A stretch of DNA of 64,000 nucleotides from Candidatus Brockarchaeota archaeon (GTDB lineage Archaea; Thermoproteota; EX4484-205; JAAOZP01). The stretch lies in assembly GCA_017601395.1 (NCBI GenBank), contig JAFNIQ010000001.1, forward strand, positions 16,542 through 80,541. The letters are read 5' to 3'. The position numbers and the translations under genes were made by a program. The notes below the pieces were generated by a model, which was not told where the DNA came from, made no database searches, and saw only the letters and a list, made by a program, of their open reading frames with translations. Shown here piece by piece: positions 1 to 64,000 of this stretch; position 1 is the stretch's first letter, and the number at the start of each line of letters is the position of its first letter.

Positions 1-195
1 GTATACCTTAGGCTTAGGTATATGACTCTTGCTGTTGACCGCCCGAGGATAGCGCACGAAATAAACAGGAGGATATTCGAAGAGTTCCAGGAGAACGAGA
101 AGGTGGACTTCGCGATCCCATTCATATACTCCTACAAGAAGGGTGAGAAGGCCTTTAGAACTCTTGGAGACTCTGAGGCCCCGTCTTAAAGCTTT
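1..195 (+). CDS. 3' end of a CDS that starts upstream of the window; the C-terminal fragment may be the soluble C-terminus of a mechanosensitive-channel (MscS-like) protein
   Basis: Frame 1 is open from position 1 to a TAA at 193-195 (…VDFAIPFIYSYKKGEKAFRTLGDSEAPS*). The family guess comes from weak similarity to MscS C-terminal regions. Confidence 0.3.
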
Positions 196-216
196 TAACT
201 CGGAAACCAGAAAAAT

Positions 217-945
217 ATGCGTGAGACCTTGAATTACAGGGAGTTCATCAGAAAGGGTTTACACTTAGTTCTTTCACTGATACTGCTTTTACCGTTGGTA
301 CTAAGCCATTTCGAAATAACTTTTAACGCTTCGGTTTTCTACTCGGTCTTAAGCATAGTGGCCCTGACTCTGAATGCAATCCAGATTAAACGGCCTCTCT
401 TAAGGAGTGAGGTTAAGAGCTTCATGAGGGAGAGAAGGGAGAAATTCTTCAACGATATCAGAAACTATATCCCTTTGAAAAGCAGGGTTACCAGTCAGGT
501 TGTAGACAGGATTGAGGAGAAGATCCGCGGGGTAGAGGACCTTATAGACCACCAGTTGACGACTCTTGAGAGAGACTATGAGAAGAGAGGCGGATACATA
601 GGTTTAACCTACGGGATCCTCGGCGTAACCCTATCCTACTTCCTATTTGAAAAGTACGCGTTCTACGGGGTTATTTCCTTAGCGACTACCGATGCTGTAG
701 CGACAATGGTAGGTGAGCTGAGGGGTGCTCACAGGCTTCCTTTAACAAGTAAGACTTTTGAGGGAAGTGTTTCAGGCTTCGCAACCTTTTTCACTGTTTT
801 AATTTTAACGGGTGTTTCCCCACTCGCCTCGCTTATTCTCTCAACCGTGGCTGCAGTGGTTGAGGCTTACACGGTGGAGGATAATCTGCTCCTGCCGATA
901 GCTGTGTCCTTCCTGTCAACATTCATCGTCAAAGGGTTTCCTTGA
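217..945 (+). CDS. Polytopic membrane protein of the CTP-dependent lipid kinase/cytidylyltransferase superfamily (CdsA / dolichol-kinase-like)
   Basis: Several predicted TM helices. The C-terminal motif TTDAVATMVGELRG…KTFEGSVSGFATFF resembles the K-T/S-x-E-G signature of the CdsA/DUF92/dolichol kinase family. Confidence 0.5.
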   Translation: MRETLNYREFIRKGLHLVLSLILLLPLVLSHFEITFNASVFYSVLSIVALTLNAIQIKRPLLRSEVKSFMRERREKFFNDIRNYIPLKSRVTSQVVDRIEEKIRGVEDLIDHQLTTLERDYEKRGGYIGLTYGILGVTLSYFLFEKYAFYGVISLATTDAVATMVGELRGAHRLPLTSKTFEGSVSGFATFFTVLILTGVSPLASLILSTVAAVVEAYTVEDNLLLPIAVSFLSTFIVKGFP

Positions 946-1699
946 ACCATTCTGTCGTAACCTGTATAACCCTGTCTTCCCAGTCTCTCCGGCTGAAAGT
1001 ATGGTCTGCCCCCTCTATTATTACGAGCTTCTTAGGCTCCCCCGCCTTATCGTAGAGCATATGCGCGTGTGTAACTGGGACAACAGCGTCTTCTGAGCCA
1101 TGTATAATAAGCAGGGGCCTTGGTGAAATCTTTGAACAACTATCCAATATGTCGTGTTTCAAAACGTCTGTGAAGAAATCTCTACCAACCCTGTAGCCAC
1201 TGGGCAGGTCGACGTAACCCTTTTCTAAAATGCTTTTCAAATCCATTCCGAAAGCCTTCTCACCGTCCGAGATGAGCCTGAATTCAGCGGGGGAGGACCA
1301 TGTGCACACGGCCTTCACACTCTGGTTTCGTACAGCAGTTAAGATGGAGACTGCTCCGCCTAAGCTTAACCCTAAAACGCCAATTTTATCGCGAGCAACC
1401 TCGCTCCTTTCAAGCAGGAAGCTTAAGACACCGTTCAGATCACTGATTTCTGAGGAGACAGTCATTTTTTCAAACTCGCCCTCGCTCTCGCCGGACCCTC
1501 TGAAGTCGAACCTAACTGCAGCGATTCCTTCTCTACTCATTTTCCTAGCGGCACGTACAAATAGCCTATGTGCCTCAATCCTGTTTCCCGTGAAACCATG
1601 GCAGAAGACGACTGTCGGCGCGGGTGTTACGTTGGGAACATGCATAACGCCATGTATTCTCCCCCCCATAACGTTTACAAAGATCGGTATCTCCTCCAT
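929..1699 (-). CDS. Alpha/beta-fold hydrolase (dienelactone hydrolase / prolyl-oligopeptidase-like esterase)
   Basis: HGFTG oxyanion-type motif, a nucleophile elbow GLSLGG, a C-terminal His (GADH), and a length of about 256 aa. Confidence 0.75.
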   Translation of the reverse strand: MEEIPIFVNVMGGRIHGVMHVPNVTPAPTVVFCHGFTGNRIEAHRLFVRAARKMSREGIAAVRFDFRGSGESEGEFEKMTVSSEISDLNGVLSFLLERSEVARDKIGVLGLSLGGAVSILTAVRNQSVKAVCTWSSPAEFRLISDGEKAFGMDLKSILEKGYVDLPSGYRVGRDFFTDVLKHDILDSCSKISPRPLLIIHGSEDAVVPVTHAHMLYDKAGEPKKLVIIEGADHTFSRRDWEDRVIQVTTEWFKETL

Positions 1700-1775
1700 T
1701 TCTGTGGAATCAGGCTATAAACACTATTTATAAATATGAGTATTAAGCACGCTGGAAACCCTAGCCTTAGAGGGT

Positions 1776-2720
1776 TTACTCAAACTCTATTGTTGCAGGA
1801 GGTTTGTCAGAAATATCGTAAAGCACCCTGGAGACTTCAGGGATATTCCTAATTATCATGTCCCTTACCCCATCAAGCTTGGTCCAGTCTAGCCTAACGT
1901 ATTTTGCAGTAATAGCGTCTTCAGACTCAACTATTCTCAGGGCAATCATGTATCCATATTTCCTGGTCGAATCCCTGTCTAACCCTGTAGCCCTGCCCTC
2001 GAGAAGAACAGGGAAAGCCTGGAAACACTCTACGTCTTCAAGCTCATCGTCAACTATGGCCGTTGCCTTCTTTATTATTGAAAGCTTCTCCTCAGTGACC
2101 TCGCCGAGTATTCTGATTGCCAGCCCCGGCCCAGGGAACGGTCTTCGATTAACTATCTCGTCGGGAAGCCCGAGTTCTCTCGCAACCATTCTAACCTGGT
2201 TCTTGTAAAGCTCTTTCAACGGTTCAACTATTTTAAACCCGTATTTCTCAAGCGGATTTATGCCTATCTGCTCCAGCACGTTATGCTGGGTTTTCACTCC
2301 TCCAGCGGTCTCAACTATGTCCGCTGCTATCGTTCCCTGCAGAATAATCTTTGCACCCGCCTGTCCAGCGATCCTTGAAAAAGTCTTGTAGAAGGTGTCT
2401 CTGAAGGCCTTCCTCTTATCCTCAGCATCCCTAATGCCTTTTAAAGCCGTTAAAAATTCTCTTTGAACATTATGCACATCCACGTTGATTCCAAGGTTTC
2501 TGAAAACCCTGCTAATCTTCTCAGCCTCCCCTATCCGCATGAAGCCATCTTCGAGAAAAACCGCCCTCAGGTTTTTGCCAACCGCCTTGAACCCTAATAC
2601 GGCTGTTACGGAGCTGTCGACTCCGCCGGATAGGGCGACAATAGCCATTTCTCCACCGATCTCTCTTCTTAAAAAACCTATTTTTTCATCGATGAATTCT
2701 CGCGGGTTGAACTGCATCAT
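1776..2720 (-). CDS. guaA: GMP synthase (glutamine-hydrolysing) subunit B (ATP pyrophosphatase subunit), split archaeal form
   Basis: PP-loop SGGVDSS near the N-terminus. The 314-aa length matches the separately encoded GuaA-B subunit typical of archaea. No GATase domain is attached. Confidence 0.85.
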   Translation of the reverse strand: MMQFNPREFIDEKIGFLRREIGGEMAIVALSGGVDSSVTAVLGFKAVGKNLRAVFLEDGFMRIGEAEKISRVFRNLGINVDVHNVQREFLTALKGIRDAEDKRKAFRDTFYKTFSRIAGQAGAKIILQGTIAADIVETAGGVKTQHNVLEQIGINPLEKYGFKIVEPLKELYKNQVRMVARELGLPDEIVNRRPFPGPGLAIRILGEVTEEKLSIIKKATAIVDDELEDVECFQAFPVLLEGRATGLDRDSTRKYGYMIALRIVESEDAITAKYVRLDWTKLDGVRDMIIRNIPEVSRVLYDISDKPPATIEFE

Positions 2721-2811
2721 GCTGTCCTCCTTCCCGACACGGGCTTAATTTAAGTTTTCCCGTGGTTCTGTTTCTGAAAATATTCAGCACATCATTTTCA
2801 ATCAACCGCTT

Positions 2812-3819
2812 TTACGCTTTTATCCTTTTGTTGAAAACCTTTGCGAAGCCTATCTTCATAAGAGCCGGTAGCCCTATTAGATCAGTCGCTGTATAGAAGA
2901 ACCGGTAGAGAAGCGATACGGACACGCCGTGCGAGAGAGGAGTGCCGAACAACTGTAGCAATGCTGCTAAAACGCCTTCCTGCACACCTAGGCCAGCTAG
3001 GGTTAAAGGTAGGTAGGTGAAGCTTGAAACAAGCGAGTATATGAAGATGAATAAACCAGGGTTCAACTCAACGCCGACGGAGAGGGAGAGAAAGTAGAGG
3101 GCCATCGAGTCCAGGATGGATGTTGACAACATTGATAAGACAACCGGCCCCAGGGCCCTCTTTGCTTTAATACTCTCCCTCTGGAATTTTTCAATTCTCT
3201 CCAAGTAAGGGTTTAGAACTCTACTTACAATTCTGAACGAGCTTAGCCTTAACGCGAGCTTCCTAGGCTTATCGGACCAGAGGAGTGCTGCGAAGCATAA
3301 GGCACTGGTTGCCAGAATAACGGCACTTAAAACAACAATCAACCTGACTCCTGAAATTGATTCAATAGGGCCTATTAAATATGCTACTGAAACTATTGTC
3401 AGTAAAGCCCTTATGAGGAAGTCAATCATTCCAGATAGGACTGTCGCCACCAAGCATGCTTCAAAAGGTGTTTCGCCGAGCGCCTCCATTACGAATGGGG
3501 TTATGAAGTATCCTGCACGTCCAGGTGTAAGGTCACTCGCCAACTGGCCTGCAAAATTTGCTTGGATACAGCTTGACAGACTTGCTTTGTATTTTAGTGA
3601 TGAAAGGATGAAGAAGAAGGATAACGCGATCATCGTTGAAGCCGCTATTATCAGGGAAGAGCCGATTATGACGTATTTGGTATCGGCTTTAAGCAGGGCT
3701 TTAAAAGTCTCTTCAAAATTTGCCTGCTGAAGCAGGATTATCAGGATGAGTAGGCCTAGTGCTAACTGGCAGATTACTAAAACCCCCTTCTTGGCGCCTT
3801 CCTCATATCTCATGCTCAT
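2812..3819 (-). CDS. Flippase-like polytopic membrane protein (UPF0104 / lysyl-phosphatidylglycerol-synthase TM-region family)
   Basis: About 8 TM helices. The LTLAGLGVQEGVLAALLQLFG segment is typical of the UPF0104 family. Confidence 0.5.
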   Translation of the reverse strand: MSMRYEEGAKKGVLVICQLALGLLILIILLQQANFEETFKALLKADTKYVIIGSSLIIAASTMIALSFFFILSSLKYKASLSSCIQANFAGQLASDLTPGRAGYFITPFVMEALGETPFEACLVATVLSGMIDFLIRALLTIVSVAYLIGPIESISGVRLIVVLSAVILATSALCFAALLWSDKPRKLALRLSSFRIVSRVLNPYLERIEKFQRESIKAKRALGPVVLSMLSTSILDSMALYFLSLSVGVELNPGLFIFIYSLVSSFTYLPLTLAGLGVQEGVLAALLQLFGTPLSHGVSVSLLYRFFYTATDLIGLPALMKIGFAKVFNKRIKA

Positions 3820-3975
3820 GTCACCTGGAGGATGCGAGGATTATTAATGGTTGCTGGCTGACACTGGGCAAGATCACTGCTGCGTGTATCGAGTTAAGAG
3901 TCTTAATCACTCCAGACACCGGTTTTCCCTGTTCGCTCAACTGCCTCCAGTAAAGGTTCCCGTTATAGTTTAGAT

Positions 3976-4767
3976 TCAACTCTGCTGGGAAAGATCTTTC
4001 TCAGCTAAGCTGTTCAATATTATCTTCCTCTCGGTCTCAAGCTCATCCAGCATTTTTCGAAGCCTCGCGCTCAGCCTATCATATGCTTCTCCAGATATTA
4101 TGTTATCCTTCTTCTCATCCTCCAAAACAATTAGAAAGGCCCTGATTCTCGTCATCTCCTCTTCTACAACGTTTAGACTGGTTGACAGGTCTGGTGCTGT
4201 TGGCTCGGATACTTGAGAAGGCTCAGCCGAAGAAATTTGAGCCTCCTCTTTTGTGCCTGATAATGGTTTAAAGAGATCTATAGGTGGGCCGGATGTTTCC
4301 ACAACCTCCTCAACAGGCGGCTGGGTTACTGCTGAAACAACCTTTCTCCTAGCGTTAGGCCTAAGCTTGCCTATTATGATTGCAGCCGCGGAGGCTGCCC
4401 AGACGACGAAATAACCTGCTCCGTAGCTTGGAACGTTAAAGCCCAATACAGGGTTGAAGACGGTTACTGTGGTTACGAGTACCATTCCAAGAATACCTAT
4501 GACACCGGAGCGCAATGGATAGAGCCCTAGGGCTCCGGCAGCAGTCAGGATTATGAATGATGCTAGAATTATGATCTCATAGATTAAAAGGTTCATGGGC
4601 TGTTGTATGCCGCTTGCAACGTTTTCAATAAATTGTACCACCATGCTGAATAAGGTTGCTTGCCCAGGCTGGCCGGAGGGAAGTAGAAAGGAGCCGAAAG
4701 GCAGTAGGAATGTTGCTAGAATCATCACCAAGCCCAGTGTTATCCCGGCAATCCTGTCCATATCCAT
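3976..4767 (-). CDS. Hypothetical membrane protein (N-terminal TM helices plus an acidic, coiled-coil C-terminal tail)
   Basis: ORF with 4-5 hydrophobic helices followed by a Pro/Glu/Ser-rich linker and a heptad-like segment (…RLSARLRKMLDELETERKIILNSL…). Confidence 0.5.
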   Translation of the reverse strand: MDMDRIAGITLGLVMILATFLLPFGSFLLPSGQPGQATLFSMVVQFIENVASGIQQPMNLLIYEIIILASFIILTAAGALGLYPLRSGVIGILGMVLVTTVTVFNPVLGFNVPSYGAGYFVVWAASAAAIIIGKLRPNARRKVVSAVTQPPVEEVVETSGPPIDLFKPLSGTKEEAQISSAEPSQVSEPTAPDLSTSLNVVEEEMTRIRAFLIVLEDEKKDNIISGEAYDRLSARLRKMLDELETERKIILNSLAEKDLSQQS

Positions 4768-4878
4768 CTTTACATTATTTTAATCTTGTTGAAAACATAT
4801 ATTAAGCTTCCTTTTCAGCATTCCCTGGGGTTAAAGCTGGAGAATGCTGATTCCCGCCTTACGTGCTGTTTTTTCCTG

Positions 4879-7479
4879 CTACGCTGGAGGAGGTGGAGGC
4901 GGCGGAGGGAGTGGTTGGGCGTAGGAAGGCTTCCTTCTTCTCAGCAGGAGTATGGCAATGATGACAACAATTAGAGCTAAGACAGCTGCGTATAGCCAAA
5001 TAGGTATGCCGACGGTGTATTTTGACACGGGTGTTCTGGCCTCATTGCCCACGTTATCAACCGCCTCAACATAGTACTGGACCTCTTTGAAGAACATTTG
5101 AGAAGGTATGGAGCCCCTGTAAACCCCTTCTTCAAGAACCATCGCGACCTTTGTCCAGGAGGAGCCTCCGTCTGTTGAGTAGTAAAGGCCGGCCTCCTTG
5201 ACTCCTGAAACCGCGTCTGAAACCTGGCATATTATTGTTGTTTGTTCTCCGAAGACAGGGTTTGAGGGCGCTGACAAGCCTGTGATCATGGGCGGAGAAT
5301 TGTCCACCTTAAGCGTGAAAGAGCCGCTCCAAGACGCCGCATTATCCATGTTGTCAACTGCCTCAACACTCCAATTGTGGCTTCCCTCGGAAAGGGTTAT
5401 TGTCTTAGAATACTCGCTGCCGCCAGCCATGGTTCCCTGCGGAATCCCGTCGACAGTGAGCCTAACCTCCTTAACCCCTGAGCCGGCATCCTCAACCCTG
5501 ACTGTGAACTTTACGGACGTTGAGCCCATGACTATGCTTCCGGTGGGTGAAACGCCACTTATGGCGGGAGGAGTGCTATCAAGGATTACGGATACTGTTT
5601 TCTCAGCCTCATTGTTATCGGCCCTGTCTATACTGTAGTATCCTATCGTATGGGGACCGTCTGAAAGGGCTGAGAGAGTAAAGCCTGATGTATAGATATT
5701 CCAAGAGCCGCCATCAATCCTATACTTAGTCTGTTTAACCCCGCTCGCATCGTCTGTCGCTGAAAGCTCGAACAACGTTGAGCCTGAAACAAAGATTGTT
5801 GCACCACTCGAATGCTTGGGATCATAGCTTATGGTTGTTACTGGAGGATTTGTATCAGGGATGACTGTGACTGTTGCTGTGCTGAGGGTTAGGCCTGTGG
5901 CTGAGGCTGTTAAGATCCATGTCCCTCCTTTCACATCGTAATAGTCAACCTTAACCATGCTTGAGCCCGCTAGAATTGTTATGCTCGTTATCCTGGTTGT
6001 GGTTCCGAATTTTCTGAACTCTCCCTCAGGCGATGTTGTTGAAAGGCTTACGATTATGGGTGTGGCGGTGGTGGTTTCATAGCCGTTAGCATCCCTGATA
6101 GAGATGTTGAGGTATGAGTATGTTACTCCAGCAGCCATGGTGAAGCTTGAAGGCGTTAAAGCAAGCTTCTCTGGAGGACCCGCCTTAACGTTGAAGGGGT
6201 TGCTCTCACCAGTCTTACCCGCGCCGCTAGTAGAAATCTTAACACTGTCCCCTATCCTGCTTATAGTCACCATGCCGGTCCACTTCCCGTTTACGAACGC
6301 ACCTGTTAACCTGGGCTCTATGGTTCCAGTGGTGTCTGAAAGGGTGTTTGTCCCAGTGTAGTCGGTCTTAACATTGCCATAGGCATCATAGGCAGTAATG
6401 GTTATTGAGAATGGCACTGCAACCTGCTTCGGCGAAGTTATGGTGTCGAATGCGAAACGGTCAAGCGGCCCCGGCTTAACGGTCAACTGTTTAGTATCGT
6501 CTCCGTAATTAGGCACGAAAATTATGAAGCCGCCGCTCCAAGTAAAATACATGTAATCGTCTGTCCAAACATGAATATCCCATGTCCCAGCCTTATCATC
6601 ATAATACCAGAACTCTTTAGAGTTTCCATCGGATTCAGATATTGTCAGCTCCGTTATCGCTGACCCGCCTTGGGTTAGAGAGAACTTCTTGTTGGCTGAG
6701 GTTGAGGTTGAGCTAAGCTTAACCTTTAAATCTCCACGGGTCACGGGCTCACCGTTATAGGTTTTCCGGGCGACGGTCAACTTAACCCATTTACCAGCTT
6801 CAAGCGTGGTGCTTGCAAGACTAAGCTCCAAGTGAGGAGGATAATACTTAACCTCAAGGTAGGGACGCAGGCTTGAATCATCGTGTTCCTTAGAATACAT
6901 ATACCAATAAATTTGAGTAGCGGCCGATTCAGTGCTGTCCTTAAGCCTCCAACCGAAGTTTGGCATCGCGCCAGCAATATCCTTCGACGCAAACTTTTCA
7001 ACTGAACTCTTCACATCAACACTAAGCCAAACGTTTGAAGTGGTGCCGACTGTTATGGATGATACTGAAACCATGGCTGGAGGCTGATTGTTCCACGTGA
7101 TTGTTCCCTCGTCCCAACCATCTGCATTAACAAGATGACACGCCAACGTTCTGCTTGAAGAAGGAGCTTTATACATGAATAGCTTGAGGCTGGCTGAAAC
7201 GATTACTGAGCCCGGAGGAATCGTGTTCAGATCAAACTTTATGAAGGAGCGCCAAACTTGAGAATCGCTGGAACCAGCGCTAACCCCTATATGTGTAAGA
7301 GCACCGTAATTGTTACTGCTAAAGGATCCTCCTGCAACTAACGCGTCCCCTACAGGGGAGAAGCGTCTGGTTAGCAGAGGAACCTCGTCACCTGCTACTC
7401 TCGTAACGATGCATGGTGTTTCCGAGCATACGATTATTATGATTATTAAAAGGCCTAATATTAGACTTGACTTATTCAA
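4879..7479 (-). CDS. Large cell-surface protein: signal peptide, DNRLRE-like N-terminal domain, multiple Ig-like domains including three tandem ~95-aa repeats, a C-terminal TM anchor and a poly-Pro tail
   Basis: N-terminal hydrophobic signal. Residues ~75-130 read WRSFIKFDLNTIPPGSVIVSASLKLFMY…TWNNQP (DNRLRE-domain-like). Three repeats carry D-x-SGVK and (S/T)xDGGSW motifs. The C-terminus reads IWLYAAVLALIVVIIAILLL-RRRK followed by PLPPPPPPPPA. Confidence 0.7.
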   Translation of the reverse strand: MNKSSLILGLLIIIIIVCSETPCIVTRVAGDEVPLLTRRFSPVGDALVAGGSFSSNNYGALTHIGVSAGSSDSQVWRSFIKFDLNTIPPGSVIVSASLKLFMYKAPSSSRTLACHLVNADGWDEGTITWNNQPPAMVSVSSITVGTTSNVWLSVDVKSSVEKFASKDIAGAMPNFGWRLKDSTESAATQIYWYMYSKEHDDSSLRPYLEVKYYPPHLELSLASTTLEAGKWVKLTVARKTYNGEPVTRGDLKVKLSSTSTSANKKFSLTQGGSAITELTISESDGNSKEFWYYDDKAGTWDIHVWTDDYMYFTWSGGFIIFVPNYGDDTKQLTVKPGPLDRFAFDTITSPKQVAVPFSITITAYDAYGNVKTDYTGTNTLSDTTGTIEPRLTGAFVNGKWTGMVTISRIGDSVKISTSGAGKTGESNPFNVKAGPPEKLALTPSSFTMAAGVTYSYLNISIRDANGYETTTATPIIVSLSTTSPEGEFRKFGTTTRITSITILAGSSMVKVDYYDVKGGTWILTASATGLTLSTATVTVIPDTNPPVTTISYDPKHSSGATIFVSGSTLFELSATDDASGVKQTKYRIDGGSWNIYTSGFTLSALSDGPHTIGYYSIDRADNNEAEKTVSVILDSTPPAISGVSPTGSIVMGSTSVKFTVRVEDAGSGVKEVRLTVDGIPQGTMAGGSEYSKTITLSEGSHNWSVEAVDNMDNAASWSGSFTLKVDNSPPMITGLSAPSNPVFGEQTTIICQVSDAVSGVKEAGLYYSTDGGSSWTKVAMVLEEGVYRGSIPSQMFFKEVQYYVEAVDNVGNEARTPVSKYTVGIPIWLYAAVLALIVVIIAILLLRRRKPSYAQPLPPPPPPPPA

Positions 7480-7638
7480 CTCTTTTCATCTTAAAGGCGG
7501 CTTCCTAGGATATAAACGTTTCCATGTTAAAGCGAATATCTTGGCTCATCCTTTTTCTTCCAAACATCTTTTTCACTACTTCTTAAGAAGTCGTATAATA
7601 ATTAAGCGACTGTGCTTTAAAAAGTTAAATAACTCCTT

Positions 7639-10638
7639 ATGGCTAGTCAATTTAAAATGATAGAAGAAAATAAATTTAGAAAACCTGTTTCAATATTCAA
7701 GGGCGCTCCATTCTGGTCGATAAACGACCTGTTAACTGAGGATAAAGTTAGGAGGGAGGTTCAGTCCCTGGGCAGTGCTGGATACGGAGGCGCGTTCTTT
7801 CACGCTAGAGAAGGCCTCGTCACACCGTTCCTAAGCGAGGAATGGTTTAATGCTTTCAGAGTTGCGGTTGAAGAAGCGGAGAAAAACGACATGTTAATCT
7901 GGATTTACGACGAGCTCTGGTGGCCCTCCGGCTTCGCAGGGGGGCTTGTTCCTTTTTTAGGCTCTAAACACAGGGCTAAGGCACTGGTCATGATGGTTGA
8001 CACTAGAAGCTACAAGGGGGAAGACATCATAGCGGGCTTCGAATGTGTTACAGATGGAAACGGGCTTCCGACAGAATTTAAGAGGGTTTTCGAAGAGAAG
8101 GCGGATTCGGAGAAGCTCTATCTGACATTTCTGAGGTACGTGGCGCCAGTCGGGGAGGCCTGGTACAATAGCTCATGCTACGTTGACCTTCTTGATTACG
8201 GGACAGTCAAGCAATTCTTAAACCTGGCCTACAAGCCTTATGTCGACCTTTTTCAGAAGGATATTGGAAGGACTATTCCAGGGGTTTTCACGGATGAGCC
8301 CAACTTCTCGTCAAGCAGGCCGCCCCCTAGGCAAGCCATGCCCCCAAGAGGGCCGAGGATACCGCCCTTCTCAGTGCCCTGGACAGAAGTGCTTCCGGAG
8401 AGGTTTAGGGAGGTCAACGGGTATGATTTAATAGATCATCTTCCGAAGCTTTTCTTCGACGTCGGCGACTATATGAAGGTGCGGTATGACTTCTGGAGAA
8501 CTGTTACTCTTCTTTTCTTAGAGTCTTTCTCGAAACAGGTATACGAGTGGTGCGATAGGAATAATCTGAAGTTTACTGGCCACTATTTAAGCGAGGACGA
8601 CCTTCTTGGTCAAACAATCCGCATAGGTGCAGCGATGCCTCATTATGAGTATCAGCATGTTCCTGGAATAGATCACTTGGGTATGCATGTCTGGAGGAGC
8701 CTGCTAACCGCTAAACAGGTTTCCTCGGCGGCGAACCAGCTTGGAAAAGAAAGGGTTCTATGCGAAGTCTACGGCTGCACCGGAAACTACCCGACTTTCG
8801 AGGACAGGAAGTGGATTGGCGACTGGCTTATAACGATGGGCGTGAACCTGATGTGCCACCACTTGGTTCCCTACTCGATGAGGGGTAGGAGGAAAAGGGA
8901 CTACGGGTTGAACTTCCACTGGGGTCAACCATGGTGGGATTACAACGAGTACATAGAGGATCATTTCTCAAGACTGTGCTACGTGCTTTCCATCGGGAGG
9001 AGGATCGTAAACGTGCTCGTTGTCCATTCGATTGGAAGCGCCTGGGCAAGCTATTCTCCGCTGAACGATTCCACTGTAAGGGTTCTGGACAGTCAGCTTA
9101 AAGGATTGCTAATGTCCCTTCTGAAACTACATGTTGACTTCGACCTTGGCGACGAGATGCTTATGGAGAAACACGCTAGTGTCGAAGGATCTAGGCTTAA
9201 GGTTGGGAATGCTTTCTACGACGTCGTGGTTGTACCGCCTTGTCTAACGCTTGCTGGAAGCACGGTTAGGCTTTTAAAGAAGTTTAAAGACTCAGGGGGA
9301 GAATTAGTGTTCGTTAAACCGCTTCCGAGCCTGGTTGATGGGAAGCCGAGCGTAGAACTGGCGGAGCTCATCAACAGGTGTACAGTTAAAGAGGATTATA
9401 ACACAGGGTCTTTGAGCGACGTTTTGCCGGACCACTGTAAAATTTTGAAAATAGATGGCGATGAAGAGGGTAATCTCCTATACCATTTAAGGAGAGACGA
9501 TTCTGGCGACATGGTTCTGTTCGTTTTTAACGTGAGCAGGGATAAGGCTGTGAACGCTAGAATCGGGCTTCGCGGTTCTTTCAGCATTAAACTGTTAGAT
9601 ACTCTAAGCGGTTTAACATCGGAGTTTGAAGGCTATGTGGAAAACGGTTGGACGTATCTGGAGCATGTTTTCCAACCTGTTTCCTCGCTCCTGCTCGCTT
9701 TCTCGCCTGGAAAGCCGAAGAAAATGTCCGTCAAGCCTAGGAAAACCTTAGAAATCCCACTGTCTTCAGACTGGAGTGTTAAACGGATTGATCCTAACGT
9801 GCTGGTTTTAGATTACTGTAGGTACAGGACGAGTGGTGATTGGAGTGAAAAAATGCCTCTTTGCAAGGCTAGAAAACAGATAGTTGCAGAAGGTGTTGGA
9901 ACAAGGTTTACTTTAAAATTCGATTTCGAGTTGAAAACTACTCCTCTAGGTAAGAGTATTAAGCTGGCCATGGAGACACCCCACTTGTTCAGGATTAGGA
10001 TAAACGGGAAAGACGTTCTCTGGAAGGATGAAGGAAACTGGGTTGACGACTGCCTCAGGGTGATGAGTGTAACCGAATATTTGAGAGAAGGTATGAACGA
10101 GATTGAGCTTGAAGGGCTCGTCGGAATCGAGCCTGAGATGGAGAACATTTTCCTCATCGGCGAGTTCGGGGTTGAGCTTCCCCCTGGGAAAAATCCAGTG
10201 GTTGTCGAGGAGCTTGCTCGGGTTGAGACTAGGGATCTGGCTAAACAGGGCTACCCGTTTTACGTCGGCTCCTTCGAACTGTGCAACGAGTTTCGATATG
10301 GTGAAGACCCTGGCAGTAAGACGGTCGTCCTGAGGCTGGATGGCTTAAAGGCTGCGCTCGCCGTAGTCTATATTAACGGTCAGGAGGCTGGCAAGGTCTT
10401 CATGCGTCCTTTCACTCTTGACGTGACAAGGCTTGTTAGAAAGGGGTTGAACGAGCTTAAAGTGAAGATCGTTGGGACGCTGAGAAATGCTTTCGGACCG
10501 CTGCACTACGTGGGAGGAGACCCGCTATACATAGGCCCGGAGACTTTCGAGGATGAGAGACACTGGACTGATGAGTACGTTTTAAAACCGTTTGGGCTGG
10601 AGAAAGCGGAAATCATTATTTACGAGAAAAGCCTTTAG
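7639..10638 (+). CDS. Large putative glycoside hydrolase (999 aa). The N-terminal catalytic-type domain resembles GH106-like alpha-L-rhamnosidase-family proteins. The C-terminal region resembles a GH2-type sugar-binding jelly roll.
   Basis: N-terminal KGAPFWSINDLLTEDKVRREVQSLGSAGYGGAFFHAREGL…EEWF block. C-terminal …LRLDGLKAALAVVYINGQEAGKV… beta-sandwich-like region. No signal peptide. The family assignment is from memory only. Confidence 0.5.
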   Translation: MASQFKMIEENKFRKPVSIFKGAPFWSINDLLTEDKVRREVQSLGSAGYGGAFFHAREGLVTPFLSEEWFNAFRVAVEEAEKNDMLIWIYDELWWPSGFAGGLVPFLGSKHRAKALVMMVDTRSYKGEDIIAGFECVTDGNGLPTEFKRVFEEKADSEKLYLTFLRYVAPVGEAWYNSSCYVDLLDYGTVKQFLNLAYKPYVDLFQKDIGRTIPGVFTDEPNFSSSRPPPRQAMPPRGPRIPPFSVPWTEVLPERFREVNGYDLIDHLPKLFFDVGDYMKVRYDFWRTVTLLFLESFSKQVYEWCDRNNLKFTGHYLSEDDLLGQTIRIGAAMPHYEYQHVPGIDHLGMHVWRSLLTAKQVSSAANQLGKERVLCEVYGCTGNYPTFEDRKWIGDWLITMGVNLMCHHLVPYSMRGRRKRDYGLNFHWGQPWWDYNEYIEDHFSRLCYVLSIGRRIVNVLVVHSIGSAWASYSPLNDSTVRVLDSQLKGLLMSLLKLHVDFDLGDEMLMEKHASVEGSRLKVGNAFYDVVVVPPCLTLAGSTVRLLKKFKDSGGELVFVKPLPSLVDGKPSVELAELINRCTVKEDYNTGSLSDVLPDHCKILKIDGDEEGNLLYHLRRDDSGDMVLFVFNVSRDKAVNARIGLRGSFSIKLLDTLSGLTSEFEGYVENGWTYLEHVFQPVSSLLLAFSPGKPKKMSVKPRKTLEIPLSSDWSVKRIDPNVLVLDYCRYRTSGDWSEKMPLCKARKQIVAEGVGTRFTLKFDFELKTTPLGKSIKLAMETPHLFRIRINGKDVLWKDEGNWVDDCLRVMSVTEYLREGMNEIELEGLVGIEPEMENIFLIGEFGVELPPGKNPVVVEELARVETRDLAKQGYPFYVGSFELCNEFRYGEDPGSKTVVLRLDGLKAALAVVYINGQEAGKVFMRPFTLDVTRLVRKGLNELKVKIVGTLRNAFGPLHYVGGDPLYIGPETFEDERHWTDEYVLKPFGLEKAEIIIYEKSL

Positions 10639-10743
10639 CAAAACATCTTTCACACCGTTTTCATATTTCTGCTAACTTTTTTTAACGCGATTCAAATGGA
10701 AGGTTTAAAAGCCTCTTTAAAAGCCTCCGTTCGGTAAAAACGG

Positions 10744-11538
10744 TTGCTGAAAATAATTGTTCTCATAAAACAGGTTCCGGATATCGAGAGGGTAAGGTTC
10801 GACGTGGAAACAGGGAGAATAGATAGGAGTTCAGCGCCGGCAGAGATAAACCCGTTCGACCTGAACGCTCTCGAGGCGGCTGTACAGATTAAGGAGAAGG
10901 TGGGAGGTTTCATCACTGCCTTAAGCATGGGTCCGATGCAGGCCCTAAGCTCTCTGAGGGACGCTATGGCTAGGGGCGCTGACGACGCGATCCTTCTTGA
11001 GGACAGGAGGTTCGCCGGAGCCGATACTTTGGCTACTTCCAACACTCTCGCTGCTGCAATTAGAAAGATCGGGCCCTACGATATTATTCTCTGCGGAGAG
11101 AAGACTGTCGACGGCGACACCGGGCAGGTTGGCGCAGAGGTTGCCCAGCTTCTTGAAATCCCTCATGTCTACTATGTTTCGAGGATTGTTAACGTTTCTG
11201 GAAACTCTATTACCGTCGTCTCCGAGACGGAGGATGCTTCCTACGTTTTGGAAACGGGTTTCCCGGTTCTAGTCAGCGTCACGAGGGATGTCAACAAGCC
11301 TAGGCTGCCAACATTGAAGAGCAAGATGAAGGCGATGAAAAGCGAGGTTAAAATATGGCATGCTGAGGACTTGAGCGGTTTTCTAGACCTGGATAAGGCT
11401 GGTTACGCCGGCTCTCCTACATGGGTTCACAAGGTTGTTGTTCAAAGGGAGAAAACCAGACAGGTTAGGATATACAGGCAGGTTGAAGACGGGATTCAAG
11501 AGTTGATGCGCCTCTTAGAGTCTAAAGGGTTGATTTAA
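10744..11538 (+). CDS. etfB: Electron transfer flavoprotein beta subunit
   Basis: The N-terminus MLKIIVLIKQVPD… is canonical for EtfB. Length 264 aa. It is immediately followed by etfA. Confidence 0.85.
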   Translation: MLKIIVLIKQVPDIERVRFDVETGRIDRSSAPAEINPFDLNALEAAVQIKEKVGGFITALSMGPMQALSSLRDAMARGADDAILLEDRRFAGADTLATSNTLAAAIRKIGPYDIILCGEKTVDGDTGQVGAEVAQLLEIPHVYYVSRIVNVSGNSITVVSETEDASYVLETGFPVLVSVTRDVNKPRLPTLKSKMKAMKSEVKIWHAEDLSGFLDLDKAGYAGSPTWVHKVVVQREKTRQVRIYRQVEDGIQELMRLLESKGLI

Positions 11539-11540
11539 AA

Positions 11541-12545
11541 ATGGAGGGTAAAGGCTCAGGTGGAAAAGTACTCGTTGTCGCGGAGCTCAGGGGGGAGGCA
11601 ATACACCCTGTTACTTTCGAGCTTCTCGGAAAAGGCAGGGAGATAGTGGAGCATACTGGTGGAGAACTCTGGAGTGTGGTTTTCGGCAGCAACGTGGATA
11701 AGGCTAAGGCTTCAGAGCTAATATATTACGGTGCAGACCGGGTTTTCCTCTTCAACGACCCTGTTTTTTCCAGTTTAAACACGATGGTTTACGCACACAA
11801 TCTCACTAGGCTTTGTAGGGAGGAGAAGCCGGACATAATCCTGATAGGGGCAACATGCTTCGGAAGGTCTCTGGGCCCAAGGGTTGCGGCAGCGAGAGAA
11901 ACAGGTTTAACAGCAGACTGCATAGATTTAAGGATTGACGAGAACGGTGAGCTGATACAGATCAGGCCAGCATTCGTGGGAAACATCTTAGCGTACATTA
12001 AGACTAAGACTAAGCCCGTGATGTCTACTGTGCGGTACAAGGTTATGAGGGCTAGGGAGAAGGATAAGAGTAGAAGCGGCCTGATTATCGAAAAAACGGC
12101 TGAGAAATCTTTCCAAGACAGGATCAGGCTTGTTGGGGAGGCAATACCAAAGAAGCTTAACATAGCGGATGCTGAAATCATAGTTGCAGGCGGCAGGGGA
12201 CTGGGGTCGGCGGAAGGATTCAGGCTACTGGGGGAGCTTGCCAGCCTGCTTGGAGGAGTTGTGGGCTCAAGCAGGCCGCCTGTGGACGACGGGTGGATAA
12301 GGAAGGAGCATCAAGTCGGCTATAGCGGGAGCATAGTTAAGCCTAGGCTGTATATTGCTTGCGGAATCTCCGGCTCGCCGCAACACCTGTTCGGCATGAA
12401 GGATGCTGAAACCATCATAGCCATTAACAGCGACCCTTCGGCACCCATATTCAGGGTTGCTGACTACGGTATTGTGGGAGACCTTTATCAGATCATACCA
12501 CTTATGGTAAAAGAGATAAAAGCCAGGAGGAGCGGCTTAGGTTGA
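11541..12545 (+). CDS. etfA: Electron transfer flavoprotein alpha subunit (no N-terminal ferredoxin domain)
   Basis: C-terminal FAD-binding block …GGRGLGSAEGF…VVGSSRPPVDDGW…QVGYSGSIVKP…YIACGISGSPQH…. Length 334 aa. A 2-nt gap separates it from etfB. Confidence 0.85.
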   Translation: MEGKGSGGKVLVVAELRGEAIHPVTFELLGKGREIVEHTGGELWSVVFGSNVDKAKASELIYYGADRVFLFNDPVFSSLNTMVYAHNLTRLCREEKPDIILIGATCFGRSLGPRVAAARETGLTADCIDLRIDENGELIQIRPAFVGNILAYIKTKTKPVMSTVRYKVMRAREKDKSRSGLIIEKTAEKSFQDRIRLVGEAIPKKLNIADAEIIVAGGRGLGSAEGFRLLGELASLLGGVVGSSRPPVDDGWIRKEHQVGYSGSIVKPRLYIACGISGSPQHLFGMKDAETIIAINSDPSAPIFRVADYGIVGDLYQIIPLMVKEIKARRSGLG

Positions 12546-13906
12546 TGGAGGGTTTAGCGGAGCAACTTGAGGAAATCGTAGGCAGGGAGGCGGTGGTAAG
12601 CGGTAAAGACAAGATTGAGAGCTACTTGTCCGATGAAACGTGCTTTCCGGTGAGACCGTCTGCCGTATCAGACTGCATACTGGTTAAGCCTGCTAACAGC
12701 ACCGAGGTTTCAAGGATCCTTAGGCTGGCTAACGAAAAAAGGATTCCAGTATACCCTAGGGGAGGAGGGACAGGCCTTGTGGGAGGGGCTGTGCCGACTA
12801 GAAGCGGGATAATCGTTTCCCTGGAGAGGATGAATCGGATTGAAGTGGACGGAGAAAACCTGATGGCTGTCGCAGAAGCCGGGGCAACGCTGGGGGAGCT
12901 CCTGAAGGCTGCTGAGGAAGCAGGCCTCTCTTTCCCGCCGCATCCCGGGGACGAGGGTGCTCAGATAGGCGGCCTCGTAGCCTGCAACGCTGGCGGGGCT
13001 AGGGCTGTTAAGCATGGTGTTATGAGGAGCTTCGTAAAGGGCTTGGAGGTTGTACTGCCCACTGGGGAAATCGTAACTTTCGGCGGTAGGCTTCTGAAAG
13101 ACAACATGGGCTACAGCTTGATGCACTTGATCATAGGAAGCGAGGGCACACTTGGAATTATAACTAGGGTTGTTTTAAGGCTTAACCCTAAAGCGCCATA
13201 CTCCTTCACCCTGCTGCTTCCTTTCAACTCGAGGCATGACGCGCTTAATACTGTCCCGAGAATACTGCGCTCTGGGGTGACTCCCCTTGCTCTAGAGTAT
13301 GTCGAGAAGGAGTTGATGGAGCTGTCTGCTGAACACTTGGGCGAGAAATGGGTTTTCGAGGGAAAAGTCTTTCTCATAGCAATACTGGCGGGGGAGGAGA
13401 ACGTTGTCTACTCTGAGGCTGAAAAGCTTTCCCAGCTATGCGTTGAGAACAACGGGCTTGAGCCTTCAGTTGCAGAGAGAAGGGACGAGCAGGAATCCAT
13501 TTTGAGAATAAGAAGCAATATTTACACTGCTCTTAAACGCGACTCCATGGATATTCTTGACACGACGGTTCCACCATCTGCGATTGGAAAGCTGGCGGAC
13601 GCTATCGACACTATTGCCGAGAAATATGGCGCGCACATTCCTGTTTACGGTCATGCTGCAGATGGAAATGTTCACTCTCACATAATGAAGAAGGATGCTG
13701 AGAAATACGAGTTGATTAAGAGAGAAATATATGAGACTACGATAGGCCTTGGAGGAACCATCAGCGGTGAACACGGTGTTGGGAAAATCCGGGTGAAGGA
13801 GCTTTACCGGTTCACGCATCCGAAGAAAATCGAGCTTATGAAGGGGGTTAAAAGGCTTTTCGACCCGAATAATATTCTAAATCCTTCCACGGTGCTAGAG
13901 GTTTAG
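12545..13906 (+). CDS. FAD-binding oxidase (GlcD / D-lactate dehydrogenase-like, FAD_binding_4 plus FAD-oxidase C-terminal domain)
   Basis: RIPVYPRGGGTGLVGGAVP FAD-binding motif. C-terminal HAADGNVH…GGTISGEHGVG block. The ATG at 12545 overlaps the etfA TGA (TGATG). The ORF track begins 3 nt earlier at a TTG. Confidence 0.8.
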   Translation: MEGLAEQLEEIVGREAVVSGKDKIESYLSDETCFPVRPSAVSDCILVKPANSTEVSRILRLANEKRIPVYPRGGGTGLVGGAVPTRSGIIVSLERMNRIEVDGENLMAVAEAGATLGELLKAAEEAGLSFPPHPGDEGAQIGGLVACNAGGARAVKHGVMRSFVKGLEVVLPTGEIVTFGGRLLKDNMGYSLMHLIIGSEGTLGIITRVVLRLNPKAPYSFTLLLPFNSRHDALNTVPRILRSGVTPLALEYVEKELMELSAEHLGEKWVFEGKVFLIAILAGEENVVYSEAEKLSQLCVENNGLEPSVAERRDEQESILRIRSNIYTALKRDSMDILDTTVPPSAIGKLADAIDTIAEKYGAHIPVYGHAADGNVHSHIMKKDAEKYELIKREIYETTIGLGGTISGEHGVGKIRVKELYRFTHPKKIELMKGVKRLFDPNNILNPSTVLEV

Positions 13907-14051
13907 GAATTAACGGGTGAAAAACAGTAAACATAAGAGTTAAACCTTCCGTGAAGGATGTGGTATCCCTATAAGATGCAAGTCTTTATATACTGCCGGT
14001 TTGTCAGAGAAGGATTTGAAATGATAAAAACTGTTTGGTGCGTCACATTCT

Positions 14052-14309
14052 ATGTTTCCGAAACTTGAAGAGTGTAAACATGTTGCTTCAAAATCGCCGT
14101 CAGTGGAGTTTCTTGTTGAAAACGTGGAAAGGTTTTATGAGGAGTTAAAAGGTAAGGGTGTAAAGTTTATTAGGGAGTTGCATGAGGAGCCGTGGGGAGG
14201 GAAGCAAGCGACTTTTACAGACCCTGATGGAAACATTTTAGAGATAGTGCAGATCGATTGGGAGAAATACTTTAACGTATCTGCCCAAGGAGCGAAAAAG
14301 AGGGCATAA
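14052..14309 (+). CDS. VOC-family (glyoxalase/bleomycin-resistance-like) domain protein, single C-terminal module only; probably truncated or frameshifted
   Basis: The 85-aa ORF ends …WGGKQATFTDPDGNILEIVQ, typical of VOC C-terminal strands. A 16-codon ORF in another frame (14021-14068, MIKTVWCVTFYVSET*) resembles a VOC N-terminal strand. Confidence 0.45.
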   Translation: MFPKLEECKHVASKSPSVEFLVENVERFYEELKGKGVKFIRELHEEPWGGKQATFTDPDGNILEIVQIDWEKYFNVSAQGAKKRA

Positions 14310-14399
14310 GTATTAGCGTGTGCTACTATGAAGGCATGTAAAACCTCTCAGGGCCTTCCATAATGGATCTGTAACGCTACCCGCCCTAAAACAATACCG

Positions 14400-15539
14400 C
14401 TACGCCTCGAACAAGATTCCTCCTATGAGGGTCATTCGAACCCTGAAGTCTTCACCTATTACAACCATGTCAGCATCCTTCCCCTCTTCTATGCTTCCTT
14501 TACACTCTTCAACACCGAGCAATCTAGCCGGGTTATACGAGGCCACTTTGGCTACTGAGCTTAAAGGAACACCTGTAAACTTGGCGAAGCGTCTAGCCAG
14601 CTCGCTCATGCCTGCTGATGTTCCGATCAAAGTGCCGTCCACGTATCTCGCCGTCCCGTTTGAAGAGATGAATTCAATGCCATTGTAAACATACTTGCCG
14701 TCAGGTAAACCCGTTGACCTCACCCCGTCTGTTATCAATACGATTCGATCTTCACCTAAAATCCTCGTTGCGAATCTTACCATGGATGGGTGAATGTGAA
14801 CACCGTCGGATATTATCTGCACGGTCACATCCTTAGACTCGAATATGGCTATCGCCGGTCCTGGAGCCCTATGGTGAATAGGCGGCATAGTGTTGAAGAA
14901 ATGAGTAACATGCTTAACGCCAATTCTTATGGCTTTCAGGGTCTGCTCATAGTCTGCTGAAGAATGGCCGAAGGATACTATCACCCTGTTTTCAAGCAGA
15001 AGGCTTATAACCTGCTCCGAGCCCTCAAGCTCCGGAGCCAGAGTCATCATCTTCAGCCAGCCCTTACACTTATCCATTATCTCAGACAAGACTTTAACCG
15101 AAGGCTCGCAGACCGAGGATTCTTGGATCATTCCTCTTTTCTCCCTGGAGATGAACGGGCCTTCCAAATGGAATCCTAGAAACCTAGCTCCGTTTAAGCC
15201 CTTCGAGAACCCGTTCAACGCAGCCTCTAAATGCTTGTTTTCAAAACCCGGCTTATAGACGGTGGTTGCAAGAAAACCTGTGACTCCAAACTTGACGCAT
15301 GTTTCAGATATAGTGCTAACTGCTTCCTCATCCTCGTCGAGAATGTCAGCTCCTCCTGCACCCTGTATGTGAACATCTATAAAGCCTGGGAACAAAAAGT
15401 CACCTTCCAGATCAATACTCTCGCCCTCCATGTAGCCGTAGAGTGGTTTACCGATCTTCCTTATCCTCCCACGGTCGATTAGAACGTCTCCAAACGTTTC
15501 CCCCCAAGGGTTAACTATCCTCGCGTTTTTAATCAGCAT
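14400..15539 (-). CDS. nagA: N-acetylglucosamine-6-phosphate deacetylase (amidohydrolase superfamily)
   Basis: GFIDVHIQGAGGAD metal-binding motif plus downstream conserved His/Asp positions. Length 379 aa. Confidence 0.8.
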   Translation of the reverse strand: MLIKNARIVNPWGETFGDVLIDRGRIRKIGKPLYGYMEGESIDLEGDFLFPGFIDVHIQGAGGADILDEDEEAVSTISETCVKFGVTGFLATTVYKPGFENKHLEAALNGFSKGLNGARFLGFHLEGPFISREKRGMIQESSVCEPSVKVLSEIMDKCKGWLKMMTLAPELEGSEQVISLLLENRVIVSFGHSSADYEQTLKAIRIGVKHVTHFFNTMPPIHHRAPGPAIAIFESKDVTVQIISDGVHIHPSMVRFATRILGEDRIVLITDGVRSTGLPDGKYVYNGIEFISSNGTARYVDGTLIGTSAGMSELARRFAKFTGVPLSSVAKVASYNPARLLGVEECKGSIEEGKDADMVVIGEDFRVRMTLIGGILFEA

Positions 15540-15811
15540 TCAACACTGGTTTAAGCCCATTGAGCTATTAAATCTTCCTCCTTTGGAAACAACAGGTCTC
15601 TAAAAACCGAACAGACTTTTTGAAATCGAGCACTTCCACCTCAATCTCCTGCCTCGTGTTTTTAAACCTCATCCAGTAATTGTAACCGCCTTGAAGCTCA
15701 AGATTCCCAACTGTTTTCAACCTGTTTTCCAAAAGCCTTCCGTAGGGTTTAAGCCCCATTTTTCATCCTCACAAACATGTATTTTTCATCGTCAATGTTC
15801 TTATGATTATT

Positions 15812-15827
15812 AAAAAAATTTATATTT
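15812..15827 (+). promoter_or_regulatory. Putative archaeal BRE/TATA element (aaaaaaatttatattt) about 27-30 nt upstream of the small ORF start at 15854
   Basis: Purine-rich run followed by TTTATATT. The spacing to the ATG is consistent with a leaderless or very short-leader transcript. Confidence 0.35.
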
Positions 15828-15853
15828 GAGCTCAAACATAAAATAAATCCGAA

Positions 15854-16009
15854 ATGAAATTCGTACCTCTCCAAAAAGGAAGTACACCAGAGCCTGGTAC
15901 AAGGCCGCTCACATGTTGTGGTAGTAATTTCCATTTTGGAACGTATTGCACGCCAGTAAAGGGGCCGACCCAGATTATCAGCGATATTAAGGCGCTTAGG
16001 GAAGACTAA
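15854..16009 (+). CDS. Unannotated 51-aa small ORF, candidate RiPP precursor peptide (MKFVPLQKGSTPEPGTRPLTCCGSNFHFGTYCTPVKGPTQIISDIKALRED)
   Basis: ATG at 15854. The TAA at 16007-16009 overlaps the ATG (16009-16011) of the radical SAM/SPASM gene as TAATG. Three Cys sit in a Gly/Thr/Ser-rich stretch. A TATA-like box lies upstream. The ORF is below the length cutoff of the ORF track. Confidence 0.4.
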   Translation: MKFVPLQKGSTPEPGTRPLTCCGSNFHFGTYCTPVKGPTQIISDIKALRED

Positions 16010-17340
16010 TGAAAGTGAAAGCTTCTAGGTTTAATTTTTTTATACCTTTCTCAGATGGTTATTTAATATACAACACGTTTAATGGTGCACTGGCTTTTAT
16101 TGATGCGGAACTTAAGAACTTAGAGGCCAGCGACTTTCAAAAATTGCCTCCCAATCTTTTAAAAAGTCTCTTAGATCAGGGATTCTTAATCGAGGAGTTC
16201 GTCGATGAATTGCTAATGTACGAGTATTATTTCAACCTAGCAAGATACTTAACAAGTTCTGTAGGCTTTCTTCTATTAACTACGTATGATTGCAACTTTA
16301 ATTGTGTTTATTGTTATGAGAGACCTGTTATTTCCAAAGTTTATATGGATCTTGATGTCGCAAGAAGAACCGCTACTCATATTACCAAATTTACTGATGG
16401 GAAAATGGCTAAACATGTTGAGATAACTTTGTATGGTGGTGAACCCTTGCTGAATCTCAACATAGCTCAGGTAGTGTTAGATGAAGTTTTGAAATGGTGT
16501 CAGAAAAATGGTGTATCGTTGGATATCAATCTCGTAACAAATGGCTCACTTATAACTCCTGAAGTTGTTAATAGTCTTAAAGCATACAATCTTAACTCCG
16601 TTCAAGTGACGATGGATGGTCCAAAGGAAATTCACGATAAAAGAAGACCCTTTCGAAACGGCATGGGTTCTTTTGATGTAATAATGTCAAATGTTCTTAA
16701 TTGTATAGATAGTCTGCCCATAACTATAAGGGTCAATGTTGACAAGGGAAACGTCTCTTATTTCCCTGCTTTTTTGGATTTACTAGACGATTTGGGTCTA
16801 AAAAATAAAGCGGGATTATGGATTGCAATGCTTCATGGATTAGATGACTATTGTAAAACTATGAAATTTAATGATAAAGAAGCAAACGAAATACGTTACA
16901 ATATGTGGAGGCTTGCTCTCAAAAGAGGCTTCAAATTCGGATGGTATCCCTCAAGATTCCATTTATGCGATGCGATGAGGGACAACGCTCAGATAATCGA
17001 TCCTAAGGGCAATATATATAAATGTTGGAGTTTTGTAGGACTTGAAGAGTGTACTGTGGGTAAAATAGGAGAAGGAACTTACAAGCCTTATTTTTATGAA
17101 TTGTTAACTAGGAATCCTATAAGAGACGCAAAATGCAGCAGATGTAATGTACTGCCATACTGTAATGGGGGGTGCCTATATGAAGCTTACTGCCATACTG
17201 GGAATAGATCTAATTTTGTATGCGGTGTTCTTCAGGGAAAGGAAGCGTTAGAGAGCATGCTTACTCTACATGTTATTAGTATGTACAAGGAAAAACTTGT
17301 AAAGAGTGAAGTAAGCGTAGGCAATGAAATCTATGATTAA
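16009..17340 (+). CDS. Radical SAM enzyme with C-terminal SPASM domain (peptide-modifying maturase family; anSME-like)
   Basis: CNFNCVYCYERP (CxxxCxxC) near residue 95. C-terminal …YKCWSF…ECTVGK…CSRCNVLPYCNGGCLYEAY auxiliary-cluster (SPASM) cysteines. Confidence 0.85.
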   Translation: MKVKASRFNFFIPFSDGYLIYNTFNGALAFIDAELKNLEASDFQKLPPNLLKSLLDQGFLIEEFVDELLMYEYYFNLARYLTSSVGFLLLTTYDCNFNCVYCYERPVISKVYMDLDVARRTATHITKFTDGKMAKHVEITLYGGEPLLNLNIAQVVLDEVLKWCQKNGVSLDINLVTNGSLITPEVVNSLKAYNLNSVQVTMDGPKEIHDKRRPFRNGMGSFDVIMSNVLNCIDSLPITIRVNVDKGNVSYFPAFLDLLDDLGLKNKAGLWIAMLHGLDDYCKTMKFNDKEANEIRYNMWRLALKRGFKFGWYPSRFHLCDAMRDNAQIIDPKGNIYKCWSFVGLEECTVGKIGEGTYKPYFYELLTRNPIRDAKCSRCNVLPYCNGGCLYEAYCHTGNRSNFVCGVLQGKEALESMLTLHVISMYKEKLVKSEVSVGNEIYD

Positions 17341-18412
17341 TGCCATTGTTACAGAAGAGCTTACAAGAATTTTCAAAACCTATGTCCTAAAGGGTTACTA
17401 TGAAAGCGGTTGGGAACATGGAGGGGTTTTTCTTTACAATATATGGAAAAGACTTAGAGCTGAGAAGACAATGGTTCAAGCTCTAAAGGGAATTAACCTC
17501 AGAGTTAGAGAGGGAGAGTTCGTTTTCCTCGTAGGTCCGAACGGCTCCGGTAAGACTACGTTGATAAGGATATTAGCAACTTTTCTCCTACCTACCAGCG
17601 GAAAGGCCTTCGTAGCGGGATATGATGTTACGCATCAGAAAAGAGAAGTCTTGAAAAACATTAGTTACATACCCTCTCTTCTCGCAGGGGCTGCTTGGGC
17701 CCATGTAGGGCTTACAGTGGGAGAAAACCTAAAAATAATGGCAAGGCTCTTCGGCTACTCGGAGAAAACATTAGACGAAGCCTTACGGACGTTGGAAATA
17801 GAGGATCTTAAGAATAGAGTCTTCGGATCCCTTTCCACGGGCCAGCAAGCCCGGGTCGTTCTAGCTTTAGGCATGATCAAGAATGCTCCAATCTTCCTTC
17901 TAGATGAGCCAACGTTAGGTCTAAGCCCTGAAGCCGTGCGGATAGTCCTAGATTATTTAAAGTATCTAAATGAAAAGATGAAGGTTACAATTCTTTACGC
18001 CACTCATCACCTTATGGAGGCTCAGAAAATGGCTGATCGAGTGGTCTTCCTGAAAGACGGTACCATATTGGTCGATGGAGATCCAAAAAGCATAATTAGG
18101 AGCGTGGGAATTACAGAAACAATAATATTGGAGATTCATCATGCATACTTCGATATTGGCAAAGTCCTACATGAAATTGAGGACCGCTGTATATTTACCA
18201 ATGCCGAGTTATTGGAATCTGAAACGGGTGAATACGTCGTCAAGCTCGGTGTAAAGGATAGTGGGGAGGTTCTCCCCGAGATAATCCACAAGCTAGTGTC
18301 GAGAGGTTCAAGAATTAAGAATGTGAAAGTGTTGGAACCCTCTTTAGAAGATGCGTTTATGTATTATGCGAGGAGGGGTCCTGGGAGTGCGGAAATACAA
18401 GGAAATAGTTAG
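17324..18412 (+). CDS. ABC transporter ATP-binding protein
   Basis: Walker A GPNGSGKTT, signature LSTGQQARV, Walker B IFLLDEPT. The start overlaps the rSAM gene by 17 nt. Confidence 0.85.
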   Translation: MKSMINAIVTEELTRIFKTYVLKGYYESGWEHGGVFLYNIWKRLRAEKTMVQALKGINLRVREGEFVFLVGPNGSGKTTLIRILATFLLPTSGKAFVAGYDVTHQKREVLKNISYIPSLLAGAAWAHVGLTVGENLKIMARLFGYSEKTLDEALRTLEIEDLKNRVFGSLSTGQQARVVLALGMIKNAPIFLLDEPTLGLSPEAVRIVLDYLKYLNEKMKVTILYATHHLMEAQKMADRVVFLKDGTILVDGDPKSIIRSVGITETIILEIHHAYFDIGKVLHEIEDRCIFTNAELLESETGEYVVKLGVKDSGEVLPEIIHKLVSRGSRIKNVKVLEPSLEDAFMYYARRGPGSAEIQGNS

Positions 18413-19241
18413 GGTCAATCTCCGACATGTTCTCAGCTTCTACAAGGAGGAGGTGAGTGTAACTACTGCTTGGTGGGCTTGGAACATACCGTTTCAGCTT
18501 GCCAGTATCCTAATATCCTTACTCATCTATTACTATTATGCATTAGCGTTTGGAGGCTATAGCCCTCTTTTTGGAGAAAACTTCATGACATTCATAATAG
18601 TGGGGCTCATGATGAACACTTATCTAGATATTTCTATGGATGCTTATTACTCCGCGATCAGCGCGCTCTATATGGGCAAAGAGGGTATAGGTGGACTAGC
18701 TATAAGTAGAATGGACTACCTTAGTCTGGCAGGAATTTCGCCTTATGTATTTATCTTTGCGAGGATCAGCTATTATTACATAACGCAGACTATCGTATTC
18801 CTTTTGTATTTTCTGGCTGGACAGTTTTTCGGCGTTAGTATCCCTTTTTTAGAGAATCTCGGTTTGGTCGTGATAGCCATGATGCTTGGTATAATTGCTT
18901 GCAGTGGCATAGGGCTGATATCGGCTAGCATGTATTGGCTTGCTGGTAGCTATAGGGGTGTTGAACCAATTAGATGGACTATAAGGATGCTTGTACCGCT
19001 TCTCTCCGGGATATTTGTACCTCTTCATGTTTTACCAGAATCGATCAGAGCAATAAGCATATTGCTTCCTCAGACTCATACATTACAAGCAGTCAGAGCA
19101 TCTCTTGCAGGAGCTACCTTATCTCAGATACTTCTGAACTTAGAAGCACTGATAATATTCTCGGTAGTACTCGTACCGGTCGGATTATTACTGCTTAAAT
19201 ACTCACTTAATCTGGAGAGAAAAAGAGGCACGATCTACTAA
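18351..19241 (+). CDS. ABC-2 type transporter permease (6 TM). The true start is probably an internal Met or GTG a few codons downstream.
   Basis: Six hydrophobic helices and an ABC-2-like length. It overlaps the preceding ATPase gene. Confidence 0.7.
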   Translation: MRLCIMRGGVLGVRKYKEIVRVNLRHVLSFYKEEVSVTTAWWAWNIPFQLASILISLLIYYYYALAFGGYSPLFGENFMTFIIVGLMMNTYLDISMDAYYSAISALYMGKEGIGGLAISRMDYLSLAGISPYVFIFARISYYYITQTIVFLLYFLAGQFFGVSIPFLENLGLVVIAMMLGIIACSGIGLISASMYWLAGSYRGVEPIRWTIRMLVPLLSGIFVPLHVLPESIRAISILLPQTHTLQAVRASLAGATLSQILLNLEALIIFSVVLVPVGLLLLKYSLNLERKRGTIY

Positions 19242-19366
19242 ATAATGGCTTAGCCCGCGCATGTCTCCAACGATTTCCTCTCTGGTTAACTCGAATCTAT
19301 GCATGCCGGTGGGGCATACGAGAGGTCAAATATTTAGGTTTTTAGAAACCGATTAATTGACCTTAA

Positions 19367-20728
19367 TCATACTTGTGAGACAAGTTTTCTTGCTCTTTCA
19401 GCAAGTTCCGCGCGTTTCCACATTATATCCTTCGGCAGGGTTAATGAGGCAGCGGTGAGAACCACGGCGCATATCGACCAGGTTATGGTTATTATCACCA
19501 CCATTCCCCATTCCAATCCTATGATGTCTGCCAAGTAGCCAGTAATAAGCGGGGCAAAAGCGGAGCCTGCGTTTTCAACGAATACCTGTACTGATTGAAT
19601 GGTGCTCCTGACCTCGGGAAGAGCTATGTCTTGAAGGGAAGCTGTTACAGCAGGGCCCGCCATAGGAATGAAGAAGCCGGTAAGCGCTCCGAACGCGGCG
19701 AAGAGCTCCACGCCACCCTTCGTCAAAAGCGTCAGGTCGAAAAAGACCAGGCCCACGGCCACCGATATCCCGGCGAAAATCGCCCTCCCTTTCAAAGTCT
19801 TCCTGAACGCCCAGTCGCTCGTTATTCCTGCAACAACGTTACCGGCAACCATCGCTGCAATCGCAACAAGCATTATGAACAGCTGTGAATCCGGGTCGAA
19901 CCCCCTCTCATAAGTCATGTAGGCAAAAAGCCAATAGGTTATTATCTGCCAAGGGAAGACTCCGAAGAAGCCCTGCGTAAAAAGGAAGATCATCGATTTT
20001 CTCCTCAGCACTTCGATCAACGACTCCTTTCTAAAAGTATCTTTCAACTTATCCTTCACAGCAAGCAGTTCCGGCTCAGTGGAACCCCTCGGCTTGTCTC
20101 TTAACGTGGCCACTATTAGAACTGCCAATAGCAAGCCGGGCACCCCAGTTATCATGAAGGCGCTGCGCCACCCTAGGGTGCTGCCCATGATGGTTCCAAT
20201 AATGGTTCCAAGTAGGGCCCCGATTGCAGCGGAAGTATTCAGTATGCCGAAAGCTGTAGACCTTTTCTCAGGTGGGAAATGGTCGCCAATGAACGAGACT
20301 ATCCCGCTAGTCGCCTCATTATCAATCCCGGTTAAGGCCCTGGTAAAGGCCAGCTCCACGAAATTCCTTGAGAAGGTTGAGAACACGGTTGTTCCCCCCC
20401 AGATAGCGCTGGCTAAAGCGGCTAGGTGGGGTCTAGCGTACTTGTCGAAAAGGTAGCCCCAGAGGGGCATGAAAATCACTGCAACTACTGCGGCGCCAGT
20501 CTGTATGGCGCCCAGCTGAGTATATGAGAGAGTAAACTCATCCTTTATCGAGGGAAGGAGCGGCGAGATTAGAAACTTATCCGAATTATGGAGCACCATG
20601 AATAGGAAGAACACGAAGACCGCGTACCAAGCTTCGCGCGATATACTGTAGGATGGAATCCTAGCCATCCTGTGCCCACCCCTACCTAAGGTCCCTCCAG
20701 CCAACCAGAGTGAAACCCAGTTCCTCAA
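19367..20728 (-). CDS. MFS transporter. The start is probably at the internal Met 60 nt downstream (about 20668).
   Basis: 12 predicted TM helices. The motif G-x-L-x-D-K-Y-A-R-P after TM2 is typical of the major facilitator superfamily. Confidence 0.75.
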   Translation of the reverse strand: MRNWVSLWLAGGTLGRGGHRMARIPSYSISREAWYAVFVFFLFMVLHNSDKFLISPLLPSIKDEFTLSYTQLGAIQTGAAVVAVIFMPLWGYLFDKYARPHLAALASAIWGGTTVFSTFSRNFVELAFTRALTGIDNEATSGIVSFIGDHFPPEKRSTAFGILNTSAAIGALLGTIIGTIMGSTLGWRSAFMITGVPGLLLAVLIVATLRDKPRGSTEPELLAVKDKLKDTFRKESLIEVLRRKSMIFLFTQGFFGVFPWQIITYWLFAYMTYERGFDPDSQLFIMLVAIAAMVAGNVVAGITSDWAFRKTLKGRAIFAGISVAVGLVFFDLTLLTKGGVELFAAFGALTGFFIPMAGPAVTASLQDIALPEVRSTIQSVQVFVENAGSAFAPLITGYLADIIGLEWGMVVIITITWSICAVVLTAASLTLPKDIMWKRAELAERARKLVSQV

Positions 20729-21557
20729 CTATTTGTCGAGCCTCCTTAGAGGTGACCAGCTGGTAATCCAGATACCTGTCTACGTGGCTCGTCACGCCAT
20801 GGCTAGGTATTATTGCCTTCATCTCCTCTTCGGGAAGGCCAAGGTGTACTATTATCTGAGTCAATGTTCCAGGCTTAATATCCTTCAAAACATCTCTAAA
20901 CCATTTTATTCTTTCCTGCAGGTCGGAGCCGAATGTAATGCCGATGAAATTATCAAGCATAGACGTACCGGATTTAAGAATCCTGCTTACAAGATCATCT
21001 GATATAGTTATGCCCATCTGCTTAGCCACTTCGAACGCGCTGTCAGTGGGTTTAATCAACATCGGGATAAGGCCGTTATCCAAGGCAACCTTCACATAGG
21101 TCTCTAAGAGATCCGGCCTGAAGAAAACAGTGCCCATGTGAGTATCAAGATGAGAGGGCTGTAGACCAAGGTCGAAAGCCCTTTTCACCTGCACCCTCAG
21201 CTCAGCCTCAACCTCCTTCCGCGAGGCTTTTGCAGCATCCTTCGCCTCCTTATGCAGGTATCCCTGCTCATCTAAGAGGGTTGGAACCTCGCTCCTTGAA
21301 CTAACCGGGCCCCACCTGTAGAGCCTCCACTCGCTCGTCAGCGTCGAATGTATCCCGTAGTCGTAACCCGGGTTCTCCTTGAAGAACTCAACCGCTTCGA
21401 GTATCCATGGGCATGGCATCATAAGGCTGCAGCTTGAAACCACGCCGTTTTGAAACCCTAGGAAGGTTGCCTTATTCTCTGCGTGACACATGCCGACATC
21501 GTCTGCATGGATAATCAGAAGCTTGTCATTCCGGTCGAAGCCGCCAGTCAACGGCAT
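20682..21557 (-). CDS. YdjC/ChbG-family carbohydrate deacetylase
   Basis: The N-terminal LLIIHADDVGMCHAENKA motif, with its metal-binding Asp and His, is characteristic of YdjC-like deacetylases. Confidence 0.75.
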   Translation of the reverse strand: MPLTGGFDRNDKLLIIHADDVGMCHAENKATFLGFQNGVVSSCSLMMPCPWILEAVEFFKENPGYDYGIHSTLTSEWRLYRWGPVSSRSEVPTLLDEQGYLHKEAKDAAKASRKEVEAELRVQVKRAFDLGLQPSHLDTHMGTVFFRPDLLETYVKVALDNGLIPMLIKPTDSAFEVAKQMGITISDDLVSRILKSGTSMLDNFIGITFGSDLQERIKWFRDVLKDIKPGTLTQIIVHLGLPEEEMKAIIPSHGVTSHVDRYLDYQLVTSKEARQIVEELGFTLVGWRDLR

Positions 21558-21783
21558 ACTTGTGAGCTAGAAATGCTAAAATATAAATTTTTAAAAAACA
21601 AGGCAGTTTCTCGCCATGTATGCAACATATTACTGCATCCTCAATAAACTCCTCATCTTAAGATAGTGGAATAATCCTTAAGTATTAACAGTCTCGCTGC
21701 ACTATCTTTTAGAGACAGGTCGACTTTCCGAAGCGTTTTAGCTTAAATGACTAAAATATTCGCTTTTTCAAGACGCGCAAAAA

Positions 21784-23055
21784 TTACGACTCAGCGTATT
21801 GCTTGATTCTGATTCGATACGTCAGTAAAGCTAAAGCCAAGAGTATAGCAGTCGAGGAAAATATCTTAACAGAGTCTAGAATCAGGGTCTCGGCAAAAGT
21901 TTCGAACACGAGTATCCTGCGGCTGGTCTCAATACTCCAGGCTGGGGGAAAGATTACAGCCAGCAATCTTACGGGTTGAGGCATCCATTCCAAGGGAAAC
22001 CAGATCCCGGTGGTAAAACTAAGAAGAAGGCCGAGGACGGTACCCATGCCTGAAGCACCTCTCACCGTTTTTGATAACAGTGAGACTAGGGCTCCGATGC
22101 TCATGCTCATCAGGGCTCCGCAGACCATGAAGGCGACAGCTAGAAGGTGTATCGGATTCAATGGGTCTAAAACGATGCGTGCCCCCACAGCTGGAGAGAT
22201 TCCTACAAGTATCAGTATCAATGCGGATATTAGTAGGGTCGTTAATTGAGATAGGAAGCTTCCAACTATAAACTCTCCTTCAGTAAGCGGGGTTGAGAAA
22301 AGCTTCCTAAGAGTCCCCCTCTCCTTCTCGGAGACTATGAGTATCGCGCCGCTGTTAAACCCGAAGTAGAGGAACATCATGCCTATTGCTCCAATCGTAT
22401 ACCAGCCCAGTGTTCTCACACGGTCTTCAAAGAACTCTGGAGATACGTGGTCAATAGTTAAGTCTAATGGTCGCATGATGCCTTGTACAGTAGCGTTAAA
22501 CCACCGTTTCTCCTCCTCTGAGACAGGCAACCATTTGATTATGTTCACTGCTTTTTCAACCCTCTTAAACGAGATTCCTTCAGAGAACCTTTCGAGAAAG
22601 CCTATTATTATTGAGGAAGATATTTGTGCAGACTCCGGGGTTCTTGAACCAACGTATGCGTGAAGCCTTGCTTTCTCAACCGGATTGATTACAGCGTAGC
22701 CTAATCCTTCAGGCACAACTATTACGCCGTCAAGCTCACCTCTCCTCAAAGCCCGTAACGCTTCCTCCTCAGATTGATAGGATTTCACGTTAAACAGCTT
22801 TGAATCGTTATACTCTGCCTCCTCCAAGAACTTAATTAAAGACGAGCCGTTAAGCGGCGTTTGAGAGCTGTCTAAGTTTACAATCCCAAGGTTAAGCACT
22901 ATTGTTCCCCCGTCACCGGTCGGCGGCACGAAAATGTATGCAGTCATGAAGATCCATATCAGCGGCCATGCTACGAGCCAGAAAACAAACGTCTTATCTC
23001 TAATCATCAGCTTTAAATCACGAATGATGAATGAAACCATTGGTTTTATTCTCAT
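21784..23055 (-). CDS. ABC-2 family permease with a large extracytoplasmic loop (YhgE/Pip-like topology)
   Basis: N-terminal TM, an extracytoplasmic domain of about 170 aa, then 5-6 C-terminal TM helices. It is translationally coupled to the upstream ATPase with a 4-nt overlap. Confidence 0.65.
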   Translation of the reverse strand: MRIKPMVSFIIRDLKLMIRDKTFVFWLVAWPLIWIFMTAYIFVPPTGDGGTIVLNLGIVNLDSSQTPLNGSSLIKFLEEAEYNDSKLFNVKSYQSEEEALRALRRGELDGVIVVPEGLGYAVINPVEKARLHAYVGSRTPESAQISSSIIIGFLERFSEGISFKRVEKAVNIIKWLPVSEEEKRWFNATVQGIMRPLDLTIDHVSPEFFEDRVRTLGWYTIGAIGMMFLYFGFNSGAILIVSEKERGTLRKLFSTPLTEGEFIVGSFLSQLTTLLISALILILVGISPAVGARIVLDPLNPIHLLAVAFMVCGALMSMSIGALVSLLSKTVRGASGMGTVLGLLLSFTTGIWFPLEWMPQPVRLLAVIFPPAWSIETSRRILVFETFAETLILDSVKIFSSTAILLALALLTYRIRIKQYAES

Positions 23056-24005
23056 TCCTCCAGCCTCCTTCCGGTTAGCTTTAGAAAAACATCTTCAAGC
23101 GTAGGCTTGACTACGCTTACACTCAACACCCTTACTCCTTTCTCACCGAGGATTAGTATGGTCTTAGGCAGATCCTCGTCGGGGTCGTCAGTATGAACAC
23201 GTACTTCGCCGTTACAACTATAAACGTTTCCCCAACGGCTCTTTAAAACAGCAGAAGCATTCTCGACTTGTTCAGGAACGGGCTTAATCACTAGCACAGC
23301 TGGCGGGGCATAGAGTTTTTTAAGCTCCTCAGCACTGCCCTCCGCGATTAACTTACCCTTGTCTATTATTGCAACCCTGTTTGCAAGTCCTTCTGCCTCG
23401 TCAACAAGATGAGTCGCCATGAGGATGGTAACTCTGTTTGAAACTTTTTTGCGTAACAATTCTAGGACGCTTCTGCGCATAGCCGGGTCTAAAGCTGTAG
23501 TCGGCTCATCAAGTATCAGCAGCTCAGCCTCAATGGCTAGGGACAGTATGATTGAAGCGAGTTTCATCTGCCCCGTTGACAGTTTGGAAGAGAGCTTGGT
23601 TGCCAACTCCTGAACACCCAATTTTTCAAAAAGCCACTTAGCCTCCTGGCGGACAGTATTCCTGTTAAAACCGTATAACGATGCGTAGAAATCAACATTC
23701 TCCATTACTGTTAGCCAAGGATATAGTGGTGGAGTCGCTGGAAGATAGGAGATTTTTAAACGCGTTGACGGATCGAAAGGACTACCCCCAAGAACCCTAA
23801 TGCTTCCAGACGTCGGCTTCATAACGCCAGCTATAATGTTGAACAACGTTGACTTGCCTGCACCATTCGGCCCTATGAAAACGTATACCTCGCTAGGCCT
23901 AACCGTGAAGCTGACCGCGTCCAGCGCGACGACACTGTTATATGATTTAGAAATTCCTTGAGCAGCAACCACTTCCTGCCCCATGATTCTATCACATTGT
24001 TTCAA
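23052..24005 (-). CDS. ABC transporter ATP-binding protein
   Basis: Walker A GPNGAGKSTLFN, signature LSTGQMKLA, Walker B LILDEPT. Confidence 0.85.
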   Translation of the reverse strand: MKQCDRIMGQEVVAAQGISKSYNSVVALDAVSFTVRPSEVYVFIGPNGAGKSTLFNIIAGVMKPTSGSIRVLGGSPFDPSTRLKISYLPATPPLYPWLTVMENVDFYASLYGFNRNTVRQEAKWLFEKLGVQELATKLSSKLSTGQMKLASIILSLAIEAELLILDEPTTALDPAMRRSVLELLRKKVSNRVTILMATHLVDEAEGLANRVAIIDKGKLIAEGSAEELKKLYAPPAVLVIKPVPEQVENASAVLKSRWGNVYSCNGEVRVHTDDPDEDLPKTILILGEKGVRVLSVSVVKPTLEDVFLKLTGRRLEE

Positions 24006-24490
24006 TCGCTATCTTTAAGTCTTATTCTTAATCTATTATCCTAAAAGATTAGGCTCATATTGCATAATGTGCAAGCCATATGGAAATCTATATCGGGTTG
24101 TTTAATCTGGAACCCATGTATGTGCCTAAACGTACGTTCAGACTACTTGAGCTAAAAATTTCGAAAATATGATTAAGGCTATTGGGTTTGAGGAGCAGGA
24201 TAGTTTTCCCATATGGGACTACGTAGACGATTTGCAAGTTAGGGATTATTTCACCCCCAGGTGGATAAGGATTTGCTTAACGCTCAAGGTTAGAACGACC
24301 TAGGTTTTGATTTGTGCAGGGTTCAGCCCTAGCTATAACTCGGAAGAAAACTGGATTGAAGAGGCTAAACGACTTATAAAGTGGCTTCCCAAATGGAGGT
24401 CATTTCATCGGTTCCTCTAACGAGATGCGCCCGCTCCACTCCTTGAAAACATGTTTCTAAACTGTCGAGCAATCGGTATCCTGTTATCAA

Positions 24491-24994
24491 CTATCTTCTC
24501 GCTTCTCTGACCATGTGGCCGATTTCAGGAAGTATCAGCCTCCTAATCGCTAATTCCACAGCGTTCTTCGAACCCGGTAGACATATAAGTATCTTTCCCT
24601 TTACAACTCCTGCGAACGCTCTTGTAAGCATCGCAGCCGTACCTATTTCACTGTAGCTGAGGAACCTGAAAAGCTCGCCGAACCCCTCAATCCTCTTCTC
24701 AACTGTTTTAGAGACTGTTTCAACCGTAACGTCCCTCCTGCTCAACCCGGTTCCTCCAATAGTCAGTATAACGTCGATTCCCCCGTTGCTAAGCAGCTCT
24801 TCAATGATCCTCCTTATCTCCCCCTCGTCGTTCGGCACGATAATCCTCTTACACACCTCGTGCCCACTGCTCTTCAAAATATCCTCCGCTATCCTACCGG
24901 ATTCGTCTGTTTCAACCGTTCTGGAGTCGCTTACAGTAACCAGTGCGAAAACGAGGCTTCTGGGAGAAGCCTTCCTATGTTCTAAATAGTCCAA
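24491..24994 (-). CDS. moaB: Molybdenum cofactor biosynthesis protein B (MogA/MoaB family)
   Basis: GGTGLSRRD motif, 167 aa, MogA/MoaB fold signature. Confidence 0.8.
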   Translation of the reverse strand: MDYLEHRKASPRSLVFALVTVSDSRTVETDESGRIAEDILKSSGHEVCKRIIVPNDEGEIRRIIEELLSNGGIDVILTIGGTGLSRRDVTVETVSKTVEKRIEGFGELFRFLSYSEIGTAAMLTRAFAGVVKGKILICLPGSKNAVELAIRRLILPEIGHMVREARR

Positions 24995-25443
24995 TCCTTA
25001 ACCTTCTCCTCGATAACTATGCTTTCTATCGCTGTGAACGGATACTGCCCTTTCTCATCCTTCTCAATCTCCTTAACCATGTCCCAGACCGTTAGTAAAG
25101 CTGCAGCCACCCCGGTTAAAGCCTCCATCTCCACACCGGTCTTAGACTCTGAGACAACCCGACATACTACTGAAACCCTGTCTTCCCCTGTTTGAAACTC
25201 GACAGCTATATGTGTTAGAGGAATAGGGTGGCAGCCGGGTATCAGCTCAGGAGTCTTCTTAACAGCTAGGATTGCTGAAACCTTTGCAACAGTAAGAACA
25301 TCGCCTTTCGCAATCCCACCGGTTTTCAACGCATCCACTGTTTCGCGCCTAAGCCTTATCCATCCTTTCGCAACAGCCATCCTGCGCGAAGGCTCCTTGC
25401 CGCTTATGTCGACCATCTCCAGCCCCTTTTCGTTCCAGTTCAA
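24982..25443 (-). CDS. moaC: Cyclic pyranopterin monophosphate synthase accessory protein MoaC
   Basis: MVDISGKEPSRRMAVAKG N-terminus and …GVEMEALTGVAAALLTVWDM… block. Length 153 aa. Confidence 0.85.
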   Translation of the reverse strand: MNWNEKGLEMVDISGKEPSRRMAVAKGWIRLRRETVDALKTGGIAKGDVLTVAKVSAILAVKKTPELIPGCHPIPLTHIAVEFQTGEDRVSVVCRVVSESKTGVEMEALTGVAAALLTVWDMVKEIEKDEKGQYPFTAIESIVIEEKVKDWTI

Positions 25444-25446
25444 GGT

Positions 25447-25857
25447 TTAAACAGCCTCCTTAACCCATCTTTCCCCTCTGGGTGTAACCTCTTTTTTCCA
25501 TATTGGTGCACGCGCCTTAACCTCGTCTATAATCCAGCTGCAGGCTTTGAAAGCCTCCCTCCGACTTTCGGCTGAGGCGGCCACCAGAACAATGTTTTCA
25601 GCCTGCTTCAGTCTTCCAACCCTGTGAATAATGGCTGCATCAATTATTCTGAATTTTTCTAAAGCGTTTCTCCTTATTTTTTCAAGCTCCGCCTCCGCAG
25701 CCTCCCTGTATGCTTCGACAATCATCTCGCTAACGGTCTCCCCCTCCCTAAACCCCTTCACAACACCTAGGAAAAACACTATCGCGCCGGTTTCCATTCC
25801 CTTCAGTGTTGAAGCAACCTCGTCTATTGAGAAATCATCCTCGGTAACGCGGATCAT
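25447..25857 (-). CDS. moaE: Molybdopterin synthase catalytic subunit MoaE
   Basis: Length 136 aa with the conserved …GAIVFFLGVV…IVEAYREAA… MoaE-like blocks. Adjacent to the MoaD-like gene. Confidence 0.7.
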   Translation of the reverse strand: MIRVTEDDFSIDEVASTLKGMETGAIVFFLGVVKGFREGETVSEMIVEAYREAAEAELEKIRRNALEKFRIIDAAIIHRVGRLKQAENIVLVAASAESRREAFKACSWIIDEVKARAPIWKKEVTPRGERWVKEAV

Positions 25858-25858
25858 T

Positions 25859-26098
25859 CTAACCGCCTCCTGCTGGAGGGAACACGGCTACTACATCTCC
25901 CTCGTTTAAACAGGTGTTCAAATCCACCGTTCTCCCGTTAACAGCTATAAGGAAGTTCTCCCCAGCCAGGTCAGCATGCCTACCCCTGAGTTTTTCAACG
26001 ATTTTCCCAACGGTTGTCCCCTCGTCAACCTCCAGTGTCTCCTTCTCGCCGATTTTCTCCCTAATCCAAGCGTAATATTTTACTTCGATCCTCATCAT
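25859..26098 (-). CDS. moaD: MoaD/ThiS-type small sulfur-carrier (ubiquitin-like) protein; C-terminus …PPAGGG
   Basis: Length 79 aa, a beta-grasp-like pattern, and a Gly-Gly(-Gly) C-terminus. Immediately upstream of moaE. Confidence 0.65.
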   Translation of the reverse strand: MMRIEVKYYAWIREKIGEKETLEVDEGTTVGKIVEKLRGRHADLAGENFLIAVNGRTVDLNTCLNEGDVVAVFPPAGGG

Positions 26099-26171
26099 TA
26101 TTCCTCCGGCTAACGTAATGATTTAAAGCTGGCTATAAAAGGTTTCTAACAGAAAAGCGTTTAAGCATGCT

Positions 26172-28643
26172 CTAGTAGTGCGATACTGTTATTCTCTTCC
26201 TGAGCTCTGGTTTTGAGAGCGGCCTATCCAGCTTTACCAGAATCCTTTTCTCAACACGCGGGGGAAGGTCGAAGAAGTTATCGCTGAACTCTGCTTTCAC
26301 CCCTCTAATCCTTACTTCGCATGCTTTTACAACATTGTTCGAAACCAGGGTTAGCTCATAGGTTGCACCGTCCTTTCTGCCAAGCTTCATTCTAATTCTA
26401 GGCTTGGGAAGCGTAATATGCTTCACTTTTTCAAGGAATACCACGTCATACCTTGGCTCAGAGTCTTCAGGCTCGAAAACGCATACTAGAAAATTGCTGA
26501 ACCTGTCTTTCACTCTTAACTCGCTTAGGCTTAGCTCCATACAGGGCTTTGAAGAATTCGCCTGTACAACAACCTCCATCTCTACTCCTGCCTTCCTGTT
26601 CCCCTTCAGGTCGAAAGACATGATCCTAAGCCTGCCCTTCACAGGTTTAAGAAGATCATTGCAAACCCAGGCCTCCACCTTATCCTGCTTAACAAGCAGG
26701 CTAACGTTAACGGGGTCGAATGCCCTCTTCACGTAGTAGTATGAAGCCTTAAGGTTACCGTAATAGTCGATCAGGCTCCAGCTGAGCACTGGCCAACAGT
26801 CGTTGAGCTGCCATATCAAAGCTCCCCCCGTCTTAAACTTCCTCCTCCTCCAGTGTTCTACACCCGTCTTCATAGCTTCCCCTTGGTTTATTTGAGTCAA
26901 GTAGACAAACCTGCTCAGGTTTACAGCCAGCTTGAAATGCAACAGAATGAAAAGCCAGAGTCTCTCCTGCCCAAAATGCTGCTTATTATGGAATTCGATG
27001 ACCCTGCTCTGCGGATCCCTGTCCCCGGGAAGAGTGAACCTTCTAATCGTTTCCATCGAGGGTGCCGACTGGAAGCCGAATTCGCTTATGAACCTACCCT
27101 TATCATTAAGGTACTCCGTGTAATCTCTTAGCATAGACCAAACCTCCCAGTTATGCCTGTCTCCCTCGCTTTGCGAATTAGGATCGTCACCCCCATATGG
27201 GCTACTCGGCCAGTAGAAGGTTGCAGGGTCAAGTTTAGAGCAAACCTCTGGAAGTATCTTGTGATAGATCGTCTCGCCATAGAACCTATCCTTCATGCCG
27301 TACCAATGCGCCTTGAACCCCCAGTGATTCTCGTTGTTACCACACCATATTGCTAGGCAAGCGTGATTCCTGAGCCTCCTCACCACTTTCTCAGCCTCCT
27401 TTCTAACTAATTCGAAGAACCATTCTTCCTCAGGGTACTCTGCGCATGCGAACATGAAGTCCTGCCAGACAAGTATCCCCTTCTCGTCGCAAAGCTCGTA
27501 GAAAGCCTCATCCTCATACACACCGCCGCCCCAGACTCTTACCATGTTCATATGCGCCTCCTTCACCCTGCTTAGAAGATAATCGTAAACCTTCCTGCTG
27601 ACCCTAGTTAGGAAGGAGTCTGCAGGAACCCAGTTTACCCCTTTACAGAAAACTGGAACATTGTTAACTCTGAAGAAGAACGTTTTACCCTCTTCATCCT
27701 TCTCCTGAACCACTTCGATCCTTCTTATTCCAACTTTCTTTTTAACCATGTCTAAAACACCCTTCGAGCCCTCAACAACAATCTCCAAGTCGTAAAGGTT
27801 TTGCTCACCATAACCGTTTGGCCACCATAGTTTCGGATTCTGAATGTTAAACTCGATTTTAACATCGTTTAATCCGGGTGAAACATCCACATGTTCCTCC
27901 CTAACCTGTTCTTCGCCGAAACCCTTCACCCGAGTCATCAGCTTCACACCACCCGTTTCGAAGGCCTCTATAGAGACGCTTACACTTATCTTCGAGCTTT
28001 TAAGGTCGCTGCTAAGTTCGCTGGAAAAATGGAAGCTTTCAATCTTACACACATCGTAAGCTTTAAGCTCCACGCTTCGCCAAATCCCTGAGGTTCCCAG
28101 TCTCGGGCCCCAATCCCAGCCGAAGGAGTATTGCGCCTTCCTACCGTAAGCGACTGGGGGATAGAACGCTCCACCCAGCTTAACGCTGCTCTTGTCATAC
28201 ATTTCCTCAAGAACCCTTTTAGGCGAATCAAGCCTAACTACTAGTGTGTTTTTCCCTTCTTTTAAAAGATCTTTAACATTAAACTCATGCTCGTGAAACA
28301 TGTTGGCTGTCCTGCCGACCTCTTTCCCATTGAGCCAGATTGTTGCAAAAGTATCCAAGCCGTGAAACTTGAGCTCAACATGGTCATGGTTGAGAAAGTC
28401 TTTGCCTACGTGAAACTCTTTCATATACCACCAATCCTTATCCTCCACCCAAGCTACCTCAAGCTCGTTCATTCTGAAGAACGGGTCGGGGATCTTTCTA
28501 TTCCTCAAAAGGTCAAGATGGACAACGCCCGGCACGGTTGCCTTCAACCATGGGCCTGAGCTCGGCGGCGTCTTCTCATCTCTCCCGCATTCTTTGAAAA
28601 ACCATTCCCCGTTAAGACTTATGGTTTCCATGAGTTTCCGCAA
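26172..28643 (-). CDS. Glycoside hydrolase family 2 (beta-mannosidase-like)
   Basis: N-terminal GH2 sugar-binding block (WLNGKEVGRTANMFHEHEFNV). The acid/base region …AIWCGNNE… matches the GH2 WxGxNE motif. Length 823 aa, no signal peptide. Confidence 0.75.
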   Translation of the reverse strand: MRKLMETISLNGEWFFKECGRDEKTPPSSGPWLKATVPGVVHLDLLRNRKIPDPFFRMNELEVAWVEDKDWWYMKEFHVGKDFLNHDHVELKFHGLDTFATIWLNGKEVGRTANMFHEHEFNVKDLLKEGKNTLVVRLDSPKRVLEEMYDKSSVKLGGAFYPPVAYGRKAQYSFGWDWGPRLGTSGIWRSVELKAYDVCKIESFHFSSELSSDLKSSKISVSVSIEAFETGGVKLMTRVKGFGEEQVREEHVDVSPGLNDVKIEFNIQNPKLWWPNGYGEQNLYDLEIVVEGSKGVLDMVKKKVGIRRIEVVQEKDEEGKTFFFRVNNVPVFCKGVNWVPADSFLTRVSRKVYDYLLSRVKEAHMNMVRVWGGGVYEDEAFYELCDEKGILVWQDFMFACAEYPEEEWFFELVRKEAEKVVRRLRNHACLAIWCGNNENHWGFKAHWYGMKDRFYGETIYHKILPEVCSKLDPATFYWPSSPYGGDDPNSQSEGDRHNWEVWSMLRDYTEYLNDKGRFISEFGFQSAPSMETIRRFTLPGDRDPQSRVIEFHNKQHFGQERLWLFILLHFKLAVNLSRFVYLTQINQGEAMKTGVEHWRRRKFKTGGALIWQLNDCWPVLSWSLIDYYGNLKASYYYVKRAFDPVNVSLLVKQDKVEAWVCNDLLKPVKGRLRIMSFDLKGNRKAGVEMEVVVQANSSKPCMELSLSELRVKDRFSNFLVCVFEPEDSEPRYDVVFLEKVKHITLPKPRIRMKLGRKDGATYELTLVSNNVVKACEVRIRGVKAEFSDNFFDLPPRVEKRILVKLDRPLSKPELRKRITVSHY

Positions 28644-28779
28644 TATTGTCGCAAATATAAAACTTTATGCCTTTCAGTTTAAGAATCAAATAATGGGTTT
28701 GCAAGCTCTTATCGAACCCTTTTAACTTGAGTCGAAAATCGGCGATTGAGAAAACCATATATACTGCGAACAATGAGGG

Positions 28780-30369
28780 TTGGGAAGCCAACGGGAAAAA
28801 GGGAAATTGTCCAGAGAAGCCTCTTCAAAAAGGCAGGATGGCGGAAAGAAAATAGTGTTAACCGCGTCTGCAGTGGAAATGAGCGATTTCAACCTGAACC
28901 CGTTCATAGCCTTTTCAGCAGGGTTCCCCCTGCCGTTTTCTAAGAGGCTCCTCAGGGAAAGGCTTTATCCTCCGCCACCGTTAAACGATGATGGAACCGT
29001 TAAGCACGCCCCCTACGGCTTGAGAAAAATAGAGTCTCTCCTTATAGACGAGTTTGGCGAGGAGAATGTTGCAACCGTTTACCCAACCATGCTTGAAATG
29101 TTCGTTGGGAAGGAAACAAGGGTTGTAGGGATTTCTTCCATGGATCCGTTGGGGATAGGCTTTGTAAGCAGGACCTACACGAGCCTTATCGGTATAGACG
29201 GTAAGCCCGTCACGAGAGTGGAGTTTGAAACACTTCTTTCCAACCCTGTTTTCAAGAAGTATAGGCCTAAAGTAGTTTTGGGCGGAAGCGGTGCTTGGCA
29301 GGTTGTCAAGACAGGGGTTCAGCAGAAGCTAGGGATAGACAGCGTAGTGATGGGCGAGGCTGAGGAGGATGTTGTAAACCTCTTCAGAAAAGCCTTGAAC
29401 GGTGAAGAGCTTCCGAAGCAGCTGGTGTGTAGCAGGCCTGAGCTTGAAAAAGTTCCGTGCATTAAGAAAGCATCCCTGTTCGGTGTTGTTGAAGTCACGC
29501 GGGGATGCGGAAGAGGATGTCAATTCTGCTCTCCGACGCTTAGACAAAGATACTCCTTTCCTCTGGAACACGTATTGAAAGAAGTTGACATAAACGCTAG
29601 AAGCGGAACCAGGATGATAACTCTTCAGACGGACGATATATTTCTGTATAAGGCGGATTCTAGTTTCACGCCGAACGGGGATGCGGTGTTTGAACTGGTC
29701 GACTCAGTAGCTAAAGTTAAAGGAGTAAAGTATATTCAGGTGGCGCACGCGGCTCTTACGCCCGTAGTCTATGATCATGGGCTTGTTGAAAAAATAGCGC
29801 CCACGCTCGTTGAGAAGTCCAGATGGACTTACTTGAACAATCAGAGGTATGCGACTTTCGAAATAGGTATTGAAACCGGGAGTGTCAGACTGATAGAGAA
29901 ATACATGAGGGGGAAGGTGCTGCCATACACGCCTGAACAGTGGCCGGATATTGTGGTTCAAGCTCTTGGGATACTTAACGACAACCAGATATATCCTTTA
30001 GCAACACTCGTAATGGGTCTTCCCACTGAAAACGAGGAGGACGTTACTGCAACCCTTGAGCTGCTCGACAGGTTGAAGAATAATAGGGTCTTCTTCGTCC
30101 CCCTGCTCTTCACATCTGAGGAGGATTGCATTTTAAACAGGGAGAACCATGCCGACTTGCATAGTTTATCAGAGCTTCACTGGGATGTTTTCTCAACGTG
30201 TTGGAGGCACAACGTGAAAACATGGAGGGGAAACGGCTTTCAACATTTGATCAGAATCGGAGGATTATTCGCCTACTTGGTTTACTACAGGCGGCTGCAC
30301 GGCCCCAAGGTTCTAAAACATATTCTAAAGGTTTCAGGTTGGGGTGAAGAACTGCAAGAGAGGTTCTAA
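28780..30369 (+). CDS. B12-binding-domain radical SAM protein
   Basis: N-terminal Rossmann-like B12-binding region (KKIVLTASAV…) and VTRGCGRGCQFCSP (CxxxCxxC). The exact start is uncertain. Confidence 0.75.
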   Translation: MGSQREKGKLSREASSKRQDGGKKIVLTASAVEMSDFNLNPFIAFSAGFPLPFSKRLLRERLYPPPPLNDDGTVKHAPYGLRKIESLLIDEFGEENVATVYPTMLEMFVGKETRVVGISSMDPLGIGFVSRTYTSLIGIDGKPVTRVEFETLLSNPVFKKYRPKVVLGGSGAWQVVKTGVQQKLGIDSVVMGEAEEDVVNLFRKALNGEELPKQLVCSRPELEKVPCIKKASLFGVVEVTRGCGRGCQFCSPTLRQRYSFPLEHVLKEVDINARSGTRMITLQTDDIFLYKADSSFTPNGDAVFELVDSVAKVKGVKYIQVAHAALTPVVYDHGLVEKIAPTLVEKSRWTYLNNQRYATFEIGIETGSVRLIEKYMRGKVLPYTPEQWPDIVVQALGILNDNQIYPLATLVMGLPTENEEDVTATLELLDRLKNNRVFFVPLLFTSEEDCILNRENHADLHSLSELHWDVFSTCWRHNVKTWRGNGFQHLIRIGGLFAYLVYYRRLHGPKVLKHILKVSGWGEELQERF

Positions 30370-30719
30370 GGGTCTGCAATCATATCTCTAAGCGCTTTAT
30401 CAACTATTCTCGCTATCTCGACTAGCCCAACCAGTATGCAGGGCACTCCCCTGAGCCTAGCCAAGTCAGCCGTCATCTGGTCCTGCGTGATGATTACGAG
30501 GCTGTTTCTAGCCGCGTGTTCAACTATTATCTCGTCCTCCGCTCCCTTTAAACCCACGTCGTCAACCGTCTGAGCGTCCCACCCAAGTGTTTTAAGAAAC
30601 GGCTTTAAACCGGAGTACATTTCGTCCAATAGTATCTTGACGTTTTTCACGAAGAGTATCTTGTTCAGGCTTTTCTTTAATCTTTTCTGTACTAAAGTTG
30701 AAAACAATCTTAAACGCAA
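30366..30719 (-). CDS. Mut7-C/DUF82-like (PIN-like) small protein. The true start is probably internal, at V/M near KILLDEM.
   Basis: KILLDEMYSGLKPFLKTLGWD…DEIIVEHAARNSLVIITQDQ…GVPCIL matches the Mut7-C RNase-domain pattern (LxDxMLGxLxRxLRxLGYD…DxxIL…A…R…LTRD). Confidence 0.5.
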   Translation of the reverse strand: MRLRLFSTLVQKRLKKSLNKILFVKNVKILLDEMYSGLKPFLKTLGWDAQTVDDVGLKGAEDEIIVEHAARNSLVIITQDQMTADLARLRGVPCILVGLVEIARIVDKALRDMIADP

Positions 30720-30745
30720 AAGTCTTATAAAAGAGAGGCTGCATT

Positions 30746-31879
30746 ATGATTCGGCGTCGGATGTGGGTTCTCAGAAGCGATGCGATAACCGTGTGGAACA
30801 ATAAGGATGTTCAGAAAAGGCTCTCATGGTATAGGGCTGTTATGAAAAACCTTAAACCAGCCAAATTCCTAATAGCTAAAAGCATCCCGGCACAGGTCGG
30901 GGTTAAGGATCTAGAGAACATGAAGGAGGAGGAGCTCTGGAGGCTTCATGAAAAGCTTAGTTTAGAGTTCAGGAGAATCCATGAGTCTGTGAAGACAGGT
31001 AAGGCTGGTGAGACCACCCCTACAGAAGTAAGCTTCCTAGATGTAAAGATAATGCTCTCCGAAAGACTCGTTGAACACTGCGAATTTTGCGAGAGAAGAT
31101 GCAGAGTGAACCGGAGGAGGGGGGAGCTGGGGTTCTGCAGAGTAGGGTATGTAAGCAGGGTTTCAACATGGTTCCACCACTTCGGGGAGGAGGGACCGTT
31201 AATAGGCGAGGGAGGCTCCGGAACAATATTCTTCGCAGGCTGCAACTTCGGGCCTTGCGTCTACTGTCAGAACTGGGATATCTCTTCAGACCCTGGGAAC
31301 GGGGGCGAGGTTAATCCGAGAACACTGGCGCTAATCAGCAGGAGGCTTAGCGCTGAGAATGCTGCAAACATAAACTACGTGGGGGGAGACCCGACGCCGA
31401 ATCTCCATACAATACTCTCATCCCTTAAACATTTGGATGTAAACATTCCGCAGCTCTGGAACAGCAACATGTATTGCAGCACTGAGGCTATGAGGCTTCT
31501 CGCTGAAGTCATAGACATATGGCTACCGGACTTCAAGTATGGCAGCGACGATTGCGCCAGAAGGCTTTCAAAGGTGGAAAAATATTTCGAAGTGGTGGCG
31601 AGAAACCACAGGATTGCCTACGAGAACGGCGATATGATAATAAGACACCTGGTTCTTCCTAACCATCTAGAGTGTTGCACCAAGCCTGTTTTAAAATGGA
31701 TATCTGAAAACACTCCTAACGTTCTCGTGAACATAATGGGCCAGTATCATCCGGATTACTTGGTGGCGAGAAACCCTGGAGCGTATCCAGATATCGCTAG
31801 AAGGCCTAGTGCGAGAGAGATGCAGGAAGCCTATGATTACGCGAGAAGGCTTAACATAGTTTTCGAACCCGTGTCCTAG
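30746..31879 (+). CDS. Radical SAM protein of the PflX-like (COG1313, PFL-activating-enzyme-related) family
   Basis: N-terminal CEFCERRCRVNRRRGELGFC Cys cluster. The GSGTIFFAGCNFGPCVYCQNWDIS block shows a Cx4Cx2C spacing. Length 377 aa. Confidence 0.7.
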   Translation: MIRRRMWVLRSDAITVWNNKDVQKRLSWYRAVMKNLKPAKFLIAKSIPAQVGVKDLENMKEEELWRLHEKLSLEFRRIHESVKTGKAGETTPTEVSFLDVKIMLSERLVEHCEFCERRCRVNRRRGELGFCRVGYVSRVSTWFHHFGEEGPLIGEGGSGTIFFAGCNFGPCVYCQNWDISSDPGNGGEVNPRTLALISRRLSAENAANINYVGGDPTPNLHTILSSLKHLDVNIPQLWNSNMYCSTEAMRLLAEVIDIWLPDFKYGSDDCARRLSKVEKYFEVVARNHRIAYENGDMIIRHLVLPNHLECCTKPVLKWISENTPNVLVNIMGQYHPDYLVARNPGAYPDIARRPSAREMQEAYDYARRLNIVFEPVS

Positions 31880-32802
31880 CTAACCCGGTTATCCCAATAT
31901 GGTTTTTTCAACATAATTGCCTCCATAAACCTCCTTTTTAAATCATCATCGCCGCCGCCTGAACGCATCAACCCCACTATGTCTACCAAATTATCGTTTC
32001 TCAACAAGCAGGGCTTCAGCCTCCCGTCGCAAGTAACCCTTAGCTTGTAGCAGTGGGAGCAGAAGTCAGGATTCCCAGTTGGCGAGACTATTTCGACTAG
32101 AACTGTCCTTCCGTTTCTGGGGAGCATGTAGATGGAGCGTTGTCCAGTGTAGTTGACAGTTTTCCCGGCTGATTTTGAGGAGATGGTTTTTTCAACATCC
32201 TTAAGGCTGACGTGAAACTCTTGGAAAACCTTCTCGCCACCCGGAATCGGCTGGAGCTCTATGAGCTGGAGAACAGCCCCAATGGAGCCAGCGTAATCCA
32301 GCATCTCTTCAACATCCTCCTCGTTAACCCCTTTCAGAACAACCATGTTTATCTTAACCGGGTTTAGGCCAGTCTCTAATGCGGCATTTATCCCTTTGAA
32401 AACCCTTGAAACATCCCCACCCCCAGTTATCCGGCTGTACTTTGAAGAATCGAGACTAGGAAGGTTAACGTTAACTCTTGCTAGTCCCGCATCCTTAAGG
32501 TCCCCAGCGTATTCCTCAAGGAGGACACCGTTTGTAACGAGCGAAACCTCGCTGACGAGCGGGGAGATCGCTTTCACCATGTCGACAACGTCTTCTCTAA
32601 CCAATGGTTCCCCACCCGTTATCTTAACAGTTTCAACGCCTGTGCTGCTAGCGACCTCGACGATTTTTCTAACCTCGTTTAGAGTCATGCTTCCCCTAGG
32701 AGGAGGGTTCCATTCCCTGTGGCAGAAGAAGCAATTAAGGTTGCAGTTATCCGTAACAGATATCCTGAGGTTTTTCAAGGGTCTGCCGGCCTGTTGAAAC
32801 AT
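31876..32802 (-). CDS. moaA: GTP 3',8-cyclase MoaA (molybdenum cofactor biosynthesis radical SAM)
   Basis: LRISVTDNCNLNCFFC (CxxxCxxC) near residue 20 and C-terminal auxiliary-cluster Cys (CSHCYKLRVTCDGRLKPC). Length 308 aa. Confidence 0.85.
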   Translation of the reverse strand: MFQQAGRPLKNLRISVTDNCNLNCFFCHREWNPPPRGSMTLNEVRKIVEVASSTGVETVKITGGEPLVREDVVDMVKAISPLVSEVSLVTNGVLLEEYAGDLKDAGLARVNVNLPSLDSSKYSRITGGGDVSRVFKGINAALETGLNPVKINMVVLKGVNEEDVEEMLDYAGSIGAVLQLIELQPIPGGEKVFQEFHVSLKDVEKTISSKSAGKTVNYTGQRSIYMLPRNGRTVLVEIVSPTGNPDFCSHCYKLRVTCDGRLKPCLLRNDNLVDIVGLMRSGGGDDDLKRRFMEAIMLKKPYWDNRVS

Positions 32803-32858
32803 TGCGACAATACTAAAACTCTGTTATAAAAAATTTTACTGGTTGCTATAAATGGTGA

Positions 32859-34964
32859 ATGTTTAAGCTTTACAAAACGCCTCCTGAAAACGTCTTTAGT
32901 TTAAAAAAAGGATGGCCTAAGGATTTTTATACCCTAAAACTTTATAAGTTCGCAATAAGTATTTTATGTGGTGAAAAGAGTTTGAGTGAGACTAAAACGG
33001 TCTCCGTCATAGAAGAGTTAAAAGCAGGTTTTACCGTTAAGGCAATAATCCTTGCAATAGTCTTCGGCATTATAGGACTCTTCGCAAACATAGCTACATG
33101 GTGGGGCCTAGGGATAAGCTTGGAACCTGTTTTTGCAGGTAGGGTAGGGGCGCCAATATACCCCCCATACGGGCTCGTTTTTATACTGGTTCTTGTAAGC
33201 CTATTCATGAAGGCCCTGACAATCCAGGAGATTGCGGTGATCACTACAATAGCGTTCATAACTGCAGACAGCCCGTTCGTCATCGGCGCCTTCTTACAAT
33301 TCATATTTGCAGGAACCTACTTGGTTAAGACCAACCCGAACGTGGAGGCCCTGCTTAAGTATTACCCGCCGCTGTGGACCCCGGGCGACTATGACCTGAT
33401 CGCCCCAGCTTGGGCGGGAGGGGCAGCCGTACCATTGGGCAGGTTGCTCCCCTACCTAGCGTTCTGGATGATAATGATAATCATTTGGTGTCTAATGATG
33501 GTTTTCCAAGCCGCGTTAATCAGGCTGCAGCTGATTAAAAAAGAGAGGCTCCCGTTCCCAATGATGATTCCGATTAACGAGATGCTTTCACAGCATCAGA
33601 AAGGAACCTTTACGCAATACATGAAGAAGCTTCCGTTCATAGCAGGGATAATACTAGGATGCATAATAGGAATACTTGGGGCTTTAAACTATATTATTAA
33701 ATTCACGACAGTGTTCTTCGCATTCGGACAGTTCTACCAGCAATGGTTCGCCGACCTTATGAGCTCGATCTCTCAAAACACGATACAATCCTGGTGGATG
33801 TTCATACCCGCGGATGCTGCAATCATGTACCTTGCCCCCTTAGACATTCTTTCCTCAATAGTCATCTGGCTGTTCATCTTCCAAATTCTGTTCCCACTGG
33901 TCCTCGTCAACACTGGGGTGATAACGCCTAACACGAACCCGGCTGGTACAGGTCCCTTCCCATGGCTAAACTTCAGCTACTACTGGGCCCCGTTGGCGAT
34001 AGGCATCTGGACAATAGTCTTCGGCTACAAGACTTATGCTGAGAGCTTGAAGAAGAAGGAGTTTGCCCCGGGTGAGCTCCCCAATTCAATCGCATGGTAC
34101 GGCTTCGCAGCCACATGGCTTCTCTGGCTAATCCTGTGGGTCATATTCGGAGCAAACGTTCTCCCGTTGCTAGTGGGCTTCATCGTGTGGTTCCTGTATA
34201 CGACGGGTATGGTTGCTGTCTGCGGGGCAACAGGTACCTGGGTAGCTGGAGGAGACGCTGTTCCCGCGAGATTCTTAGCGTGGGGAGTAGGCACTGGAAT
34301 AGGCCTGTTCCCAGCAAGCGGTGCGGCTGCTAAAACTCAATCCGCGTGGGCAACGATGGCCGGCGTCAGCATAACTGCCAGCATGGGTGGAGTGATTCAT
34401 CAGAACACGCATTCCGCTTGGGCCTACACGTCAACCTACACGATGGTTGAACCAGCTAAGGTGAAGGAAACAGACATTCTAAAGTCGCACATCCTAGGAA
34501 TACTTATAACGGTGCTTATCGGTGTTCCAGTTGCCGTCTACATAATCTACGGGACTGGAATAGGCCAGTTGAAGGCCTGGGGCCTCGGCAGCGGTGCAAA
34601 CATCACCGGCTTCCAAGTGCCGTGGGTAGTGGCTGATTCAGCACCGCCTGCGGGCTTCCACTGGTGGATGTTCCCACTGGCTATAGTCGTGGTCGGCATC
34701 TTGTTCTTCCTGAGAGCTAGGTTCGCATGGTTCTTCTTCAGCCCGTATGCGTTATTCTTCTACTCTGGAATGTGGCTGATAAACGCCGGGGTAGCGTGGA
34801 TACTTAAACTCATAACGCTTAAAGTGTTCGGAGCAAAGGCCTACGAAGAGGTTGGAGTACCCGTAGCAATAGGCTTCATGGTTGGCGTCACTCTCATGGC
34901 CACTATAATCATGGGAGTGAACTCTGCTACCGGAGGAATATCCGTAGGACCGACAGGCTATTAG
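32859..34964 (+). CDS. Hypothetical giant polytopic membrane protein (701 aa, more than 14 TM), paralogue A; family not assigned
   Basis: Hydrophobic helices run the full length. It shares an E-R-L-P-F-P…I motif with the 639-aa protein at 39638..41557. Confidence 0.6.
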   Translation: MFKLYKTPPENVFSLKKGWPKDFYTLKLYKFAISILCGEKSLSETKTVSVIEELKAGFTVKAIILAIVFGIIGLFANIATWWGLGISLEPVFAGRVGAPIYPPYGLVFILVLVSLFMKALTIQEIAVITTIAFITADSPFVIGAFLQFIFAGTYLVKTNPNVEALLKYYPPLWTPGDYDLIAPAWAGGAAVPLGRLLPYLAFWMIMIIIWCLMMVFQAALIRLQLIKKERLPFPMMIPINEMLSQHQKGTFTQYMKKLPFIAGIILGCIIGILGALNYIIKFTTVFFAFGQFYQQWFADLMSSISQNTIQSWWMFIPADAAIMYLAPLDILSSIVIWLFIFQILFPLVLVNTGVITPNTNPAGTGPFPWLNFSYYWAPLAIGIWTIVFGYKTYAESLKKKEFAPGELPNSIAWYGFAATWLLWLILWVIFGANVLPLLVGFIVWFLYTTGMVAVCGATGTWVAGGDAVPARFLAWGVGTGIGLFPASGAAAKTQSAWATMAGVSITASMGGVIHQNTHSAWAYTSTYTMVEPAKVKETDILKSHILGILITVLIGVPVAVYIIYGTGIGQLKAWGLGSGANITGFQVPWVVADSAPPAGFHWWMFPLAIVVVGILFFLRARFAWFFFSPYALFFYSGMWLINAGVAWILKLITLKVFGAKAYEEVGVPVAIGFMVGVTLMATIIMGVNSATGGISVGPTGY

Positions 34965-34975
34965 ATCCAAAACCT

Positions 34976-34991
34976 CTTTTTTTGTTTTTTT
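34976..34991 (+). terminator. Oligo-T tract (ctttttttgttttttt) 12 nt after the stop of the 701-aa membrane protein; archaeal-type intrinsic terminator candidate
   Basis: A T-rich run of about 15 nt directly downstream of the TAG at 34962-34964. Confidence 0.4.
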
Positions 34992-35120
34992 GAGCTAAAG
35001 GCTTAGTTGCTTCCATTCGCCTTAAGCCTCCCTATCGACCCTTGAGGGCATGGGCTTTAAAAACATTAGGAGGTTTTAACGACGTAAAGTTTAAATCAAT
35101 CTTGATGGAGTTCCACGTTA

Positions 35121-38100
35121 ATGATAGTGGTTCGACGAAAGCATTTGCTTGTTATTGTGTTTTTAATGATGCTTGTTGCCCCTCTCATAGTAATACAGGG
35201 GAATCGGGAGGCCGTTGAAGAAAAAACTTGGTTAAACCAGGAAGCCCCATTGGTTTCAGCAGACAGGATAAGGGACTATGTAGCGTTGTTTTCGTCAATA
35301 CAGTCAAGGTTCACAGGCTATCCTGGGTCCCTAGAAGCAGCCCAAATCATAATGGACAAGTTTAACGAATCTGGGCTGAAAGTTAGCCTTTTCGAATACA
35401 CGGTGCTGGTTCCGTATGACTCAGGCTCATACATGAAAGTGGGCGGCAGAATGATTAAGGCCTATGGGCTCTACCCTAATGTCGTAGCCACGGGTTTGAA
35501 AAAGGCTTCCGGAAGGCTTGTCTACGCTGGTCACGGTACTCCGGAGGAGCTTAGGGGACTTAACGTGAATGGTAACATAGTCCTCCTCGAGTTTAACTCA
35601 GGGTCTGCATGGGTAGACATGGTTAAGCTTGGTGCATCTGGAATCGTTTTCCTGGAGGACGGTGACACGAATCGCTTTGAAGCATTGAGAAAAATCTCTT
35701 CTGTCCCACTGGATACTCCAAGAATATATGTAGTGGGCCAGGAAGCGTCTCAGCTCAGAGAAATCGCTAGAAATAATCCGGATGCAGAGCTTTTTAACGG
35801 TATGGAGTGGAGAGAAGTTGAGGCTGTTAACGTGATTGGGGAAATGAAGGGTGTCGAAGACCCGTCTAAAGTAATCATTATAACGGTGAACTATGACTCC
35901 GGGTCGATTGTCCCAGGGATCGCTCCGGGGGCTGATGAAGCCATAGGTATTTCTGTCATGCTCGAATTCATCAGATCTTTGAAACAGCAGGGCCTCTCGC
36001 CGAGATACACAGTGCTTTTTATAGCGATGTCTGGACATTGGCAGGCCCTAGCCGGTGCTAGAAGCTTCGTGGAACAATTCTACTTTAACAATTCCGCTAT
36101 AGGCAGGGAAGTCTTCCCGTATCTCGTCATAGACATTAAGATTAGCTCAGGAAGCCCGCACTTAAACCTTGTTTACAGCGGCATGATGTACTCCATTAAT
36201 ACTCAGTATATTGCAAGCAGGTTCAGAGACCTCCGAATATTTTTTGCAAATTCAATTAAATCTTTCATTAACTCTTTCCCAAGCTATGGCAAAAAGGTTT
36301 TGACCAGCAACCTATACCCCGGCCTCTACGGCATCGCGTATGACTCGGCCAGTCCCGGTTTTCAGAAGGGCCTTGCCTTCAAGCATATTCTCGAAATGGA
36401 GCCTTTTGAGCTGGCTAACAGCATTGGGCTCGGAATAATTACTTTCGACGACTTCAGGTATCGCGTTTTCACCCCGTCTGACAGGCTGGATTTCATCGAT
36501 TTCCAGAACGTCATACCTCAAGCACAGCTAACATTCCAGATCCTGTTCGACCTGTTGAATGCTCCGGTTGAAGAATGGTATCCAGGCAGTTGGGAGGGTT
36601 TAAGACCGTTGAGAATGGGTGAAACCTACACTGGAGTTGGTTTCACTGTGTTAAAGGTTGAAGTAGTTGAATACGACCCTACTACGCCAGGCCTATACAG
36701 CCCGGTTTCAAACGCTTTCGTCACGGTGGGGAGCACGTTGGACCAATTCACGCTGATGTTTTCCAAATCGGATTCCTCAGGCTTCGCAGTGTTCAGGGGT
36801 TTAAGGCCATATCCTGAGGCGACGACTGCGTTGCAAACCCCTATTCAGAGTTACGTGATCGACGAGGAGGGGAGAATAATCTATGCTCCAGACAGGGGAC
36901 AGCATGGTGCCGGAACATATCCTTCAAGCGTAACGATAGTCTCACCTGAACAATTCACGAGGAACGTTGTGTTTAAATGCGGGAGCGCCGTCATGTTCGA
37001 TTTAACCGACCCGGACACTCTGCAGGCTGCAGTCTCTCCAAGCTCGATGTTTGGAACCACGAATGCTTATTCGGCGCAACTCAGGAATTACGGTGGCTAC
37101 GAGACCCCGCTAACGATAAGCGTGATGGTGATGCAGATACCTGGATACTCTATTCTAGACTCGTTCGGCTACGAGTTCGACCCCATTCTGTCGGTTGCAC
37201 AGGTTTACGCCCCGCCCCGCATCAGGTTCGGCTTCGTTGTTAAAAGCACGTCTATGGCTAAAACGGTTGCAGTCTATACGAATGTGACTCTGCAGAACCA
37301 GGATGGGTACGGGTATTATTTGGGTAAAGAGGGGGACAGGCTGCTCGTAAAGGGTGGAATACCCGGCATGTTCATGGAGATGTTGACATTAGCATATGGC
37401 AGGTATTTGGCTCAAGCAGACATTCAAGTCCTGGACCCAAAGACGATGGAGAATTTGAATTATGCGATAATGTTTAACCAGACGCTTCTTCAGACGGCTT
37501 CGAAAAAGGATTACAGCGGGTTCTTGACGAGCGCTTTAATGGCTTGGGGGTTCTCCAGCAAGGCTTACCAAAGCTCTTTGAGCGTTGTCCGCGACGCGGT
37601 TACGAGCATAATTCTCGTATTCGCTTTAGCAATACCCTTCATCCTTCTGTTTTCCTCCCTTGTTTACAATTTGAGCAGCGGCTTCAGAAGCGTCGCCCTT
37701 ACTCTTGCTGTGGCGCTGTCCGTGGCGTTGCTTTTAACAGTATTCCACCCGGGTTTTGGGTTAGCGGTAAACGTGCCTGCAATATTCATAGGGACACTGA
37801 TAGTTGCCCTGGTTATTCCAGTGATGTTCTTCCTGTTCTCCAACTTCTCCACAGGGCTTTCCAGGTTGAGGAGAGAAGTTCTTGGTGCACACTTCCTTGA
37901 GAGAAGCGGATTCGACGTTTCGTTTTCAGCCGTATCCATAGGAATAGGCAACTTGAAGAAGCGTAAGTTTAGAACAGTATTAACGATGCTGTGCATAGTA
38001 ATCATAAGTTTCTCGCTTTCGTCTCTGACTTCCGTGACGGAGATAAGGGCTTTAAGAGTTACCCCGACGCCCACCGAGGTTACTTGCAACGGAGTGCTGC

Positions 38101-39638
38101 TGAGAACAGCTAACTTCGCCCCGTTAAACAGGAAGTTGATCGACCTAGTGTCAACCTACATATCTGGCAAGACACTTTATGCTCCGAGGTACTGGGTTTA
38201 TCTTCCTTCCACTCCTGGAGAGGGGACTGCTGGCACAATAGTGATATCCTCTGAGAAAAGCAAGGCTTTGATCTACGCGGCTGTCGGAATAAGCCCTGTA
38301 GAGTTGAAAGCATCTTTCAAGCAGTTTGAAAAAATACTTTTAGAAGGATCCATGTTTAAAGAAGAAGAGGTTTTCTCAGCATTATTGCCGAACAGTCTTG
38401 CGGAAAGCCTGGAGGTGAAGACAGGCGAATATGTCTGGGTTAACGGCTTCCGCTTAACAGTAGCAGGCATACTTAACACGACTGCAATTCTAGCATATGT
38501 GAAGGATTCAGATGGTTTCGTGGACGTCCTGCCCATGGACACGTATATTCTTTCGAACGAGAGAACTCCTCCCCGTGCTGAGGCAGCGTTGAGCCCAGGA
38601 TCCGTAATATTCGTGCCCGCCGGCCTGGTTGAACTGATTCCGGAGGCATGCTTGACAAGCGTTTTCATACCGGCAGACGGGATGGTTTTCGAGGAACTTT
38701 ACGAGAAATGCGGCGAGGTTTTCTCAGCTTTCGAAGGTTTAAACATTTATCTGACGTATAACGGCACTGTATACCGGTTCTCCAAGGAGAACGTTATCTC
38801 GCTATTCGGCTTCCAGTTCATTCTAATACCCATGGTGATCGCGGGGCTGATAACTATGTCGACGATTCTAGGCGGAGTCATGGAGAGAATACGGGAGGGC
38901 TACATATATAGCAGTCTAGGCCTAGCACCGGTTCAAGTAGGCTTAATGTTCTTCGGGGAGAACATCATATACGCTATCGTAGGCTCGATGACGGGCTATC
39001 TCGGCGGAATCTCAGCCTCATACTTGACGAGGAAAATAGGCTTGATAAACCTCCCTGTGAACTACACGTCGTCATTCGTCATGATAGCTGTCGGTCTGGT
39101 GATAGTGCTGGTTCTGGCAGCGTCGCTCTACCCGTTCTACAGAGTCTCCGTCACAGTAACCCCGTCTCTAGAGAGGAAGTGGCGTCTCCAGACTAAGCCG
39201 AAGGGAGACTCGTGGGACATACCGATACCTTTCCGTATAAAGGAGGATGATAGGGCTGCAGGAATGGCTGTTTTCCTCCATGAGTATCTCTGGAACAAGA
39301 GGATAGAGAGGGCAGGAGTCTTCTCCATTGAAAACGTTGAGGTCAGCAAGATAGAGTCTGGAATTAGTGTTAAGTCAAGAGTATGGCTGGCGCCATTCGA
39401 GCAGAACATAAAGCAGGATATGAACATAGTGATATTGAAGAGCAAGACGGAGCAGAATTTCCTTATTTTAATGAATCTAACCAGGGTGTCCGGACCCTAC
39501 GACTCATGGGTCAGGTTCAACTATCCCTTTATTGATGAGATAAGGAAGCAGATGCTGATATGGAACGTTCTCAATCCAGAGGAGCGGGAGAAATACATAC
39601 GTATGGCTAGGGATCGTAGCCTGGTAGGTGAGAAATAA
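35121..39638 (+). CDS. Giant membrane protein (1505 aa): signal/anchor, M28-peptidase-like (possibly non-catalytic) ectodomain, large beta-rich middle region, and an FtsX-like permease module (TM plus extracytoplasmic domain plus 3 TM)
   Basis: M28-like blocks (NVIGEMKGVEDPSKVIIITVNYDSGS…GADEAIGISVMLEF). An FtsX-type N-terminal TM (LKKRKFRTVLTMLCIVIISFSLS). FtsX C-terminal helices (…VIAGLITMSTILGGVMERIREGYIYSSLGLAPVQVGLMFFGENIIYAIVG…). Confidence 0.7.
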   Translation: MIVVRRKHLLVIVFLMMLVAPLIVIQGNREAVEEKTWLNQEAPLVSADRIRDYVALFSSIQSRFTGYPGSLEAAQIIMDKFNESGLKVSLFEYTVLVPYDSGSYMKVGGRMIKAYGLYPNVVATGLKKASGRLVYAGHGTPEELRGLNVNGNIVLLEFNSGSAWVDMVKLGASGIVFLEDGDTNRFEALRKISSVPLDTPRIYVVGQEASQLREIARNNPDAELFNGMEWREVEAVNVIGEMKGVEDPSKVIIITVNYDSGSIVPGIAPGADEAIGISVMLEFIRSLKQQGLSPRYTVLFIAMSGHWQALAGARSFVEQFYFNNSAIGREVFPYLVIDIKISSGSPHLNLVYSGMMYSINTQYIASRFRDLRIFFANSIKSFINSFPSYGKKVLTSNLYPGLYGIAYDSASPGFQKGLAFKHILEMEPFELANSIGLGIITFDDFRYRVFTPSDRLDFIDFQNVIPQAQLTFQILFDLLNAPVEEWYPGSWEGLRPLRMGETYTGVGFTVLKVEVVEYDPTTPGLYSPVSNAFVTVGSTLDQFTLMFSKSDSSGFAVFRGLRPYPEATTALQTPIQSYVIDEEGRIIYAPDRGQHGAGTYPSSVTIVSPEQFTRNVVFKCGSAVMFDLTDPDTLQAAVSPSSMFGTTNAYSAQLRNYGGYETPLTISVMVMQIPGYSILDSFGYEFDPILSVAQVYAPPRIRFGFVVKSTSMAKTVAVYTNVTLQNQDGYGYYLGKEGDRLLVKGGIPGMFMEMLTLAYGRYLAQADIQVLDPKTMENLNYAIMFNQTLLQTASKKDYSGFLTSALMAWGFSSKAYQSSLSVVRDAVTSIILVFALAIPFILLFSSLVYNLSSGFRSVALTLAVALSVALLLTVFHPGFGLAVNVPAIFIGTLIVALVIPVMFFLFSNFSTGLSRLRREVLGAHFLERSGFDVSFSAVSIGIGNLKKRKFRTVLTMLCIVIISFSLSSLTSVTEIRALRVTPTPTEVTCNGVLLRTANFAPLNRKLIDLVSTYISGKTLYAPRYWVYLPSTPGEGTAGTIVISSEKSKALIYAAVGISPVELKASFKQFEKILLEGSMFKEEEVFSALLPNSLAESLEVKTGEYVWVNGFRLTVAGILNTTAILAYVKDSDGFVDVLPMDTYILSNERTPPRAEAALSPGSVIFVPAGLVELIPEACLTSVFIPADGMVFEELYEKCGEVFSAFEGLNIYLTYNGTVYRFSKENVISLFGFQFILIPMVIAGLITMSTILGGVMERIREGYIYSSLGLAPVQVGLMFFGENIIYAIVGSMTGYLGGISASYLTRKIGLINLPVNYTSSFVMIAVGLVIVLVLAASLYPFYRVSVTVTPSLERKWRLQTKPKGDSWDIPIPFRIKEDDRAAGMAVFLHEYLWNKRIERAGVFSIENVEVSKIESGISVKSRVWLAPFEQNIKQDMNIVILKSKTEQNFLILMNLTRVSGPYDSWVRFNYPFIDEIRKQMLIWNVLNPEEREKYIRMARDRSLVGEK

Positions 39639-41557
39639 TGGAAGAGGCTGCACGTGAAAAAGAAGCCTTCATCCCCGGGCTGACAATCGTATCGGTCTCC
39701 GCAGTATTGTTCGGGCTTGTGGTAATCGTGCCCGCAATAATCTATTTAGGCTGGGCTGTCGGCTCTTTAGGTGGAACCGAGAGGTTCATCCCGGTTTTCG
39801 TCACAATCCTCCTATTCACCGAGGCGGGGAGGCTCGTTAAGAGGTATATAACATCGCAAGAGGCTTACATAATATACTTCATGCTTCAAGCCATAGCCCT
39901 ATGGTTCGTCGGCGGAGGAATGTTCGGCGACTTCCTTATAAGGTATTACTACAGGTCCGCCCCTTACACTATCCTATATGGTATAGCTGAAAAGCTTCCC
40001 ACATGGTATGTCCCTGAGCTCGGGAGCTACGGCCCACTCCACAGGACTTTCCTCTCCCCAGACTGGGTGATTCCAATATCGATTTCTCTAGCTGTTAACG
40101 TTTGCGTGCTGATGATAGATTACGGTGTTTCTTTCATAACAAACATGCTCTACATAGAGATAGAGAAGCTCCCGTTCCCCGTCGCACCCATAGACTACCA
40201 GGCGATTTCAACCCTTACTGAGAGAACACCTGAGAAAATAATGTACTTCTCTTTCGCCGCTGTGATAAGCTTCATCTACGAGTTCGCCATCTACGGGATT
40301 CCAAACATAACCTCGATTTTCCTAGGCAGGGCTATAACCGTCATACCGTATCCCTGGGTGGACTTAACCACGGGGATTGAAAGAATCCTGCCGGGAGCAG
40401 TTTTTGCAGTCGGAACCGATATTGCTCAATACATGGTGGGCTGGCTTATCCCGTTTAACGCCGCGGTATGGATGTTCATCGGGTCGGTGGCAGTCTGGGT
40501 TTTCGGAAACTCTATAGCGCTCAGGATTGACCATCCCTACTTCAGCATGTGGCAGAGAGAATGGACTTACGGCGCGTCAATCCAATGGTGGTGGCAGAGA
40601 GCAATCTACGACCTGTGGGCAAGTCCACAAGTAGGTTTAACACTCGGGATCGCGCTTGGAATACTTGCTGTAGGAGCCAAAAACATTGCGCGAGCAATCC
40701 TCTCCCTCAGACATCTTTCGGCAGAGCAGCTTAAAACATCATACTTGCCTTTCAGCTGGATAGTTGCTTTAATCGCCGCCGGGTCTATAGGCGGGTTGCT
40801 TGTTTCAGTCTCCCTTGCCCCAGAACTATGGTTCGTCTGGGTGGTGACCTGGACGATAGTTCCGTTTATTCAAGGTATTCTGACAGCCAGGGCTACTGCT
40901 GAAACCGGGTTATCTGTCACCATACCCTACATTAGGGAAGCGTTCTTCGTTTCTTTCACAAGGCCTGGAGACGTGGTCCCGTGGGTGGTTCCGACGCATG
41001 TGACAAGCAGCGCCGGGATAATTACGCACAGGGTCTACGTGGCTAAGCTCCTGAAAGTCAGGCCCCTAGACTACTACAAGGCCTACCTCATATTCTTCAT
41101 AGTGGCTATTCTCCTATCCCTGCTGTACGTTTCAATATTCTGGGCGATGACGCCCATACCTTCTGCCTTCTACCCGTACGCCAGCTACTCCTGGCCTATT
41201 TCAGCCCTCTACTTCTCCCTATGGGTCTCTAGGTCGATCGAGATTTTCAAGGTGGACGTGATAGCTATCTCAAGCGTCTTATCCTTCATAATGGTCGTCG
41301 TCTCCTCCCGTTTCCCAACGCAATACTTCTCCCCAATAGGCTTCCTATACGGTTTTCAAAACATTCCCGCTTACACGCTTCCACCATTGATCGGAGCCCT
41401 GATCGGAAAATGGCTTGAGAGGAGAATGGGTAAGGATAAATGGGTTGTGCGGAGAGGAGTGATAATCGCCGGAACATTCTGCGGGATCGCGCTTGCAGTA
41501 GCAGCCGCTGTCGCCATCACTATAATGGGGAGAGCGATAACAGCTAAACCATTCTAA
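39638..41557 (+). CDS. Hypothetical giant polytopic membrane protein (639 aa), paralogue B. The start overlaps the upstream stop (TAATG).
   Basis: About 14 TM helices. It shares an E-K-L-P-F-P-V-A-P-I motif and overall architecture with the protein at 32859..34964. Confidence 0.6.
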   Translation: MEEAAREKEAFIPGLTIVSVSAVLFGLVVIVPAIIYLGWAVGSLGGTERFIPVFVTILLFTEAGRLVKRYITSQEAYIIYFMLQAIALWFVGGGMFGDFLIRYYYRSAPYTILYGIAEKLPTWYVPELGSYGPLHRTFLSPDWVIPISISLAVNVCVLMIDYGVSFITNMLYIEIEKLPFPVAPIDYQAISTLTERTPEKIMYFSFAAVISFIYEFAIYGIPNITSIFLGRAITVIPYPWVDLTTGIERILPGAVFAVGTDIAQYMVGWLIPFNAAVWMFIGSVAVWVFGNSIALRIDHPYFSMWQREWTYGASIQWWWQRAIYDLWASPQVGLTLGIALGILAVGAKNIARAILSLRHLSAEQLKTSYLPFSWIVALIAAGSIGGLLVSVSLAPELWFVWVVTWTIVPFIQGILTARATAETGLSVTIPYIREAFFVSFTRPGDVVPWVVPTHVTSSAGIITHRVYVAKLLKVRPLDYYKAYLIFFIVAILLSLLYVSIFWAMTPIPSAFYPYASYSWPISALYFSLWVSRSIEIFKVDVIAISSVLSFIMVVVSSRFPTQYFSPIGFLYGFQNIPAYTLPPLIGALIGKWLERRMGKDKWVVRRGVIIAGTFCGIALAVAAAVAITIMGRAITAKPF

Positions 41558-41571
41558 GTTAGCCTCTGTGC

Positions 41572-42660
41572 TTATTTCCTTTTTAGCGCGCCTATCTCGG
41601 AAGTATAGAGAATTAGTCGGTCTACCTCCGTGCTCCATCCAAGCTCCCTGGTGTGGTTCGGATCCACCGCCTCAACCCATATTAGCCACCTGTCGCCCCT
41701 TATCCTGTCGAATAAGGCTTGAGCATAAGTGTGAATCGGGTACTCGCCGTGTTCGAAACGTGAAAGCGGTGTCCAAACTTTTTCGAAAATGGTTTCTAAA
41801 TTAAGCCTTCCTAAATCAATACTGTAGGCGACAAAATGTTTGGTAAGCGCGTTCCCCCTTATCACATCCAGCGTTTTCGTGCCGATGAAAATCAGACCCG
41901 TTGAGCCTGGGATTATTGAGCCGCTCAGCAGGAAGAAGTCCGGTTGACTCTTACCGTCAACAGTAGGCACTCCAAGCTTAACCCAGTTCTTCCCATCGCT
42001 ACCGACAGCCAACGCCGTCTTCACGATGCTTGTGCCCGCCCTCCTAGCCTTGTAGAGGCAGAAGTATCTGCCATCAACTATGTCTATAGTAGCGTCTCTC
42101 GATTCTCCGCTGTCGTATTCCTCGCTTCCTCTGATTACGAAGCCTTCAGGCTCCCATGGGCCGGAAGGATCTTCCGAAGTCAGTAGAAAGGTTTCCCACC
42201 TGCTCTCCGTGAAAGCCTCTCCCTCGACAACCAAGTTCTCCCTTGAAACATTCAGCGAAAGATAAAGATGGTATCTCCCACTCAAGGGGTCTTTTAAAAG
42301 CTGCTGGTTCTCAATGCTTAGAATCTGGTTTTTCGTCATCTCGCTCAACTCCTCCTTAGTGATCCATGTTACCAGATCATAATTCTCACCATCCTTCGAC
42401 CTGTATATTTCAACAGCGTACCCCCTCCTCATCTCCTTCATCTCTCTCGGCCTACTCGTCAACCAGTATTCACTATTCTCCTCATCGATCCACATTTTTC
42501 CAGCGCCGCACCAAGAGCCGGGGTTGAAATTGGGAGGGTCGAGGAGCACCTTCATAAACCTTCTTTTGGAGAAGATGGCTTGAGGTGGGTATAGGCCACA
42601 CCAGCTCATAACAACGTTGAGAAAAGAAATGTTATTTAAGGCTTTCGCCATTGTTTTCAC
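41572..42660 (-). CDS. Hypothetical protein, possibly a beta-propeller glycosidase-like fold (GH43/GH32/GH130-type?). The start may be the internal Met (MKVLLDPP…).
   Basis: ORF of 362 aa with no TM. Repeated beta-strand-rich segments. It sits among glycoside hydrolase genes. No firm family motif was recognised. Confidence 0.35.
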   Translation of the reverse strand: MKTMAKALNNISFLNVVMSWCGLYPPQAIFSKRRFMKVLLDPPNFNPGSWCGAGKMWIDEENSEYWLTSRPREMKEMRRGYAVEIYRSKDGENYDLVTWITKEELSEMTKNQILSIENQQLLKDPLSGRYHLYLSLNVSRENLVVEGEAFTESRWETFLLTSEDPSGPWEPEGFVIRGSEEYDSGESRDATIDIVDGRYFCLYKARRAGTSIVKTALAVGSDGKNWVKLGVPTVDGKSQPDFFLLSGSIIPGSTGLIFIGTKTLDVIRGNALTKHFVAYSIDLGRLNLETIFEKVWTPLSRFEHGEYPIHTYAQALFDRIRGDRWLIWVEAVDPNHTRELGWSTEVDRLILYTSEIGALKRK

Positions 42661-42695
42661 TTTCTATATTGCGGATCGTAGTCTTTTCCACTCAT

Positions 42696-43810
42696 CTATG
42701 AAAGCCTGAGCATTCTACCTGGCCACTGCTCGCGGATAGAGGGCACTGCGTGAAGAATGAAGCCTCTTCGGCCGAAAACTTGGAAAGCATTCTGAACTGC
42801 TTTACGCACAGTCTCTGGCTTCCCCTGGCCTATGTGGACGGGCGCGCTAACACCTCCCCCAGATACGCTTTCTACCGCCAAGCTTCTGAGCCAGGATCTT
42901 CATGTCTTGGTTTCCAAGAGCCGGCTCGATGCCGTCATAAGCGTCGAAGGGGAGTTCAGCCAAATAGTCTAATATGGGCATCACGCCTGTGCAAACCGTG
43001 TAGCTGCAAACCCTGTCGGCGGAATGTACCTGCTCAGCCTCCTCTCGCAACCTTTCCCCCTGAAAGGTTTGTAGCTGCCTAGGCTCCAGAAATCCGTGGT
43101 CTCGTAGAAGCCGTTGCGGCGCACAATATCCACGCCATTTTCGAGAGCTAACTCCAATTGGTGCGTTGTTGTCTCATGCTCAATTTCCAAGAATCATTCT
43201 ATTACCTTGGGGTGTTTAATTGAAAGGTAGATACTCCTTGTGCCAAAAAGCAGGAAAGCCGCTGTTAGCTCCATGTCGATTGTAGCCATAGTGGCTGACC
43301 CTAACTGTTCGACCAAGGCTCTAGCCTTCACCATTTTTTCCTGAAAGGCTGCAACCTCCCGCCTTCTTGGGGGCATGTGCACATAAGCCCAGCGCTCAAC
43401 GTCCTCCATGTTTTCAAGCCAAGGCTTAACGAAGATGGAGACGTTGAAGTCTGAGAGTAGCGGTATTTCCATGCCATGTGGCCAATCAGGGGTTCTCCTA
43501 ACAGCGGCGGTAAGAGGCCCGGCGGGAGTCATGATCTCCTTGTGAAGAATGGGATAGAGCTCACGCAGGTTCTCCCAAACCCTAAAAGATACTTCAGGAC
43601 GCTGGCCCGCTGGAACACCCAAGGGTATAACAGGGTCGATGCCCCGCTCCTCCACTTGGAACCGGAGTGCTTGCTCACCATATGGGTCTTGCCGTTGCCA
43701 GTCCCTATACCTACCAGGCTCAACCTGGGACTCATGAAAAAAGTTGAGAGCGGCACGTAGTCCACATCCCCTCGACGCATAGCTACTATTACGCGTTCAC
43801 GAGGGTTCAT
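42696..43810 (-). pseudogene. Disrupted uroporphyrinogen-decarboxylase-family (MtaA/CmuA-like) gene, split over at least 4 reading frames
   Basis: Minus-strand fragments 43529..43810 (MNPRERVIVAMRRGDVDYVPL…), 43194..43655, 42981..43190, 42847..43050 and 42696..42881 align colinearly with successive segments of the intact paralogue at 47364..48461. One example is …CTGVMPILDYLAELPFDAYDGIEPALGNQDMKILAQKLGG… against TDGNVNLLIPKLIEAGFTALQPMEVKAGMDVVELKEKYG. Confidence 0.55.
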
Positions 43811-43920
43811 CCATTTCTACCTAATTTACATCCAGCGACTTGCTTACATATATGTTTTTGAATTATGTTTTAATCAACCTTTAACGGATATTCAAAAGTG
43901 GCATCGTATTAAACTCAGAT

Positions 43921-45051
43921 TTAGAATATGTCTTCCGCGTAGGCTACACCTGCCGCATGTATGCCCCATTCTCGATATTTTAAGCATGTGGCTGAGTAAT
44001 AAGCCGTATAGATGGTTCCGTCATCAAGCTGGACACTACTTGGGTATCCGCAGTCAGCGTCTGTCGCATAAGAGACTAAGGCGGCTCTCCTGTTAAACAT
44101 CCATGATCGGCCGCCGTCGAGGCTTATCACTGCATGAACCCCGTAAGGCACCCTCCGGTGTCCAAAGGTTAGCAAAACCTTCCCGCTCTTAAGGTAACAA
44201 AGGTCCCCGGGGTGTTCACCGCCAACAGTCACCTGTTTAGGCTCAGACCATGTGTAACCCATGTCTCGAGAGCGACTGATGGCAACGCATTCGCCGCCAC
44301 CCTGAGCATGAGGTCCGCGGAGGGCTGCCAACAAGTCTCCATCGGGTAATTGTAGAAGAGCAGTTTCATTATATCCTTTAGCGACGATGGTTAAATCCTT
44401 CCATGTGAAACCATTGTCTTCGGAGCGTAGAATATAGCTGGTCTCTATCGAGCCTTCTACAGTATATTCTTGAGAGTAAACAGACATAAGAATAGTTCCA
44501 TCATCTGTCTGAAGCATTCTCCCATAGGGTGAAACCGCCCCTTTAAACGGAAACTCCAGCGGCTCGGGCTTACTCCACTCCCTACCACCGTTGGTCGACC
44601 TCGTTACGAACATTTGCCACCTCATCCCATTCCTCTTCCACAACCCATTCTCATAACCCCAGACTCTTACAAAGGCAACCAGCAGAGTACCGTCCTTCAA
44701 TTGACATAAGGCCGGATTCCTATCATCAGTCTGAGAAACGGTTACAATTCTTGGCATTGTCCATGTCTTACCCCCGTCTTTAGATAACGAGAGCTCTAAG
44801 CGGCCTCGTTGACCAACATGGTAATCCCCCATGCGGAAGACAACTGCTAGGTTTCCGTCACGGAGTTTAGTCAAAACCGGGAAATATCCACCCATAGGAG
44901 TTATAAGATATCTTCTCACCCGCTTGAGGGAACCAACCATCGCCTCATCGCAAAACTGCATTCCATACTTGAACTCCTCATCGGCTTTCATGTTTTTCCA
45001 CGGCCAACCGTTTTTCCGTATGCGGGCGTTCTTATTAATTTTGATGTTCAT
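43921..45051 (-). CDS. BNR/Asp-box repeat beta-propeller protein (sialidase/exo-alpha-sialidase-like glycosidase fold)
   Basis: Five Asp-box motifs (SKDGGKTW, STNGGREW, SEDNGFTW, SRDMGYTW, SLDGGRSW) spaced about 60 aa apart. Confidence 0.7.
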   Translation of the reverse strand: MNIKINKNARIRKNGWPWKNMKADEEFKYGMQFCDEAMVGSLKRVRRYLITPMGGYFPVLTKLRDGNLAVVFRMGDYHVGQRGRLELSLSKDGGKTWTMPRIVTVSQTDDRNPALCQLKDGTLLVAFVRVWGYENGLWKRNGMRWQMFVTRSTNGGREWSKPEPLEFPFKGAVSPYGRMLQTDDGTILMSVYSQEYTVEGSIETSYILRSEDNGFTWKDLTIVAKGYNETALLQLPDGDLLAALRGPHAQGGGECVAISRSRDMGYTWSEPKQVTVGGEHPGDLCYLKSGKVLLTFGHRRVPYGVHAVISLDGGRSWMFNRRAALVSYATDADCGYPSSVQLDDGTIYTAYYSATCLKYREWGIHAAGVAYAEDIF

Positions 45052-45188
45052 GTTTGCGGTATAAGTATCACCATTGCCCTTCGTATCCGCGTGCTAGCTG
45101 TGTAGGTGAGCTTTTCCTCACTATAGTCGCAGAACGTTAGCGCAAGAAACTAGGAATTTTAAGGTTTTTTTCACACGCATCAAACGTT

Positions 45189-46037
45189 TTATTCTGCCCT
45201 AACCAATAACGCTATGGTTTGAGGCCCGATTTGGAGTGCTAATGCCTTTAGTTTTTCTCTACAGTAAAACGGAGAATAAATTATCGTCACGTTTCCCTGC
45301 TTTAAAACATACTGTGCGAATTCTCCACCATCCCGGGTCCAAGGCAGAATAGGGATTATCTCAAACGATCCATCCTCATACTCCACTTTAACCCCGGCGG
45401 AGAACATCTCAACCTCAGATACGGATGTATTGCCGTAAAAACATTCATGGAGGCGGAGTATTGTTGACGCAAGGTAGGTGAAGACTACTCCTCTGAAGAC
45501 TATTTTCGTACCGTTCTCCAGCTCGCTCGCCGTTACCAGCAGGTATCTGAACCTTAAGCCTCCCACTGTGACAAAACCTTCTGAAAGATCCAGGTTTTCG
45601 TAGAGCGGTATTTGCCTTGACGCAACCCGATGAATCTCAGGGATCGTCACCGCTGATAGCAGGACAACGATTACAACTAAACTTAGAATATTAAGCATCC
45701 TACTCTTTCTTACACTCATCTGTTCAACGAGCTGTGTAAACCGTAAAGCCTCCCTCCCATCGTCACTTATCACATACTTTCCATAGGCGTCCTGTTTCAC
45801 AAGGTCTCTCAGCCTCTCTAAGTGGTACTGAAGATGGCCACTGCTCTCCATCCCCAGAGCCCTTTTAAGCTCCGAAAAGCCCATGGGTTCCTGCTGAAGA
45901 ACCTTCAATATCCTTATCCTCACAGGATGCGCGAGAACGTCGAAGAGCCCAGCCCTTCTTATAGAATCATCCCTCTCCATTGATTCCGAATGTTTCACAT
46001 ATGATTTAAGGCTTTTCAAGTCTAAAATTCTGGACAA
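45189..46037 (-). CDS. ArsR-family HTH transcriptional regulator fused to a TM helix and a C-terminal extracytoplasmic domain
   Basis: The N-terminal VLAHPVRIRILKVLQQEPMGFSELKRALG is a winged-HTH ArsR signature. It is followed by a hydrophobic helix (ILSLVVIVVLLSAVTI) and a domain of about 150 aa. Confidence 0.55.
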   Translation of the reverse strand: MSRILDLKSLKSYVKHSESMERDDSIRRAGLFDVLAHPVRIRILKVLQQEPMGFSELKRALGMESSGHLQYHLERLRDLVKQDAYGKYVISDDGREALRFTQLVEQMSVRKSRMLNILSLVVIVVLLSAVTIPEIHRVASRQIPLYENLDLSEGFVTVGGLRFRYLLVTASELENGTKIVFRGVVFTYLASTILRLHECFYGNTSVSEVEMFSAGVKVEYEDGSFEIIPILPWTRDGGEFAQYVLKQGNVTIIYSPFYCREKLKALALQIGPQTIALLVRAE

Positions 46038-46105
46038 GCAGGAATATAGATACCTGATTAGGTCTAGAAGAGAGGCATTATATATGCACTTCCAAATACT
46101 CCTTA

Positions 46106-46834
46106 ATGGAAGGAAGTGAGAAGATGAGAACAGTAAAAGTGCTGTCTAGGAGAAGTTCTACTATCTTAAGTTTTGCTCTAATTTCCTTTCTCGCGGCAAT
46201 AGTGCTGTTACAGGGTAAGGTGAGGAGTCAAGCGGCCGGTCCAGAAAAATTAATCCCGATCAATATTCAAGCAATAAAGCTCGAGAATCCTACAAACGAT
46301 CCGTACAAATGGCCCCCTCCATTCCTAAGGGAAATCATGTTGGATGACGGAAGAGTATTGAAAGTTAACCTCTGGGGCTTCATCCTCAGGGCTACAGGGC
46401 AACTTTTTAAAGAGGAGGGGTATTTCTGGATTGCATCTTGGAAGTTCATGTATATTGCCGGACCCCCTAAAGGTTCAAGCTCCGCGAAAGCCACCTTTCA
46501 TTTCAAATTCTTGACCTTTGAGAGGCCGGAGCCATCTTCAATAGGCGAACCAACCGGAGGAGTGCTTTCTACTCGAGAAGCTCGCATACATGGCGGTTTC
46601 TATGAACCGGCGGGTGTACCGATATGGGTAACAATCACGTGGGAACCAGCGGATAAGCCAATAATAGTATCTGCCTACTGCGCCGAAACCAGAAGAGGGC
46701 AAGGCTATCAAATCACTGGAGGTAGCTGGACCGGAAACCTGACGGTACTCGACTCGGGAATCAACTATGTTGTAGTGGGGAACCCAAATGACGATGTCAC
46801 TATAACGTATTCAGGCGAGTTAATCTGGCCATGA
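46106..46834 (+). CDS. Hypothetical secreted protein with an N-terminal signal/anchor
   Basis: Hydrophobic N-terminal segment (ILSFALISFLAAIVLL). No recognisable motif. It is divergent from the ArsR-like gene. Confidence 0.45.
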   Translation: MEGSEKMRTVKVLSRRSSTILSFALISFLAAIVLLQGKVRSQAAGPEKLIPINIQAIKLENPTNDPYKWPPPFLREIMLDDGRVLKVNLWGFILRATGQLFKEEGYFWIASWKFMYIAGPPKGSSSAKATFHFKFLTFERPEPSSIGEPTGGVLSTREARIHGGFYEPAGVPIWVTITWEPADKPIIVSAYCAETRRGQGYQITGGSWTGNLTVLDSGINYVVVGNPNDDVTITYSGELIWP

Positions 46835-47363
46835 TCCAACTCTATACTCAATCTCCTCTCTCTTATTTTTCCGCTTCACTGTTTTAAACACGACATTCTC
46901 TTAATAAATTTGAGACCATGTTTATGGAATAAGTATCAGCGTCATCCCTTATATTCTGTCAGGCGATATGCGCTAAATAGTGATGCAGCGCACCTATACG
47001 ATTGCTGCCCCTTCTTGAGAGAAAATGTTCATGATGTTTCCTATGACCTTTGGCGTCAATCTGCATAGACAGTTATTGCCGCGAAGAGTAAGGGGCCTCT
47101 TACTAAAACCAAAAATAGGAATAGGGCAGAAATATTTCACTTTCTTTCCAATTTCAGAAGGAAACTGGATGCAATTTTGAAATCAAGAATGAGTTAAACG
47201 CTTCCCTACTGGATTTTAGATTTAGCTGATGAAGTTACAGGTCTCATAAAACTTCTAGAGAGGCTTAAATACATGAGGCTTGAATGATGCTGGGCAAACA
47301 AATTCAAATATTAGAAAATGGCAGATGAAATAAAAATGAGGGCATGAGGTTTAGGAAGGGTCT

Positions 47364-48461
47364 TTATGTATATGCTCCGTATTTTCTGATCAGCTTTATG
47401 TATTCTTGAAATGCGCTGAAAGAAACATCAGGCGGCACACTGTGGTCTGAACATGCTATGTATCCCCCGCCCTTTTTTGCGGCGGGTATCTTGCGGGATA
47501 TTTCAACCTCAATCTCCATGGGGTTGCCAATCTTCCTCGCATCGAGGTTTCCGATGAAGGAAAGGGTCTTCCCATATTTCTCTTTCAGCTCGACAACGTC
47601 CATTCCCGCCTTAACTTCCATCGGCTGTAAGGCCGTGAAACCAGCTTCGATCAATTTGGGGATCAACAGGTTCACGTTGCCGTCAGTATGCAATATGGTC
47701 GGCATATTCCTCACCCTATAGGCAGAGGTCATTTGAGCATGCGCCGGCTTCACGAACTCGTCGTAAACCTTCGGGGAGAAGAACGGCCCCTTGTTGTAAC
47801 CTATATCATCCCAAACCCACAGTCCGTCAACTCCTAGCTTAAGATAGGTTTCCACGATCCTTGAGAAATACTGGCCCAAATGTCTGAAAATATACTTAAC
47901 GAGGCCCGGATCCCTGTGGATCGCGACCAACACCTTGTCCACGCTTTCCCCAAGTATATGTCTAGTTGCTTCAAAAGGACCTATTATCGAGCAGAATACG
48001 GCGTAACGCTCCTTCAACCTCCTTATGCCTTCCTCAAGCTCCCTCTTAAACGGGTATTTGCTGCTTGAAACCCTGATTGGCAGCTCAGGGTCTAATAGGG
48101 GCTCAAGCTTCTCTTTAAAATCCTCAATCGTCGAGACCGATGGTGGTCCAGCAGGATGAGGCGTACCGCTCCTACCGATCCAAGCCTTCACCCTCACGCC
48201 CCAGGAATCTATGTATGTTCTAAACTTATCATTCTCCTCGAGTATGATGGTGTCGTACTTAGGACTTACATCCGGACCTATTAGGTAGATATCGTAGCCA
48301 AAATAATCATGTAAGGAGACTCCTCTAGGCAGGCCCTCGCTATACCATCTCTCAAGGGTTTCGCCCCATGGGAAATCTATGAAGGGAACCCTGTCTGCCT
48401 CCTCGTGGTTTAACACTCTTAACACCCGTTCTCTCGAATCCATGTTTTTCAAAAATCCCAC
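47364..48461 (-). CDS. Uroporphyrinogen decarboxylase family protein (URO-D / MtaA-CmuA-like methyltransferase fold), intact
   Basis: N-terminal SRERVLRVLNHEEADRVP motif, TIM-barrel-length 365 aa, C-terminal …GGGYIACSDHSVPPDV… block. Confidence 0.7.
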   Translation of the reverse strand: MGFLKNMDSRERVLRVLNHEEADRVPFIDFPWGETLERWYSEGLPRGVSLHDYFGYDIYLIGPDVSPKYDTIILEENDKFRTYIDSWGVRVKAWIGRSGTPHPAGPPSVSTIEDFKEKLEPLLDPELPIRVSSSKYPFKRELEEGIRRLKERYAVFCSIIGPFEATRHILGESVDKVLVAIHRDPGLVKYIFRHLGQYFSRIVETYLKLGVDGLWVWDDIGYNKGPFFSPKVYDEFVKPAHAQMTSAYRVRNMPTILHTDGNVNLLIPKLIEAGFTALQPMEVKAGMDVVELKEKYGKTLSFIGNLDARKIGNPMEIEVEISRKIPAAKKGGGYIACSDHSVPPDVSFSAFQEYIKLIRKYGAYT

Positions 48462-48510
48462 TTATTACTTAAATCTATCCCTAAGACAAAAAGGGATGAG
48501 CCACATGTTC

Positions 48511-49698
48511 TCAAGCGGCTTTTCTAACTAGTAAAAACAATAGGGTTGAGAGCAGTGTTAAAACGCTGGCTGCGTAAAATATGGATGTCGGCCCAAGGCT
48601 TTCCCAGAGAAGGCCTCCCAGTATTCCTCCAAAAACCCCACCCAAACCATTGCTTAACTCTATGAATCCCATTGCTTCCCCAAGGTTTTCACCGTGGCAA
48701 ATCTCTGCTGTGAGAGTCCTCCTGGCGGGGAGGTCCATCGCCCCTACGAGACCGAAAACAAAAACGTAAAGCCCCATGGATGTAAAACTATCTGATAAAG
48801 CGAGAATAATCCAGGTTGGCGAGGATGCTGCCAGATGCGTCAACATCATTCTCCAGCTTCCCTTTCTTGTTGTGACCCATGCCCAGGGAAGGAAGCCGGC
48901 CGCCAGCCCAATGTTCCAAATCGAGATGACCATTCCGACTCCCGCCATGTCTAACCCAACGATTCTCTGGGCGAAAAGACTGATGTATGGGGAGATCATG
49001 AAGAAACCCAGTTCGTGAAAGAAGATTGAGAAACCGTAGAAGATTAGCCGTGGATTCTGCCTAAGCATGTGTAACGTTTTTCTAATGTCGACTGAGCTCG
49101 CTAAAACTTTCAGCCTGTTTCCAGGGGGTCTGCTTTTTCCTCCAGCAATATAGAGAGAATAAATCGGGACGGATAAGAGAAAAAATATTGAGGCGGTAAA
49201 AAACGGGAGTTCTACTGTAAAGATTTTTGAAAGCCAGCCTGCTAAAAATGAGCTCAGCGACGACCCGGCTAGGGTTGCAAGATAGAAAACTGCGAAGAAG
49301 AGTGGAGCCTTAGAGGATTCCGTGCTTTCAAATATCAGGGCACTATTGTTAGGCGTGAATAAGGCTGTCGAAAAACCGATTAGAATATAGAGTGATAAGG
49401 CTGTGAAAATGTTTGCTGCGAAATACACCAGTATGCATGCTACGGCGCCCAGAATACTGGAAACTATGAGTGGGGTACGTCTACCGGTGAAGTCGGAGAG
49501 TCTGCCGAACGGCATGGAGGTGAAACTGATGATGCCCCAGCTGACTGAGTTTAATACACCTATTTGACTAGGAGAGACCCCCTTGCTGTTGAAAAATGGG
49601 GAGGCTATTGCCCCCTGCATTGAGGAGGCTGCCTGATGGAGCAGGCCGCCTGCAAGAACACCTTTGAAATCCCTGTTTATCCCTTCTTTCAAACCCAT
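48511..49698 (-). CDS. MFS transporter
   Basis: 12 TM helices and a G-R-L-S-D-x-x-G-R-R motif after TM2. Confidence 0.7.
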   Translation of the reverse strand: MGLKEGINRDFKGVLAGGLLHQAASSMQGAIASPFFNSKGVSPSQIGVLNSVSWGIISFTSMPFGRLSDFTGRRTPLIVSSILGAVACILVYFAANIFTALSLYILIGFSTALFTPNNSALIFESTESSKAPLFFAVFYLATLAGSSLSSFLAGWLSKIFTVELPFFTASIFFLLSVPIYSLYIAGGKSRPPGNRLKVLASSVDIRKTLHMLRQNPRLIFYGFSIFFHELGFFMISPYISLFAQRIVGLDMAGVGMVISIWNIGLAAGFLPWAWVTTRKGSWRMMLTHLAASSPTWIILALSDSFTSMGLYVFVFGLVGAMDLPARRTLTAEICHGENLGEAMGFIELSNGLGGVFGGILGGLLWESLGPTSIFYAASVLTLLSTLLFLLVRKAA

Positions 49699-49740
49699 TG
49701 AGGAGATCCCGTCTAATCCTTCTTTAAATTTTTAGAACTT

Positions 49741-49971
49741 CTATCTGACCCTTAAACTTGGAAACCTGTCTCTCACGAAGTTTTCAGTAGACCTGTCATA
49801 TGTTTTCTCAGCCTCCTTGGAGAAGAAGCATGCTGGAAGCTCTCCGCGTACCCTATGGTAACTTATGCATTCGCAGCATATTCCCTTCCTAACGCAATCG
49901 GGCCATGTGCAAGGACAGTTCTTCAAGTTTTTTTCTCTTTTGCAATCCATGGTGGAAAAGCTGGGCCTCAA
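49741..49971 (-). CDS. Small Cys-rich protein (76 aa; C-x8-C-x-C-x4-C-x5-CC-x-C … C), putative metal-binding
   Basis: Eight Cys in the first 48 residues in a pattern (NCPCTWPDCVRKGICCECISYH) that recalls DUF6485-type small proteins. Confidence 0.4.
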   Translation of the reverse strand: MRPSFSTMDCKREKNLKNCPCTWPDCVRKGICCECISYHRVRGELPACFFSKEAEKTYDRSTENFVRDRFPSLRVR

Positions 49972-50049
49972 GTATTTTAATTTTTAGTTTAGTTTTTGAA
50001 CTTGGCTGACAAATAAGTTTATAATAATCGAAACCTCATCTGAAAACGA

Positions 50050-51420
50050 GTGATCATGGTTAAGATAACTGTTATTGGAGCAGGAAGCCTAGCTTGGTCG
50101 GCGACGCTGGTTCGCGACTTATGTTTGACTCCGAGCCTGAGAGGTTCAACAGTAGTGTTCATGGATATAAACAAGGAAAGGCTGAGCCTGATTGACGCTT
50201 TCGCTAAGAGGTATGCTTCCGAGGTTAAAGCCAACCTGGTTTTTGAGAAAACAACCGACAGGAGGGCTGCGTTAAAGGATTCAGACGTGGTGATAAACAC
50301 AGCCATGGCTGGGGGCCACTCTTACTATGAAAACATGAGAATGATTTCAGAGAAGCATGGCTACTATAGGGGGATAAACAGTGTTGAGTGGAACATGGTT
50401 TCAGACTACCATACTATATGGGGATACTACCAGTTTAAACTTGCCTTGGATATCGCGAGGGATATTGAGGAATTAAGCCCAGAAGCATGGCTTCTCCAGC
50501 TCGCCAACCCTGTTTTCGAGCTAACCACTCTAATAAGCAGGGAGACTAAGACAAGGATCATAGGTCTTTGCCACGGCCACCTGGGTTATCTAGAGATATC
50601 CAGTATCCTAGGGCTTAACCCTAGGAATATTGATTTCGAGGCCATAGGTTTTAACCACGTCATCTGGCTAACCAGGTTTAAACATGATGGGGAAGACGCT
50701 TACCGTTTCATAGACGACTGGATTAGAAACAAGGCTGAAGAATACTGGAGGATTTGGCGCGAGGATCAAGTAAACCCGTTCGACATACAGATGTCTCCAG
50801 CAGCCGTCGACATGTACAGGACCTACGGGCTTTTCCCGGTAGGGGACACTGTTAGAGGTGGAACGTGGAAGTATCATTGGAACCTTGAGACTAAGAGAAA
50901 ATGGTACGGCTCTCTAGCGGGCCCGGATTCTGAAACCGGTTGGAAAGTATACTTAGATATGCTTCAGTACAACTTTGACACGATAGCTGCGGCGATAAAG
51001 GATCCGGCGCCTTTGACAAGAGTGCTTCCCCCAAATCTTAGCCGGGAATCAGTTGTCCCAATAATAGACTCTTTGATGAACGATAAGGTGGGAACCTACC
51101 AGGTTAACGTTTTAAACATGGGTGTGATAGCTGATTTGCCTGATGACGTTGCCGTCGAGATTCCGGCTAAGGTTGACGGGAGAGGCGTGCACAGGATGAG
51201 GGTTGAAAAACTGCCTAGGCGAATAGTAAACTATGTTCTCCGGCCAAGAATGATGAGAATGGAGTGGGCTCTTGAAGCTTTCTTAGATGGTGGTCGTGAC
51301 ACTCTTTTCGAATGGCTGGTGACAGACACTAGGACAAAGTCTACAGAGCAGGTTAACCAGGTCATAGACGACATTCTTTCAATGCCGGAGAACCTGGAGA
51401 TGGCGAAACATTTCAAGTGA
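50050..51420 (+). CDS. Glycoside hydrolase family 4 (NAD+/Mn2+-dependent alpha-glucosidase/galactosidase or 6-phospho-glycosidase)
   Basis: N-terminal Rossmann KITVIGAGSLAWS, a GLCHG catalytic Cys-His motif, and a length of 456 aa. Confidence 0.8.
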   Translation: MIMVKITVIGAGSLAWSATLVRDLCLTPSLRGSTVVFMDINKERLSLIDAFAKRYASEVKANLVFEKTTDRRAALKDSDVVINTAMAGGHSYYENMRMISEKHGYYRGINSVEWNMVSDYHTIWGYYQFKLALDIARDIEELSPEAWLLQLANPVFELTTLISRETKTRIIGLCHGHLGYLEISSILGLNPRNIDFEAIGFNHVIWLTRFKHDGEDAYRFIDDWIRNKAEEYWRIWREDQVNPFDIQMSPAAVDMYRTYGLFPVGDTVRGGTWKYHWNLETKRKWYGSLAGPDSETGWKVYLDMLQYNFDTIAAAIKDPAPLTRVLPPNLSRESVVPIIDSLMNDKVGTYQVNVLNMGVIADLPDDVAVEIPAKVDGRGVHRMRVEKLPRRIVNYVLRPRMMRMEWALEAFLDGGRDTLFEWLVTDTRTKSTEQVNQVIDDILSMPENLEMAKHFK

Positions 51421-51536
51421 ATCCTTGCTTGTTAAAGTGTTTTCTGCCGCGTTGTCCAAGCTTATTTGACTGAAAGAGGTTCGGCGGGAGGATTAACGTG
51501 GGAAAATATGGGAAGCGTTACAGGGTGCTGAGTAAA

Positions 51537-52343
51537 CTACGCTAGGGCAAGACCCTCCTTCTTAGCCTTTCTCTCCAAATGGAATATTGCAGCTTTCGCT
51601 AGAAGGCCGAAACCTAGTGTGAAGGCGATTAGCATTCCGATCTCGATTTCCACAGGCCACACGGTGCTGGTTCCCATTATGAAGTGGCGTGAAAGATCAA
51701 TCCCGTGGGTTAGAGGTATTAGGAATGCGATGATTTTCAACGGGTCAGGCATAAACTGGAGGGGTACGAACATTCCCGTGGCTATTTGAAAGAGGAAATT
51801 TAGGATGGACATCACCGCTGAAACATCTTTGAAAAGCAGTATGGCGCTGGACATTATAACACCTATCTGGCATAGGGCTAGGAAGGTTAGGAGTAGCGTG
51901 ATGCAGGTCATTAAGAAAGCAGGTAGAGGTGGAAAACTGCCTAGGAGGATGAATGCTGTCGCAAACATAGGTATTATGCCGAACAATGTTCCAACAACAG
52001 CCTGGGAGACGGATGAGGAAAGCATGTAGACATATCTGGAGACTGGCGAGGCAAACGTATACTCGATCTGCCCCCTAGTTAACTCGTCCCTTATCTCCCA
52101 GGCTCCCCAGGTTGCAGCACCCTGGTAGTTTTGGAAAGCAACCCCGATTAATAGAAATACCGCGTAATTCGTGCTTCCAATCGAGCCGAGTTTAGCAGGG
52201 TCTATTACGAACCCGAATATCATGAGGCCAAGACCCCATATGAAGCTCATTATCAACTCGACCGTGAAATTCAGCTTGTAACGCGTTATCTCTCTTATTC
52301 TCCTCCAGACTGTCATCCTGATCATTGTCAGAATATTGCTCAT
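51537..52343 (-). CDS. ABC-2 type transporter permease
   Basis: Six TM helices. A 4-nt overlap with the upstream ATPase gene. Confidence 0.65.
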   Translation of the reverse strand: MSNILTMIRMTVWRRIREITRYKLNFTVELIMSFIWGLGLMIFGFVIDPAKLGSIGSTNYAVFLLIGVAFQNYQGAATWGAWEIRDELTRGQIEYTFASPVSRYVYMLSSSVSQAVVGTLFGIIPMFATAFILLGSFPPLPAFLMTCITLLLTFLALCQIGVIMSSAILLFKDVSAVMSILNFLFQIATGMFVPLQFMPDPLKIIAFLIPLTHGIDLSRHFIMGTSTVWPVEIEIGMLIAFTLGFGLLAKAAIFHLERKAKKEGLALA

Positions 52344-53350
52344 CCTCCCCCACCCTCAACCATTATTTTAAACGCTTCTTCAAGCGTTAGATTCTCTATC
52401 CTTATTCCAGGCCTCTGTCCTTTGTCTTTTAAAAGCTTGATCACAACCGGCAGAGTTTCATAAGCATCCTTACAGTAAATCCTAAGATCAGAGTTCTCCC
52501 GTTGAACGCTGATAACTCCCTCGACATGGGTCAGCTGCTTCACGAGTTCTTCGTGAACATTATTCCCGTTTATCTGAATGACCTCGGTTCTAGTGACTGA
52601 TTCCCTCATTTTCTCCGGTGCACCGTCGAATATAATCTTGCCCTTGTTCATCATGATAACCCTATCGCCTATCTCTTCAGCCTCCTTCATGTTGTGGGTT
52701 GTGACGATTATTGCTGCCTCTCTATTCTGAGCGTAATCCTTCAAATATTTTCTAACTTTAGAGGCAGTAAGGGGATCAAGAGATTTAGAAGGCTCATCCA
52801 TGAACACGATCCTCGGCCGGGTTATTAGAGACCTCATTATTACGAAAGTCTGCTTCTGTCCTCCTGAAAGAGCAATGAAATACTGGTCCAGGCAATCTTT
52901 AAAATCGAACTCCCTAGCCATCTCCTCAATCCTCTCGTGAGCCTCAGACCTGTGTAACCCGTGGAAAGCAGTGGCGAAGAAAATCAGGTTCTCCCTAGCG
53001 GTCAACCTGAAGAAAGCGGATCTCTCACTATCTTGGCCAGCGTAACCTATTATTCTCCTAACCCTGTCGGCCTGAGAAACCACGTCGTAGCCGCCGACCC
53101 ATGCTTGTCCCTCGTCTGGAAACAGGAGGGTGCTCAATATCTTTACTAAAGTAGTCTTGCCGGCTCCATTAGGCCCGAGAAGACAGACTATTTCCCCCTG
53201 TCTGACACTGAAGCTGACGCCTTGAAGCGCAACCGTCTGCTTTCCACCGGACCTATATGTCTTGCGAAGACCCGTAGCCTGAACCAGGGTTCTCGAAACC
53301 GGTTTTTCCATGACGGTTGTCTCGGCTGCGGCTCTTGCTTTAACACTCAT
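52340..53350 (-). CDS. ABC transporter ATP-binding protein
   Basis: Walker A GPNGAGKTTLVK, signature LSGGQKQT, Walker B VFMDEPS. Confidence 0.85.
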   Translation of the reverse strand: MSVKARAAAETTVMEKPVSRTLVQATGLRKTYRSGGKQTVALQGVSFSVRQGEIVCLLGPNGAGKTTLVKILSTLLFPDEGQAWVGGYDVVSQADRVRRIIGYAGQDSERSAFFRLTARENLIFFATAFHGLHRSEAHERIEEMAREFDFKDCLDQYFIALSGGQKQTFVIMRSLITRPRIVFMDEPSKSLDPLTASKVRKYLKDYAQNREAAIIVTTHNMKEAEEIGDRVIMMNKGKIIFDGAPEKMRESVTRTEVIQINGNNVHEELVKQLTHVEGVISVQRENSDLRIYCKDAYETLPVVIKLLKDKGQRPGIRIENLTLEEAFKIMVEGGGG

Positions 53351-53580
53351 GTTTTCATCACCAGACCAATAACACTGTTTTTAAAAATGACTCACGAAAT
53401 GTGAATTCTGAATGTAATTGTCTGAAGAGAGTCGCCCAATGCCTTCCAGGGTTGTTTCCCGCCATTTCAGAAATGCTTCTCTATGAATGCTTTTAAGAAT
53501 TTTGCAACTTTTTACCCAAGTATTTGCCCACCCGGCGCGTGTTGCATTATGAATGACGATTATCTACCTCGATCTAACTT

Positions 53581-54987
53581 TTACCTTTCTTCCACGAGTG
53601 TTAACTCTCCGTCCTTTTTAACCACCACGAATAGCGCTGCCAGAGCTGTGCATGTCGATAGTGCTCCCATGTATCGCGTAAGGCCAGTTAAATCAACTGT
53701 CTGAGACGCTACTTTGAACACGTAGTTGATCGGCTCGCTCTCCACAATCCGGTATAGCTGTCCATATAAGACGATGCTTACTGCCCGCGTTGTCAGGTTT
53801 CCCTCGCCACTCCTCAGGAACCCGTCGGAATCATAGGTTCCAGTAAAATAATGTATAGTCGTATTCACGTTGACAACGCTGACTGTCGACCCCCCTCTCA
53901 CCATTACTGGGAGTCTAATGCTCTTACTGCTTAAAATTATCTGCCTGTTAGAATTGGCTGCATTGTAAAGCAATCCCGCCGTGTTCAACCTGTTTAGCAA
54001 TATTCTCGTAGTGTCCAAAGATACGCTGGCAATCTGAGACTCCAGGTCTGGCAGCTGTATGCCCACGTAGTCAACGTAGGGGGCTCCTTCACACGTATAT
54101 TGAATTGTTGTTGACTTTACAGTGCCTTGAACAGCTAACCCTGAGGAGGCGTAGGCTGCTCCAGCTAAAAGCAGAACCATGAAAACTGTGGTAATGGCTT
54201 TGGAGAAAAAGCCTAGTCCCCTCGTCTTCAGGTTGATAGGCATCAAGTAGGGGAGGAGGCTGTATGCCCGCAGCATTCTAAACATGGCAATCCTCCTTTT
54301 ATCGACAATGAGCGGAAGCAACGCTATTCCCATTACGAATCCCCCTGCGTGAGCAAAAACTGCTGTGCTTCCCGCGGTCTTGGTGAAGCCGTAAATCACC
54401 TGTGTTGCAAACCAGAATATTATGTAGTAGGCGGCCTTGATTCTGAAAAACATTGGGAAGAGTATGAAGCTCCAGCCTACTATGAGATATGTACCCGGGT
54501 AAAATATGAGGTACGCCCCCAGGATTCCGCTGATCGCTCCAGACGCGCCGATTGCAGGAACCGTGTATGCTGAAAAACCACCTAGAAAGCTGAACGCGGT
54601 GTGGAATATGGATGCTGCAACTCCTGCCGTCAAGTATAAAAGTAGGAATCTTAACTTGCCTAGGATGCTTTCAACAGCCCTGCCGAAAACATATAGGAAA
54701 TACATGTTGAAGAGTATGTGGAAGAAATCGGCATGGAGAAACATGGATGTAAAAACCCTATACCACTGGAAGGGGGTTTCTATAAGCGAAGGGATGAAAC
54801 CACCTATGCTCACCCAGTATTCACTGGTCTCTATGAAGAAACTCTCGTAGGAGGTTAAGACGTATGTTAAAACATTAACCATTATTATGATTATTGTAAC
54901 CGTCGGCTTGGTTTTAAAACCAGCTGGACTACCAATCGGTATGCCGAAACTCGTTCTAAATCCGCCGGAAGCCATTTCCCTACTCAT
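53581..54987 (-). CDS. Rhomboid-family intramembrane serine protease fused to an extra TM and a C-terminal extracytoplasmic domain of about 200 aa
   Basis: Catalytic GASGAISG (GxSG) and FAHAGGF His motif, plus an HxxxN-type segment (FLHADFFHILFNM). The C-terminal half is non-rhomboid and soluble-like. Confidence 0.75.
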   Translation of the reverse strand: MSREMASGGFRTSFGIPIGSPAGFKTKPTVTIIIIMVNVLTYVLTSYESFFIETSEYWVSIGGFIPSLIETPFQWYRVFTSMFLHADFFHILFNMYFLYVFGRAVESILGKLRFLLLYLTAGVAASIFHTAFSFLGGFSAYTVPAIGASGAISGILGAYLIFYPGTYLIVGWSFILFPMFFRIKAAYYIIFWFATQVIYGFTKTAGSTAVFAHAGGFVMGIALLPLIVDKRRIAMFRMLRAYSLLPYLMPINLKTRGLGFFSKAITTVFMVLLLAGAAYASSGLAVQGTVKSTTIQYTCEGAPYVDYVGIQLPDLESQIASVSLDTTRILLNRLNTAGLLYNAANSNRQIILSSKSIRLPVMVRGGSTVSVVNVNTTIHYFTGTYDSDGFLRSGEGNLTTRAVSIVLYGQLYRIVESEPINYVFKVASQTVDLTGLTRYMGALSTCTALAALFVVVKKDGELTLVEER

Positions 54988-56257
54988 ACCTCAGTGCATC
55001 GACAGGTTTAAGTTTTGAGGCTTTCCAAGCAGGGTAGAGAGCGAACACCATGGTGACCGTCAGGCCGAAGACGAGGGCTCCAAGTATAACTGTTGGAGTT
55101 AGGACCGGTGTTATCGTGATGCCGTTTGATACTCCAGCCTGGTTTCCCTGCCGTATGATGCCCACTCTATCCGAGGAGCCGAATATCCTTAAAACAATTT
55201 GCGCTAAGCTCCATCCTGCACCGATCCCGATTAAAGTCCCTAGCAAACCTATTATGGCTGCCTCGCACAAGAATATCAGTAGCACCTGGTGGTTCTTCAT
55301 GCCTAAAGCCTTCAGTATGCCTATTTCCCTGGTTCGCTCCATTACAGATACGATCATAATGTTCATTATGCCTATTCCTGCTACAAGAAGCGAGATTGCC
55401 GCGATCCCCGCTAGGAAGAGCTCAACCGTTGAGAATACGCTTGAAATAATGTTTAAGATGGCTGTTGAAGAAGTGACTGATACACGGCCTCCTAAGGCTT
55501 CCTTTATGGCCTTCGCCGCACTGTCGATTGTAGCCCTATCGTCATTCCTCAACTTAACGATTATCATCTCGCAGGTTTCAGTTCCGAAGAAGCTTTGAGC
55601 CTTCGAAATCGGAATATATATCCTGTTGTCTGAGGGGCCACCGATGGTGAATCCCCCGATCTCACGGAGAACAGCCGCAACTCTACCTACATACGTTTCG
55701 TTTCTAAGTGGTCTTGCGGTCGTGTTGGTCCAAAGTATCTCTAACGTGTCGCCAGTCCTGCAGAGAATTGTTCCATTACCCCAAGGGTTGCTCACCTGCT
55801 TTCCTATTACGATAGCATCGTCTTCAGGGTTTAACGGGATTTCCCCCTCCTCGGCTGCGAACGCGCTGCTGTAAATCTCCCTGTAGGCGGCAAAATCGAC
55901 GCCGGTTACCGTTACTCGACGCGTCTGCCCGTTTGGCATTCTTATATAGCATATTCTTTGGATCACTGCTATTGAGGCAGTAACGTTGTCCATCTCTTTT
56001 ATTGTTTGAGCATCCTTAACCAGCAAGTTGAACTCGTTTACGCCACCCAAACCCCCGCCTGCGGTGACGATTAGAGTGTCTGTTGCAAAACCTCTCTGAA
56101 GCTGTGCGGATATTGCTACTTGAAGCCCCTGAGTTATTGAAAGCAGTGCCACTATTGCGGCTATTCCAATGACTACGCCTAGCGTCGTTAAACCTGCTCT
56201 GAGTTTACGCAGCTTTATCGCGCTGAAAGCATATGAAAACACGTCTATTATCCTCAT
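54980..56257 (-). CDS. ABC transporter permease, FtsX/MacB-type (N-terminal TM, periplasmic-type core domain, 3 C-terminal TM)
   Basis: N-terminal TM (LTTLGVVIGIAAIVALLSI), an extracytoplasmic domain of about 230 aa, and FtsX helices (…GIGIMNIMIVSVMERTREIGILKALG…). Confidence 0.75.
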   Translation of the reverse strand: MRIIDVFSYAFSAIKLRKLRAGLTTLGVVIGIAAIVALLSITQGLQVAISAQLQRGFATDTLIVTAGGGLGGVNEFNLLVKDAQTIKEMDNVTASIAVIQRICYIRMPNGQTRRVTVTGVDFAAYREIYSSAFAAEEGEIPLNPEDDAIVIGKQVSNPWGNGTILCRTGDTLEILWTNTTARPLRNETYVGRVAAVLREIGGFTIGGPSDNRIYIPISKAQSFFGTETCEMIIVKLRNDDRATIDSAAKAIKEALGGRVSVTSSTAILNIISSVFSTVELFLAGIAAISLLVAGIGIMNIMIVSVMERTREIGILKALGMKNHQVLLIFLCEAAIIGLLGTLIGIGAGWSLAQIVLRIFGSSDRVGIIRQGNQAGVSNGITITPVLTPTVILGALVFGLTVTMVFALYPAWKASKLKPVDALRYE

Positions 56258-56258
56258 T

Positions 56259-56945
56259 TCAATTCACCGTCTCCCTGACAATCATGCCGTCAAGCATGTA
56301 CACTATTCTCTTAGCTTCCGTAGCCAGCTGCTGATCATGGGTAACCATTATTATTGTTACACCCTTATCCTCGTTAAGCCTTTTTACGAGCCTTATTATT
56401 TCGTAAGCGTTTTTAGAATCTATGTTTCCAGTGGGTTCATCCATAAGCAAGAATCTCGGGTTGTTGGCTAGGGCTCTGGCAATCGCGACGCGTTGCTGCT
56501 CACCCCCGCTGAGCTCCGTCGGCTTATGATTCATCCTGCTTGCTAAACCAACCATTTGCAAGAGTTCCTCAGCCCGTTTTCTCCTCTCGCCCTTGCTTAA
56601 GCCGGCTATCGACATGGGTAGTTCAACGTTCTCCCTTGCTGTGAACCTTGGAATAAGGTTGAAGAATTGGAAGACAAACCCTATTTTCATCCTTAAATCC
56701 GCAAGCTGGTTATCGTTCAGGGCTGACACATCAATGTTTTCGATGAAAAGCTTTCCCCCCGTAGGCTTGTCTAAAGCTCCTATCAGGTTTAGAAGAGTCG
56801 ACTTTCCGCTTCCCGAGGGCCCTAGTACTGAGAGAAACTCGCCCTCCTTCACTTCAAGGTTTACTTCCCGAAGAGCCTCAACAGGAATCTTGCCCTGCAT
56901 GTAGGTTTTCCTAAGATCAACAGTTTTAATGATGGTCTTAGCCAT
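56259..56945 (-). CDS. ABC transporter ATP-binding protein (MacB/LolD-type)
   Basis: Walker [13 protein letters not shown], signature [15 protein letters not shown], Walker [11 protein letters not shown] 1-nt gap to the FtsX-type permease gene. Confidence 0.85.
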
Positions 56946-56960
56946 TTCTCCAACACCATC

Positions 56961-57920
56961 CTACTTAGACAGGTATCTCCAGGAAAGCACTATTCCTATT
57001 GAAGAAAGCACGGTGGCGAAGAAACCTAGGTACATAAAGTCAGTGATAAGCTTAGAAACGTCTAAAGTCAGGATTGTCAACTGTCTTAAAGCGTCTGTCA
57101 GATAGCTAAGCGGGTTTACATAAGCCACTGCCTGCAACCAGTCCGGCATTAAAGTGATTGGTAATAAGGTGTTGCTTGCAAACATCAGCGGCATAGTGAT
57201 TAAGCTTATGAATTGCATTGGCCTCTCCAACTTAGTTGATCTTAAAGAGAATGCTAGGAAAACCGATGAAAGCCCTACGCTGAGTAGGAATATTGCAGCG
57301 TAAACCCCAAATATGTTAATCAGGGTGAAGCTTGGGCTCAACTGCAACCCTAGTACTGTTGCGAGAGTCAGGATTATCGTGGCCTGAAGCATCGCTCTTA
57401 AAGTCGCGTTAAGAACCTTCGAAAAGATTATGGCCCCGCGGGGCACAGGCGTGCTCAAAACTTTATCTAGGAACCCTAGACGCCTATCCCAAACTATAGA
57501 CATTCCGCTGAACATAGTCGTGGTCATAACTATCATTGAAATCATGCCGATGGACATGTAGCTGAAGTAATCCGTTACTCCGAAAACATTCCTCATAACG
57601 TTAGCACCAATATCTGAAACCGTCTGCTGGATTATCTGGGAAACCATTGTGCCGCTAACATATATCACTCCGTTAGCCGGAGGAATCACGTAGTTTCCCG
57701 GTATCGGAATTTTCTCCGGAACCTCTATGTTGCCCAGGTTGCTTGCTGAGAACATTGCACCCAGGTTCATCGACTTCCCTAGAAGCCCCATCCAGATTAA
57801 AGGCTGGATTACGAGCATTAGAAGCATTATGGGGTCGTTTAACCATTTTTTAAGCTCCCTGACCGTTAAAGCCCACAGGCCACGGAGAAGGCTCGGATGA
57901 TACTCGTTCACTCTGCTCAT
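56961..57920 (-). CDS. ABC-2 type transporter permease
   Basis: Six TM helices. A 4-nt overlap with the upstream ATPase gene. Confidence 0.65.
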   Translation of the reverse strand: MSRVNEYHPSLLRGLWALTVRELKKWLNDPIMLLMLVIQPLIWMGLLGKSMNLGAMFSASNLGNIEVPEKIPIPGNYVIPPANGVIYVSGTMVSQIIQQTVSDIGANVMRNVFGVTDYFSYMSIGMISMIVMTTTMFSGMSIVWDRRLGFLDKVLSTPVPRGAIIFSKVLNATLRAMLQATIILTLATVLGLQLSPSFTLINIFGVYAAIFLLSVGLSSVFLAFSLRSTKLERPMQFISLITMPLMFASNTLLPITLMPDWLQAVAYVNPLSYLTDALRQLTILTLDVSKLITDFMYLGFFATVLSSIGIVLSWRYLSK

Positions 57921-58921
57921 CTTGCCCTCGCCCTCCTGATGGTAATCCTCTGGCTTCGAAAAGCCTCTTTAGACTCCTCCGTGTCTCGCATAGACCTGCC
58001 GGTGTATTCTAGGTAAACCTCGTTTAAAGTTGGTTCTGTAAGCGAAAGCCTGGTCACAGTATAGCCGTTCCTTCTGAGAGCCTCGATTATCAGAGGAGCA
58101 GTTTCCTCCCCCGACTCCACCTTAATCCTGTAGGAACCGTTTTCGTTTCTAACCTCCTTAACGTTTTCAACGCTCCGGATTATGCTACTGATGTCAACAT
58201 CCTCCTTTATGCTTATCGTTATGATGTCGCCGCCTAAACTATGCTTCAATTCTTCAGGGTCTCCAGTTACGATGATTTTCCCGTAGTCGATTATTGCTAT
58301 ACGGTCGCACAGGGTGTCAGCCTCCTCCAAGTAGTGCGTCGTCATGAAAATAGTCATGTCATATTCCTCTTTCAAACGTTTAATGTAGTTCCATGTTGCA
58401 GCCCTAGTTTGGACGTCTAAACCTAGCGTTGGCTCGTCTAGGAAAAGAACCCTCGGCCGGTTTATCAGGCCACTTGCAAGCTCGAGTCTTCGCCTCATCC
58501 CTCCGGAATAGGTTTCAACCTTCTTATCTTTGAAGCTGGTGAGTTCAACGAGCTCCAGCAGCTCAACAGCCCTCTTCTTCGAGACTTCTCGTGGAATGCC
58601 GTAGAGGTCTGCACATAGAATGATGTTCTCGTAGCCTGTTAAATCCTCGTCTGCCGTGTACTCTTGTGGAACAACGCCTATAACCTTCCTAACCTCGTTA
58701 GCCTGCTTCACAACGTCGTATCCTAGAATTGAGGCTGTACCTTCTGTCGGCCTTAAAACAGTTATCAGCATATTTATGGTGGTTGTCTTACCGGCGCCAT
58801 TAGGACCGAGGAAACCGAAGATTTCACCGTGTTTAACGCTGAAGCTCACATGGTCGACTGCAACCAGATTCTTGTTGAAAACCTTAGTAAGGCCTCTAGC
58901 AACTATGACTTCCTCAGACAC
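57917..58921 (-). CDS. ABC transporter ATP-binding protein (DrrA-like)
   Basis: Walker A GPNGAGKTTTIN, signature YSGGMRRRLELA, Walker B LFLDEPTLG. Confidence 0.85.
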   Translation of the reverse strand: MSEEVIVARGLTKVFNKNLVAVDHVSFSVKHGEIFGFLGPNGAGKTTTINMLITVLRPTEGTASILGYDVVKQANEVRKVIGVVPQEYTADEDLTGYENIILCADLYGIPREVSKKRAVELLELVELTSFKDKKVETYSGGMRRRLELASGLINRPRVLFLDEPTLGLDVQTRAATWNYIKRLKEEYDMTIFMTTHYLEEADTLCDRIAIIDYGKIIVTGDPEELKHSLGGDIITISIKEDVDISSIIRSVENVKEVRNENGSYRIKVESGEETAPLIIEALRRNGYTVTRLSLTEPTLNEVYLEYTGRSMRDTEESKEAFRSQRITIRRARAR

Positions 58922-58928
58922 TCTGAAT

Positions 58929-59465
58929 CTACCCCCTAATCCTCTTGTTTAACTCTTCTATTTTTCCTGCAGCTTCCTCAAGCACCCTGCCTACTTCTGC
59001 AAGATCCTCTTCAGTCGCCCTGCCTCTTGAAAGAATCATGAATTCCCTGAAGGCGGCGAAAAGACGTTTAATAGGATCATGAAGCCCCCCAAGTCTATCC
59101 TCTGGAAACCTGCCGACGAAAGGAGGCGGTGGAAGTAGGAGAGGGAAGGAAACCATTCTTTCGACAAGCCTTTCCCTTATCTTACCCTTCTCCTCAAGGA
59201 GTTTTCTACCCTTGTCAGTCAACTCGTAGCGTTTAACCCCTGTCTCATCCCTTGGAAGAGCCTTTATGAATCCTTTTTCATGCAGCCATGTGAGCAGGGG
59301 GTAGATTGAGCCTGGGCTCGGTCTCCAAGCCCCGTGGCTTTCCTCCTCAATCCTATCCATTATTTCAGAGCCGGACATGGGCTTCTCACTCAGCTTTTCT
59401 AGAACCAAGTATCTTAGAAGACCCTTTGGCGCGTAAGCCATGTGCCTCATCCAGTGCCTAAACAT
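58929..59465 (-). CDS. PadR-family transcriptional regulator
   Basis: Winged-HTH block …GSEIMDRIEEESHGAWRPSPGSIYPLLTWLHEKGFIKA… typical of PadR. It is the first gene of the 8-gene minus-strand operon. Confidence 0.75.
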   Translation of the reverse strand: MFRHWMRHMAYAPKGLLRYLVLEKLSEKPMSGSEIMDRIEEESHGAWRPSPGSIYPLLTWLHEKGFIKALPRDETGVKRYELTDKGRKLLEEKGKIRERLVERMVSFPLLLPPPPFVGRFPEDRLGGLHDPIKRLFAAFREFMILSRGRATEEDLAEVGRVLEEAAGKIEELNKRIRG

Positions 59466-59571
59466 GTCGCTGTCGATATCGATAACGATATATAAACTTT
59501 ACTGTTTTTTCCAAATTTCTTACGAGTAGGCTCACGCTAAAGATATAAACCCTTAAAAACAAATAGTCGCC

Positions 59572-60834
59572 ATGCTCGTTAAGATACCTTTCGGAAAGGG
59601 CTTTGAAGAGTGCGAGGTTGAGGATTCCAGGATCCATGCTTATCTCGAGCCGTCTTGGCCCACGCCTGGTAACCCTGATTTTTTCATTGAAAACGCTTTA
59701 TCAAATCCAATAGGGTCTAAAAGCCTTGATGAGCTCGCCGAGAAGGCGGGCAGAATACTAATTATTACTAGTGATAACACTAGGCCCGTTCCGAGTAAAA
59801 CTACTCTTCCAAGGCTTATCGCAAAAATGAAGAAGGCGTCACCACAGGCTTCTATACGGCTGCTGGTGGCTACCGGGCTACACGAATGGTCTCCCAGTGG
59901 AAGCGAGTTGAAAGAGAAGTTCGGTCAGGCGCTGGACTATTTAGATGAGTTTATTATTCACTCGGCTAAAAACATTGGTTCGCTGGTTAACCTTGGATCG
60001 TTGTCAACCGGCAACAGGCTTTACGTAAACACTCTTTTAAAAGAGGCTGACCTAGTGGTTTCCGAGGGATATATTGAGGGCCACTTTTTCGCAGGCTTCA
60101 CCGGGGGGCCGAAGAGTATTCTCCCCGGCGTTTCAGGGGTTGAGACTATAATGAACAATCACTCTCCGGGAAACATTGATCACCCGAACGCCAGGTGCGG
60201 TGTTGCTGAGGGAAACCCTATATACGAGGAGATGCTGGAGGCAGCAAACATGGCAAAACTCCGCTTCATTCTGAACGTCGTGTTAGACGGTAGGAAGCGG
60301 ATGCTTTCAGCCTTCGCAGGAGACCCGCTTGAAGCACATAGAAGTGGCCGTGTCTTCACTTTAAAATACTGTGGTGTGAAACCAGTCCCAGGCGATATAG
60401 TAATAACTTCAAACGGCGGTTATCCTTTAGACCGAAACCTCTACCAGCTTGTTAAAGGTATTTCAAACGGTGCCCTGACGGCTAGGGAGGACGGTGTAAT
60501 CGTGGCGTGCGGCGAATGCGTAGACGGGGTTGGGCACCAAGGGTTCTACGAGATGCTTGCCTCCTCAAGCAGCCCAGGCGAGTTTCTAAGGAGACTTAGG
60601 TCTGGAGAAATATGGAGGGAGGCACAATGGGAGGCCCAGGTTTTGGCGAGAGTCTTAGAGAAGTTTCGCGTGATAGTTGTCTCAAGAGGCGTGGATTCGA
60701 AAACAGTTGAATCCATGCATATGATGCATGCGAAAAGCCTGAAAGAGGGTTTGGAAATCGCTCTTAGCCTCAAGCCTCTGGGCAGGATAACTCTTCTCCC
60801 CGACGGCCCTTCTACAATACCTCTTCCGCAATAA
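59572..60834 (+). CDS. larA: LarA-like nickel-pincer-cofactor-dependent lactate racemase family protein (DUF2088)
   Basis: …EGHFFAGFTGGPKSILPG… (the Lys that tethers the cofactor) and …NNHSPGNIDHPNARCGVAEGNPIYEEM… (second catalytic His region). Length 420 aa. Confidence 0.7.
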   Translation: MLVKIPFGKGFEECEVEDSRIHAYLEPSWPTPGNPDFFIENALSNPIGSKSLDELAEKAGRILIITSDNTRPVPSKTTLPRLIAKMKKASPQASIRLLVATGLHEWSPSGSELKEKFGQALDYLDEFIIHSAKNIGSLVNLGSLSTGNRLYVNTLLKEADLVVSEGYIEGHFFAGFTGGPKSILPGVSGVETIMNNHSPGNIDHPNARCGVAEGNPIYEEMLEAANMAKLRFILNVVLDGRKRMLSAFAGDPLEAHRSGRVFTLKYCGVKPVPGDIVITSNGGYPLDRNLYQLVKGISNGALTAREDGVIVACGECVDGVGHQGFYEMLASSSSPGEFLRRLRSGEIWREAQWEAQVLARVLEKFRVIVVSRGVDSKTVESMHMMHAKSLKEGLEIALSLKPLGRITLLPDGPSTIPLPQ

Positions 60835-60875
60835 GCGGTTAGCAGCATACTGTCTATGCGGATTATCTGCCTACA

Positions 60876-61499
60876 TTACCATCTGGTGAATTCAACCGTC
60901 TTATCTCTCTTAGGCGGGATGCCGGATGTGTGCACAAGATACCGGATCTGAGAGGAAGCCTCAATCATACAGGTGACGTGGTAAGCCTCTTCCAAGAGCT
61001 TAGCCGCGGCGAATGTTCCGTGACCCCTCACCACAACCCCCTTATAGTGTTTAAGCGCCTCCGAAACCTTTTCCTCAAGCTCCTTGGAGCCGCTCACCTC
61101 TTTGACAACAAGCACAGGTATTTTTCTAAGCACGTAGTCTCCCTCGGCATCCATCGGAATTATCTCGTCAAAGATCAGTGAGCAGACTATCGAGTAGGGT
61201 GGGTGAGCATGTACAACGGCCAGTGCTGAAGTATTAAGATATACGGCCCTGTGAACCATGGTTTCAGAAGAGCTTAATAGTATTGAACTATCCTCCTCGA
61301 AAAGGTCTACTTCAACAACGTCCTCCGGCCCTATCTCGTCGGCAGCCGCGCCCCTCCTTTTAATATACATCTTATTGCCAACCCTAACGCTTATGTTTCC
61401 GCTATGGCTAACCATGTAGCCTTTATCGAAAAGCTTCTTGCCATACTTGCTTATCTCCTTCCAAACCTCGCTTACACCACTAGGGTTCAATCCTCTCAA
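60876..61499 (-). CDS. Class II aldolase/adducin-family protein (L-fuculose-/L-ribulose-5-phosphate aldolase/epimerase-like)
   Basis: The MVSHSGNISVRV N-terminal motif and a His-rich metal site (…VVHAHPPYS…). Length 207 aa. Confidence 0.75.
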   Translation of the reverse strand: MRGLNPSGVSEVWKEISKYGKKLFDKGYMVSHSGNISVRVGNKMYIKRRGAAADEIGPEDVVEVDLFEEDSSILLSSSETMVHRAVYLNTSALAVVHAHPPYSIVCSLIFDEIIPMDAEGDYVLRKIPVLVVKEVSGSKELEEKVSEALKHYKGVVVRGHGTFAAAKLLEEAYHVTCMIEASSQIRYLVHTSGIPPKRDKTVEFTRW

Positions 61500-62199
61500 T
61501 TTTCCTCCTCATTAAAAGTATTATTTAAAGACTCTGGGCGTTACTACGCAACTCTTTCCCCCATCTTGTTTCACAATAAACCTGCCTGAACTAGTCTTCT
61601 CCTTGATAAAGATGAGGAGTTCGCTATGCTGTGGCTGGGAGACTAGGGTTATCTGAAATCTTAAAGAGGCTTGATAGGCCTGAGGAAAAACTAGGTTAGG
61701 CGTGGGAGAATCAGAATAAGCTTTGGGAAGAGGTTAGGAGCATAAGGAGCGTGATGCGATACGTGAGAGCCGAGGTTAAGAGCTTCGGAAGAGCTGTTGT
61801 AAGGACTTTAGAGGACTATACAATGGCATTCGTGGAAATTATCTTGGAAGAAAGGGGTTATCCTAGGGAAAAAATAAGGGGGGAGAAAGATGTGGGGAAG
61901 TTACGACTTACGTAGAGAGTTAGGAGAAAGCAATAGATGAGATAGGGAAGGTGTCAAGGAGAATAAACCTTGTGCAGAGAATGTTTGGAAGAAAAGTAGA
62001 GCACGCCTTCCTTGCCGTGGGGAACGTCTCGAAGGATGCTCTAGAAAAGCTTGAGGAGGAAGCCGGAAGAAACGGAATTGAGCTCATCTTTGGAAGAACG
62101 ATTGGAACGCAAGAACAATCATAGGGTTCTCGACACAATACTTGAGCTTTCTGATTAGAATATCTTGATATTTTTGTAATGCTTTAGTAATCGATGTCT

Positions 62200-62604
62200 T
62201 CAAACATTTCTTTTAGAATATGCTTCGAGTAAGCGATATGTAAAAGACCAGAAAGAAGGAAGCAAGAAAAATGCCCATATTAGTGCAATCACATAAGGCA
62301 TAGGCCATACGAGTCGATCAGTAAAATAGAGGTACTGAGAATAAATCACCAGTAAAACGCATAGGAACATGAATAAGAAGGAAAATGACAATATGATTCT
62401 GTTTTTAAAGTTAAACTGTTCTATACATACTCCAAAGAAATACGCTATAGCGAAACTAAAAGCTGACCCAAAGAAAAGCAAGCTCGCAAATGTTTGATCC
62501 AAGAAATAAAGCATTATGGTTATTGCCAAGTATAGAAAAATAAATCCCATAGACAAAACCGATATTCTGAATTTTATTGAAAAATATTTATTTCTTCGCA
62601 TCAT
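62200..62604 (-). CDS. Hypothetical small membrane protein (4 TM) in an AT-rich patch
   Basis: ORF of 134 aa with four hydrophobic helices. The local GC is clearly below the window average. Confidence 0.35.
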   Translation of the reverse strand: MMRRNKYFSIKFRISVLSMGFIFLYLAITIMLYFLDQTFASLLFFGSAFSFAIAYFFGVCIEQFNFKNRIILSFSFLFMFLCVLLVIYSQYLYFTDRLVWPMPYVIALIWAFFLLPSFWSFTYRLLEAYSKRNV

Positions 62605-62811
62605 CTCACCCTCACTAATGGTTTCACGCTCCCCAACTCCTAGGGATATTGGACATAGCTAGTATTTATTTTTTCTATTATGAATATAAAATAATCGTAT
62701 ACGTTGCATGTGGAAACTCATCCATTTTTGAAAAGAAGCTATCACTTCGGCTTCCCAGAAGCAAGCTTGTTGCCTTTATAAACATTATCTTCGAGTTTAA
62801 TCCCCTCTGCT

Positions 62812-64000
62812 CTAACTATCCAGGCCCAATTTCTCAAGCGTTCTCTTGGCTGGGCGTCCCTCGTCATCCCATCCTCTAGCCCTATAGTATTCATCCAACA
62901 TTTGATCTAATTCAACAACCTGGCCCTTAGTCGGTCCGATGGCCAGTGGCTCGCTCAGCAACCTTTTCGGAAGAGTATCATCCTTCCTACCGAATCCTTC
63001 TCTCAGGTTGAAGAGTTTCTCGAGATTCCATATTCTCTCGCCTATGAGCATGAGGTCTTCAGCCGTATATTTTACGCCGGTTGCAGCTGAAAGCATCCTT
63101 GAGTAGTATTCTTCGTCAAGCCCGTATCCTGTGAACCTGCAGGCTACTAGCGTATCCATGGCTGCGTAAAGGTTCTGCTGGTATATTACTAGGCCGGCCT
63201 TGTTGACTGTTGAAAACCTGTCTATCCTCTTCGGAACCCCAAGTATTTCCAAGCCTATCATGTACGACCTTAGGTGGCAGCCTCCCCTGTTGCTTGTGGC
63301 ATATGCTAACCCCTGTCCCTTCGCCCCCCGGGGGTCGTAGGCGGGCAGCTCCAAGCCTTTAACATGCATAGCTGCATCTGGATCCCCGTATTTCTCAGCG
63401 AGCCTACGCGAGCCCTCTGCAAGATCGTTTCCGAAACCCTTCCTGTAAGCGGTTTTCTCAATCAGCTCCATGATTTTATCCCCATCGCCCCACTTTACTT
63501 CCTCAGGCGTCAAGCCTTTTTCGCTAAGCTCCATCGCGCAGGCTATCGTAACGCCTGTTGAAATAGTGTCCAACCCTAGGTCGTTGCACAAATTGTTTGC
63601 CCTCCAAATGGTCTCGAGGTCCCAAAGCAGGCAGCAGGAGCCCAGTGAGAAGACTGTCTCATACTCCGGCCCCTCGCCCTCAGCACTGTCTAGACGAGTC
63701 CTCCTGCCGCACGATATCCCGCATCCGAAGCATGCCTTAGGTTTAACCAGCAGCCTCCTGGTTATCTCCTCTCCAGCAATATTCCTTGCCTCAGGCATGA
63801 AAGTTGCTTGGAAGTTTTTAGCCGGCAGCACGCCAAGCTCGTTCATAAGGTTTACTAAAACAGCCGTCCCAAACCTGGGTAGGGCTTTACTCGTGATAGG
63901 GTTCTGGCCGAAAACCCTGTTGCATTCTCTGACTATGAAGAGAAAATTCTCCTTGTCAGCGATTTCAACTGTCTTACTTCCTTTTGCGACGATTGCTTTC
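62812..64000 (-). CDS. aor: Tungsten-containing aldehyde:ferredoxin oxidoreductase (AOR family), 5'-partial; the N-terminal domain continues beyond the window end
   Basis: Domain 2/3 blocks (…CFGCGISCGRRTRL…, …GLCHLRSYMIG…-like segments). The minus-strand reading frame stays open past the first Met to position 64000 (…KAIVAKGSKTVEIADKENFLFIVRECNRVFGQNPITSKALPRFGTAVLVNLMNELGVLPAKNF). Confidence 0.8.
   Translation of the reverse strand, partial: KAIVAKGSKTVEIADKENFLFIVRECNRVFGQNPITSKALPRFGTAVLVNLMNELGVLPAKNFQATFMPEARNIAGEEITRRLLVKPKACFGCGISCGRRTRLDSAEGEGPEYETVFSLGSCCLLWDLETIWRANNLCNDLGLDTISTGVTIACAMELSEKGLTPEEVKWGDGDKIMELIEKTAYRKGFGNDLAEGSRRLAEKYGDPDAAMHVKGLELPAYDPRGAKGQGLAYATSNRGGCHLRSYMIGLEILGVPKRIDRFSTVNKAGLVIYQQNLYAAMDTLVACRFTGYGLDEEYYSRMLSAATGVKYTAEDLMLIGERIWNLEKLFNLREGFGRKDDTLPKRLLSEPLAIGPTKGQVVELDQMLDEYYRARGWDDEGRPAKRTLEKLGLDS

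Follow-up and report, generated by a model that had tools for sequence, protein, structure and literature searches.

A conserved small ORF upstream of a radical SAM/SPASM gene in a Brockarchaeota archaeon very probably encodes the substrate of the adjacent enzyme

Is the short ORF that runs into the start of a radical SAM/SPASM gene in a Brockarchaeota archaeon the gene for that enzyme's peptide substrate? In this work we have followed up an original prediction which paired the two, and we analysed the locus within its window, by which we mean the whole stretch of 64,000 nucleotides of contig JAFNIQ010000001.1. The ORF, of 51 aa, lies at 15854..16009 (+) and its letters are exactly those quoted in the prediction. 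Its start is unambiguous, with a sole ATG past the in-frame upstream stop (the stop-to-stop frame runs from 15842), and the final A of its TAA stop (16007-16009) is the first base of the maturase ATG, giving the overlap TAATG. The peptide has Cys at residues 21, 22 and 32, a CC pair with a third Cys ten residues on. The ORF, its overlap and its Cys had been described earlier, together with a TATA-like element in front of the ORF and a competing 61-aa antisense ORF at 15749..15934 (-), and each of these elements was confirmed. The genes and the candidate promoter of the locus are as follows:

15812..15827 (+), A-rich BRE/TATA-like element, aaaaaaatttatattt, read from the sequence; putative promoter
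15854..16009 (+), putative precursor peptide gene, 51 aa, MKFVPLQKGSTPEPGTRPLTCCGSNFHFGTYCTPVKGPTQIISDIKALRED; every orthologous maturase is preceded by a homologous ORF
16009..17340 (+), radical SAM/SPASM peptide maturase, 443 aa (Pfam Radical_SAM, Fer4_12)
17324..18412 (+), ABC transporter ATPase, DrrA-like (Pfam ABC_tran 9e-29; NCBIfam drrA 208 bits, below cutoff)
18351..19241 (+), ABC-2 type permease (weak Pfam matches to ABC2_membrane_3 and ABC2_membrane)

The ATPase gene overlaps the maturase gene by 17 nt, and an alternative start of the permease, 18387, is called in L176, an independent assembly from the same organism. The peptide and enzyme genes have 35-37% GC and their flanks 45-50%.

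Taken alone, the 51-codon ORF is no more than chance would provide: a 9-kb stretch at the locus contains 76 ORFs of 30 aa or longer. What raises it above chance is its conservation across orthologous loci. The peptide homologues described here were found via the genomic neighbourhoods of the enzyme, and direct homology searches with the peptide gave nothing useful. The ORF had been described as unannotated, which accords with our searches: L176 has no gene call at the position of the peptide, and the window peptide is absent from a collection of 5.8 billion proteins (word-indexed search, 0 matches). An exhaustive phmmer search of 1.84 billion representatives returned a marginal match to a 2,814-aa repeat protein, which we judged spurious. 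Ten family peptides scanned against Pfam and NCBIfam at E <= 10 matched no family, an Rfam scan of 15400-16300 gave no match, and literature searches with the family motif strings found no paper.

The ORF and its reading frame in orthologous loci

A sense-strand ORF of 31-51 aa was found upstream of the maturase in 13/13 distinct orthologous loci, intact and with a shared leader and core at each of them. At least three archaeal lineages are represented: some loci are from MAGs of Brockarchaeota, Archaeoglobales and Thermoprotei, others from metagenome contigs without an assignment. Gene finders called the peptide ORF in just two of the 13 loci and missed it in the other 11. One more copy was recovered with a profile made from nothing but the peptides, and it lies 15 nt upstream of a maturase/ABC ATPase/ABC-2 permease trio.

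Could the frame nevertheless be accidental, with the real feature being the antisense 61-aa ORF or a non-coding element? The abundance of ORFs around the locus and the failure of gene finders to call this one would be compatible with that idea, as would the two antisense frames which are also open over the peptide span in the window. However, of all frames just the sense frame stays open in 12/12 loci. Stops interrupt the -0 frame, to which the 61-aa antisense ORF belongs, in 9/12 loci and the -1 frame in 8/12. Changes between the copies fall mostly on third codon positions (411, as against 283 and 239 at the other positions), and the sense-frame pN/pS of the peptide is 0.46 (CI 0.33-0.62), compared with 0.44 for the enzyme gene. 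The ratio is 0.96-1.15 in four other frames and 0.66 in the antisense frame which shares its wobble positions with the sense frame; this comparison of frames is somewhat biased by codon alignments made from sense-frame translations, but the strongest signal comes from the ungapped leader and core blocks and is independent of gap placement. The amino-acid motifs are kept amid synonymous codon turnover: the invariant C, G, T, Y, P and V residues of the core use synonymous codons, one Ser switches between AGT and TCT, and all indels between the copies are in-frame. Together with the lack of any Rfam match at the locus, these data leave hardly any credence for a chance frame. The pattern of substitution, which had been proposed as a check, is protein-like in the sense frame only. 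It is the comparative evidence, and not the ORF by itself, that makes the peptide a genuine gene, and by its substitution pattern the 51-codon ORF codes for protein, is conserved under purifying selection and is always paired with the enzyme family. This is in line with the Cys-rich, precursor-type peptide gene that the original prediction had placed beside the maturase.

How the gene is expressed can be judged from the surrounding letters. The peptide ATG lies 27 nt past the final base of aaaaaaatttatattt, within which a TTTATATT box (TATA box, 15819-15826) stands at -35 from the ATG; the 20 nt just before the ATG contain nothing that resembles a Shine-Dalgarno element. As a putative promoter, the TATA-like element would predict a leaderless or near-leaderless peptide transcript. 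The 12-mer AAAATTTATATT is repeated identically at 21591-21580 (-), 22 nt upstream of the ATG of the gene at 20682..21557 (-), and with one mismatch allowed it has 8 matches in the window, against 3.4 expected. A scan for sigma-70 promoters and intrinsic terminators relied on bacterial models and was uninformative for an archaeon. Among the copies, GGTG/GGAGG ribosome-binding sites precede the peptide start by 9-13 nt in 9/12. The TAATG overlap of 1 nt, from which translational coupling had been proposed, is real but restricted to the window locus; the 12 other loci have spacers of 4-37 nt between the peptide ORF and the enzyme gene, and in several of them the enzyme gene has a GGTG-type ribosome-binding site of its own. 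It appears from the gene arrangement that co-transcription of the peptide and the enzyme has been kept across the loci, whereas overlap as a means of coupling has not.

The same arrangement brings up another question. Is the ORF perhaps a regulatory uORF, for example a Cys- or translation-sensing attenuator of the radical SAM gene, rather than a substrate? It lies directly upstream of the enzyme gene in the same direction, it is rich in Cys codons, and with the TAATG overlap its translation in the window must affect that of the enzyme. We consider such a role very improbable. The overlap is not conserved, and the selection on the amino acids of the leader and core blocks is as strong as that on the enzyme. 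Moreover, cores diversify in close relatives and leaders stay fixed, which is not expected of a sensor uORF, and the enzyme has a predicted RRE-like peptide-binding domain and a dedicated exporter conserved downstream.

Leader, core and tail of the peptide

Alignment of the peptides divides the window copy into four segments that differ in their constraint. These are listed with their pN/pS, together with a relative that has four Cys:

15854..15880 (+), leader recognition motif, residues 1-9 (MKFVPLQKG), from the alignment; pN/pS 0.41
15881..15913 (+), variable spacer, residues 10-20, from the alignments; pN/pS 0.86
15914..15958 (+), core, residues 21-35, CCGSNFHFGTYCTPV, from the alignments; pN/pS 0.24
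15959..16006 (+), lineage-specific C-terminal tail, residues 36-51, KGPTQIISDIKALRED; pN/pS 1.03
L173 peptide, four-Cys relative, MEAIILRHKTISPLGRCCIINCGTYCSPVSSPGDNN, found with enzyme P0004

The family consensus of the leader is M-E-I-I-(P/V/I)-L-(R/E)-(E/K)-G, in which L6 is invariant and is encoded by six different Leu codons. Towards its end the spacer has a Pro (P18) that is conserved and stands two to four residues ahead of the CC pair. In the subgroup of the window peptide the core follows the motif CC-x-x-N-(FH)-x-G-T-Y-C-x-P-V, and across all 12 aligned peptides the CC pair is the sole invariant core feature. The number of Cys differs between the family peptides (3-4), and the core also contains conserved aromatics (F/H and Y). 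In one subgroup the core is hypervariable. Where the enzymes of close relatives are 84-99% identical, the leaders are identical at 8-9 of 9 residues, and the rest of the peptide falls to as little as 50% identity; between L003 and L177, all three peptide replacements (3/3) are in the core, and their enzymes differ by 5 replacements in 441 aligned residues.

The original prediction had left the polarity of leader and core unclear and had considered a follower-type architecture. Both points can be refined: the leader is N-terminal and the core C-terminal to it, running from CC to PV. The follower is unsupported because the hydrophilic tail is neutral and is absent or unrelated at other loci, where the peptides end 0-5 residues past PV, except for L175, which carries an unrelated tail of 11 residues. 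In the window copy, the frame probably reads on through the neutral tail as far as the TAATG junction. The window peptide also has Phe at a position where 6/7 subgroup members have Cys (TGT to TTT). With its fourth Cys replaced by Phe, 16 unconstrained residues at the C-terminus and no Shine-Dalgarno-like element, the window copy could be less active than its relatives.

It had been proposed to check whether homologous enzyme genes elsewhere are preceded by short Cys peptides, and it is not only the orthologues that have them. In the wider enzyme family (<=36% identity), the upstream peptides likewise combine an ME(I/V/W)I leader with a core that contains CC. Strict regexes for the core and leader gave 0 matches in the 160 wider-family loci, so that only the orthologue group has the CC..N..GTYC motif. 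No second ORF bearing the motif, and no other substrate candidate of this type, was present in the window. One ORF of 63 aa at 15568..15759 (-), which ends in ...ETCCFQRRKI, was considered as a second precursor and rejected (hhalign probability 1%); its only tblastn matches were weak and all lay inside a bacterial TonB-receptor-like protein.

The maturase, the exporter and a proposed pathway

The maturase has the radical SAM motif CxxxCxxC as C95-x3-C99-x2-C102. Its C-terminal part carries the SPASM pattern C-x9-15-G-x4-C ... C-x2-C-x5-C-x3-C ... C, with C320, G334 and C339, then C376, C379, C385 and C389, and finally C405, which gives seven SPASM Cys. The motif Cys are invariant or near-invariant in alignments of 11 and 82 sequences. 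The enzyme reached the cutoff of no named NCBIfam family, and its top neighbours, CefB, TIGR04463, geopeptide, Clo7bot and PapB, are all maturases of Cys-rich peptides. The scores (bits/cutoff) were 291/600 for CefB, 239/525 for TIGR04463, 203/400 for geopeptide (TIGR04280), 148/340 for PapB, 97/425 for the SCIFF maturase and 59/720 for RumMC.

In an AF2 model (pLDDT 93.6), the N-terminus of the maturase consists of three or four beta strands followed by three helices (strands 9-14, 17-22 and 28-31; helices 33-36, 40-45 and 48-56). This 3-beta/3-alpha arrangement matches the RRE described for TigE and CteB (PMC10878394). No Pfam PqqD/RRE match was obtained for this domain, and from the model we describe about residues 3-80 as RRE-like. 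Foldseek aligned the maturase with CteB over its full length, the N-terminal domain included (TM 0.73), and a profile search found CteB with E = 1e-35. TigE, whose RRE comprises residues 3-85 and which makes cyclopropylglycine (PMC10878394), was the second-best structural match, and profile positions 5-407 of the maturase align to its residues 9-439. SuiB, which forms a Lys-Trp C-C bond, was also among the top matches.

Downstream, a homologous ATPase follows the maturase in L001, L003, L164, L167, L169 and L177, and a permease occupies the equivalent position at orthologous loci; L171 instead carries an exporter in which ABC_membrane and ABC_tran are fused. Wherever a locus is long enough to include the exporter genes, they are syntenic. 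No leader peptidase or other protease is conserved in the cluster.

We consider it likely, with good confidence, that the precursor peptide, the maturase, the ABC ATPase and the ABC-2 permease form a co-directional operon which makes an exported RiPP. Judged from conservation and synteny, the window peptide very probably serves as substrate for the adjacent radical SAM enzyme before being exported. In the pathway that we propose, the mRNA would start at the TATA-like element and be near-leaderless. The leader (residues 1-9 and the spacer) would bind as a strand to the RRE-like winged-helix domain of the maturase, a step suggested by the fold of the enzyme and the analogy with CteB. The radical SAM cluster would then abstract an H atom from a core residue, with the participation of two SPASM auxiliary clusters, one of which would have an open site for a substrate Cys. 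One to three thioether macrocycles might arise in this way, with C21, C22 and C32 linked to acceptor carbons of the N-x-x-x-G-T-Y segment. Lastly, the ABC-2 transporter, by its conserved synteny, would export the product and/or protect the producer. Of these steps, thioether cross-linking, which we infer, is the least certain.

It may be that the peptide is a true substrate but that the chemistry is of another kind, such as a C-C cyclophane on Phe, His or Tyr, a cyclopropyl group, epimerisation or another radical modification, in which case the Cys would serve as disulfides, metal ligands or cluster-docking handles. SPASM enzymes of the same fold do vary in their chemistry, as TigE and SuiB illustrate; the core has conserved aromatics beside its Cys, and the maturase scores under all family cutoffs. 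Nevertheless, the nearest neighbours of the enzyme are thioether-forming or Cys-rich-peptide maturases (CteB, CefB and PapB), and the cyclophane families YhhB, GrrM and FxsB score far lower, at ~57-74 bits. The invariance of the CC pair in 12/12 peptides, as the only core feature so conserved, also points to the Cys. In addition, the maturase keeps the canonical G-x4-C cysteine (GNIYKC, C339) and lacks the Tyr-ligand GYW motif of cyclopropyl synthases (motif from PMC10878394). We therefore regard a non-thioether product as improbable.

Is it possible that the peptide is not modified at all and acts as a small accessory subunit that binds a metal or a cluster for the enzyme or the transporter? 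A CC...C(...C) pattern could ligate metal, and the missing leader peptidase would be in keeping with such a role. Set against this are the leader/core layout with its hypervariable core in one subgroup, the varying Cys count between members and the presence of an exporter, and homologous enzyme families all use such peptides as substrates. An accessory subunit thus seems very unlikely to us, and modification followed by export remains our preferred reading.

Many archaeal genomes are predicted to contain radical SAM RiPP clusters. None has been characterised, the validated archaeal examples being haloarchaeal lanthipeptides only (PMC12144867). The present work pins down the substrate gene for one archaeal radical SAM RiPP family, defines its leader, core and dispensable regions via selection patterns and supplies 13 natural variants, so that the system is directly testable by co-expression of two small genes. 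It also reveals a peptide family that is near-invisible in very large protein databases, an illustration of how many small genes of archaeal biosynthetic clusters escape the record. Could more be read into the locus? Perhaps the window peptide is the founding member of an uncharacterised archaeal RiPP family, with an undescribed cross-link or bond on the CC-x-x-N...G-T-Y-C core, horizontal spread and diversifying selection for an antagonistic or signalling role. Taken in this way, the family appears to be restricted to archaea, probably thermophiles (Brockarchaeota, Archaeoglobales and Thermoprotei), and the linkages may be, for example, Cys-Asn, Cys-Thr or Cys-Tyr within a compact bicyclic knot. 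We regard this extended proposal as rather doubtful. If true, it would make the family one of the first archaeal radical SAM RiPPs open to experiment, and its very short leader, anchored at Met1, could serve high-temperature peptide engineering.

Comparison with known systems

The best solved relative of the maturase, both in sequence and in fold, is CteB, which acts with CteA in the SCIFF system of Clostridium thermocellum (PDB 5wgg/5why). The two enzymes have a common three-domain plan, an RRE (predicted in the window enzyme), a radical SAM barrel and a SPASM domain with seven Cys and two auxiliary clusters, and CteA, like the window peptide, is short, Cys-rich and encoded beside its enzyme. 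However, the enzymes are just 18-20% identical and the SCIFF model scores 97 bits against its cutoff of 425. The SCIFF peptide has six Cys, compared with 3-4 in the window family, and there is no similarity between the peptides. To our knowledge, SCIFF clusters are bacterial and usually have no dedicated ABC-2 exporter.

PapB, the radical SAM/SPASM maturase of freyrasin and from the same clade as the window enzyme (148 bits), likewise acts on Cys-containing cores. The motif of its substrate PapA consists of Cys-X3-Asp units, to which the Cys-X3-Asn of the window core (C21...N25) is formally analogous. Unlike PapA and other ranthipeptides, the window core has no Asp/Glu acceptors, no repeated CX3D/E units and no SCIFF six-Cys pattern, and the maturase stays below both ranthipeptide family models (PapB 148 < 340; SCIFF maturase 97 < 425).

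Among the named families, the one that scores highest for the maturase is CefB of the CefA/CefB system (NF038108/NF038107), with a full-length alignment. In the wider family, the peptide of a Thermococcus relative is truly of the CefA type (50.9 bits, cutoff 30); its leader starts at Met1 with ME(W)I, much as those of the window family start with ME(I/V)I. Against a closer assignment, the 291 bits are far under 600, no CefA match was seen at E <= 10, and the window peptides have irregular Cys spacing instead of CefA's Cys at every fifth position. The TIGR04463 and geopeptide (TIGR04280) families gave the second- and third-best maturase matches (239 and 203 bits). In metagenomic relatives that lie closest to the geopeptide model, the enzyme is preceded by peptides such as MEVIKKGSDNV...GCCFPPGT, which have an N-terminal leader and a CC core as the window peptide does, but the scores are under the cutoffs of 525 and 400 and the core motifs are different. 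As far as our literature searches show, both families are bioinformatic definitions for which no product has been characterised.

In its gene order, the locus resembles the operons of sactipeptides. The alb operon of subtilosin, for instance, runs from the precursor through a radical SAM/SPASM thioether synthase to ABC transporter components, and the same order is seen here. The differences are that the window system is archaeal, that it has no leader-processing proteases and that RumMC scores 59 bits against 720. Sactisynthases are known to be polyphyletic (PMC10288494), and an alpha-carbon linkage may exist despite the low RumMC score. What the locus has in common with RRE-dependent radical SAM/SPASM RiPP systems in general is an adjacent conserved ORF, a leader/core layout, Cys motifs and, in the predicted structure, an RRE. 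Its architecture of precursor, RRE-radical SAM/SPASM enzyme and ABC exporter is thus textbook and unsurprising in kind, and the peptide family is a previously undescribed archaeal one inside the well-known class of radical SAM RiPPs.

Coding status of the short frame

The elements named in the original prediction, the 51-codon ORF with its TAATG overlap, a TATA-like element and an antisense 61-aa ORF, are all seen in the window sequence, where a transporter follows the enzyme:

15812-15827, +, A/T-rich element aaaaaaatttatattt, 27 nt ahead of the peptide ATG
15854..16009, +, peptide ORF, encoding MKFVPLQKGSTPEPGTRPLTCCGSNFHFGTYCTPVKGPTQIISDIKALRED
16007-16009, +, stop TAA of the peptide ORF, with one base common to the ATG of the 443-aa ORF 16009..17340
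15749..15934, -, antisense 61-aa ORF
16009..17340, +, radical SAM enzyme, 443 aa; Pfam Radical_SAM and Fer4_12
17324..18412, +, DrrA-like ABC ATPase, directly after the enzyme gene, gene ends overlapping
18351..19241, +, ABC-2 permease, after the ABC ATPase, gene ends overlapping

Could so short a frame be a gene? Because 76 ORFs with 30 aa or more overlap positions 12000-21000, its length is unremarkable, and the case for it therefore depends wholly on comparative evidence. An identical enzyme sequence is on record from a Candidatus Brockarchaeota MAG, and the enzyme's orthologue group (proteins P0002-P0011) is compact, with 41-51% identity and the next tier clearly apart at no more than 35%. 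We compared the contigs of these proteins together with two genome matches from MAGs, one of Archaeoglobales (L084) and one of Thermoprotei (L085). All 12 loci keep the sense frame open across the peptide span. Stops break the frame of the antisense 61-aa ORF in 9 of the 12, so that this ORF is not conserved, and the other open antisense frame in 8. Pairwise differences in the window's subgroup number 283, 239 and 411 at codon positions 1, 2 and 3. The sense-frame pN/pS is 0.46 with a saturated pS of 0.81 (bootstrap interval 0.33-0.62). By the same statistic the enzyme genes of these loci give 0.44, whereas four other frames give 0.96-1.15 and the antisense frame with common wobble positions gives 0.66. 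Invariant residues turn over synonymously (Cys TGT/TGC; Gly GGA/GGC/GGT/GGG; Thr ACG/ACA/ACC/ACT; Tyr TAT/TAC; Pro CCA/CCG; Val GTA/GTC), Leu6 is written by six codons, one conserved Ser alternates between AGT and TCT, and every indel in the peptide alignment is a multiple of three. Taken together, the open sense frame, pN/pS, synonymous turnover and in-frame indels argue that the peptide ORF is almost certainly a real protein-coding gene. L176, independently assembled from the same organism, has no gene call for it, and no Rfam family matches its region.

A GGTG/GGAGG element lies 9-13 nt ahead of the start in 9 of the 12 peptide copies. The window copy has no ribosome-binding site before it and has a TATA box at -35, the pattern expected of a leaderless archaeal mRNA. 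The 12-mer AAAATTTATATT at 15815-15826 (+) recurs identically at 21580-21591 (-), so placed that it stands 22-27 nt upstream of two start codons, those of the peptide gene and of a YdjC-like gene (20682..21557, -; 22 nt), and it looks like the BRE/TATA consensus of this organism. The third exact match to the searched promoter pattern is a variant, AAAGTTTATATA, at 59489-59500 (-).

Leader, core and pairing with the enzyme

In every orthologous locus a short sense-strand ORF ends 4-37 nt ahead of the enzyme gene, and its products fall into two subgroups.

Peptides of the orthologous loci (L, locus or contig)
Subgroup with the window's core:
window MKFVPLQKGSTPEPGTRPLTCCGSNFHFGTYCTPVKGPTQIISDIKALRED
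L001 MDIVVLEEGKTLDELRVEPCECCNSNFHCGTYCSPVKKPS
L003 MELIILEEGEEYETIASAADCPAKGCCTNNFHCETFIP
L164 MEVIVLRKKVIHPLGRCCIINCGTYCNPVGD
L169 MELIMLRKGTPYKEILITPSRCCIVNCGTYCSPVS
L173 MEAIILRHKTISPLGRCCIINCGTYCSPVSSPGDNN
L175 MKIIPLKDSIAPTMGCCSPNCGVYCSPVKDILEQRPYSG
Second subgroup, ending -TW:
L084 (M)EIIPLREGGILLGDDCYCACYKTICNFASPPPPPPSTW
L085 (M)EIIPLREGSCTFDDCGVCDCFQSICNYCAPPKEPSTW
L174 (M)EIIPLRERSYVFGLCRDCCFLTICNFKKEGPSTW
L167 MRVRVLEKGAEGPAAAVSCPTLCCIIVGRRNTW
L171 MLLVPLEEKQVKSILDTCSGEYCLCKGGCYQSNYTEEPATW

The aligned peptides open with an N-terminal M-E-I-I-x-L-x-E-G block; after a variable spacer and a Pro comes the Cys-rich core, and no copy departs from M1, L6 or the CC pair. A profile of the twelve peptides, run against 5.8 billion proteins, retrieved just two called proteins. 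One is the L173 peptide. The other, P0122 (L177), is new, and its gene lies 15 nt ahead of a trio of genes for a radical SAM enzyme, an ABC ATPase and an ABC-2 permease. Since P0122 was found from the peptide side and again lies beside the trio, the pairing of peptide and enzyme is confirmed independently.

Where leader and core lie had been left unclear, with a follower-type architecture considered possible. By segment, pN/pS is 0.41 in residues 1-9, 0.86 in the spacer, 0.24 in the core (CC..PV) and 1.03 in the C-terminal tail; the leader is therefore N-terminal and the core C-terminal. A follower is not supported, because no constraint is seen on residues 36-51 of the window copy, and other copies lack them or have unrelated residues there. 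The proposed translational coupling stands in part: the TAATG overlap is real in the window, but it sets this copy apart from its subgroup, as do the long tail and a Phe for Cys ahead of G-T-Y (TGT to TTT). Corrected on polarity, tail and coupling, the overall reading of a peptide gene paired with a maturase is supported, and on these comparisons we regard the gene's reality, its pairing and its pattern of constraint as established.

RiPP precursors typically show a conserved leader beside a rapidly evolving core. Among members of the second subgroup whose enzymes are 84-91% identical, leaders agree at 8-9 of 9 positions, but the remainder of the peptide is only about 50% identical. The L003 and L177 enzymes agree at 436 of 441 residues, and all three amino-acid changes between their peptides fall in the core, the sole leader change being synonymous (core versus enzyme replacements, Fisher p = 0.001, on small numbers). 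The window's subgroup departs from this pattern, its core being strongly conserved.

The enzyme and its cassette

The best NCBIfam matches of the window enzyme are all SPASM-class peptide maturases, and none of the cutoffs is reached.

NCBIfam scores of the window enzyme (bits; cutoff)
CefB 291; 600
TIGR04463 239; 525
Geopeptide maturase 203; 400
Clo7bot 202; 600
FlmE/OhkG 165; 500
PapB 148; 340

In alignments of 11 and of 82 homologues the conserved positions include C95-x3-C99-x2-C102 and, for the SPASM domain, the cysteines C320, C339 (after G334-x4), C376-x2-C379-x5-C385-x3-C389 and C405. By sequence the best solved relatives are CteB (E = 1e-35) and TigE (query positions 5-407), and by fold CteB (TM 0.73, full length), then TigE, anSME, SuiB and ChlB. 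In the confident AlphaFold model (pLDDT 93.6, pTM 0.91), residues 3-56 are predicted to fold into three or four beta strands plus three helices, and this modelled fold has the winged-helix topology of the RRE (RiPP recognition element) that has been described in CteB and in TigE, where it spans residues 3-85 (PMC10878394). Like CteB and TigE, the enzyme has seven SPASM cysteines for two [4Fe-4S] clusters, which leaves one open iron site; in thioether synthases a substrate cysteine docks there, according to work on CteB and PapB (for example PMC10177961). Cyclopropyl synthases carry a Tyr ligand, whereas the window enzyme has none and keeps the canonical G-x4-C cysteine.

The maturase and ATPase ORFs overlap by 17 nt (17324-17340) and the ATPase and permease ORFs by up to 62 nt (18351-18412; 26 nt with the start 18387 used in L176), and the whole cassette is therefore tightly packed and operon-like. 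Wherever a locus extends far enough, exporter genes stand behind the enzyme gene; in L171 a fused ABC exporter takes their place. GC is 35-37% in the peptide and radical SAM genes (15800-17400) and 45-54% in flanking genes (13000-15400, 19400-21000), and the orthologue group is scattered across Brockarchaeota, Archaeoglobales and Thermoprotei, which together suggest that the cassette was acquired horizontally.

A 63-aa ORF (15568..15759, -), divergent from the peptide gene and called in L176, is unrelated to the peptide family and matches no Pfam or NCBIfam model; it has only weak chance matches, in a bacterial protein that resembles outer-membrane receptors, and the gene call may be spurious. 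An 85-aa ORF (14052..14309, +; region 13958-14309) aligns only with profile positions 76-121 of the 121 in the Glyoxalase domain, its C-terminal third, and may be truncated or frameshifted. Directly upstream of the peptide gene, L001 (3419-4453, +) and L169 (637-1809, +) encode a protein of 344-390 aa that shows faint similarity to HTH, and on the opposite strand of L001 (603-2726, -) lie a further small radical SAM gene and one for an ABC ATPase. These genes, absent from the window, may represent a regulator and a second system.

Proposed pathway and known systems

Transcription would begin at the TATA element, and one mRNA would be translated into peptide and enzyme, with reinitiation at TAATG plausible in the window. 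The leader would bind the enzyme's RRE, the radical SAM centre would take hydrogen from residues of the core, and one to three thioether rings would form between the conserved cysteines and acceptor carbons of the N...G-T-Y segment. The ABC-2 transporter would then export the product or give immunity. The cluster has no conserved protease, which leaves removal of the leader unexplained. The peptide is very probably the substrate of the adjoining enzyme; towards thioether chemistry specifically we lean only modestly.

Upstream peptides of the same design occur across the wider enzyme family (at most 36% identity), with MEIIRKGSDNV...GCCFPPGT... in L018, L027, L035, L051 and L054 and MKLKVLIRANEQVFEPLCITEGTGSWCCKICSPYF in L010 and a Theionarchaea MAG (L144). 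Most uncalled upstream peptides of L004-L163 begin ME(I/V/W)(I/L) and have a CC or multi-Cys core (e.g. MEVIKKGSDNVSAIGPLGCCFPPGTESFRVR, MKLKVLIRANEQVFEPLCITEGTGSWCCKICSPYF; positions about 2815-2910 in L018, 2840-2945 in L010 and 2570-2785 in L141). No NCBIfam peptide model matches a wider-family upstream peptide except a CefA-like one from a Thermococcus sp. MAG (L141, WAPO01000151), at 50.9 bits against a cutoff of 30. The L141 enzyme (2855-4180) scores just 235 bits for CefB (cutoff 600) and higher, 302 bits, for TIGR04463, so for archaeal members the curated models of peptide and enzyme disagree. Judging by these upstream peptides, a Met1-anchored ME(I/V/W)I leader may be ancestral to the whole clade of CefB, TIGR04463, geopeptide maturase and Clo7bot, and the whole maturase clade may have a common leader logic.

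Archaeal radical SAM RiPP clusters have been predicted by genome mining, none being characterised (PMC12144867; PMC13635244), and the peptide motif strings were not found in a literature search. The window system qualifies for no named family: every enzyme model scores below cutoff, no peptide model matches the family peptides, and the core has no CX3D/E, SCIFF or Cys-every-fifth pattern. Its interest is moderate and lies chiefly in offering a ready-made, well-delimited experimental entry to archaeal radical SAM RiPPs. The system works like sactipeptide and ranthipeptide clusters, and its peptides are a new, almost wholly unannotated precursor family in a known kind of system.

Follow-up and report, generated by a model that had tools for sequence, protein, structure and literature searches.

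Within the 64,000-nt stretch of Brockarchaeota DNA analysed here (the window), an 8.7-kb block at positions 32859-41557 holds three large membrane ORFs, P1, P2 and P3, all on the + strand (Table 1). An ORF check and a direct reading of the sequence agree with the preliminary description of this block as three consecutive membrane-protein genes on one strand, the first followed by an oligo-T tract and the other two coupled through a TAATG overlap. Dozens of homologues were found for each protein (E = 0 down to 1e-30), and by this sequence comparison all three are genuine genes. The true start of P1 is probably the TTG at 32982, which would yield a protein of ~660 aa instead of 701 aa, since its homologues are all 654-669 aa long and span just 92-94% of the ORF. 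It is possible that the oligo-T tract acts as an archaeal terminator; A/T-rich, TATA-like elements lie downstream of it, at about 35057 and 35089, upstream of the P2 ATG.

Table 1. Features of the three-gene block, in window coordinates
Feature	Position	Strand	Length	Description or basis
P1 ORF	32859-34964	+	701 aa	Multi-pass membrane protein, Pfam DUF6785; predicted remote OPT-superfamily member
Oligo-T tract, tcTTTTTTTgTTTTTTTg	34977-34992	+		13 nt past the P1 stop; sequence read directly
P2 ORF	35121-39638	+	1505 aa	M28+PA ectodomain and MacB/FtsX-type permease
P2 residues 1-44	35121-35252	+		N-terminal signal/anchor helix and linker; hydropathy peak 1-29, low-confidence model helix 3-27
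P2 residues 45-480	35253-36560	+		Predicted M28 fold with inserted PA domain, GCPII/TfR/BSAP-like; model and Foldseek
P2 residues 500-745	36618-37355	+		Beta-rich extracellular region; model secondary structure
P2 residues 747-914	37359-37862	+		Helical stalk, then three extra TM helices; hydropathy and model
P2 residues 915-1346	37863-39158	+		Complete MacB/LolC/FtsX-type (type VII ABC) permease
P2 residues 1347-1505	39159-39635	+		Family-specific cytoplasmic alpha+beta domain, tentatively helix-grip-like
TAATG overlap of P2 and P3	39636-39640	+		Stop TAA 39636-38, ATG 39638-40
P3 ORF	39638-41557	+	639 aa	Multi-pass membrane protein, predicted OPT superfamily

Pfam recognises in P2 a partial Peptidase_M28 domain (residues 237-319) and an FtsX domain (PF02687, residues 1233-1343, E 4.6e-11), and a Foldseek search of the modelled M28+PA region (pLDDT 87, pTM 0.86) against the PDB returned 2EK8, BSAP, GCPII, TfR1 and PaAP, with E values from 5e-25 to 1e-21. 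These matches confirm the earlier view of the central gene as a peptidase-like ectodomain fused to an FtsX-type permease, the ectodomain having an M28 fold according to its model. The beta-rich region that follows found no separate match in the fold search. The permease has a four-TM topology and strongly matches the fold of solved type VII members; its parts run in the order elbow region, TM1, a large extracytoplasmic domain (976-1222), TM2, coupling helix (1255-1272), TM3 and TM4.

Alignment of the active-site columns shows the canonical di-zinc M28 catalytic site to be absent from P2. In AAP numbering, this site consists of the zinc ligands H97, D117, E152, D179 and H256 together with the catalytic Glu, E151. 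Among 28 aligned members of the P2 family, the E151 column holds His in 27, the E152 column is never acidic and the H256 column is never His; the catalytic Glu-Glu has become His-Trp and the last zinc-binding His is gone. Equivalents of H97, D117 and D179 are kept in most members, where they could form a mono-zinc site. In the window's P2, the columns of H97, D99, D117, E151, E152, D179 and H256 are occupied by N257, D259, D272, H306, W307, K340 and F450, respectively, and because N257 and K340 come on top of the family-wide losses, one of the five metal ligands is retained. Little or no variation is seen at D259, S304, G305 and H306, a pattern of conservation indicating that the pocket has been remodelled, not decayed.

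P1 matches Pfam DUF6785 above the gathering threshold (E 4e-14, 52.4 bits for a cut-off of 25), as do 19 of 19 P1-family members tested. The window's own P3 has no Pfam match at E<=1; within its family, 11 of 26 members match PF03169 (OPT; best E 3.5e-17), and P3 is 48% identical to P0051, a PF03169-bearing protein that NCBI names 'OPT/YSL family transporter'. The statement that the outer proteins fit no transporter family is not supported by these assignments. Their proposed paralogy is invisible at the BLASTP level, at which P1 and P3 share no significant similarity (E = 0.44), and holds at the profile level, at which hhalign aligns the two families over their full length (probability 98.5%, E 2e-15, 568 columns, 17% identity). 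By these comparisons the families of P1 and P3 are remotely homologous along their entire length, a relation visible only with profiles, and the profile evidence makes P1 and P3 probable, anciently diverged polytopic carriers of the OPT superfamily (TC 2.A.67), a placement that goes half way towards assigning them to a well-known family with a mundane role. A crude Kyte-Doolittle scan gives each protein roughly 12-16 hydrophobic segments, the OPT expectation being 16 or 17. Searches with the two family profiles against PDB sequences gave nothing meaningful, so that no solved OPT-like structure serves as an anchor, and an NCBIfam search added nothing. A motif scan of P1 and P3 found neither NPG nor KIPPR, the motifs of peptide-transporting OPTs in eukaryotes; 'many' OPT proteins, though not every one, are reported to carry them, and no prokaryotic OPT close to P1 or P3 has been characterised (PMC3061005).

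Gene neighbourhoods provide evidence that the three genes belong together. A genome scan with an 11-sequence P2 alignment led to 80 related loci, over which neighbours were counted, in Brockarchaeota, Bathyarchaeia, Thermofilaceae, Thermoproteales, Nitrososphaerota, Caldarchaeales and Heimdall-, Hod- and Hermodarchaeota. The P2 homologue is adjoined by an OPT-like gene in 73 of the 80, by a DUF6785 gene in 62 and by both in 60, and the loci without the full trio lie mostly at contig ends. Nine gene orders and orientations occur, and separate look-ups recovered the same trio down to 24% identity, including at a locus that looks bacterial by its neighbouring genes. Junctions of the P2-to-P3 type measure <=30 nt in 39 of 40 loci and overlap in 25; P1 is less tightly coupled than this pair, because the gap from DUF6785 to the P2 homologue is usually 40-160 nt. 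Between any two of the three proteins, the pairwise distance matrices show a correlation of r = 0.94-0.96 (none of 999 permutations was as high), and paralogous copies within a genome have diverged to a similar extent in all three (27-28%, 26-32% and 19-23% identity). By these sequence distances P1, P2 and P3 co-evolve. The trio is thus clearly syntenic across archaea, as the survey called for in the preliminary description now shows, and its suggestion that the genes form one uncharacterised envelope unit is upheld by their co-occurrence in 60 of 80 loci, in nine arrangements, and by their co-evolution. A few P2 homologues (L082, L085) have no OPT partners; a split OPT gene there (ORFs of 339 and 297 aa, of the right summed size) was rejected for want of an HMM signal and because the second ORF is soluble. 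An accessory protein of ~220 aa, present in ~19 loci and absent from this window, was likewise rejected as a fourth member of the module.

The most conserved segment of the P2 family is the coupling helix between TM2 and TM3 (ERIREGYIYSSLGLAP, residues 1255-1270), which lines up with ERTREIGILKALGM in the canonical FtsX of the window and whose pattern, ER.RE..I..LGL.P, matches the canonical FtsX signature. As noted before, the block encodes no ABC ATPase; an ATPase HMM found none, and Walker A and LSGGQ motifs are absent from P1-P3 in a motif scan. The nearest ABC ATPases that the HMM detects in the window lie at 23052-24005 and 52340-53350, and a separate complete MacB pair occupies 54980-56945, 15 kb from the block. 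The conserved module likewise lacks one: an ABC ATPase occurs within two genes of the P2 homologue in 6 of 80 loci and is directly adjacent in none, which places the ATPase outside the conserved three-gene module. ATPases farther away were rejected as components, since they fall within 10 kb in ~14 of 80 loci, a density close to the window background (5 in 64 kb), and those of Asgard loci are part of a separate cluster of a mini-FtsX and two ATPases. Because no ABC ATPase is consistently nearby, an energy source of this kind encoded elsewhere is hypothetical. The cytoplasmic domain that ends P2 is family-specific and lies downstream of TM4 in every match listed (1302 cluster representatives matched overall). 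Its model resembles helix-grip folds (START, Bet v 1, Aha1-C, KA1) at a Foldseek TMt of only ~0.3-0.4; it has no sequence similarity to SRPBCC/START-type domains, the likeness being one of predicted fold alone, and we regard the assignment as weak. We know of no characterised precedent for a helix-grip-like domain after TM4 of an FtsX domain.

The OPT family comprises oligopeptide and metal-chelate proton symporters, and by analogy the OPT and M28 ancestry of the module would suggest a peptide substrate. This reading conflicts with the genes found next to the module, which are enriched in GFO/IDH/MocA oxidoreductases, URO-D-like proteins, radical SAM enzymes, xylose-isomerase-like TIM barrels, glycoside hydrolases and CBMs, not in peptidases. 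These neighbourhoods suggest carbohydrate- or methyl-compound-derived nutrients rather than peptides. The module is abundant (239 loci among species-representative genomes, with the P2-specific domain forming >750 sequence clusters at 50% identity), and MAGs of Bathyarchaeia, Brockarchaeota, Thermofilaceae and Asgard archaea carry several deeply diverged copies, a multiplicity typical of nutrient-acquisition systems.

We tentatively favour, at somewhat less than an even chance, the interpretation that a module of this composition works as a surface capture-and-uptake system, by a mechanism that we infer as follows. P2 would probably dimerise, as MacB-type permeases and GCPII/TfR do, and would act as a surface receptor for a ligand, which it would catch and perhaps also process in a non-canonical way. 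Through the MacB-like core, conformational changes would pass between the ectodomain and the cytoplasm, much as FtsEX controls external hydrolases. The coupling helix, as the segment of P2 under the strongest conservation, could be the docking site of an ABC ATPase encoded at another genomic locus, which would drive or gate the system; alternatively, the helix may answer to the C-terminal domain of P2 itself. Uptake of the caught compound would then fall to the two OPT-like carriers, powered by the proton gradient. Among the three roles proposed for this envelope machine in the preliminary description, substrate capture, together with uptake, is the best fit, and export and surface-layer remodelling gained no specific support. 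Several points weigh against capture and uptake: we infer both the association of P1, P2 and P3 and the direction of transport, the window's P3 misses the Pfam OPT threshold, and L082 and L085 lack OPT partners. In addition, the MacB-type machines so far studied (MacB, LolCDE, HrtBA, FtsEX) to our knowledge expel or extract substrates rather than feeding importers.

It is also conceivable, if unlikely, that the module scavenges peptides, with the P2 ectodomain as an active membrane-anchored exopeptidase trimming proteins or peptides outside the cell, P1 and P3 importing the resulting oligopeptides, and the FtsX part serving mainly as an anchor or regulator. The M28+PA fold is closest to true aminopeptidases (2EK8, BSAP, PaAP), and most members keep the H97, D117 and D179 equivalents of a possible mono-zinc site together with the invariant His at the E151 position; however, in practically every family member His-Trp takes the place of the general base Glu151 and the ligand Glu152, H256 is never His, and the window's P2, with N257 and K340, is left with one ligand in five. 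OPT proteins are secondary carriers, and both the genome context of the prokaryotic ones and the known fusions to peptidases point to uptake of peptides (PMC3061005), yet the genes around the present module carry no peptide-catabolism signal. Similarly, extracellular peptidases have been credited to these archaeal lineages (PMC8065059), but in sediment archaea the number of such genes is a poor guide to protein catabolism (PMC9123169).

Quite unlikely, in our view, is a role in extraction or export, in which P2 and a trans-encoded ATPase would pull a lipid-anchored or hydrophobic molecule from the outer leaflet, or remodel a surface component, as with LolCDE, HrtBA or MacAB, with the OPT-like proteins as exporters or flippases. 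The structurally characterised MacB-type systems known to us all act outward, and P2 has both their fold, strongly matched, and their coupling helix, conserved. The C-terminal domain would in this case handle a lipidic ligand, but its helix-grip assignment is weak. Deeply diverged copies within a genome, beside varied catabolic genes, suit nutrient acquisition better than a housekeeping envelope role, and characterised OPT-family members are importers (PMC3061005).

We consider it improbable that the MacB-like core has lost its dependence on ABC ATPases and takes its drive or gating from either the C-terminal domain or the proton-coupled OPT-like proteins. The ~80 loci lack a linked ATPase, whereas P1 and P3 are linked, the three proteins strictly co-evolve, and the family-specific domain lies past TM4 in every match listed; nevertheless, P2 retains the canonical NBD-docking signature as its most conserved part, ATPases shared in trans are common among ABC systems, and we know of no precedent for a proton-driven MacB-type protein. 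Lastly, chance adjacency of three unrelated membrane genes, with which the putative terminator of P1 and the promoter-like elements of P2 would agree, is effectively refuted by linkage across phyla in nine arrangements and by highly correlated distance matrices.

The module is built from known parts in a new combination, and literature searches for DUF6785, for FtsX with M28 in archaea and for Bathyarchaeota M28 with oligopeptide transporters found no description of it. Unlike the type VII ABC systems MacB, LolCDE, FtsEX, HrtBA and YtrEF, P2 has no fused or adjacent ABC ATPase, carries ~900 extra N-terminal residues (M28+PA ectodomain, beta-rich region, stalk and three TM helices) and a unique C-terminal cytoplasmic domain, is linked to two OPT-like proteins, and has its hydrolase-fold domain fused rather than recruited, with the canonical catalytic site missing. 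P1 and P3 resemble OPT proteins (PF03169) in being polytopic and of similar size (~640-660 aa), but they are highly divergent, P3 having no Pfam match and P1 being filed as a DUF, and they occur as two distant paralogues conserved together with a MacB-like protein, an arrangement absent from the OPT review (PMC3061005). Like the non-catalytic TfR and nicastrin, P2 displays on a membrane protein a domain without canonical catalytic and zinc-binding residues, likely as a receptor; in contrast to other PA-domain M28 proteins, the site of P2 has not merely degenerated but has been rebuilt, with an invariant Asp and a Ser-Gly-His-Trp motif at its centre, and what tethers the domain is a multi-pass permease, fused to it, rather than one anchor helix.

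It is tempting, if far from probable, to see here an unrecognised archaeal class of nutrient-capture systems, in which a MacB-type mechanotransducer free of ABC ATPases is physically coupled to a heteromeric, proton-driven OPT-like pair and the M28 pocket (Asp259, Ser-Gly-His306) has become a new ligand-binding or non-metal catalytic site. If so, each genome would carry several copies, specific for different substrates, of a secondary transporter coupled to a receptor, and the module would be a functional analogue of polysaccharide-utilisation or TonB-dependent systems.

Our findings raise the questions of how a MacB-type engine operates without a genetically linked ATPase and why P2 is paired with two OPT-like carriers. 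P2 proteins are now annotated as 'M28 family peptidase' or 'FtsX-like permease', which can inflate extracellular peptidase counts in metabolic reconstructions, and the lineages with multiple copies of the module are regarded as dominant in turning over organic matter in hot springs and sediments. The module also offers a testable functional context for the uncharacterised OPT and DUF6785 proteins of prokaryotes.

The block consists of three consecutive long open reading frames on one strand, P1, P2 and P3 (table), as the preliminary description held. The TAATG that it read as translational coupling of P2 to P3 was likewise found, with the P2 stop overlapping the P3 start at 39636-39640, as was its oligo-T stretch after the first gene, a T-rich tract at 34977-34992 downstream of the P1 stop. 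A/T-rich, TATA-like elements could be read upstream of the P2 ATG. Homologue searches returned many relatives of each protein, and all three are genuine genes; the nearest relatives of P2, at loci L007 (97% identity) and L008 (93%) of our genome-collection scan, come from MAGs of Brockarchaeota and other Thermoproteota. P1 homologues begin near 32982, measure 654-669 aa and span 92-94% of the 701-aa ORF; an in-frame TTG lies at that position, preceded by the TATA-like ctttataag (~32941), and yields a 660-aa protein; the P1 ORF is probably over-called by 41 codons, leaving 32859-32981 untranslated.

Genes of the block, the MacB pair, segments of P2 and M28 active-site columns (AAP, Aeromonas aminopeptidase, the numbering reference)
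Feature	Position	Strand	Details
P1 ORF	32859-34964	+	701 aa
P2 ORF	35121-39638	+	1505 aa
P3 ORF	39638-41557	+	639 aa
MacB-type permease	54980-56257	-	425 aa, FtsX+MacB_PCD
ABC ATPase of MacB pair	56259-56945	-	228 aa, directly beside permease
Signal or anchor helix	P2 1-29
M28 domain, PA domain inserted	P2 45-480
Beta-rich region	P2 500-745
Helical stalk	P2 747-817
Three TM helices	P2 818-914
Cytoplasmic linker	P2 915-948
Complete MacB-type module	P2 949-1346
Cytoplasmic alpha+beta domain	P2 1347-1505
AAP Glu151, catalytic general base	P2 H306		His in 27/28 family sequences
AAP Glu152, zinc ligand	P2 W307		Trp or other non-acidic residue in 28/28
AAP His256, zinc ligand	P2 F450		His in 0/28
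AAP His97, zinc ligand	P2 N257		His in 21/28
AAP Asp117, zinc ligand	P2 D272		Asp/Glu in 22/28
AAP Asp179, zinc ligand	P2 K340		Asp/Glu in 23/28

A placement can now be given for the outer proteins, which the preliminary description could assign to no characterised transporter or enzyme family. P1 matches Pfam DUF6785 (E 4e-14), as do 19/19 P1 homologues tested. P3 itself has no Pfam match; it is 48% identical to a PF03169-bearing protein named 'OPT/YSL family transporter', and 11/26 members of its family match PF03169 (best E 3.5e-17). The proposed paralogy of P1 and P3 is borne out at profile level and not by BLASTP, which detected no similarity (E 0.44): the two families align end to end over 568 columns (probability 98.5%, E 2e-15, 17% identity) and share an E-[KR]-LPFP motif. 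Together with the PF03169 matches, this alignment argues that P1 and P3 are very old paralogues inside the OPT superfamily. Proteins of this kind are secondary carriers with 16 TM segments. The family review (PMC3061005) described the prokaryotic members as uncharacterised, but saw in their genomic surroundings and in some fusions to peptidases a sign of peptide uptake. Sequence searches found no solved structure for either family, and a literature search found no paper mentioning DUF6785.

The layout of P2, drawn from hydropathy and two AlphaFold models (residues 1-830, pLDDT 87, pTM 0.86; residues 800-1505, pLDDT 82), agrees with the earlier proposal of a peptidase-like ectodomain fused to an FtsX-type permease. 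Foldseek matched the modelled ectodomain to 2EK8, BSAP, PaAP, GCPII and transferrin receptor (E 5e-25 to 1e-21), PA-containing M28 proteins whose fold it is predicted to share. We aligned P2 to AAP and 2EK8 and read off the catalytic and ligand positions in 28 members of the family. The ligand columns of the window P2 hold N257, D272, W307, K340 and F450, so that one of five metal ligands is kept; across the family D259 is invariant, and S262 and an S304-G305-H306 motif are almost invariant. Judged from these columns, P2 is not a canonical M28 enzyme and its pocket is remodelled under ongoing selection. By analogy with transferrin receptor and nicastrin, it resembles a receptor or non-canonical site more than a defunct remnant. 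We count the make-up of the module, the folds of its parts and the disappearance of the canonical catalytic site as established. Shorter FtsX-domain proteins of ~980-1050 aa lie beside several modules (L018:8156-11305, L028:761-3871, L023:6426-9359, L063:17691-20747, L001:14490-17453), and library searches matched ~1045-1049 aa proteins with a P2-type C-terminal domain; this suggests a sister architecture that lacks the complete M28 ectodomain.

The interpretation we tentatively prefer is that the P1-P2-P3 module is a capture-and-uptake system, in which a dimeric P2 ectodomain would bind ligand, the MacB-like core would link it to a cytoplasmic partner (an ATPase in trans or P2's own C-terminal domain), and the two OPT-like carriers would import the substrate. 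It is unlikely that P2 is instead an active exopeptidase of unusual type that supplies peptide importers. OPT and M28 ancestry hint at a peptide substrate, but neither the deduplicated module neighbours nor the surroundings of the block in the window carry any peptidase signal, and a glycan-derived or methylated compound is just as possible. The domains commonest among the deduplicated neighbours are GFO/IDH/MocA oxidoreductase, radical SAM, URO-D-like, xylose-isomerase-like TIM barrel, enolase-superfamily, GH30, GH59, GHL10 and CBM_4_9.

The block itself is surrounded by carbohydrate-active genes (7639-10638, 20682-21557, 26172-28643, 43921-45051 and 50050-51420), a set comprising GH106-like, YdjC, GH2 beta-mannosidase-like, BNR-repeat/sialidase-like and GH4 proteins, a richness that fits a saccharolytic Brockarchaeota-type genome. 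A URO-D-like gene (uroporphyrinogen decarboxylase/methyltransferase-like) lies 6 kb downstream at 47364-48461 (-). Its family recurs beside the module in 5-6 other loci (L038:6213-7364, L047, L048, L065-L067), sometimes accompanied by B12-binding or radical SAM genes, a pattern that may point to substrates carrying methyl or methoxy groups. Four ORFs directly downstream of the block, 41572-42660 (-), 42750-43082 (+), 43194-43655 (-) and 46106-46834 (+), have no Pfam match; conservation of the 362-aa one is confined to the closest relatives (L007, L008 and L017).

As first noted, the block encodes no ABC ATPase: P1-P3 lack both Walker A and the ABC signature. All five ABC ATPases within the 64-kb window are accompanied by permeases of their own. 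One of them belongs to a textbook MacB pair 15 kb from the block (54980-56945, -) and is a candidate in-trans donor for P2, though already with its own partner. An unusually long rhomboid-domain protein (468 aa; 53581-54987, -) lies just upstream of this pair. Among the best 80 of 239 loci, 6 have an ATPase within two genes of the module and none has one adjoining it, yet no part of P2 is more conserved across the family than the TM2-TM3 coupling helix, which retains the ER.RE signature of the window's canonical FtsX; we therefore prefer the reading that an ATPase is provided in trans. To our knowledge, this helix is the ATPase-docking element of all MacB-type systems. In four Asgard loci (L046, L057, L064, L079), a minimal FtsX-like protein of 200 aa and two ABC ATPases are encoded at ~2.4-4.6 kb in locus coordinates, which is 5-7 kb upstream of the module; a ~805-aa protein without Pfam match lies between, on the opposite strand. 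A Lol/HrtBA-like extraction or export device is improbable, and a MacB-type engine turned ATPase-independent is slightly less probable still.

The survey of phyletic distribution and gene neighbourhood that the preliminary description called for revealed a conserved trio. Locus look-ups placed DUF6785 and OPT-like genes beside P2 homologues at 46%, 29% and 24% identity. The genome-collection scan yielded 239 loci. Its best 80 belong to Brockarchaeota, Bathyarchaeia, Thermofilaceae, Thermoproteales, Nitrososphaerota, Caldarchaeales and Heimdall-/Hod-/Hermodarchaeota, a single MAG often carrying 2-4 modules. Complete or near-complete genomes with the module exist too, Heimdallarchaeota CP070760.1 being an example. 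When six-frame ORFs of these 80 loci were searched with HMMs from our own alignments, 73 had an OPT-like gene adjoining the P2 homologue, 62 had DUF6785 there and 60 had both; the majority of loci without the full trio lie at contig ends. With D, M and O for the P1-, P2- and P3-type genes and > or < for orientation, 55 complete triplets show nine arrangements. D>M>O> is the commonest (26); next come M>O>D>, O<M>D>, D<M>O> and others. Of 40 loci with an M>O junction, 39 have one of ≤30 nt, and in 25 the two genes overlap. Between the three proteins, pairwise distance matrices show correlations of r = 0.94-0.96 (0/999 permutations reach the observed value), and paralogous modules of one genome diverge equally deeply in all three. 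Linkage, matched distances and equal divergence argue for a functional unit, duplicated and inherited whole and probably also physical; chance adjacency is effectively excluded. That the linkage is conserved, that the three proteins co-evolve, that the module occurs in multiple copies and that no ATPase is linked to it is also counted as established.

A ~220-aa soluble protein family lies beside or inside the module in ~19/80 loci, Asgard included (L012:6792-7607, L064:16165-16857, L042:7174-7833 and ~16 others). Pfam and PDB searches gave no match for it, hhalign joins its two sub-families at 98.3%, and no homologue was found in the 64-kb window; the family may serve the module as an accessory fourth part. 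In L082:9854-16451 and L085:9857-16542, from Caldarchaeales and 'Archaeon HR02', the P2 homologues have no OPT-like or DUF6785 partners; two conserved genes come after them instead, one for a membrane protein of 339 aa and one for a soluble protein of 297 aa, both without Pfam match.

Every part of the module belongs to a known superfamily, and literature searches found no description of the whole; the combination of a pseudo-peptidase/MacB fusion bearing a unique C-terminal domain, an obligate link to two distant OPT paralogues and no linked ATPase appears undescribed. The current P2 annotations, 'M28 family peptidase' and 'FtsX-like permease', are misleading for a module that is abundant in ecologically important uncultured archaea.

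Follow-up and report, generated by a model that had tools for sequence, protein, structure and literature searches.

Predicted OPT/Yellow-Stripe-fold paralogs and a putative pseudo-peptidase/FtsX protein in a conserved gene module of archaea and bacteria

In the window (the whole stretch of Brockarchaeota DNA analysed here, 64,000 nt), three genes encoding large membrane proteins follow one another on the forward strand, and are referred to below as A, B and C. These genes, together with the other features that bear on their interpretation, are:

32859..34964, + strand: gene A, a 701-aa ORF encoding a DUF6785-family protein predicted to have the OPT/YSL fold
33543..33560, + strand: the ERLPFP motif of A (residues 229-234 of the 701-aa ORF)
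34965..35120, + strand: the A-B intergenic spacer, 156 nt, read from the sequence
35121..39638, + strand: gene B, an ORF for a 1505-aa membrane protein with Pfam Peptidase_M28 and FtsX matches
35289..36212, + strand: the PA/M28-like ectodomain of B, about residues 57-364, from PDB sequence matches
38817..39149, + strand: the FtsX-type permease unit of B, residues 1233-1343, from Pfam FtsX
39138..39635, + strand: the C-terminal cytoplasmic domain of B, about residues 1340-1505, delimited by conservation and of no known family
39638..41557, + strand: gene C, a 639-aa divergent OPT-family protein, from its ORF, the Pfam matches of its relatives and its predicted fold
40163..40180, + strand: the EKLPFP motif of C (residues 176-181 of 639 aa)
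54980..56257: a conventional MacB permease of the window, with a MacB_PCD match
56259..56945: a candidate MacB/LolD-type ATPase, in a separate MacB operon 15 kb away

Translation of gene A probably begins at an in-frame TTG at 32982, which would yield a protein of 660 aa: a GGTGA lies 8 nt upstream of this codon, the homologs of gene A measure 654-669 aa, close to the corrected length, and the AF2 model shows ORF residues 1-51 as disordered. The protein passes the Pfam DUF6785 model (52.4-52.6 bits, cutoff 25), and no DUF6784 C-terminal domain was found in it by Pfam at E <= 1; its C-terminus is nonetheless conserved, and aligns with the C-terminus of gene C. DUF6784 was found in partners of B from Bathyarchaeia, Latescibacterota and Armatimonadota, and those from bacteria have the canonical DUF6785+DUF6784 make-up (E as low as 1e-123), in comparison with which gene A is a divergent archaeal member that carries no detectable DUF6784. 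A literature search on DUF6785 retrieved no paper that mentions the family. The spacer that separates A from B contains T-runs right behind the stop codon of gene A and TATA-like elements (TTTAAAAA and TTTAAAT) ahead of B, which may represent a terminator plus a promoter. At the opposite end of B, the start codon of gene C overlaps the stop codon of gene B (TAATG), an arrangement that suggests translational coupling.

The initial annotation proposed that A and C are paralogs sharing an E-(K/R)-L-P-F-P motif at a similar relative position. Both proteins indeed carry it, as ERLPFP in the 701-aa product of gene A (within the stretch IRLQLIKKERLPFPMMIPINEML) and as EKLPFP in the 639-aa product of gene C (within the stretch YIEIEKLPFPVAPIDYQAIS), and the positions agree, at residue 188 of 660 when the corrected start of A is used and at residue 176 of 639 in C. 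In the AF2 models, the motif is flanked by a long TM helix (193-228 in A, 141-175 in C) and a short helix (234-247 and 183-195, respectively). It is the top ungapped hexamer shared by the two proteins, with a BLOSUM62 score of 31 that was equalled or beaten in 149 of 500 composition-preserving shuffles (30%), and taken alone is not beyond chance. Examining the two families revealed that the motif is the best conserved stretch in both OPT branches, with E229 found in 23/23, L231 in 22/23, P232 in 22/23, F233 in 23/23 and P234 in 23/23 members of the A family, and E176 in 52/53, L178 in 53/53, P179 in 49/53, F180 in 50/53 and P181 in 53/53 members of the C family.

The paralogy itself was borne out by profiles and predicted folds, and not by pairwise comparison, in which the check proposed with the claim, an alignment of the two proteins, was not significant (BLASTP E = 0.44; local Smith-Waterman z = -0.3); an end-free global alignment gave z = 3.2. 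When the family profiles of A and C were aligned with hhalign, they matched along ~565 collinear columns from end to end (Prob 98.5%, E 4e-15), with the two motifs in register, and in the controls reversed profiles gave E ~0.5 and block-shuffled profiles E >= 1e-3, as compared with 1e-13 for the true alignment. Both AF2 models were confident (pTM 0.89 for gene C), and Foldseek matched the gene C model to 7wst/7wsr (E 4e-10, TM 0.65-0.70); the models of A and C returned an identical and unique PDB fold match, barley HvYS1 (7WSR/7WST), and both display the YS-type fold, with core plus scaffold domains, of that protein. Their more than 20 helices make the originally stated count of more than 14 TM helices plausible. 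Since the profile and fold evidence is decisive, the pairwise test was dropped as a criterion for A/C homology, and A and C are, as judged by profiles and models, real but very distant paralogs. To our knowledge, HvYS1 is the only solved structure of an OPT/YSL protein.

By sequence, membership of A and C in the OPT/YSL superfamily (PF03169, TC 2.A.67) is indirect and runs through their relatives, because neither protein matches the Pfam OPT model at E <= 1, whereas 22 of the 53 members of the gene C family do (best E 3.5e-17); a faint OPT match was also seen in one DUF6785 protein. A search of NCBIfam gave no informative match. A and C are only 11-15% identical to HvYS1, and no PDB sequence search reached that protein, whether it started from the family profiles of A and C, from P0072, a named relative of the OPT/YSL type, or from a profile of the motif region. 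The NPG and K[ILVM]PPR motifs of the eukaryotic peptide-transporting clade are absent from both proteins; NPG and KIPPR have been described for many OPTs, and not as universal (PMC3061005). On the strength of the homology of gene A to the OPT-type gene C we assign DUF6785, plus DUF6784 in the relatives of A, to the OPT fold, thereby giving a fold and a probable role, that of an OPT/YSL-type transporter, to families that together comprise ~900 sequence clusters.

HvYS1 is built of a core (TM1-3) plus an arm helix, H3, forms a homodimer through its scaffold, and is modelled as working in an elevator-like manner (PMC9691689). Its K-L-V-Y-P-S-G sequence, at chain residues 195-201, probably corresponds to E-(K/R)-L-P-F-P: KLVYPSG, ERLPFP and EKLPFP occupy comparable relative positions, and the YSL 'PSG' continuation is absent from A and C. 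So placed, the motif would lie at the junction of the third core TM helix and the near-horizontal arm helix that links core and scaffold, and could be a hinge or an anchor in elevator-type movement.

Gene B, for which 124 relatives were found in genome contigs, is predicted from hydropathy to consist of TM1, an ectodomain of ~800 aa, three TM helices, a cytoplasmic linker, TM5 (residues 952-970), a second ectodomain of ~255 aa, the FtsX TM bundle and a cytoplasmic tail of ~165 aa. It had been described as a peptidase/permease fusion, and the fusion stands insofar as both Pfam Peptidase_M28 (34.6 bits, cutoff 21.3; profile positions 1-79 of 193 only) and FtsX (E 4.6e-11, 43.2 bits, cutoff 25.5) match the 1505-aa ORF; the peptidase part of the description falls with the loss of the M28 catalytic residues. 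In PDB searches, the ectodomain matched the Aeromonas aminopeptidase (E 3.5e-6), GCPII (1e-5) and the transferrin receptor (2.5e-3), and residues 57-317 matched the PA-containing aminopeptidase 2ek8. With the Aeromonas aminopeptidase as the active-site reference (general base Glu151; zinc ligands His97, Asp117, Glu152, Asp179 and His256), residues N257, H306 and W307 of B align with His97, Glu151 and Glu152, respectively. The column of the general base Glu151 is occupied by His in 74/78 orthologs of B, that of the zinc ligand Glu152 by F, Y or W in 67/78, and that of His97 by Y, F or N in 53/78. The column taken as Asp179 holds Asp in 63/78 orthologs and Lys in the B of the window, HMMER instead pairing Asp179 with D338, two residues earlier, and the position of His256 in this B is Phe by a motif reading. 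With the catalytic Glu and most zinc ligands replaced across the 78 orthologs, B reads as a pseudo-peptidase rather than an active M28 peptidase. The 'M28 peptidase/FtsX' annotations carried by many uncultured archaea and bacteria would then denote pseudo-peptidases as well, and metabolic reconstructions that count such proteins as extracellular peptidases would be wrong.

In its permease part, B resembles the type VII ABC systems MacB, LolCDE and FtsEX. It shares with them the FtsX domain, a unit of the order TM-ectodomain-3TM and, on the cytoplasmic side, a conserved coupling-helix segment, E-R-x-R-E...G-L-x-P, that aligns with LolC (E1255, R1256, R1258, E1259, G1267, L1268 and P1270 being invariant); the LolC match is weak and extends over the FtsX TM region (E 0.024). 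In some lineages, MacB/LolD-type ATPase genes lie next to B. B differs from these systems in its size (~1500 aa), its extra N-terminal TM helix and 800-aa ectodomain, a 3-TM module in which no likeness to FtsX was detected, the lack of any match to the MacB periplasmic core domain (PF12704, MacB_PCD), the lack of an adjacent ATPase in 79 of 85 loci, an unassigned 165-aa C-terminal domain, and partners of secondary-transporter fold. The C-terminal domain has no Pfam match, and includes residues that are invariant in four distant orthologs (e.g., P1360-K-G-D1363, W1365, R1455, R1475-K-Q1477 and W1481). We also considered B as an internally duplicated 'double FtsX', and rejected this arrangement at the level of sequence: hhalign detected no homology between the first TM cluster (residues 815-915) and the FtsX unit (E 0.42), and the likeness of the two, from which a 'double MacB' pseudo-dimer would have to be argued, is confined to topology.

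The ectodomain, for its part, is reminiscent of transferrin receptor 1 and of nicastrin in gamma-secretase, in which an M28-like fold and a PA region likewise sit on the outer face of a membrane protein and the di-zinc residues have been lost. Nicastrin itself is matched only below threshold (Pfam E 0.07-0.14), and B differs from both proteins in being prokaryotic, in being fused to FtsX and in keeping a conserved His at the general-base position. The ectodomain of B may have a receptor or gatekeeper role.

Examining the neighbourhood of B in 85 loci revealed an OPT-superfamily gene beside it in 80, spread over more than 10 phyla, with a C-type partner in 72 loci and an A-type partner in 38. 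Both types were present in 20 of 21 archaeal loci, and the A-B-C trio recurs with its gene order permuted. B and C have stayed adjacent in archaea and in 8 or more bacterial phyla, the two genes overlapping or lying within 30 nt of each other in 40/72 loci. Partner content depends on lineage: only C stands beside B in Omnitrophota, Deltaproteobacteria and Dependentiae, only A in some Armatimonadota, and neither in three Chthonomonas-type loci, so that the partnership of A and C with B is flexible. In L086, an A-type gene adjoins a C-type gene in the absence of B. The A-B-C gene module is conserved in archaea as well as in bacteria, and ties a MacB-type scaffold to OPT-fold transporters. We found this module described nowhere in a literature search on FtsX, M28 and OPT (a paper on Fervidibacter names M28 and OPT only as separate annotations), and such tight linkage to a giant FtsX/M28-like protein was found described for no OPT. 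The earlier suggestion that A and C are two subunits of one assembly is consistent with the linkage to B in 80/85 archaeal and bacterial loci, which fits one functional module; the channel proposed along with it is unlikely (see below).

Beyond A and C, no further neighbour of B, including an ABC ATPase, is universally conserved, and those we detected are lineage-specific: in 21 bacterial loci a TPR lipoprotein gene directly precedes B, and Omnitrophota-type loci have a beta-CASP gene near it. An ABC ATPase occurs within 3 kb of B in only 6/85 loci. Five of the six are of the MacB/LolD type. In three loci, from Deltaproteobacteria, the ATPase gene directly precedes B, and in two, from uncultured bacteria, it follows C; these five bacterial proteins are ~50% identical to the product of 56259..56945. 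No ATPase adjoins B in the window.

We favour, with moderate confidence, a model in which A and C are anciently diverged members of the OPT/Yellow-Stripe superfamily, A in its DUF6785/DUF6784 branch and C in a divergent OPT branch, and B, at the centre of the module, is a receptor or gate that feeds these importers. Homology, fold, the loss of the M28 catalytic residues and the conserved gene linkage are established, and the physical complex, transport direction, substrate and energy coupling in this model are what we infer for the module. Presenting a putatively dead PA/M28 ectodomain of the transferrin-receptor/nicastrin kind on a MacB/LolC-type FtsX permease unit, B would act as the extracytoplasmic receptor or gate, and may draw power from a MacB/LolD-type ATPase encoded elsewhere. 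It would capture peptide-like or chelate-like ligands and pass them to C and/or A, which would import them as proton-coupled elevator transporters, with C produced in step with B by way of the overlapping stop and start codons. In TRAP/TTT systems an extracytoplasmic binding module likewise serves an elevator-type secondary transporter; this is an analogy only, with no relation in sequence or fold, and the putative binding module of B is membrane-anchored and MacB-like. Counting against the receptor/importer model are the terminator/promoter-like spacer that sets A apart from B, the varying partner content of the loci and the small number of loci with an ABC ATPase near B, the candidate ATPase of the window lying in its own MacB operon. 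According to a 2011 review (PMC3061005), no OPT from a prokaryote had by then been biochemically characterised, so the linked partner B provides a concrete handle on substrates, and if the proteins form a complex, it would represent a new way to couple an extracytoplasmic receptor with an elevator transporter.

A more far-reaching form of the receptor/importer model, which we advance tentatively, is that the module is a hybrid transporter of unrecognised type, in which a MacB-like mechanotransducer with a pseudo-peptidase receptor is docked to C and/or A. In this way, capture on the outside of the cell, whether ATP-driven or conformational, would be coupled to secondary-active import, in a machine common to archaea (Brockarchaeota, Bathyarchaeia) and many uncultured bacterial phyla.

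It is less likely, although several observations would fit, that A and C are stand-alone OPT-type importers (for example, of oligopeptides) and B an independent surface protein or ABC permease, all clustered for one task such as peptide scavenging. OPT/YSL proteins do function without accessory subunits, as in the HvYS1 homodimer (PMC9691689), DUF6785 and C-type genes occur without an adjoining B in L086, gene A appears to have its own promoter, and partner content varies among lineages. Nevertheless, a B-C adjacency that persists in archaea and in no fewer than 8 phyla of bacteria, with so many of the pairs overlapping or nearly abutting, is more typical of subunits of one complex, and B itself, having lost the M28 catalytic site, would be unable to release peptides.

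A further alternative is an export or envelope-biogenesis machine, in which a peptide-like or lipid-linked molecule would be carried outward by the OPT-fold proteins and then extracted or expelled from the outer membrane face by B, driven by a MacB/LolD-type ATPase, in the manner of LolCDE or MacB. The characterised systems of the MacB/LolC/FtsX type act by mechanotransmission on extracytoplasmic substrates and do not import them. The FtsX domain and LolC-like coupling segment of B, the MacB/LolD-type ATPases within 3 kb of it in five loci, and the TPR lipoprotein just upstream of it in 21 bacterial loci, which could be an envelope adaptor, all agree with such a machine. We nevertheless consider it improbable, given that every characterised OPT/YSL member is an importer (PMC3061005, PMC9691689), that the module is present in archaea as well, whose cells lack an outer membrane, and that no conserved biosynthetic genes surround it.

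Still less probable, in our assessment, is the assembly originally envisaged, in which A and C form a hetero-dimeric channel flanking an active peptidase/permease fusion. The paralogy of A and C, their joint presence in nearly all archaeal loci and a conserved short C-terminal tail past the last helix of both are in line with dimerisation, and a heterodimer is conceivable by analogy with HvYS1, which homodimerises through its scaffold domain and C-terminal strand (PMC9691689). Such a heterodimer cannot be obligatory, since many bacteria have only C or only A beside B. A channel function is unlikely on the evidence of the models, which have the OPT/YSL fold of elevator-type secondary transporters, where a sealed cavity, a core and a scaffold take the place of a pore, and the lost M28 residues speak against an active peptidase. 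Finally, a coincidental motif in two unrelated hydrophobic proteins, to which the pairwise scores and the hexamer shuffles taken by themselves would lend colour, is refuted by the profile-profile alignment with its clean controls, by the identical and unique fold match of the two models, and by a motif that is invariant in both families and in register between them.

Three plus-strand genes, A, B and C, make up a module that is conserved across domains:

32859..34964, + strand, A (DUF6785), ORF of 701 aa containing KKERLPFPMMIPINEML
35121..39638, + strand, B (M28-like/FtsX), ORF of 1505 aa
39638..41557, + strand, C (OPT-like), ORF of 639 aa containing IEIEKLPFPVAPIDYQ

The stop codon of B overlaps the start codon of C (TAATG), and the 156-nt spacer between A and B carries T-runs and TATA-like elements. 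Within 32859-32984, translation of A probably begins at an in-frame TTG at 32982 instead of the ATG at 32859, yielding 660 aa. A GGTGA occurs 8 nt upstream of this TTG, and the shorter product begins with the family consensus M-S-E-T-K and falls within the size range of its homologs (654-669 aa); the first 41 codons of the long ORF are without counterpart in relatives, and residues 1-51 of the 701-aa ORF are disordered in the AlphaFold2 model. At the nucleotide level the window is ~97% identical to a contig of an uncultured-archaeon MAG; the figure for a Candidatus Brockarchaeota MAG is ~88.5%.

The initial annotation had proposed that A and C are paralogs sharing an E-(K/R)-L-P-F-P motif, and both motif sequences were exactly as it described. 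Direct pairwise comparison failed to support homology, so that the proposal would have fallen by the refutation test set in the initial annotation: BLASTP ranked the motif region first, yet with E = 0.44, and the local Smith-Waterman score lay inside the shuffle distribution (z = -0.3). The end-free global score was modestly high (z = 3.2, reached by 0/200 shuffles), and the motif, which scored highest of all ungapped hexamers compared between A and C, was matched in score by 149/500 shuffles. Comparison of family profiles, built from alignments of 23 A-relatives and 53 C-relatives, gave an hhalign probability of 98.5% (E 4e-15) over 565 collinear columns from the N- to the C-terminus, with ERLPFP aligned on EKLPFP. 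Reversed profiles gave E ~0.5 and 25-column block shuffles E >= 1e-3, as compared with 1e-13 for the real pair aligned locally in the same way. Together with a common OPT/YSL fold, these profiles bear out the proposed paralogy, although it is a distant one.

In Pfam searches A matched DUF6785 and C itself had no match, but 22/53 of the C relatives passed OPT (best E 3.5e-17). The AlphaFold2 models (pLDDT 83 and pTM 0.86 for A; 90 and 0.89 for C) had a sole match in the PDB by Foldseek, the barley Yellow Stripe 1 transporter HvYS1 (7WST/7WSR), with E 3.5e-9 and TM 0.55/0.63 for A and E 3.8e-10 and TM 0.65/0.70 for C; further matches had probabilities < 0.2. A and C thus belong to the OPT superfamily as two deeply diverged members. 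HvYS1 is the sole solved structure of the OPT family, and its authors found no structural homologs; its 'YS core' (TM1-H1, TM2, TM3, H3 and their inverted repeat) is held by a homodimer-forming scaffold domain, and an elevator-like mechanism has been discussed for it (PMC9691689). Because bacterial partners of B carry both DUF6785 and DUF6784 (E down to 1e-123), these domains, N-terminal (~500 aa) and C-terminal (~100 aa), respectively, are parts of one OPT-fold protein. A profile search with the A family against 1.84 billion representatives retrieved 905 clusters (50% identity).

The shared motif is the most conserved stretch of both families (E 52/53, L 53/53, P 49/53, F 50/53 and P 53/53 for C; 23/23, 22/23, 22/23, 23/23 and 23/23 for A). 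In both models a long TM helix precedes it and a short helix follows it (193-228 and 234-247 in A; 141-175 and 183-195 in C). Residues 195-205 of the HvYS1 chain read K-L-V-Y-P-S-G-T-A-T-A, so that (K/R)-L-x-(F/Y)-P is common to all three proteins. Sequence searches yielded no residue-level alignment of the motif to HvYS1; from pattern, helix order and relative position we infer that it corresponds to what we read as the TM3-to-H3 'arm helix' junction, which joins core to scaffold in HvYS1.

The middle protein, B, is a membrane protein of MacB type, and its M28/PA ectodomain is catalytically dead. Hydropathy gives the following layout:

residues 9-27, TM1
following TM1, first ectodomain of ~800 aa
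residues 830-906, three TM helices, then a cytoplasmic linker
residues 952-970, TM5
following TM5, second ectodomain of ~255 aa
residues ~1226-1336, FtsX bundle
C-terminal ~165 aa, conserved cytoplasmic tail with no Pfam match

The unit at the C-terminal end is a true FtsX module of the MacB/LolC type (Pfam FtsX, residues 1233-1343), and its conserved E-R-x-R-E...G-L-x-P coupling segment aligns to LolC; the first three-TM cluster has no detectable relation to it. The first ectodomain is similar to M28 proteins that contain a PA domain (Aeromonas aminopeptidase, GCPII and aminopeptidase 2ek8, with a weaker similarity to transferrin receptor), and has a partial Peptidase_M28 match at residues 237-319 (profile positions 1-79 of 193). 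As compared with the Aeromonas enzyme, His97 is replaced by Asn, the general base Glu151 by His and the zinc ligand Glu152 by Trp; a Lys occupies a column that is mostly Asp among orthologs (taken as Asp179), and the histidine of 'HTxxD' (mapped to His256 by motif reading) is Phe. Among 78 orthologs, His stands in place of Glu151 in 74, Phe/Tyr/Trp in place of Glu152 in 67, Tyr/Phe/Asn in place of His97 in 53 and Thr/Ser in place of the bridging Asp in 23. Since the catalytic residues are replaced both here and across orthologs, B is a pseudo-peptidase like transferrin receptor or nicastrin. As a statement about enzymatic function, the 'peptidase/permease fusion' of the initial annotation does not hold. 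At 36036-36044 (residues 306-308) and in the orthologous columns, the near-invariant His of the general-base position sits in a conserved S/A-G/S-H-aromatic-Q stretch and is accompanied by an invariant Asp259, which hints that the site was repurposed, for binding or other chemistry, rather than simply decayed.

Scanning a genome collection with B yielded 124 relatives, of which 80 were kept, all from MAGs. They occur in Brockarchaeota-like archaea, other Thermoproteota, Bathyarchaeia, Omnitrophota, Latescibacterota, Armatimonadota, Elusimicrobia, Dependentiae, Planctomycetota, Deltaproteobacteria and others. By HMM annotation of 85 loci, 72 have a C-type and 38 an A-type gene; 30 have both, and 80 have one or the other at least. 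Two of the five exceptions are clipped, with the flank partly missing (L048 stops at B and L070 starts inside it), and the other three are Chthonomonas-type loci. In one Chthonomonas/Fimbriimonadaceae-type locus, a convergent hydrophobic ORF of ~540 aa after B (L029:13809-15416, - strand), an unrelated Asp-Al_Ex/TrkA_C permease, stands in place of the OPT-fold gene; L031 has a similar ORF (14380-16020, - strand), recognised by hydrophobicity only, and none was detected in L034. Both A- and C-type genes were present in 20/21 archaeal loci and mostly in Latescibacterota; Omnitrophota, Deltaproteobacteria and Dependentiae carry C only, and Armatimonadota mostly A only. Gene order varies, since the window, L005 and L087 read A-B-C and L001-3 read B-C-A; B-C is the constant core (overlapping or <=30 nt apart in 40/72 loci).

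Clustering of all neighbours revealed no further universal partner. In 21 bacterial loci the gene immediately preceding B, in the same orientation, encodes a ~175-aa TPR protein with a lipoprotein-like signal (…LAGGCS…; L004:5069-5608, and e.g. L017, L023 and L026), possibly an additional envelope component of the module in bacteria. Next to B, several archaeal loci encode a second large protein related to FtsX (945-1060 aa) and weakly similar to B (L001:503-3340, L013:6429-9398, L077:16401-19595). On one 12.7-kb contig without B, an A-type (DUF6785) gene, whose product has a faint precomputed OPT match, and a C-type gene adjoin in divergent orientation (L086:4553-8695).

Only 6 loci have an ABC ATPase within 3 kb of B. 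In five, all bacterial, the ATPases are of the MacB/LolD type and resemble one another; three of them are encoded directly upstream of B in Deltaproteobacteria. The window itself carries a conventional MacB-type operon (53581-56945, - strand):

56259..56945, - strand, ATPase
54980..56257, - strand, FtsX+MacB_PCD permease
53581..54987, - strand, 467-aa rhomboid-domain protein

Because the five ATPases near B are ~50% identical to the 56259..56945 product, the latter may also energise B.

From the close coupling of B and C we propose a putative complex of B with the OPT-type subunit(s). In such a complex the B ectodomain would bind or gate a ligand for the subunit(s), with power perhaps supplied by a MacB-type ATPase whose gene lies elsewhere; the ligand would be imported by C and A, proton-coupled, through an elevator movement for which the motif could serve as hinge or anchor. 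One main rival is that A, B and C are co-regulated yet act independently; the other is an export or envelope function. A simple reading in which a peptidase feeds an importer is weakened, as B is unable to cleave peptides, and the hetero-dimeric channel of the initial annotation is unlikely given the modelled OPT/YSL fold. By analogy with HvYS1, which dimerises through its scaffold, an A/C heterodimer is possible, though not an obligatory one, since A or C occurs alone in many lineages. The individual folds (OPT/YSL, FtsX, M28) are already known; the literature searched contained no mention of DUF6785, no assignment of DUF6785/DUF6784 to the OPT fold, no family-wide pseudo-peptidase state of B and no conserved OPT-FtsX module.

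The surroundings of the module, in which CxxxCxxC-type radical-SAM signatures (28780-32802) were recognised by eye in translations, are as follows:

26172..28643, GH2-like ORF of 823 aa, upstream
28780..30369, + strand, radical-SAM-signature ORF (translation reading only)
30366..30719, - strand, small 117-aa ORF (translation reading only)
30746..31879, + strand, radical-SAM-signature ORF (translation reading only)
31876..32802, - strand, MoaA-like ORF with radical-SAM signature (translation reading only)
41572-45051, - strand, downstream neighbours: a 362-aa protein with no Pfam match and a BNR/sialidase-like repeat protein (43921..45051)
47364-48461, - strand, URO-D-family gene

The sialidase-like and GH2-like neighbours suggest a glycan-degrading lifestyle of the host. 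Several archaeal loci likewise have a URO-D-family gene no more than a few kb from the module (L001:14068-14367, L003:13206-13505, L087:17649-18076), a recurrence that may be mere synteny. GC content dips to 0.39 at 16001-18000, as compared with ~0.47 elsewhere in the window.
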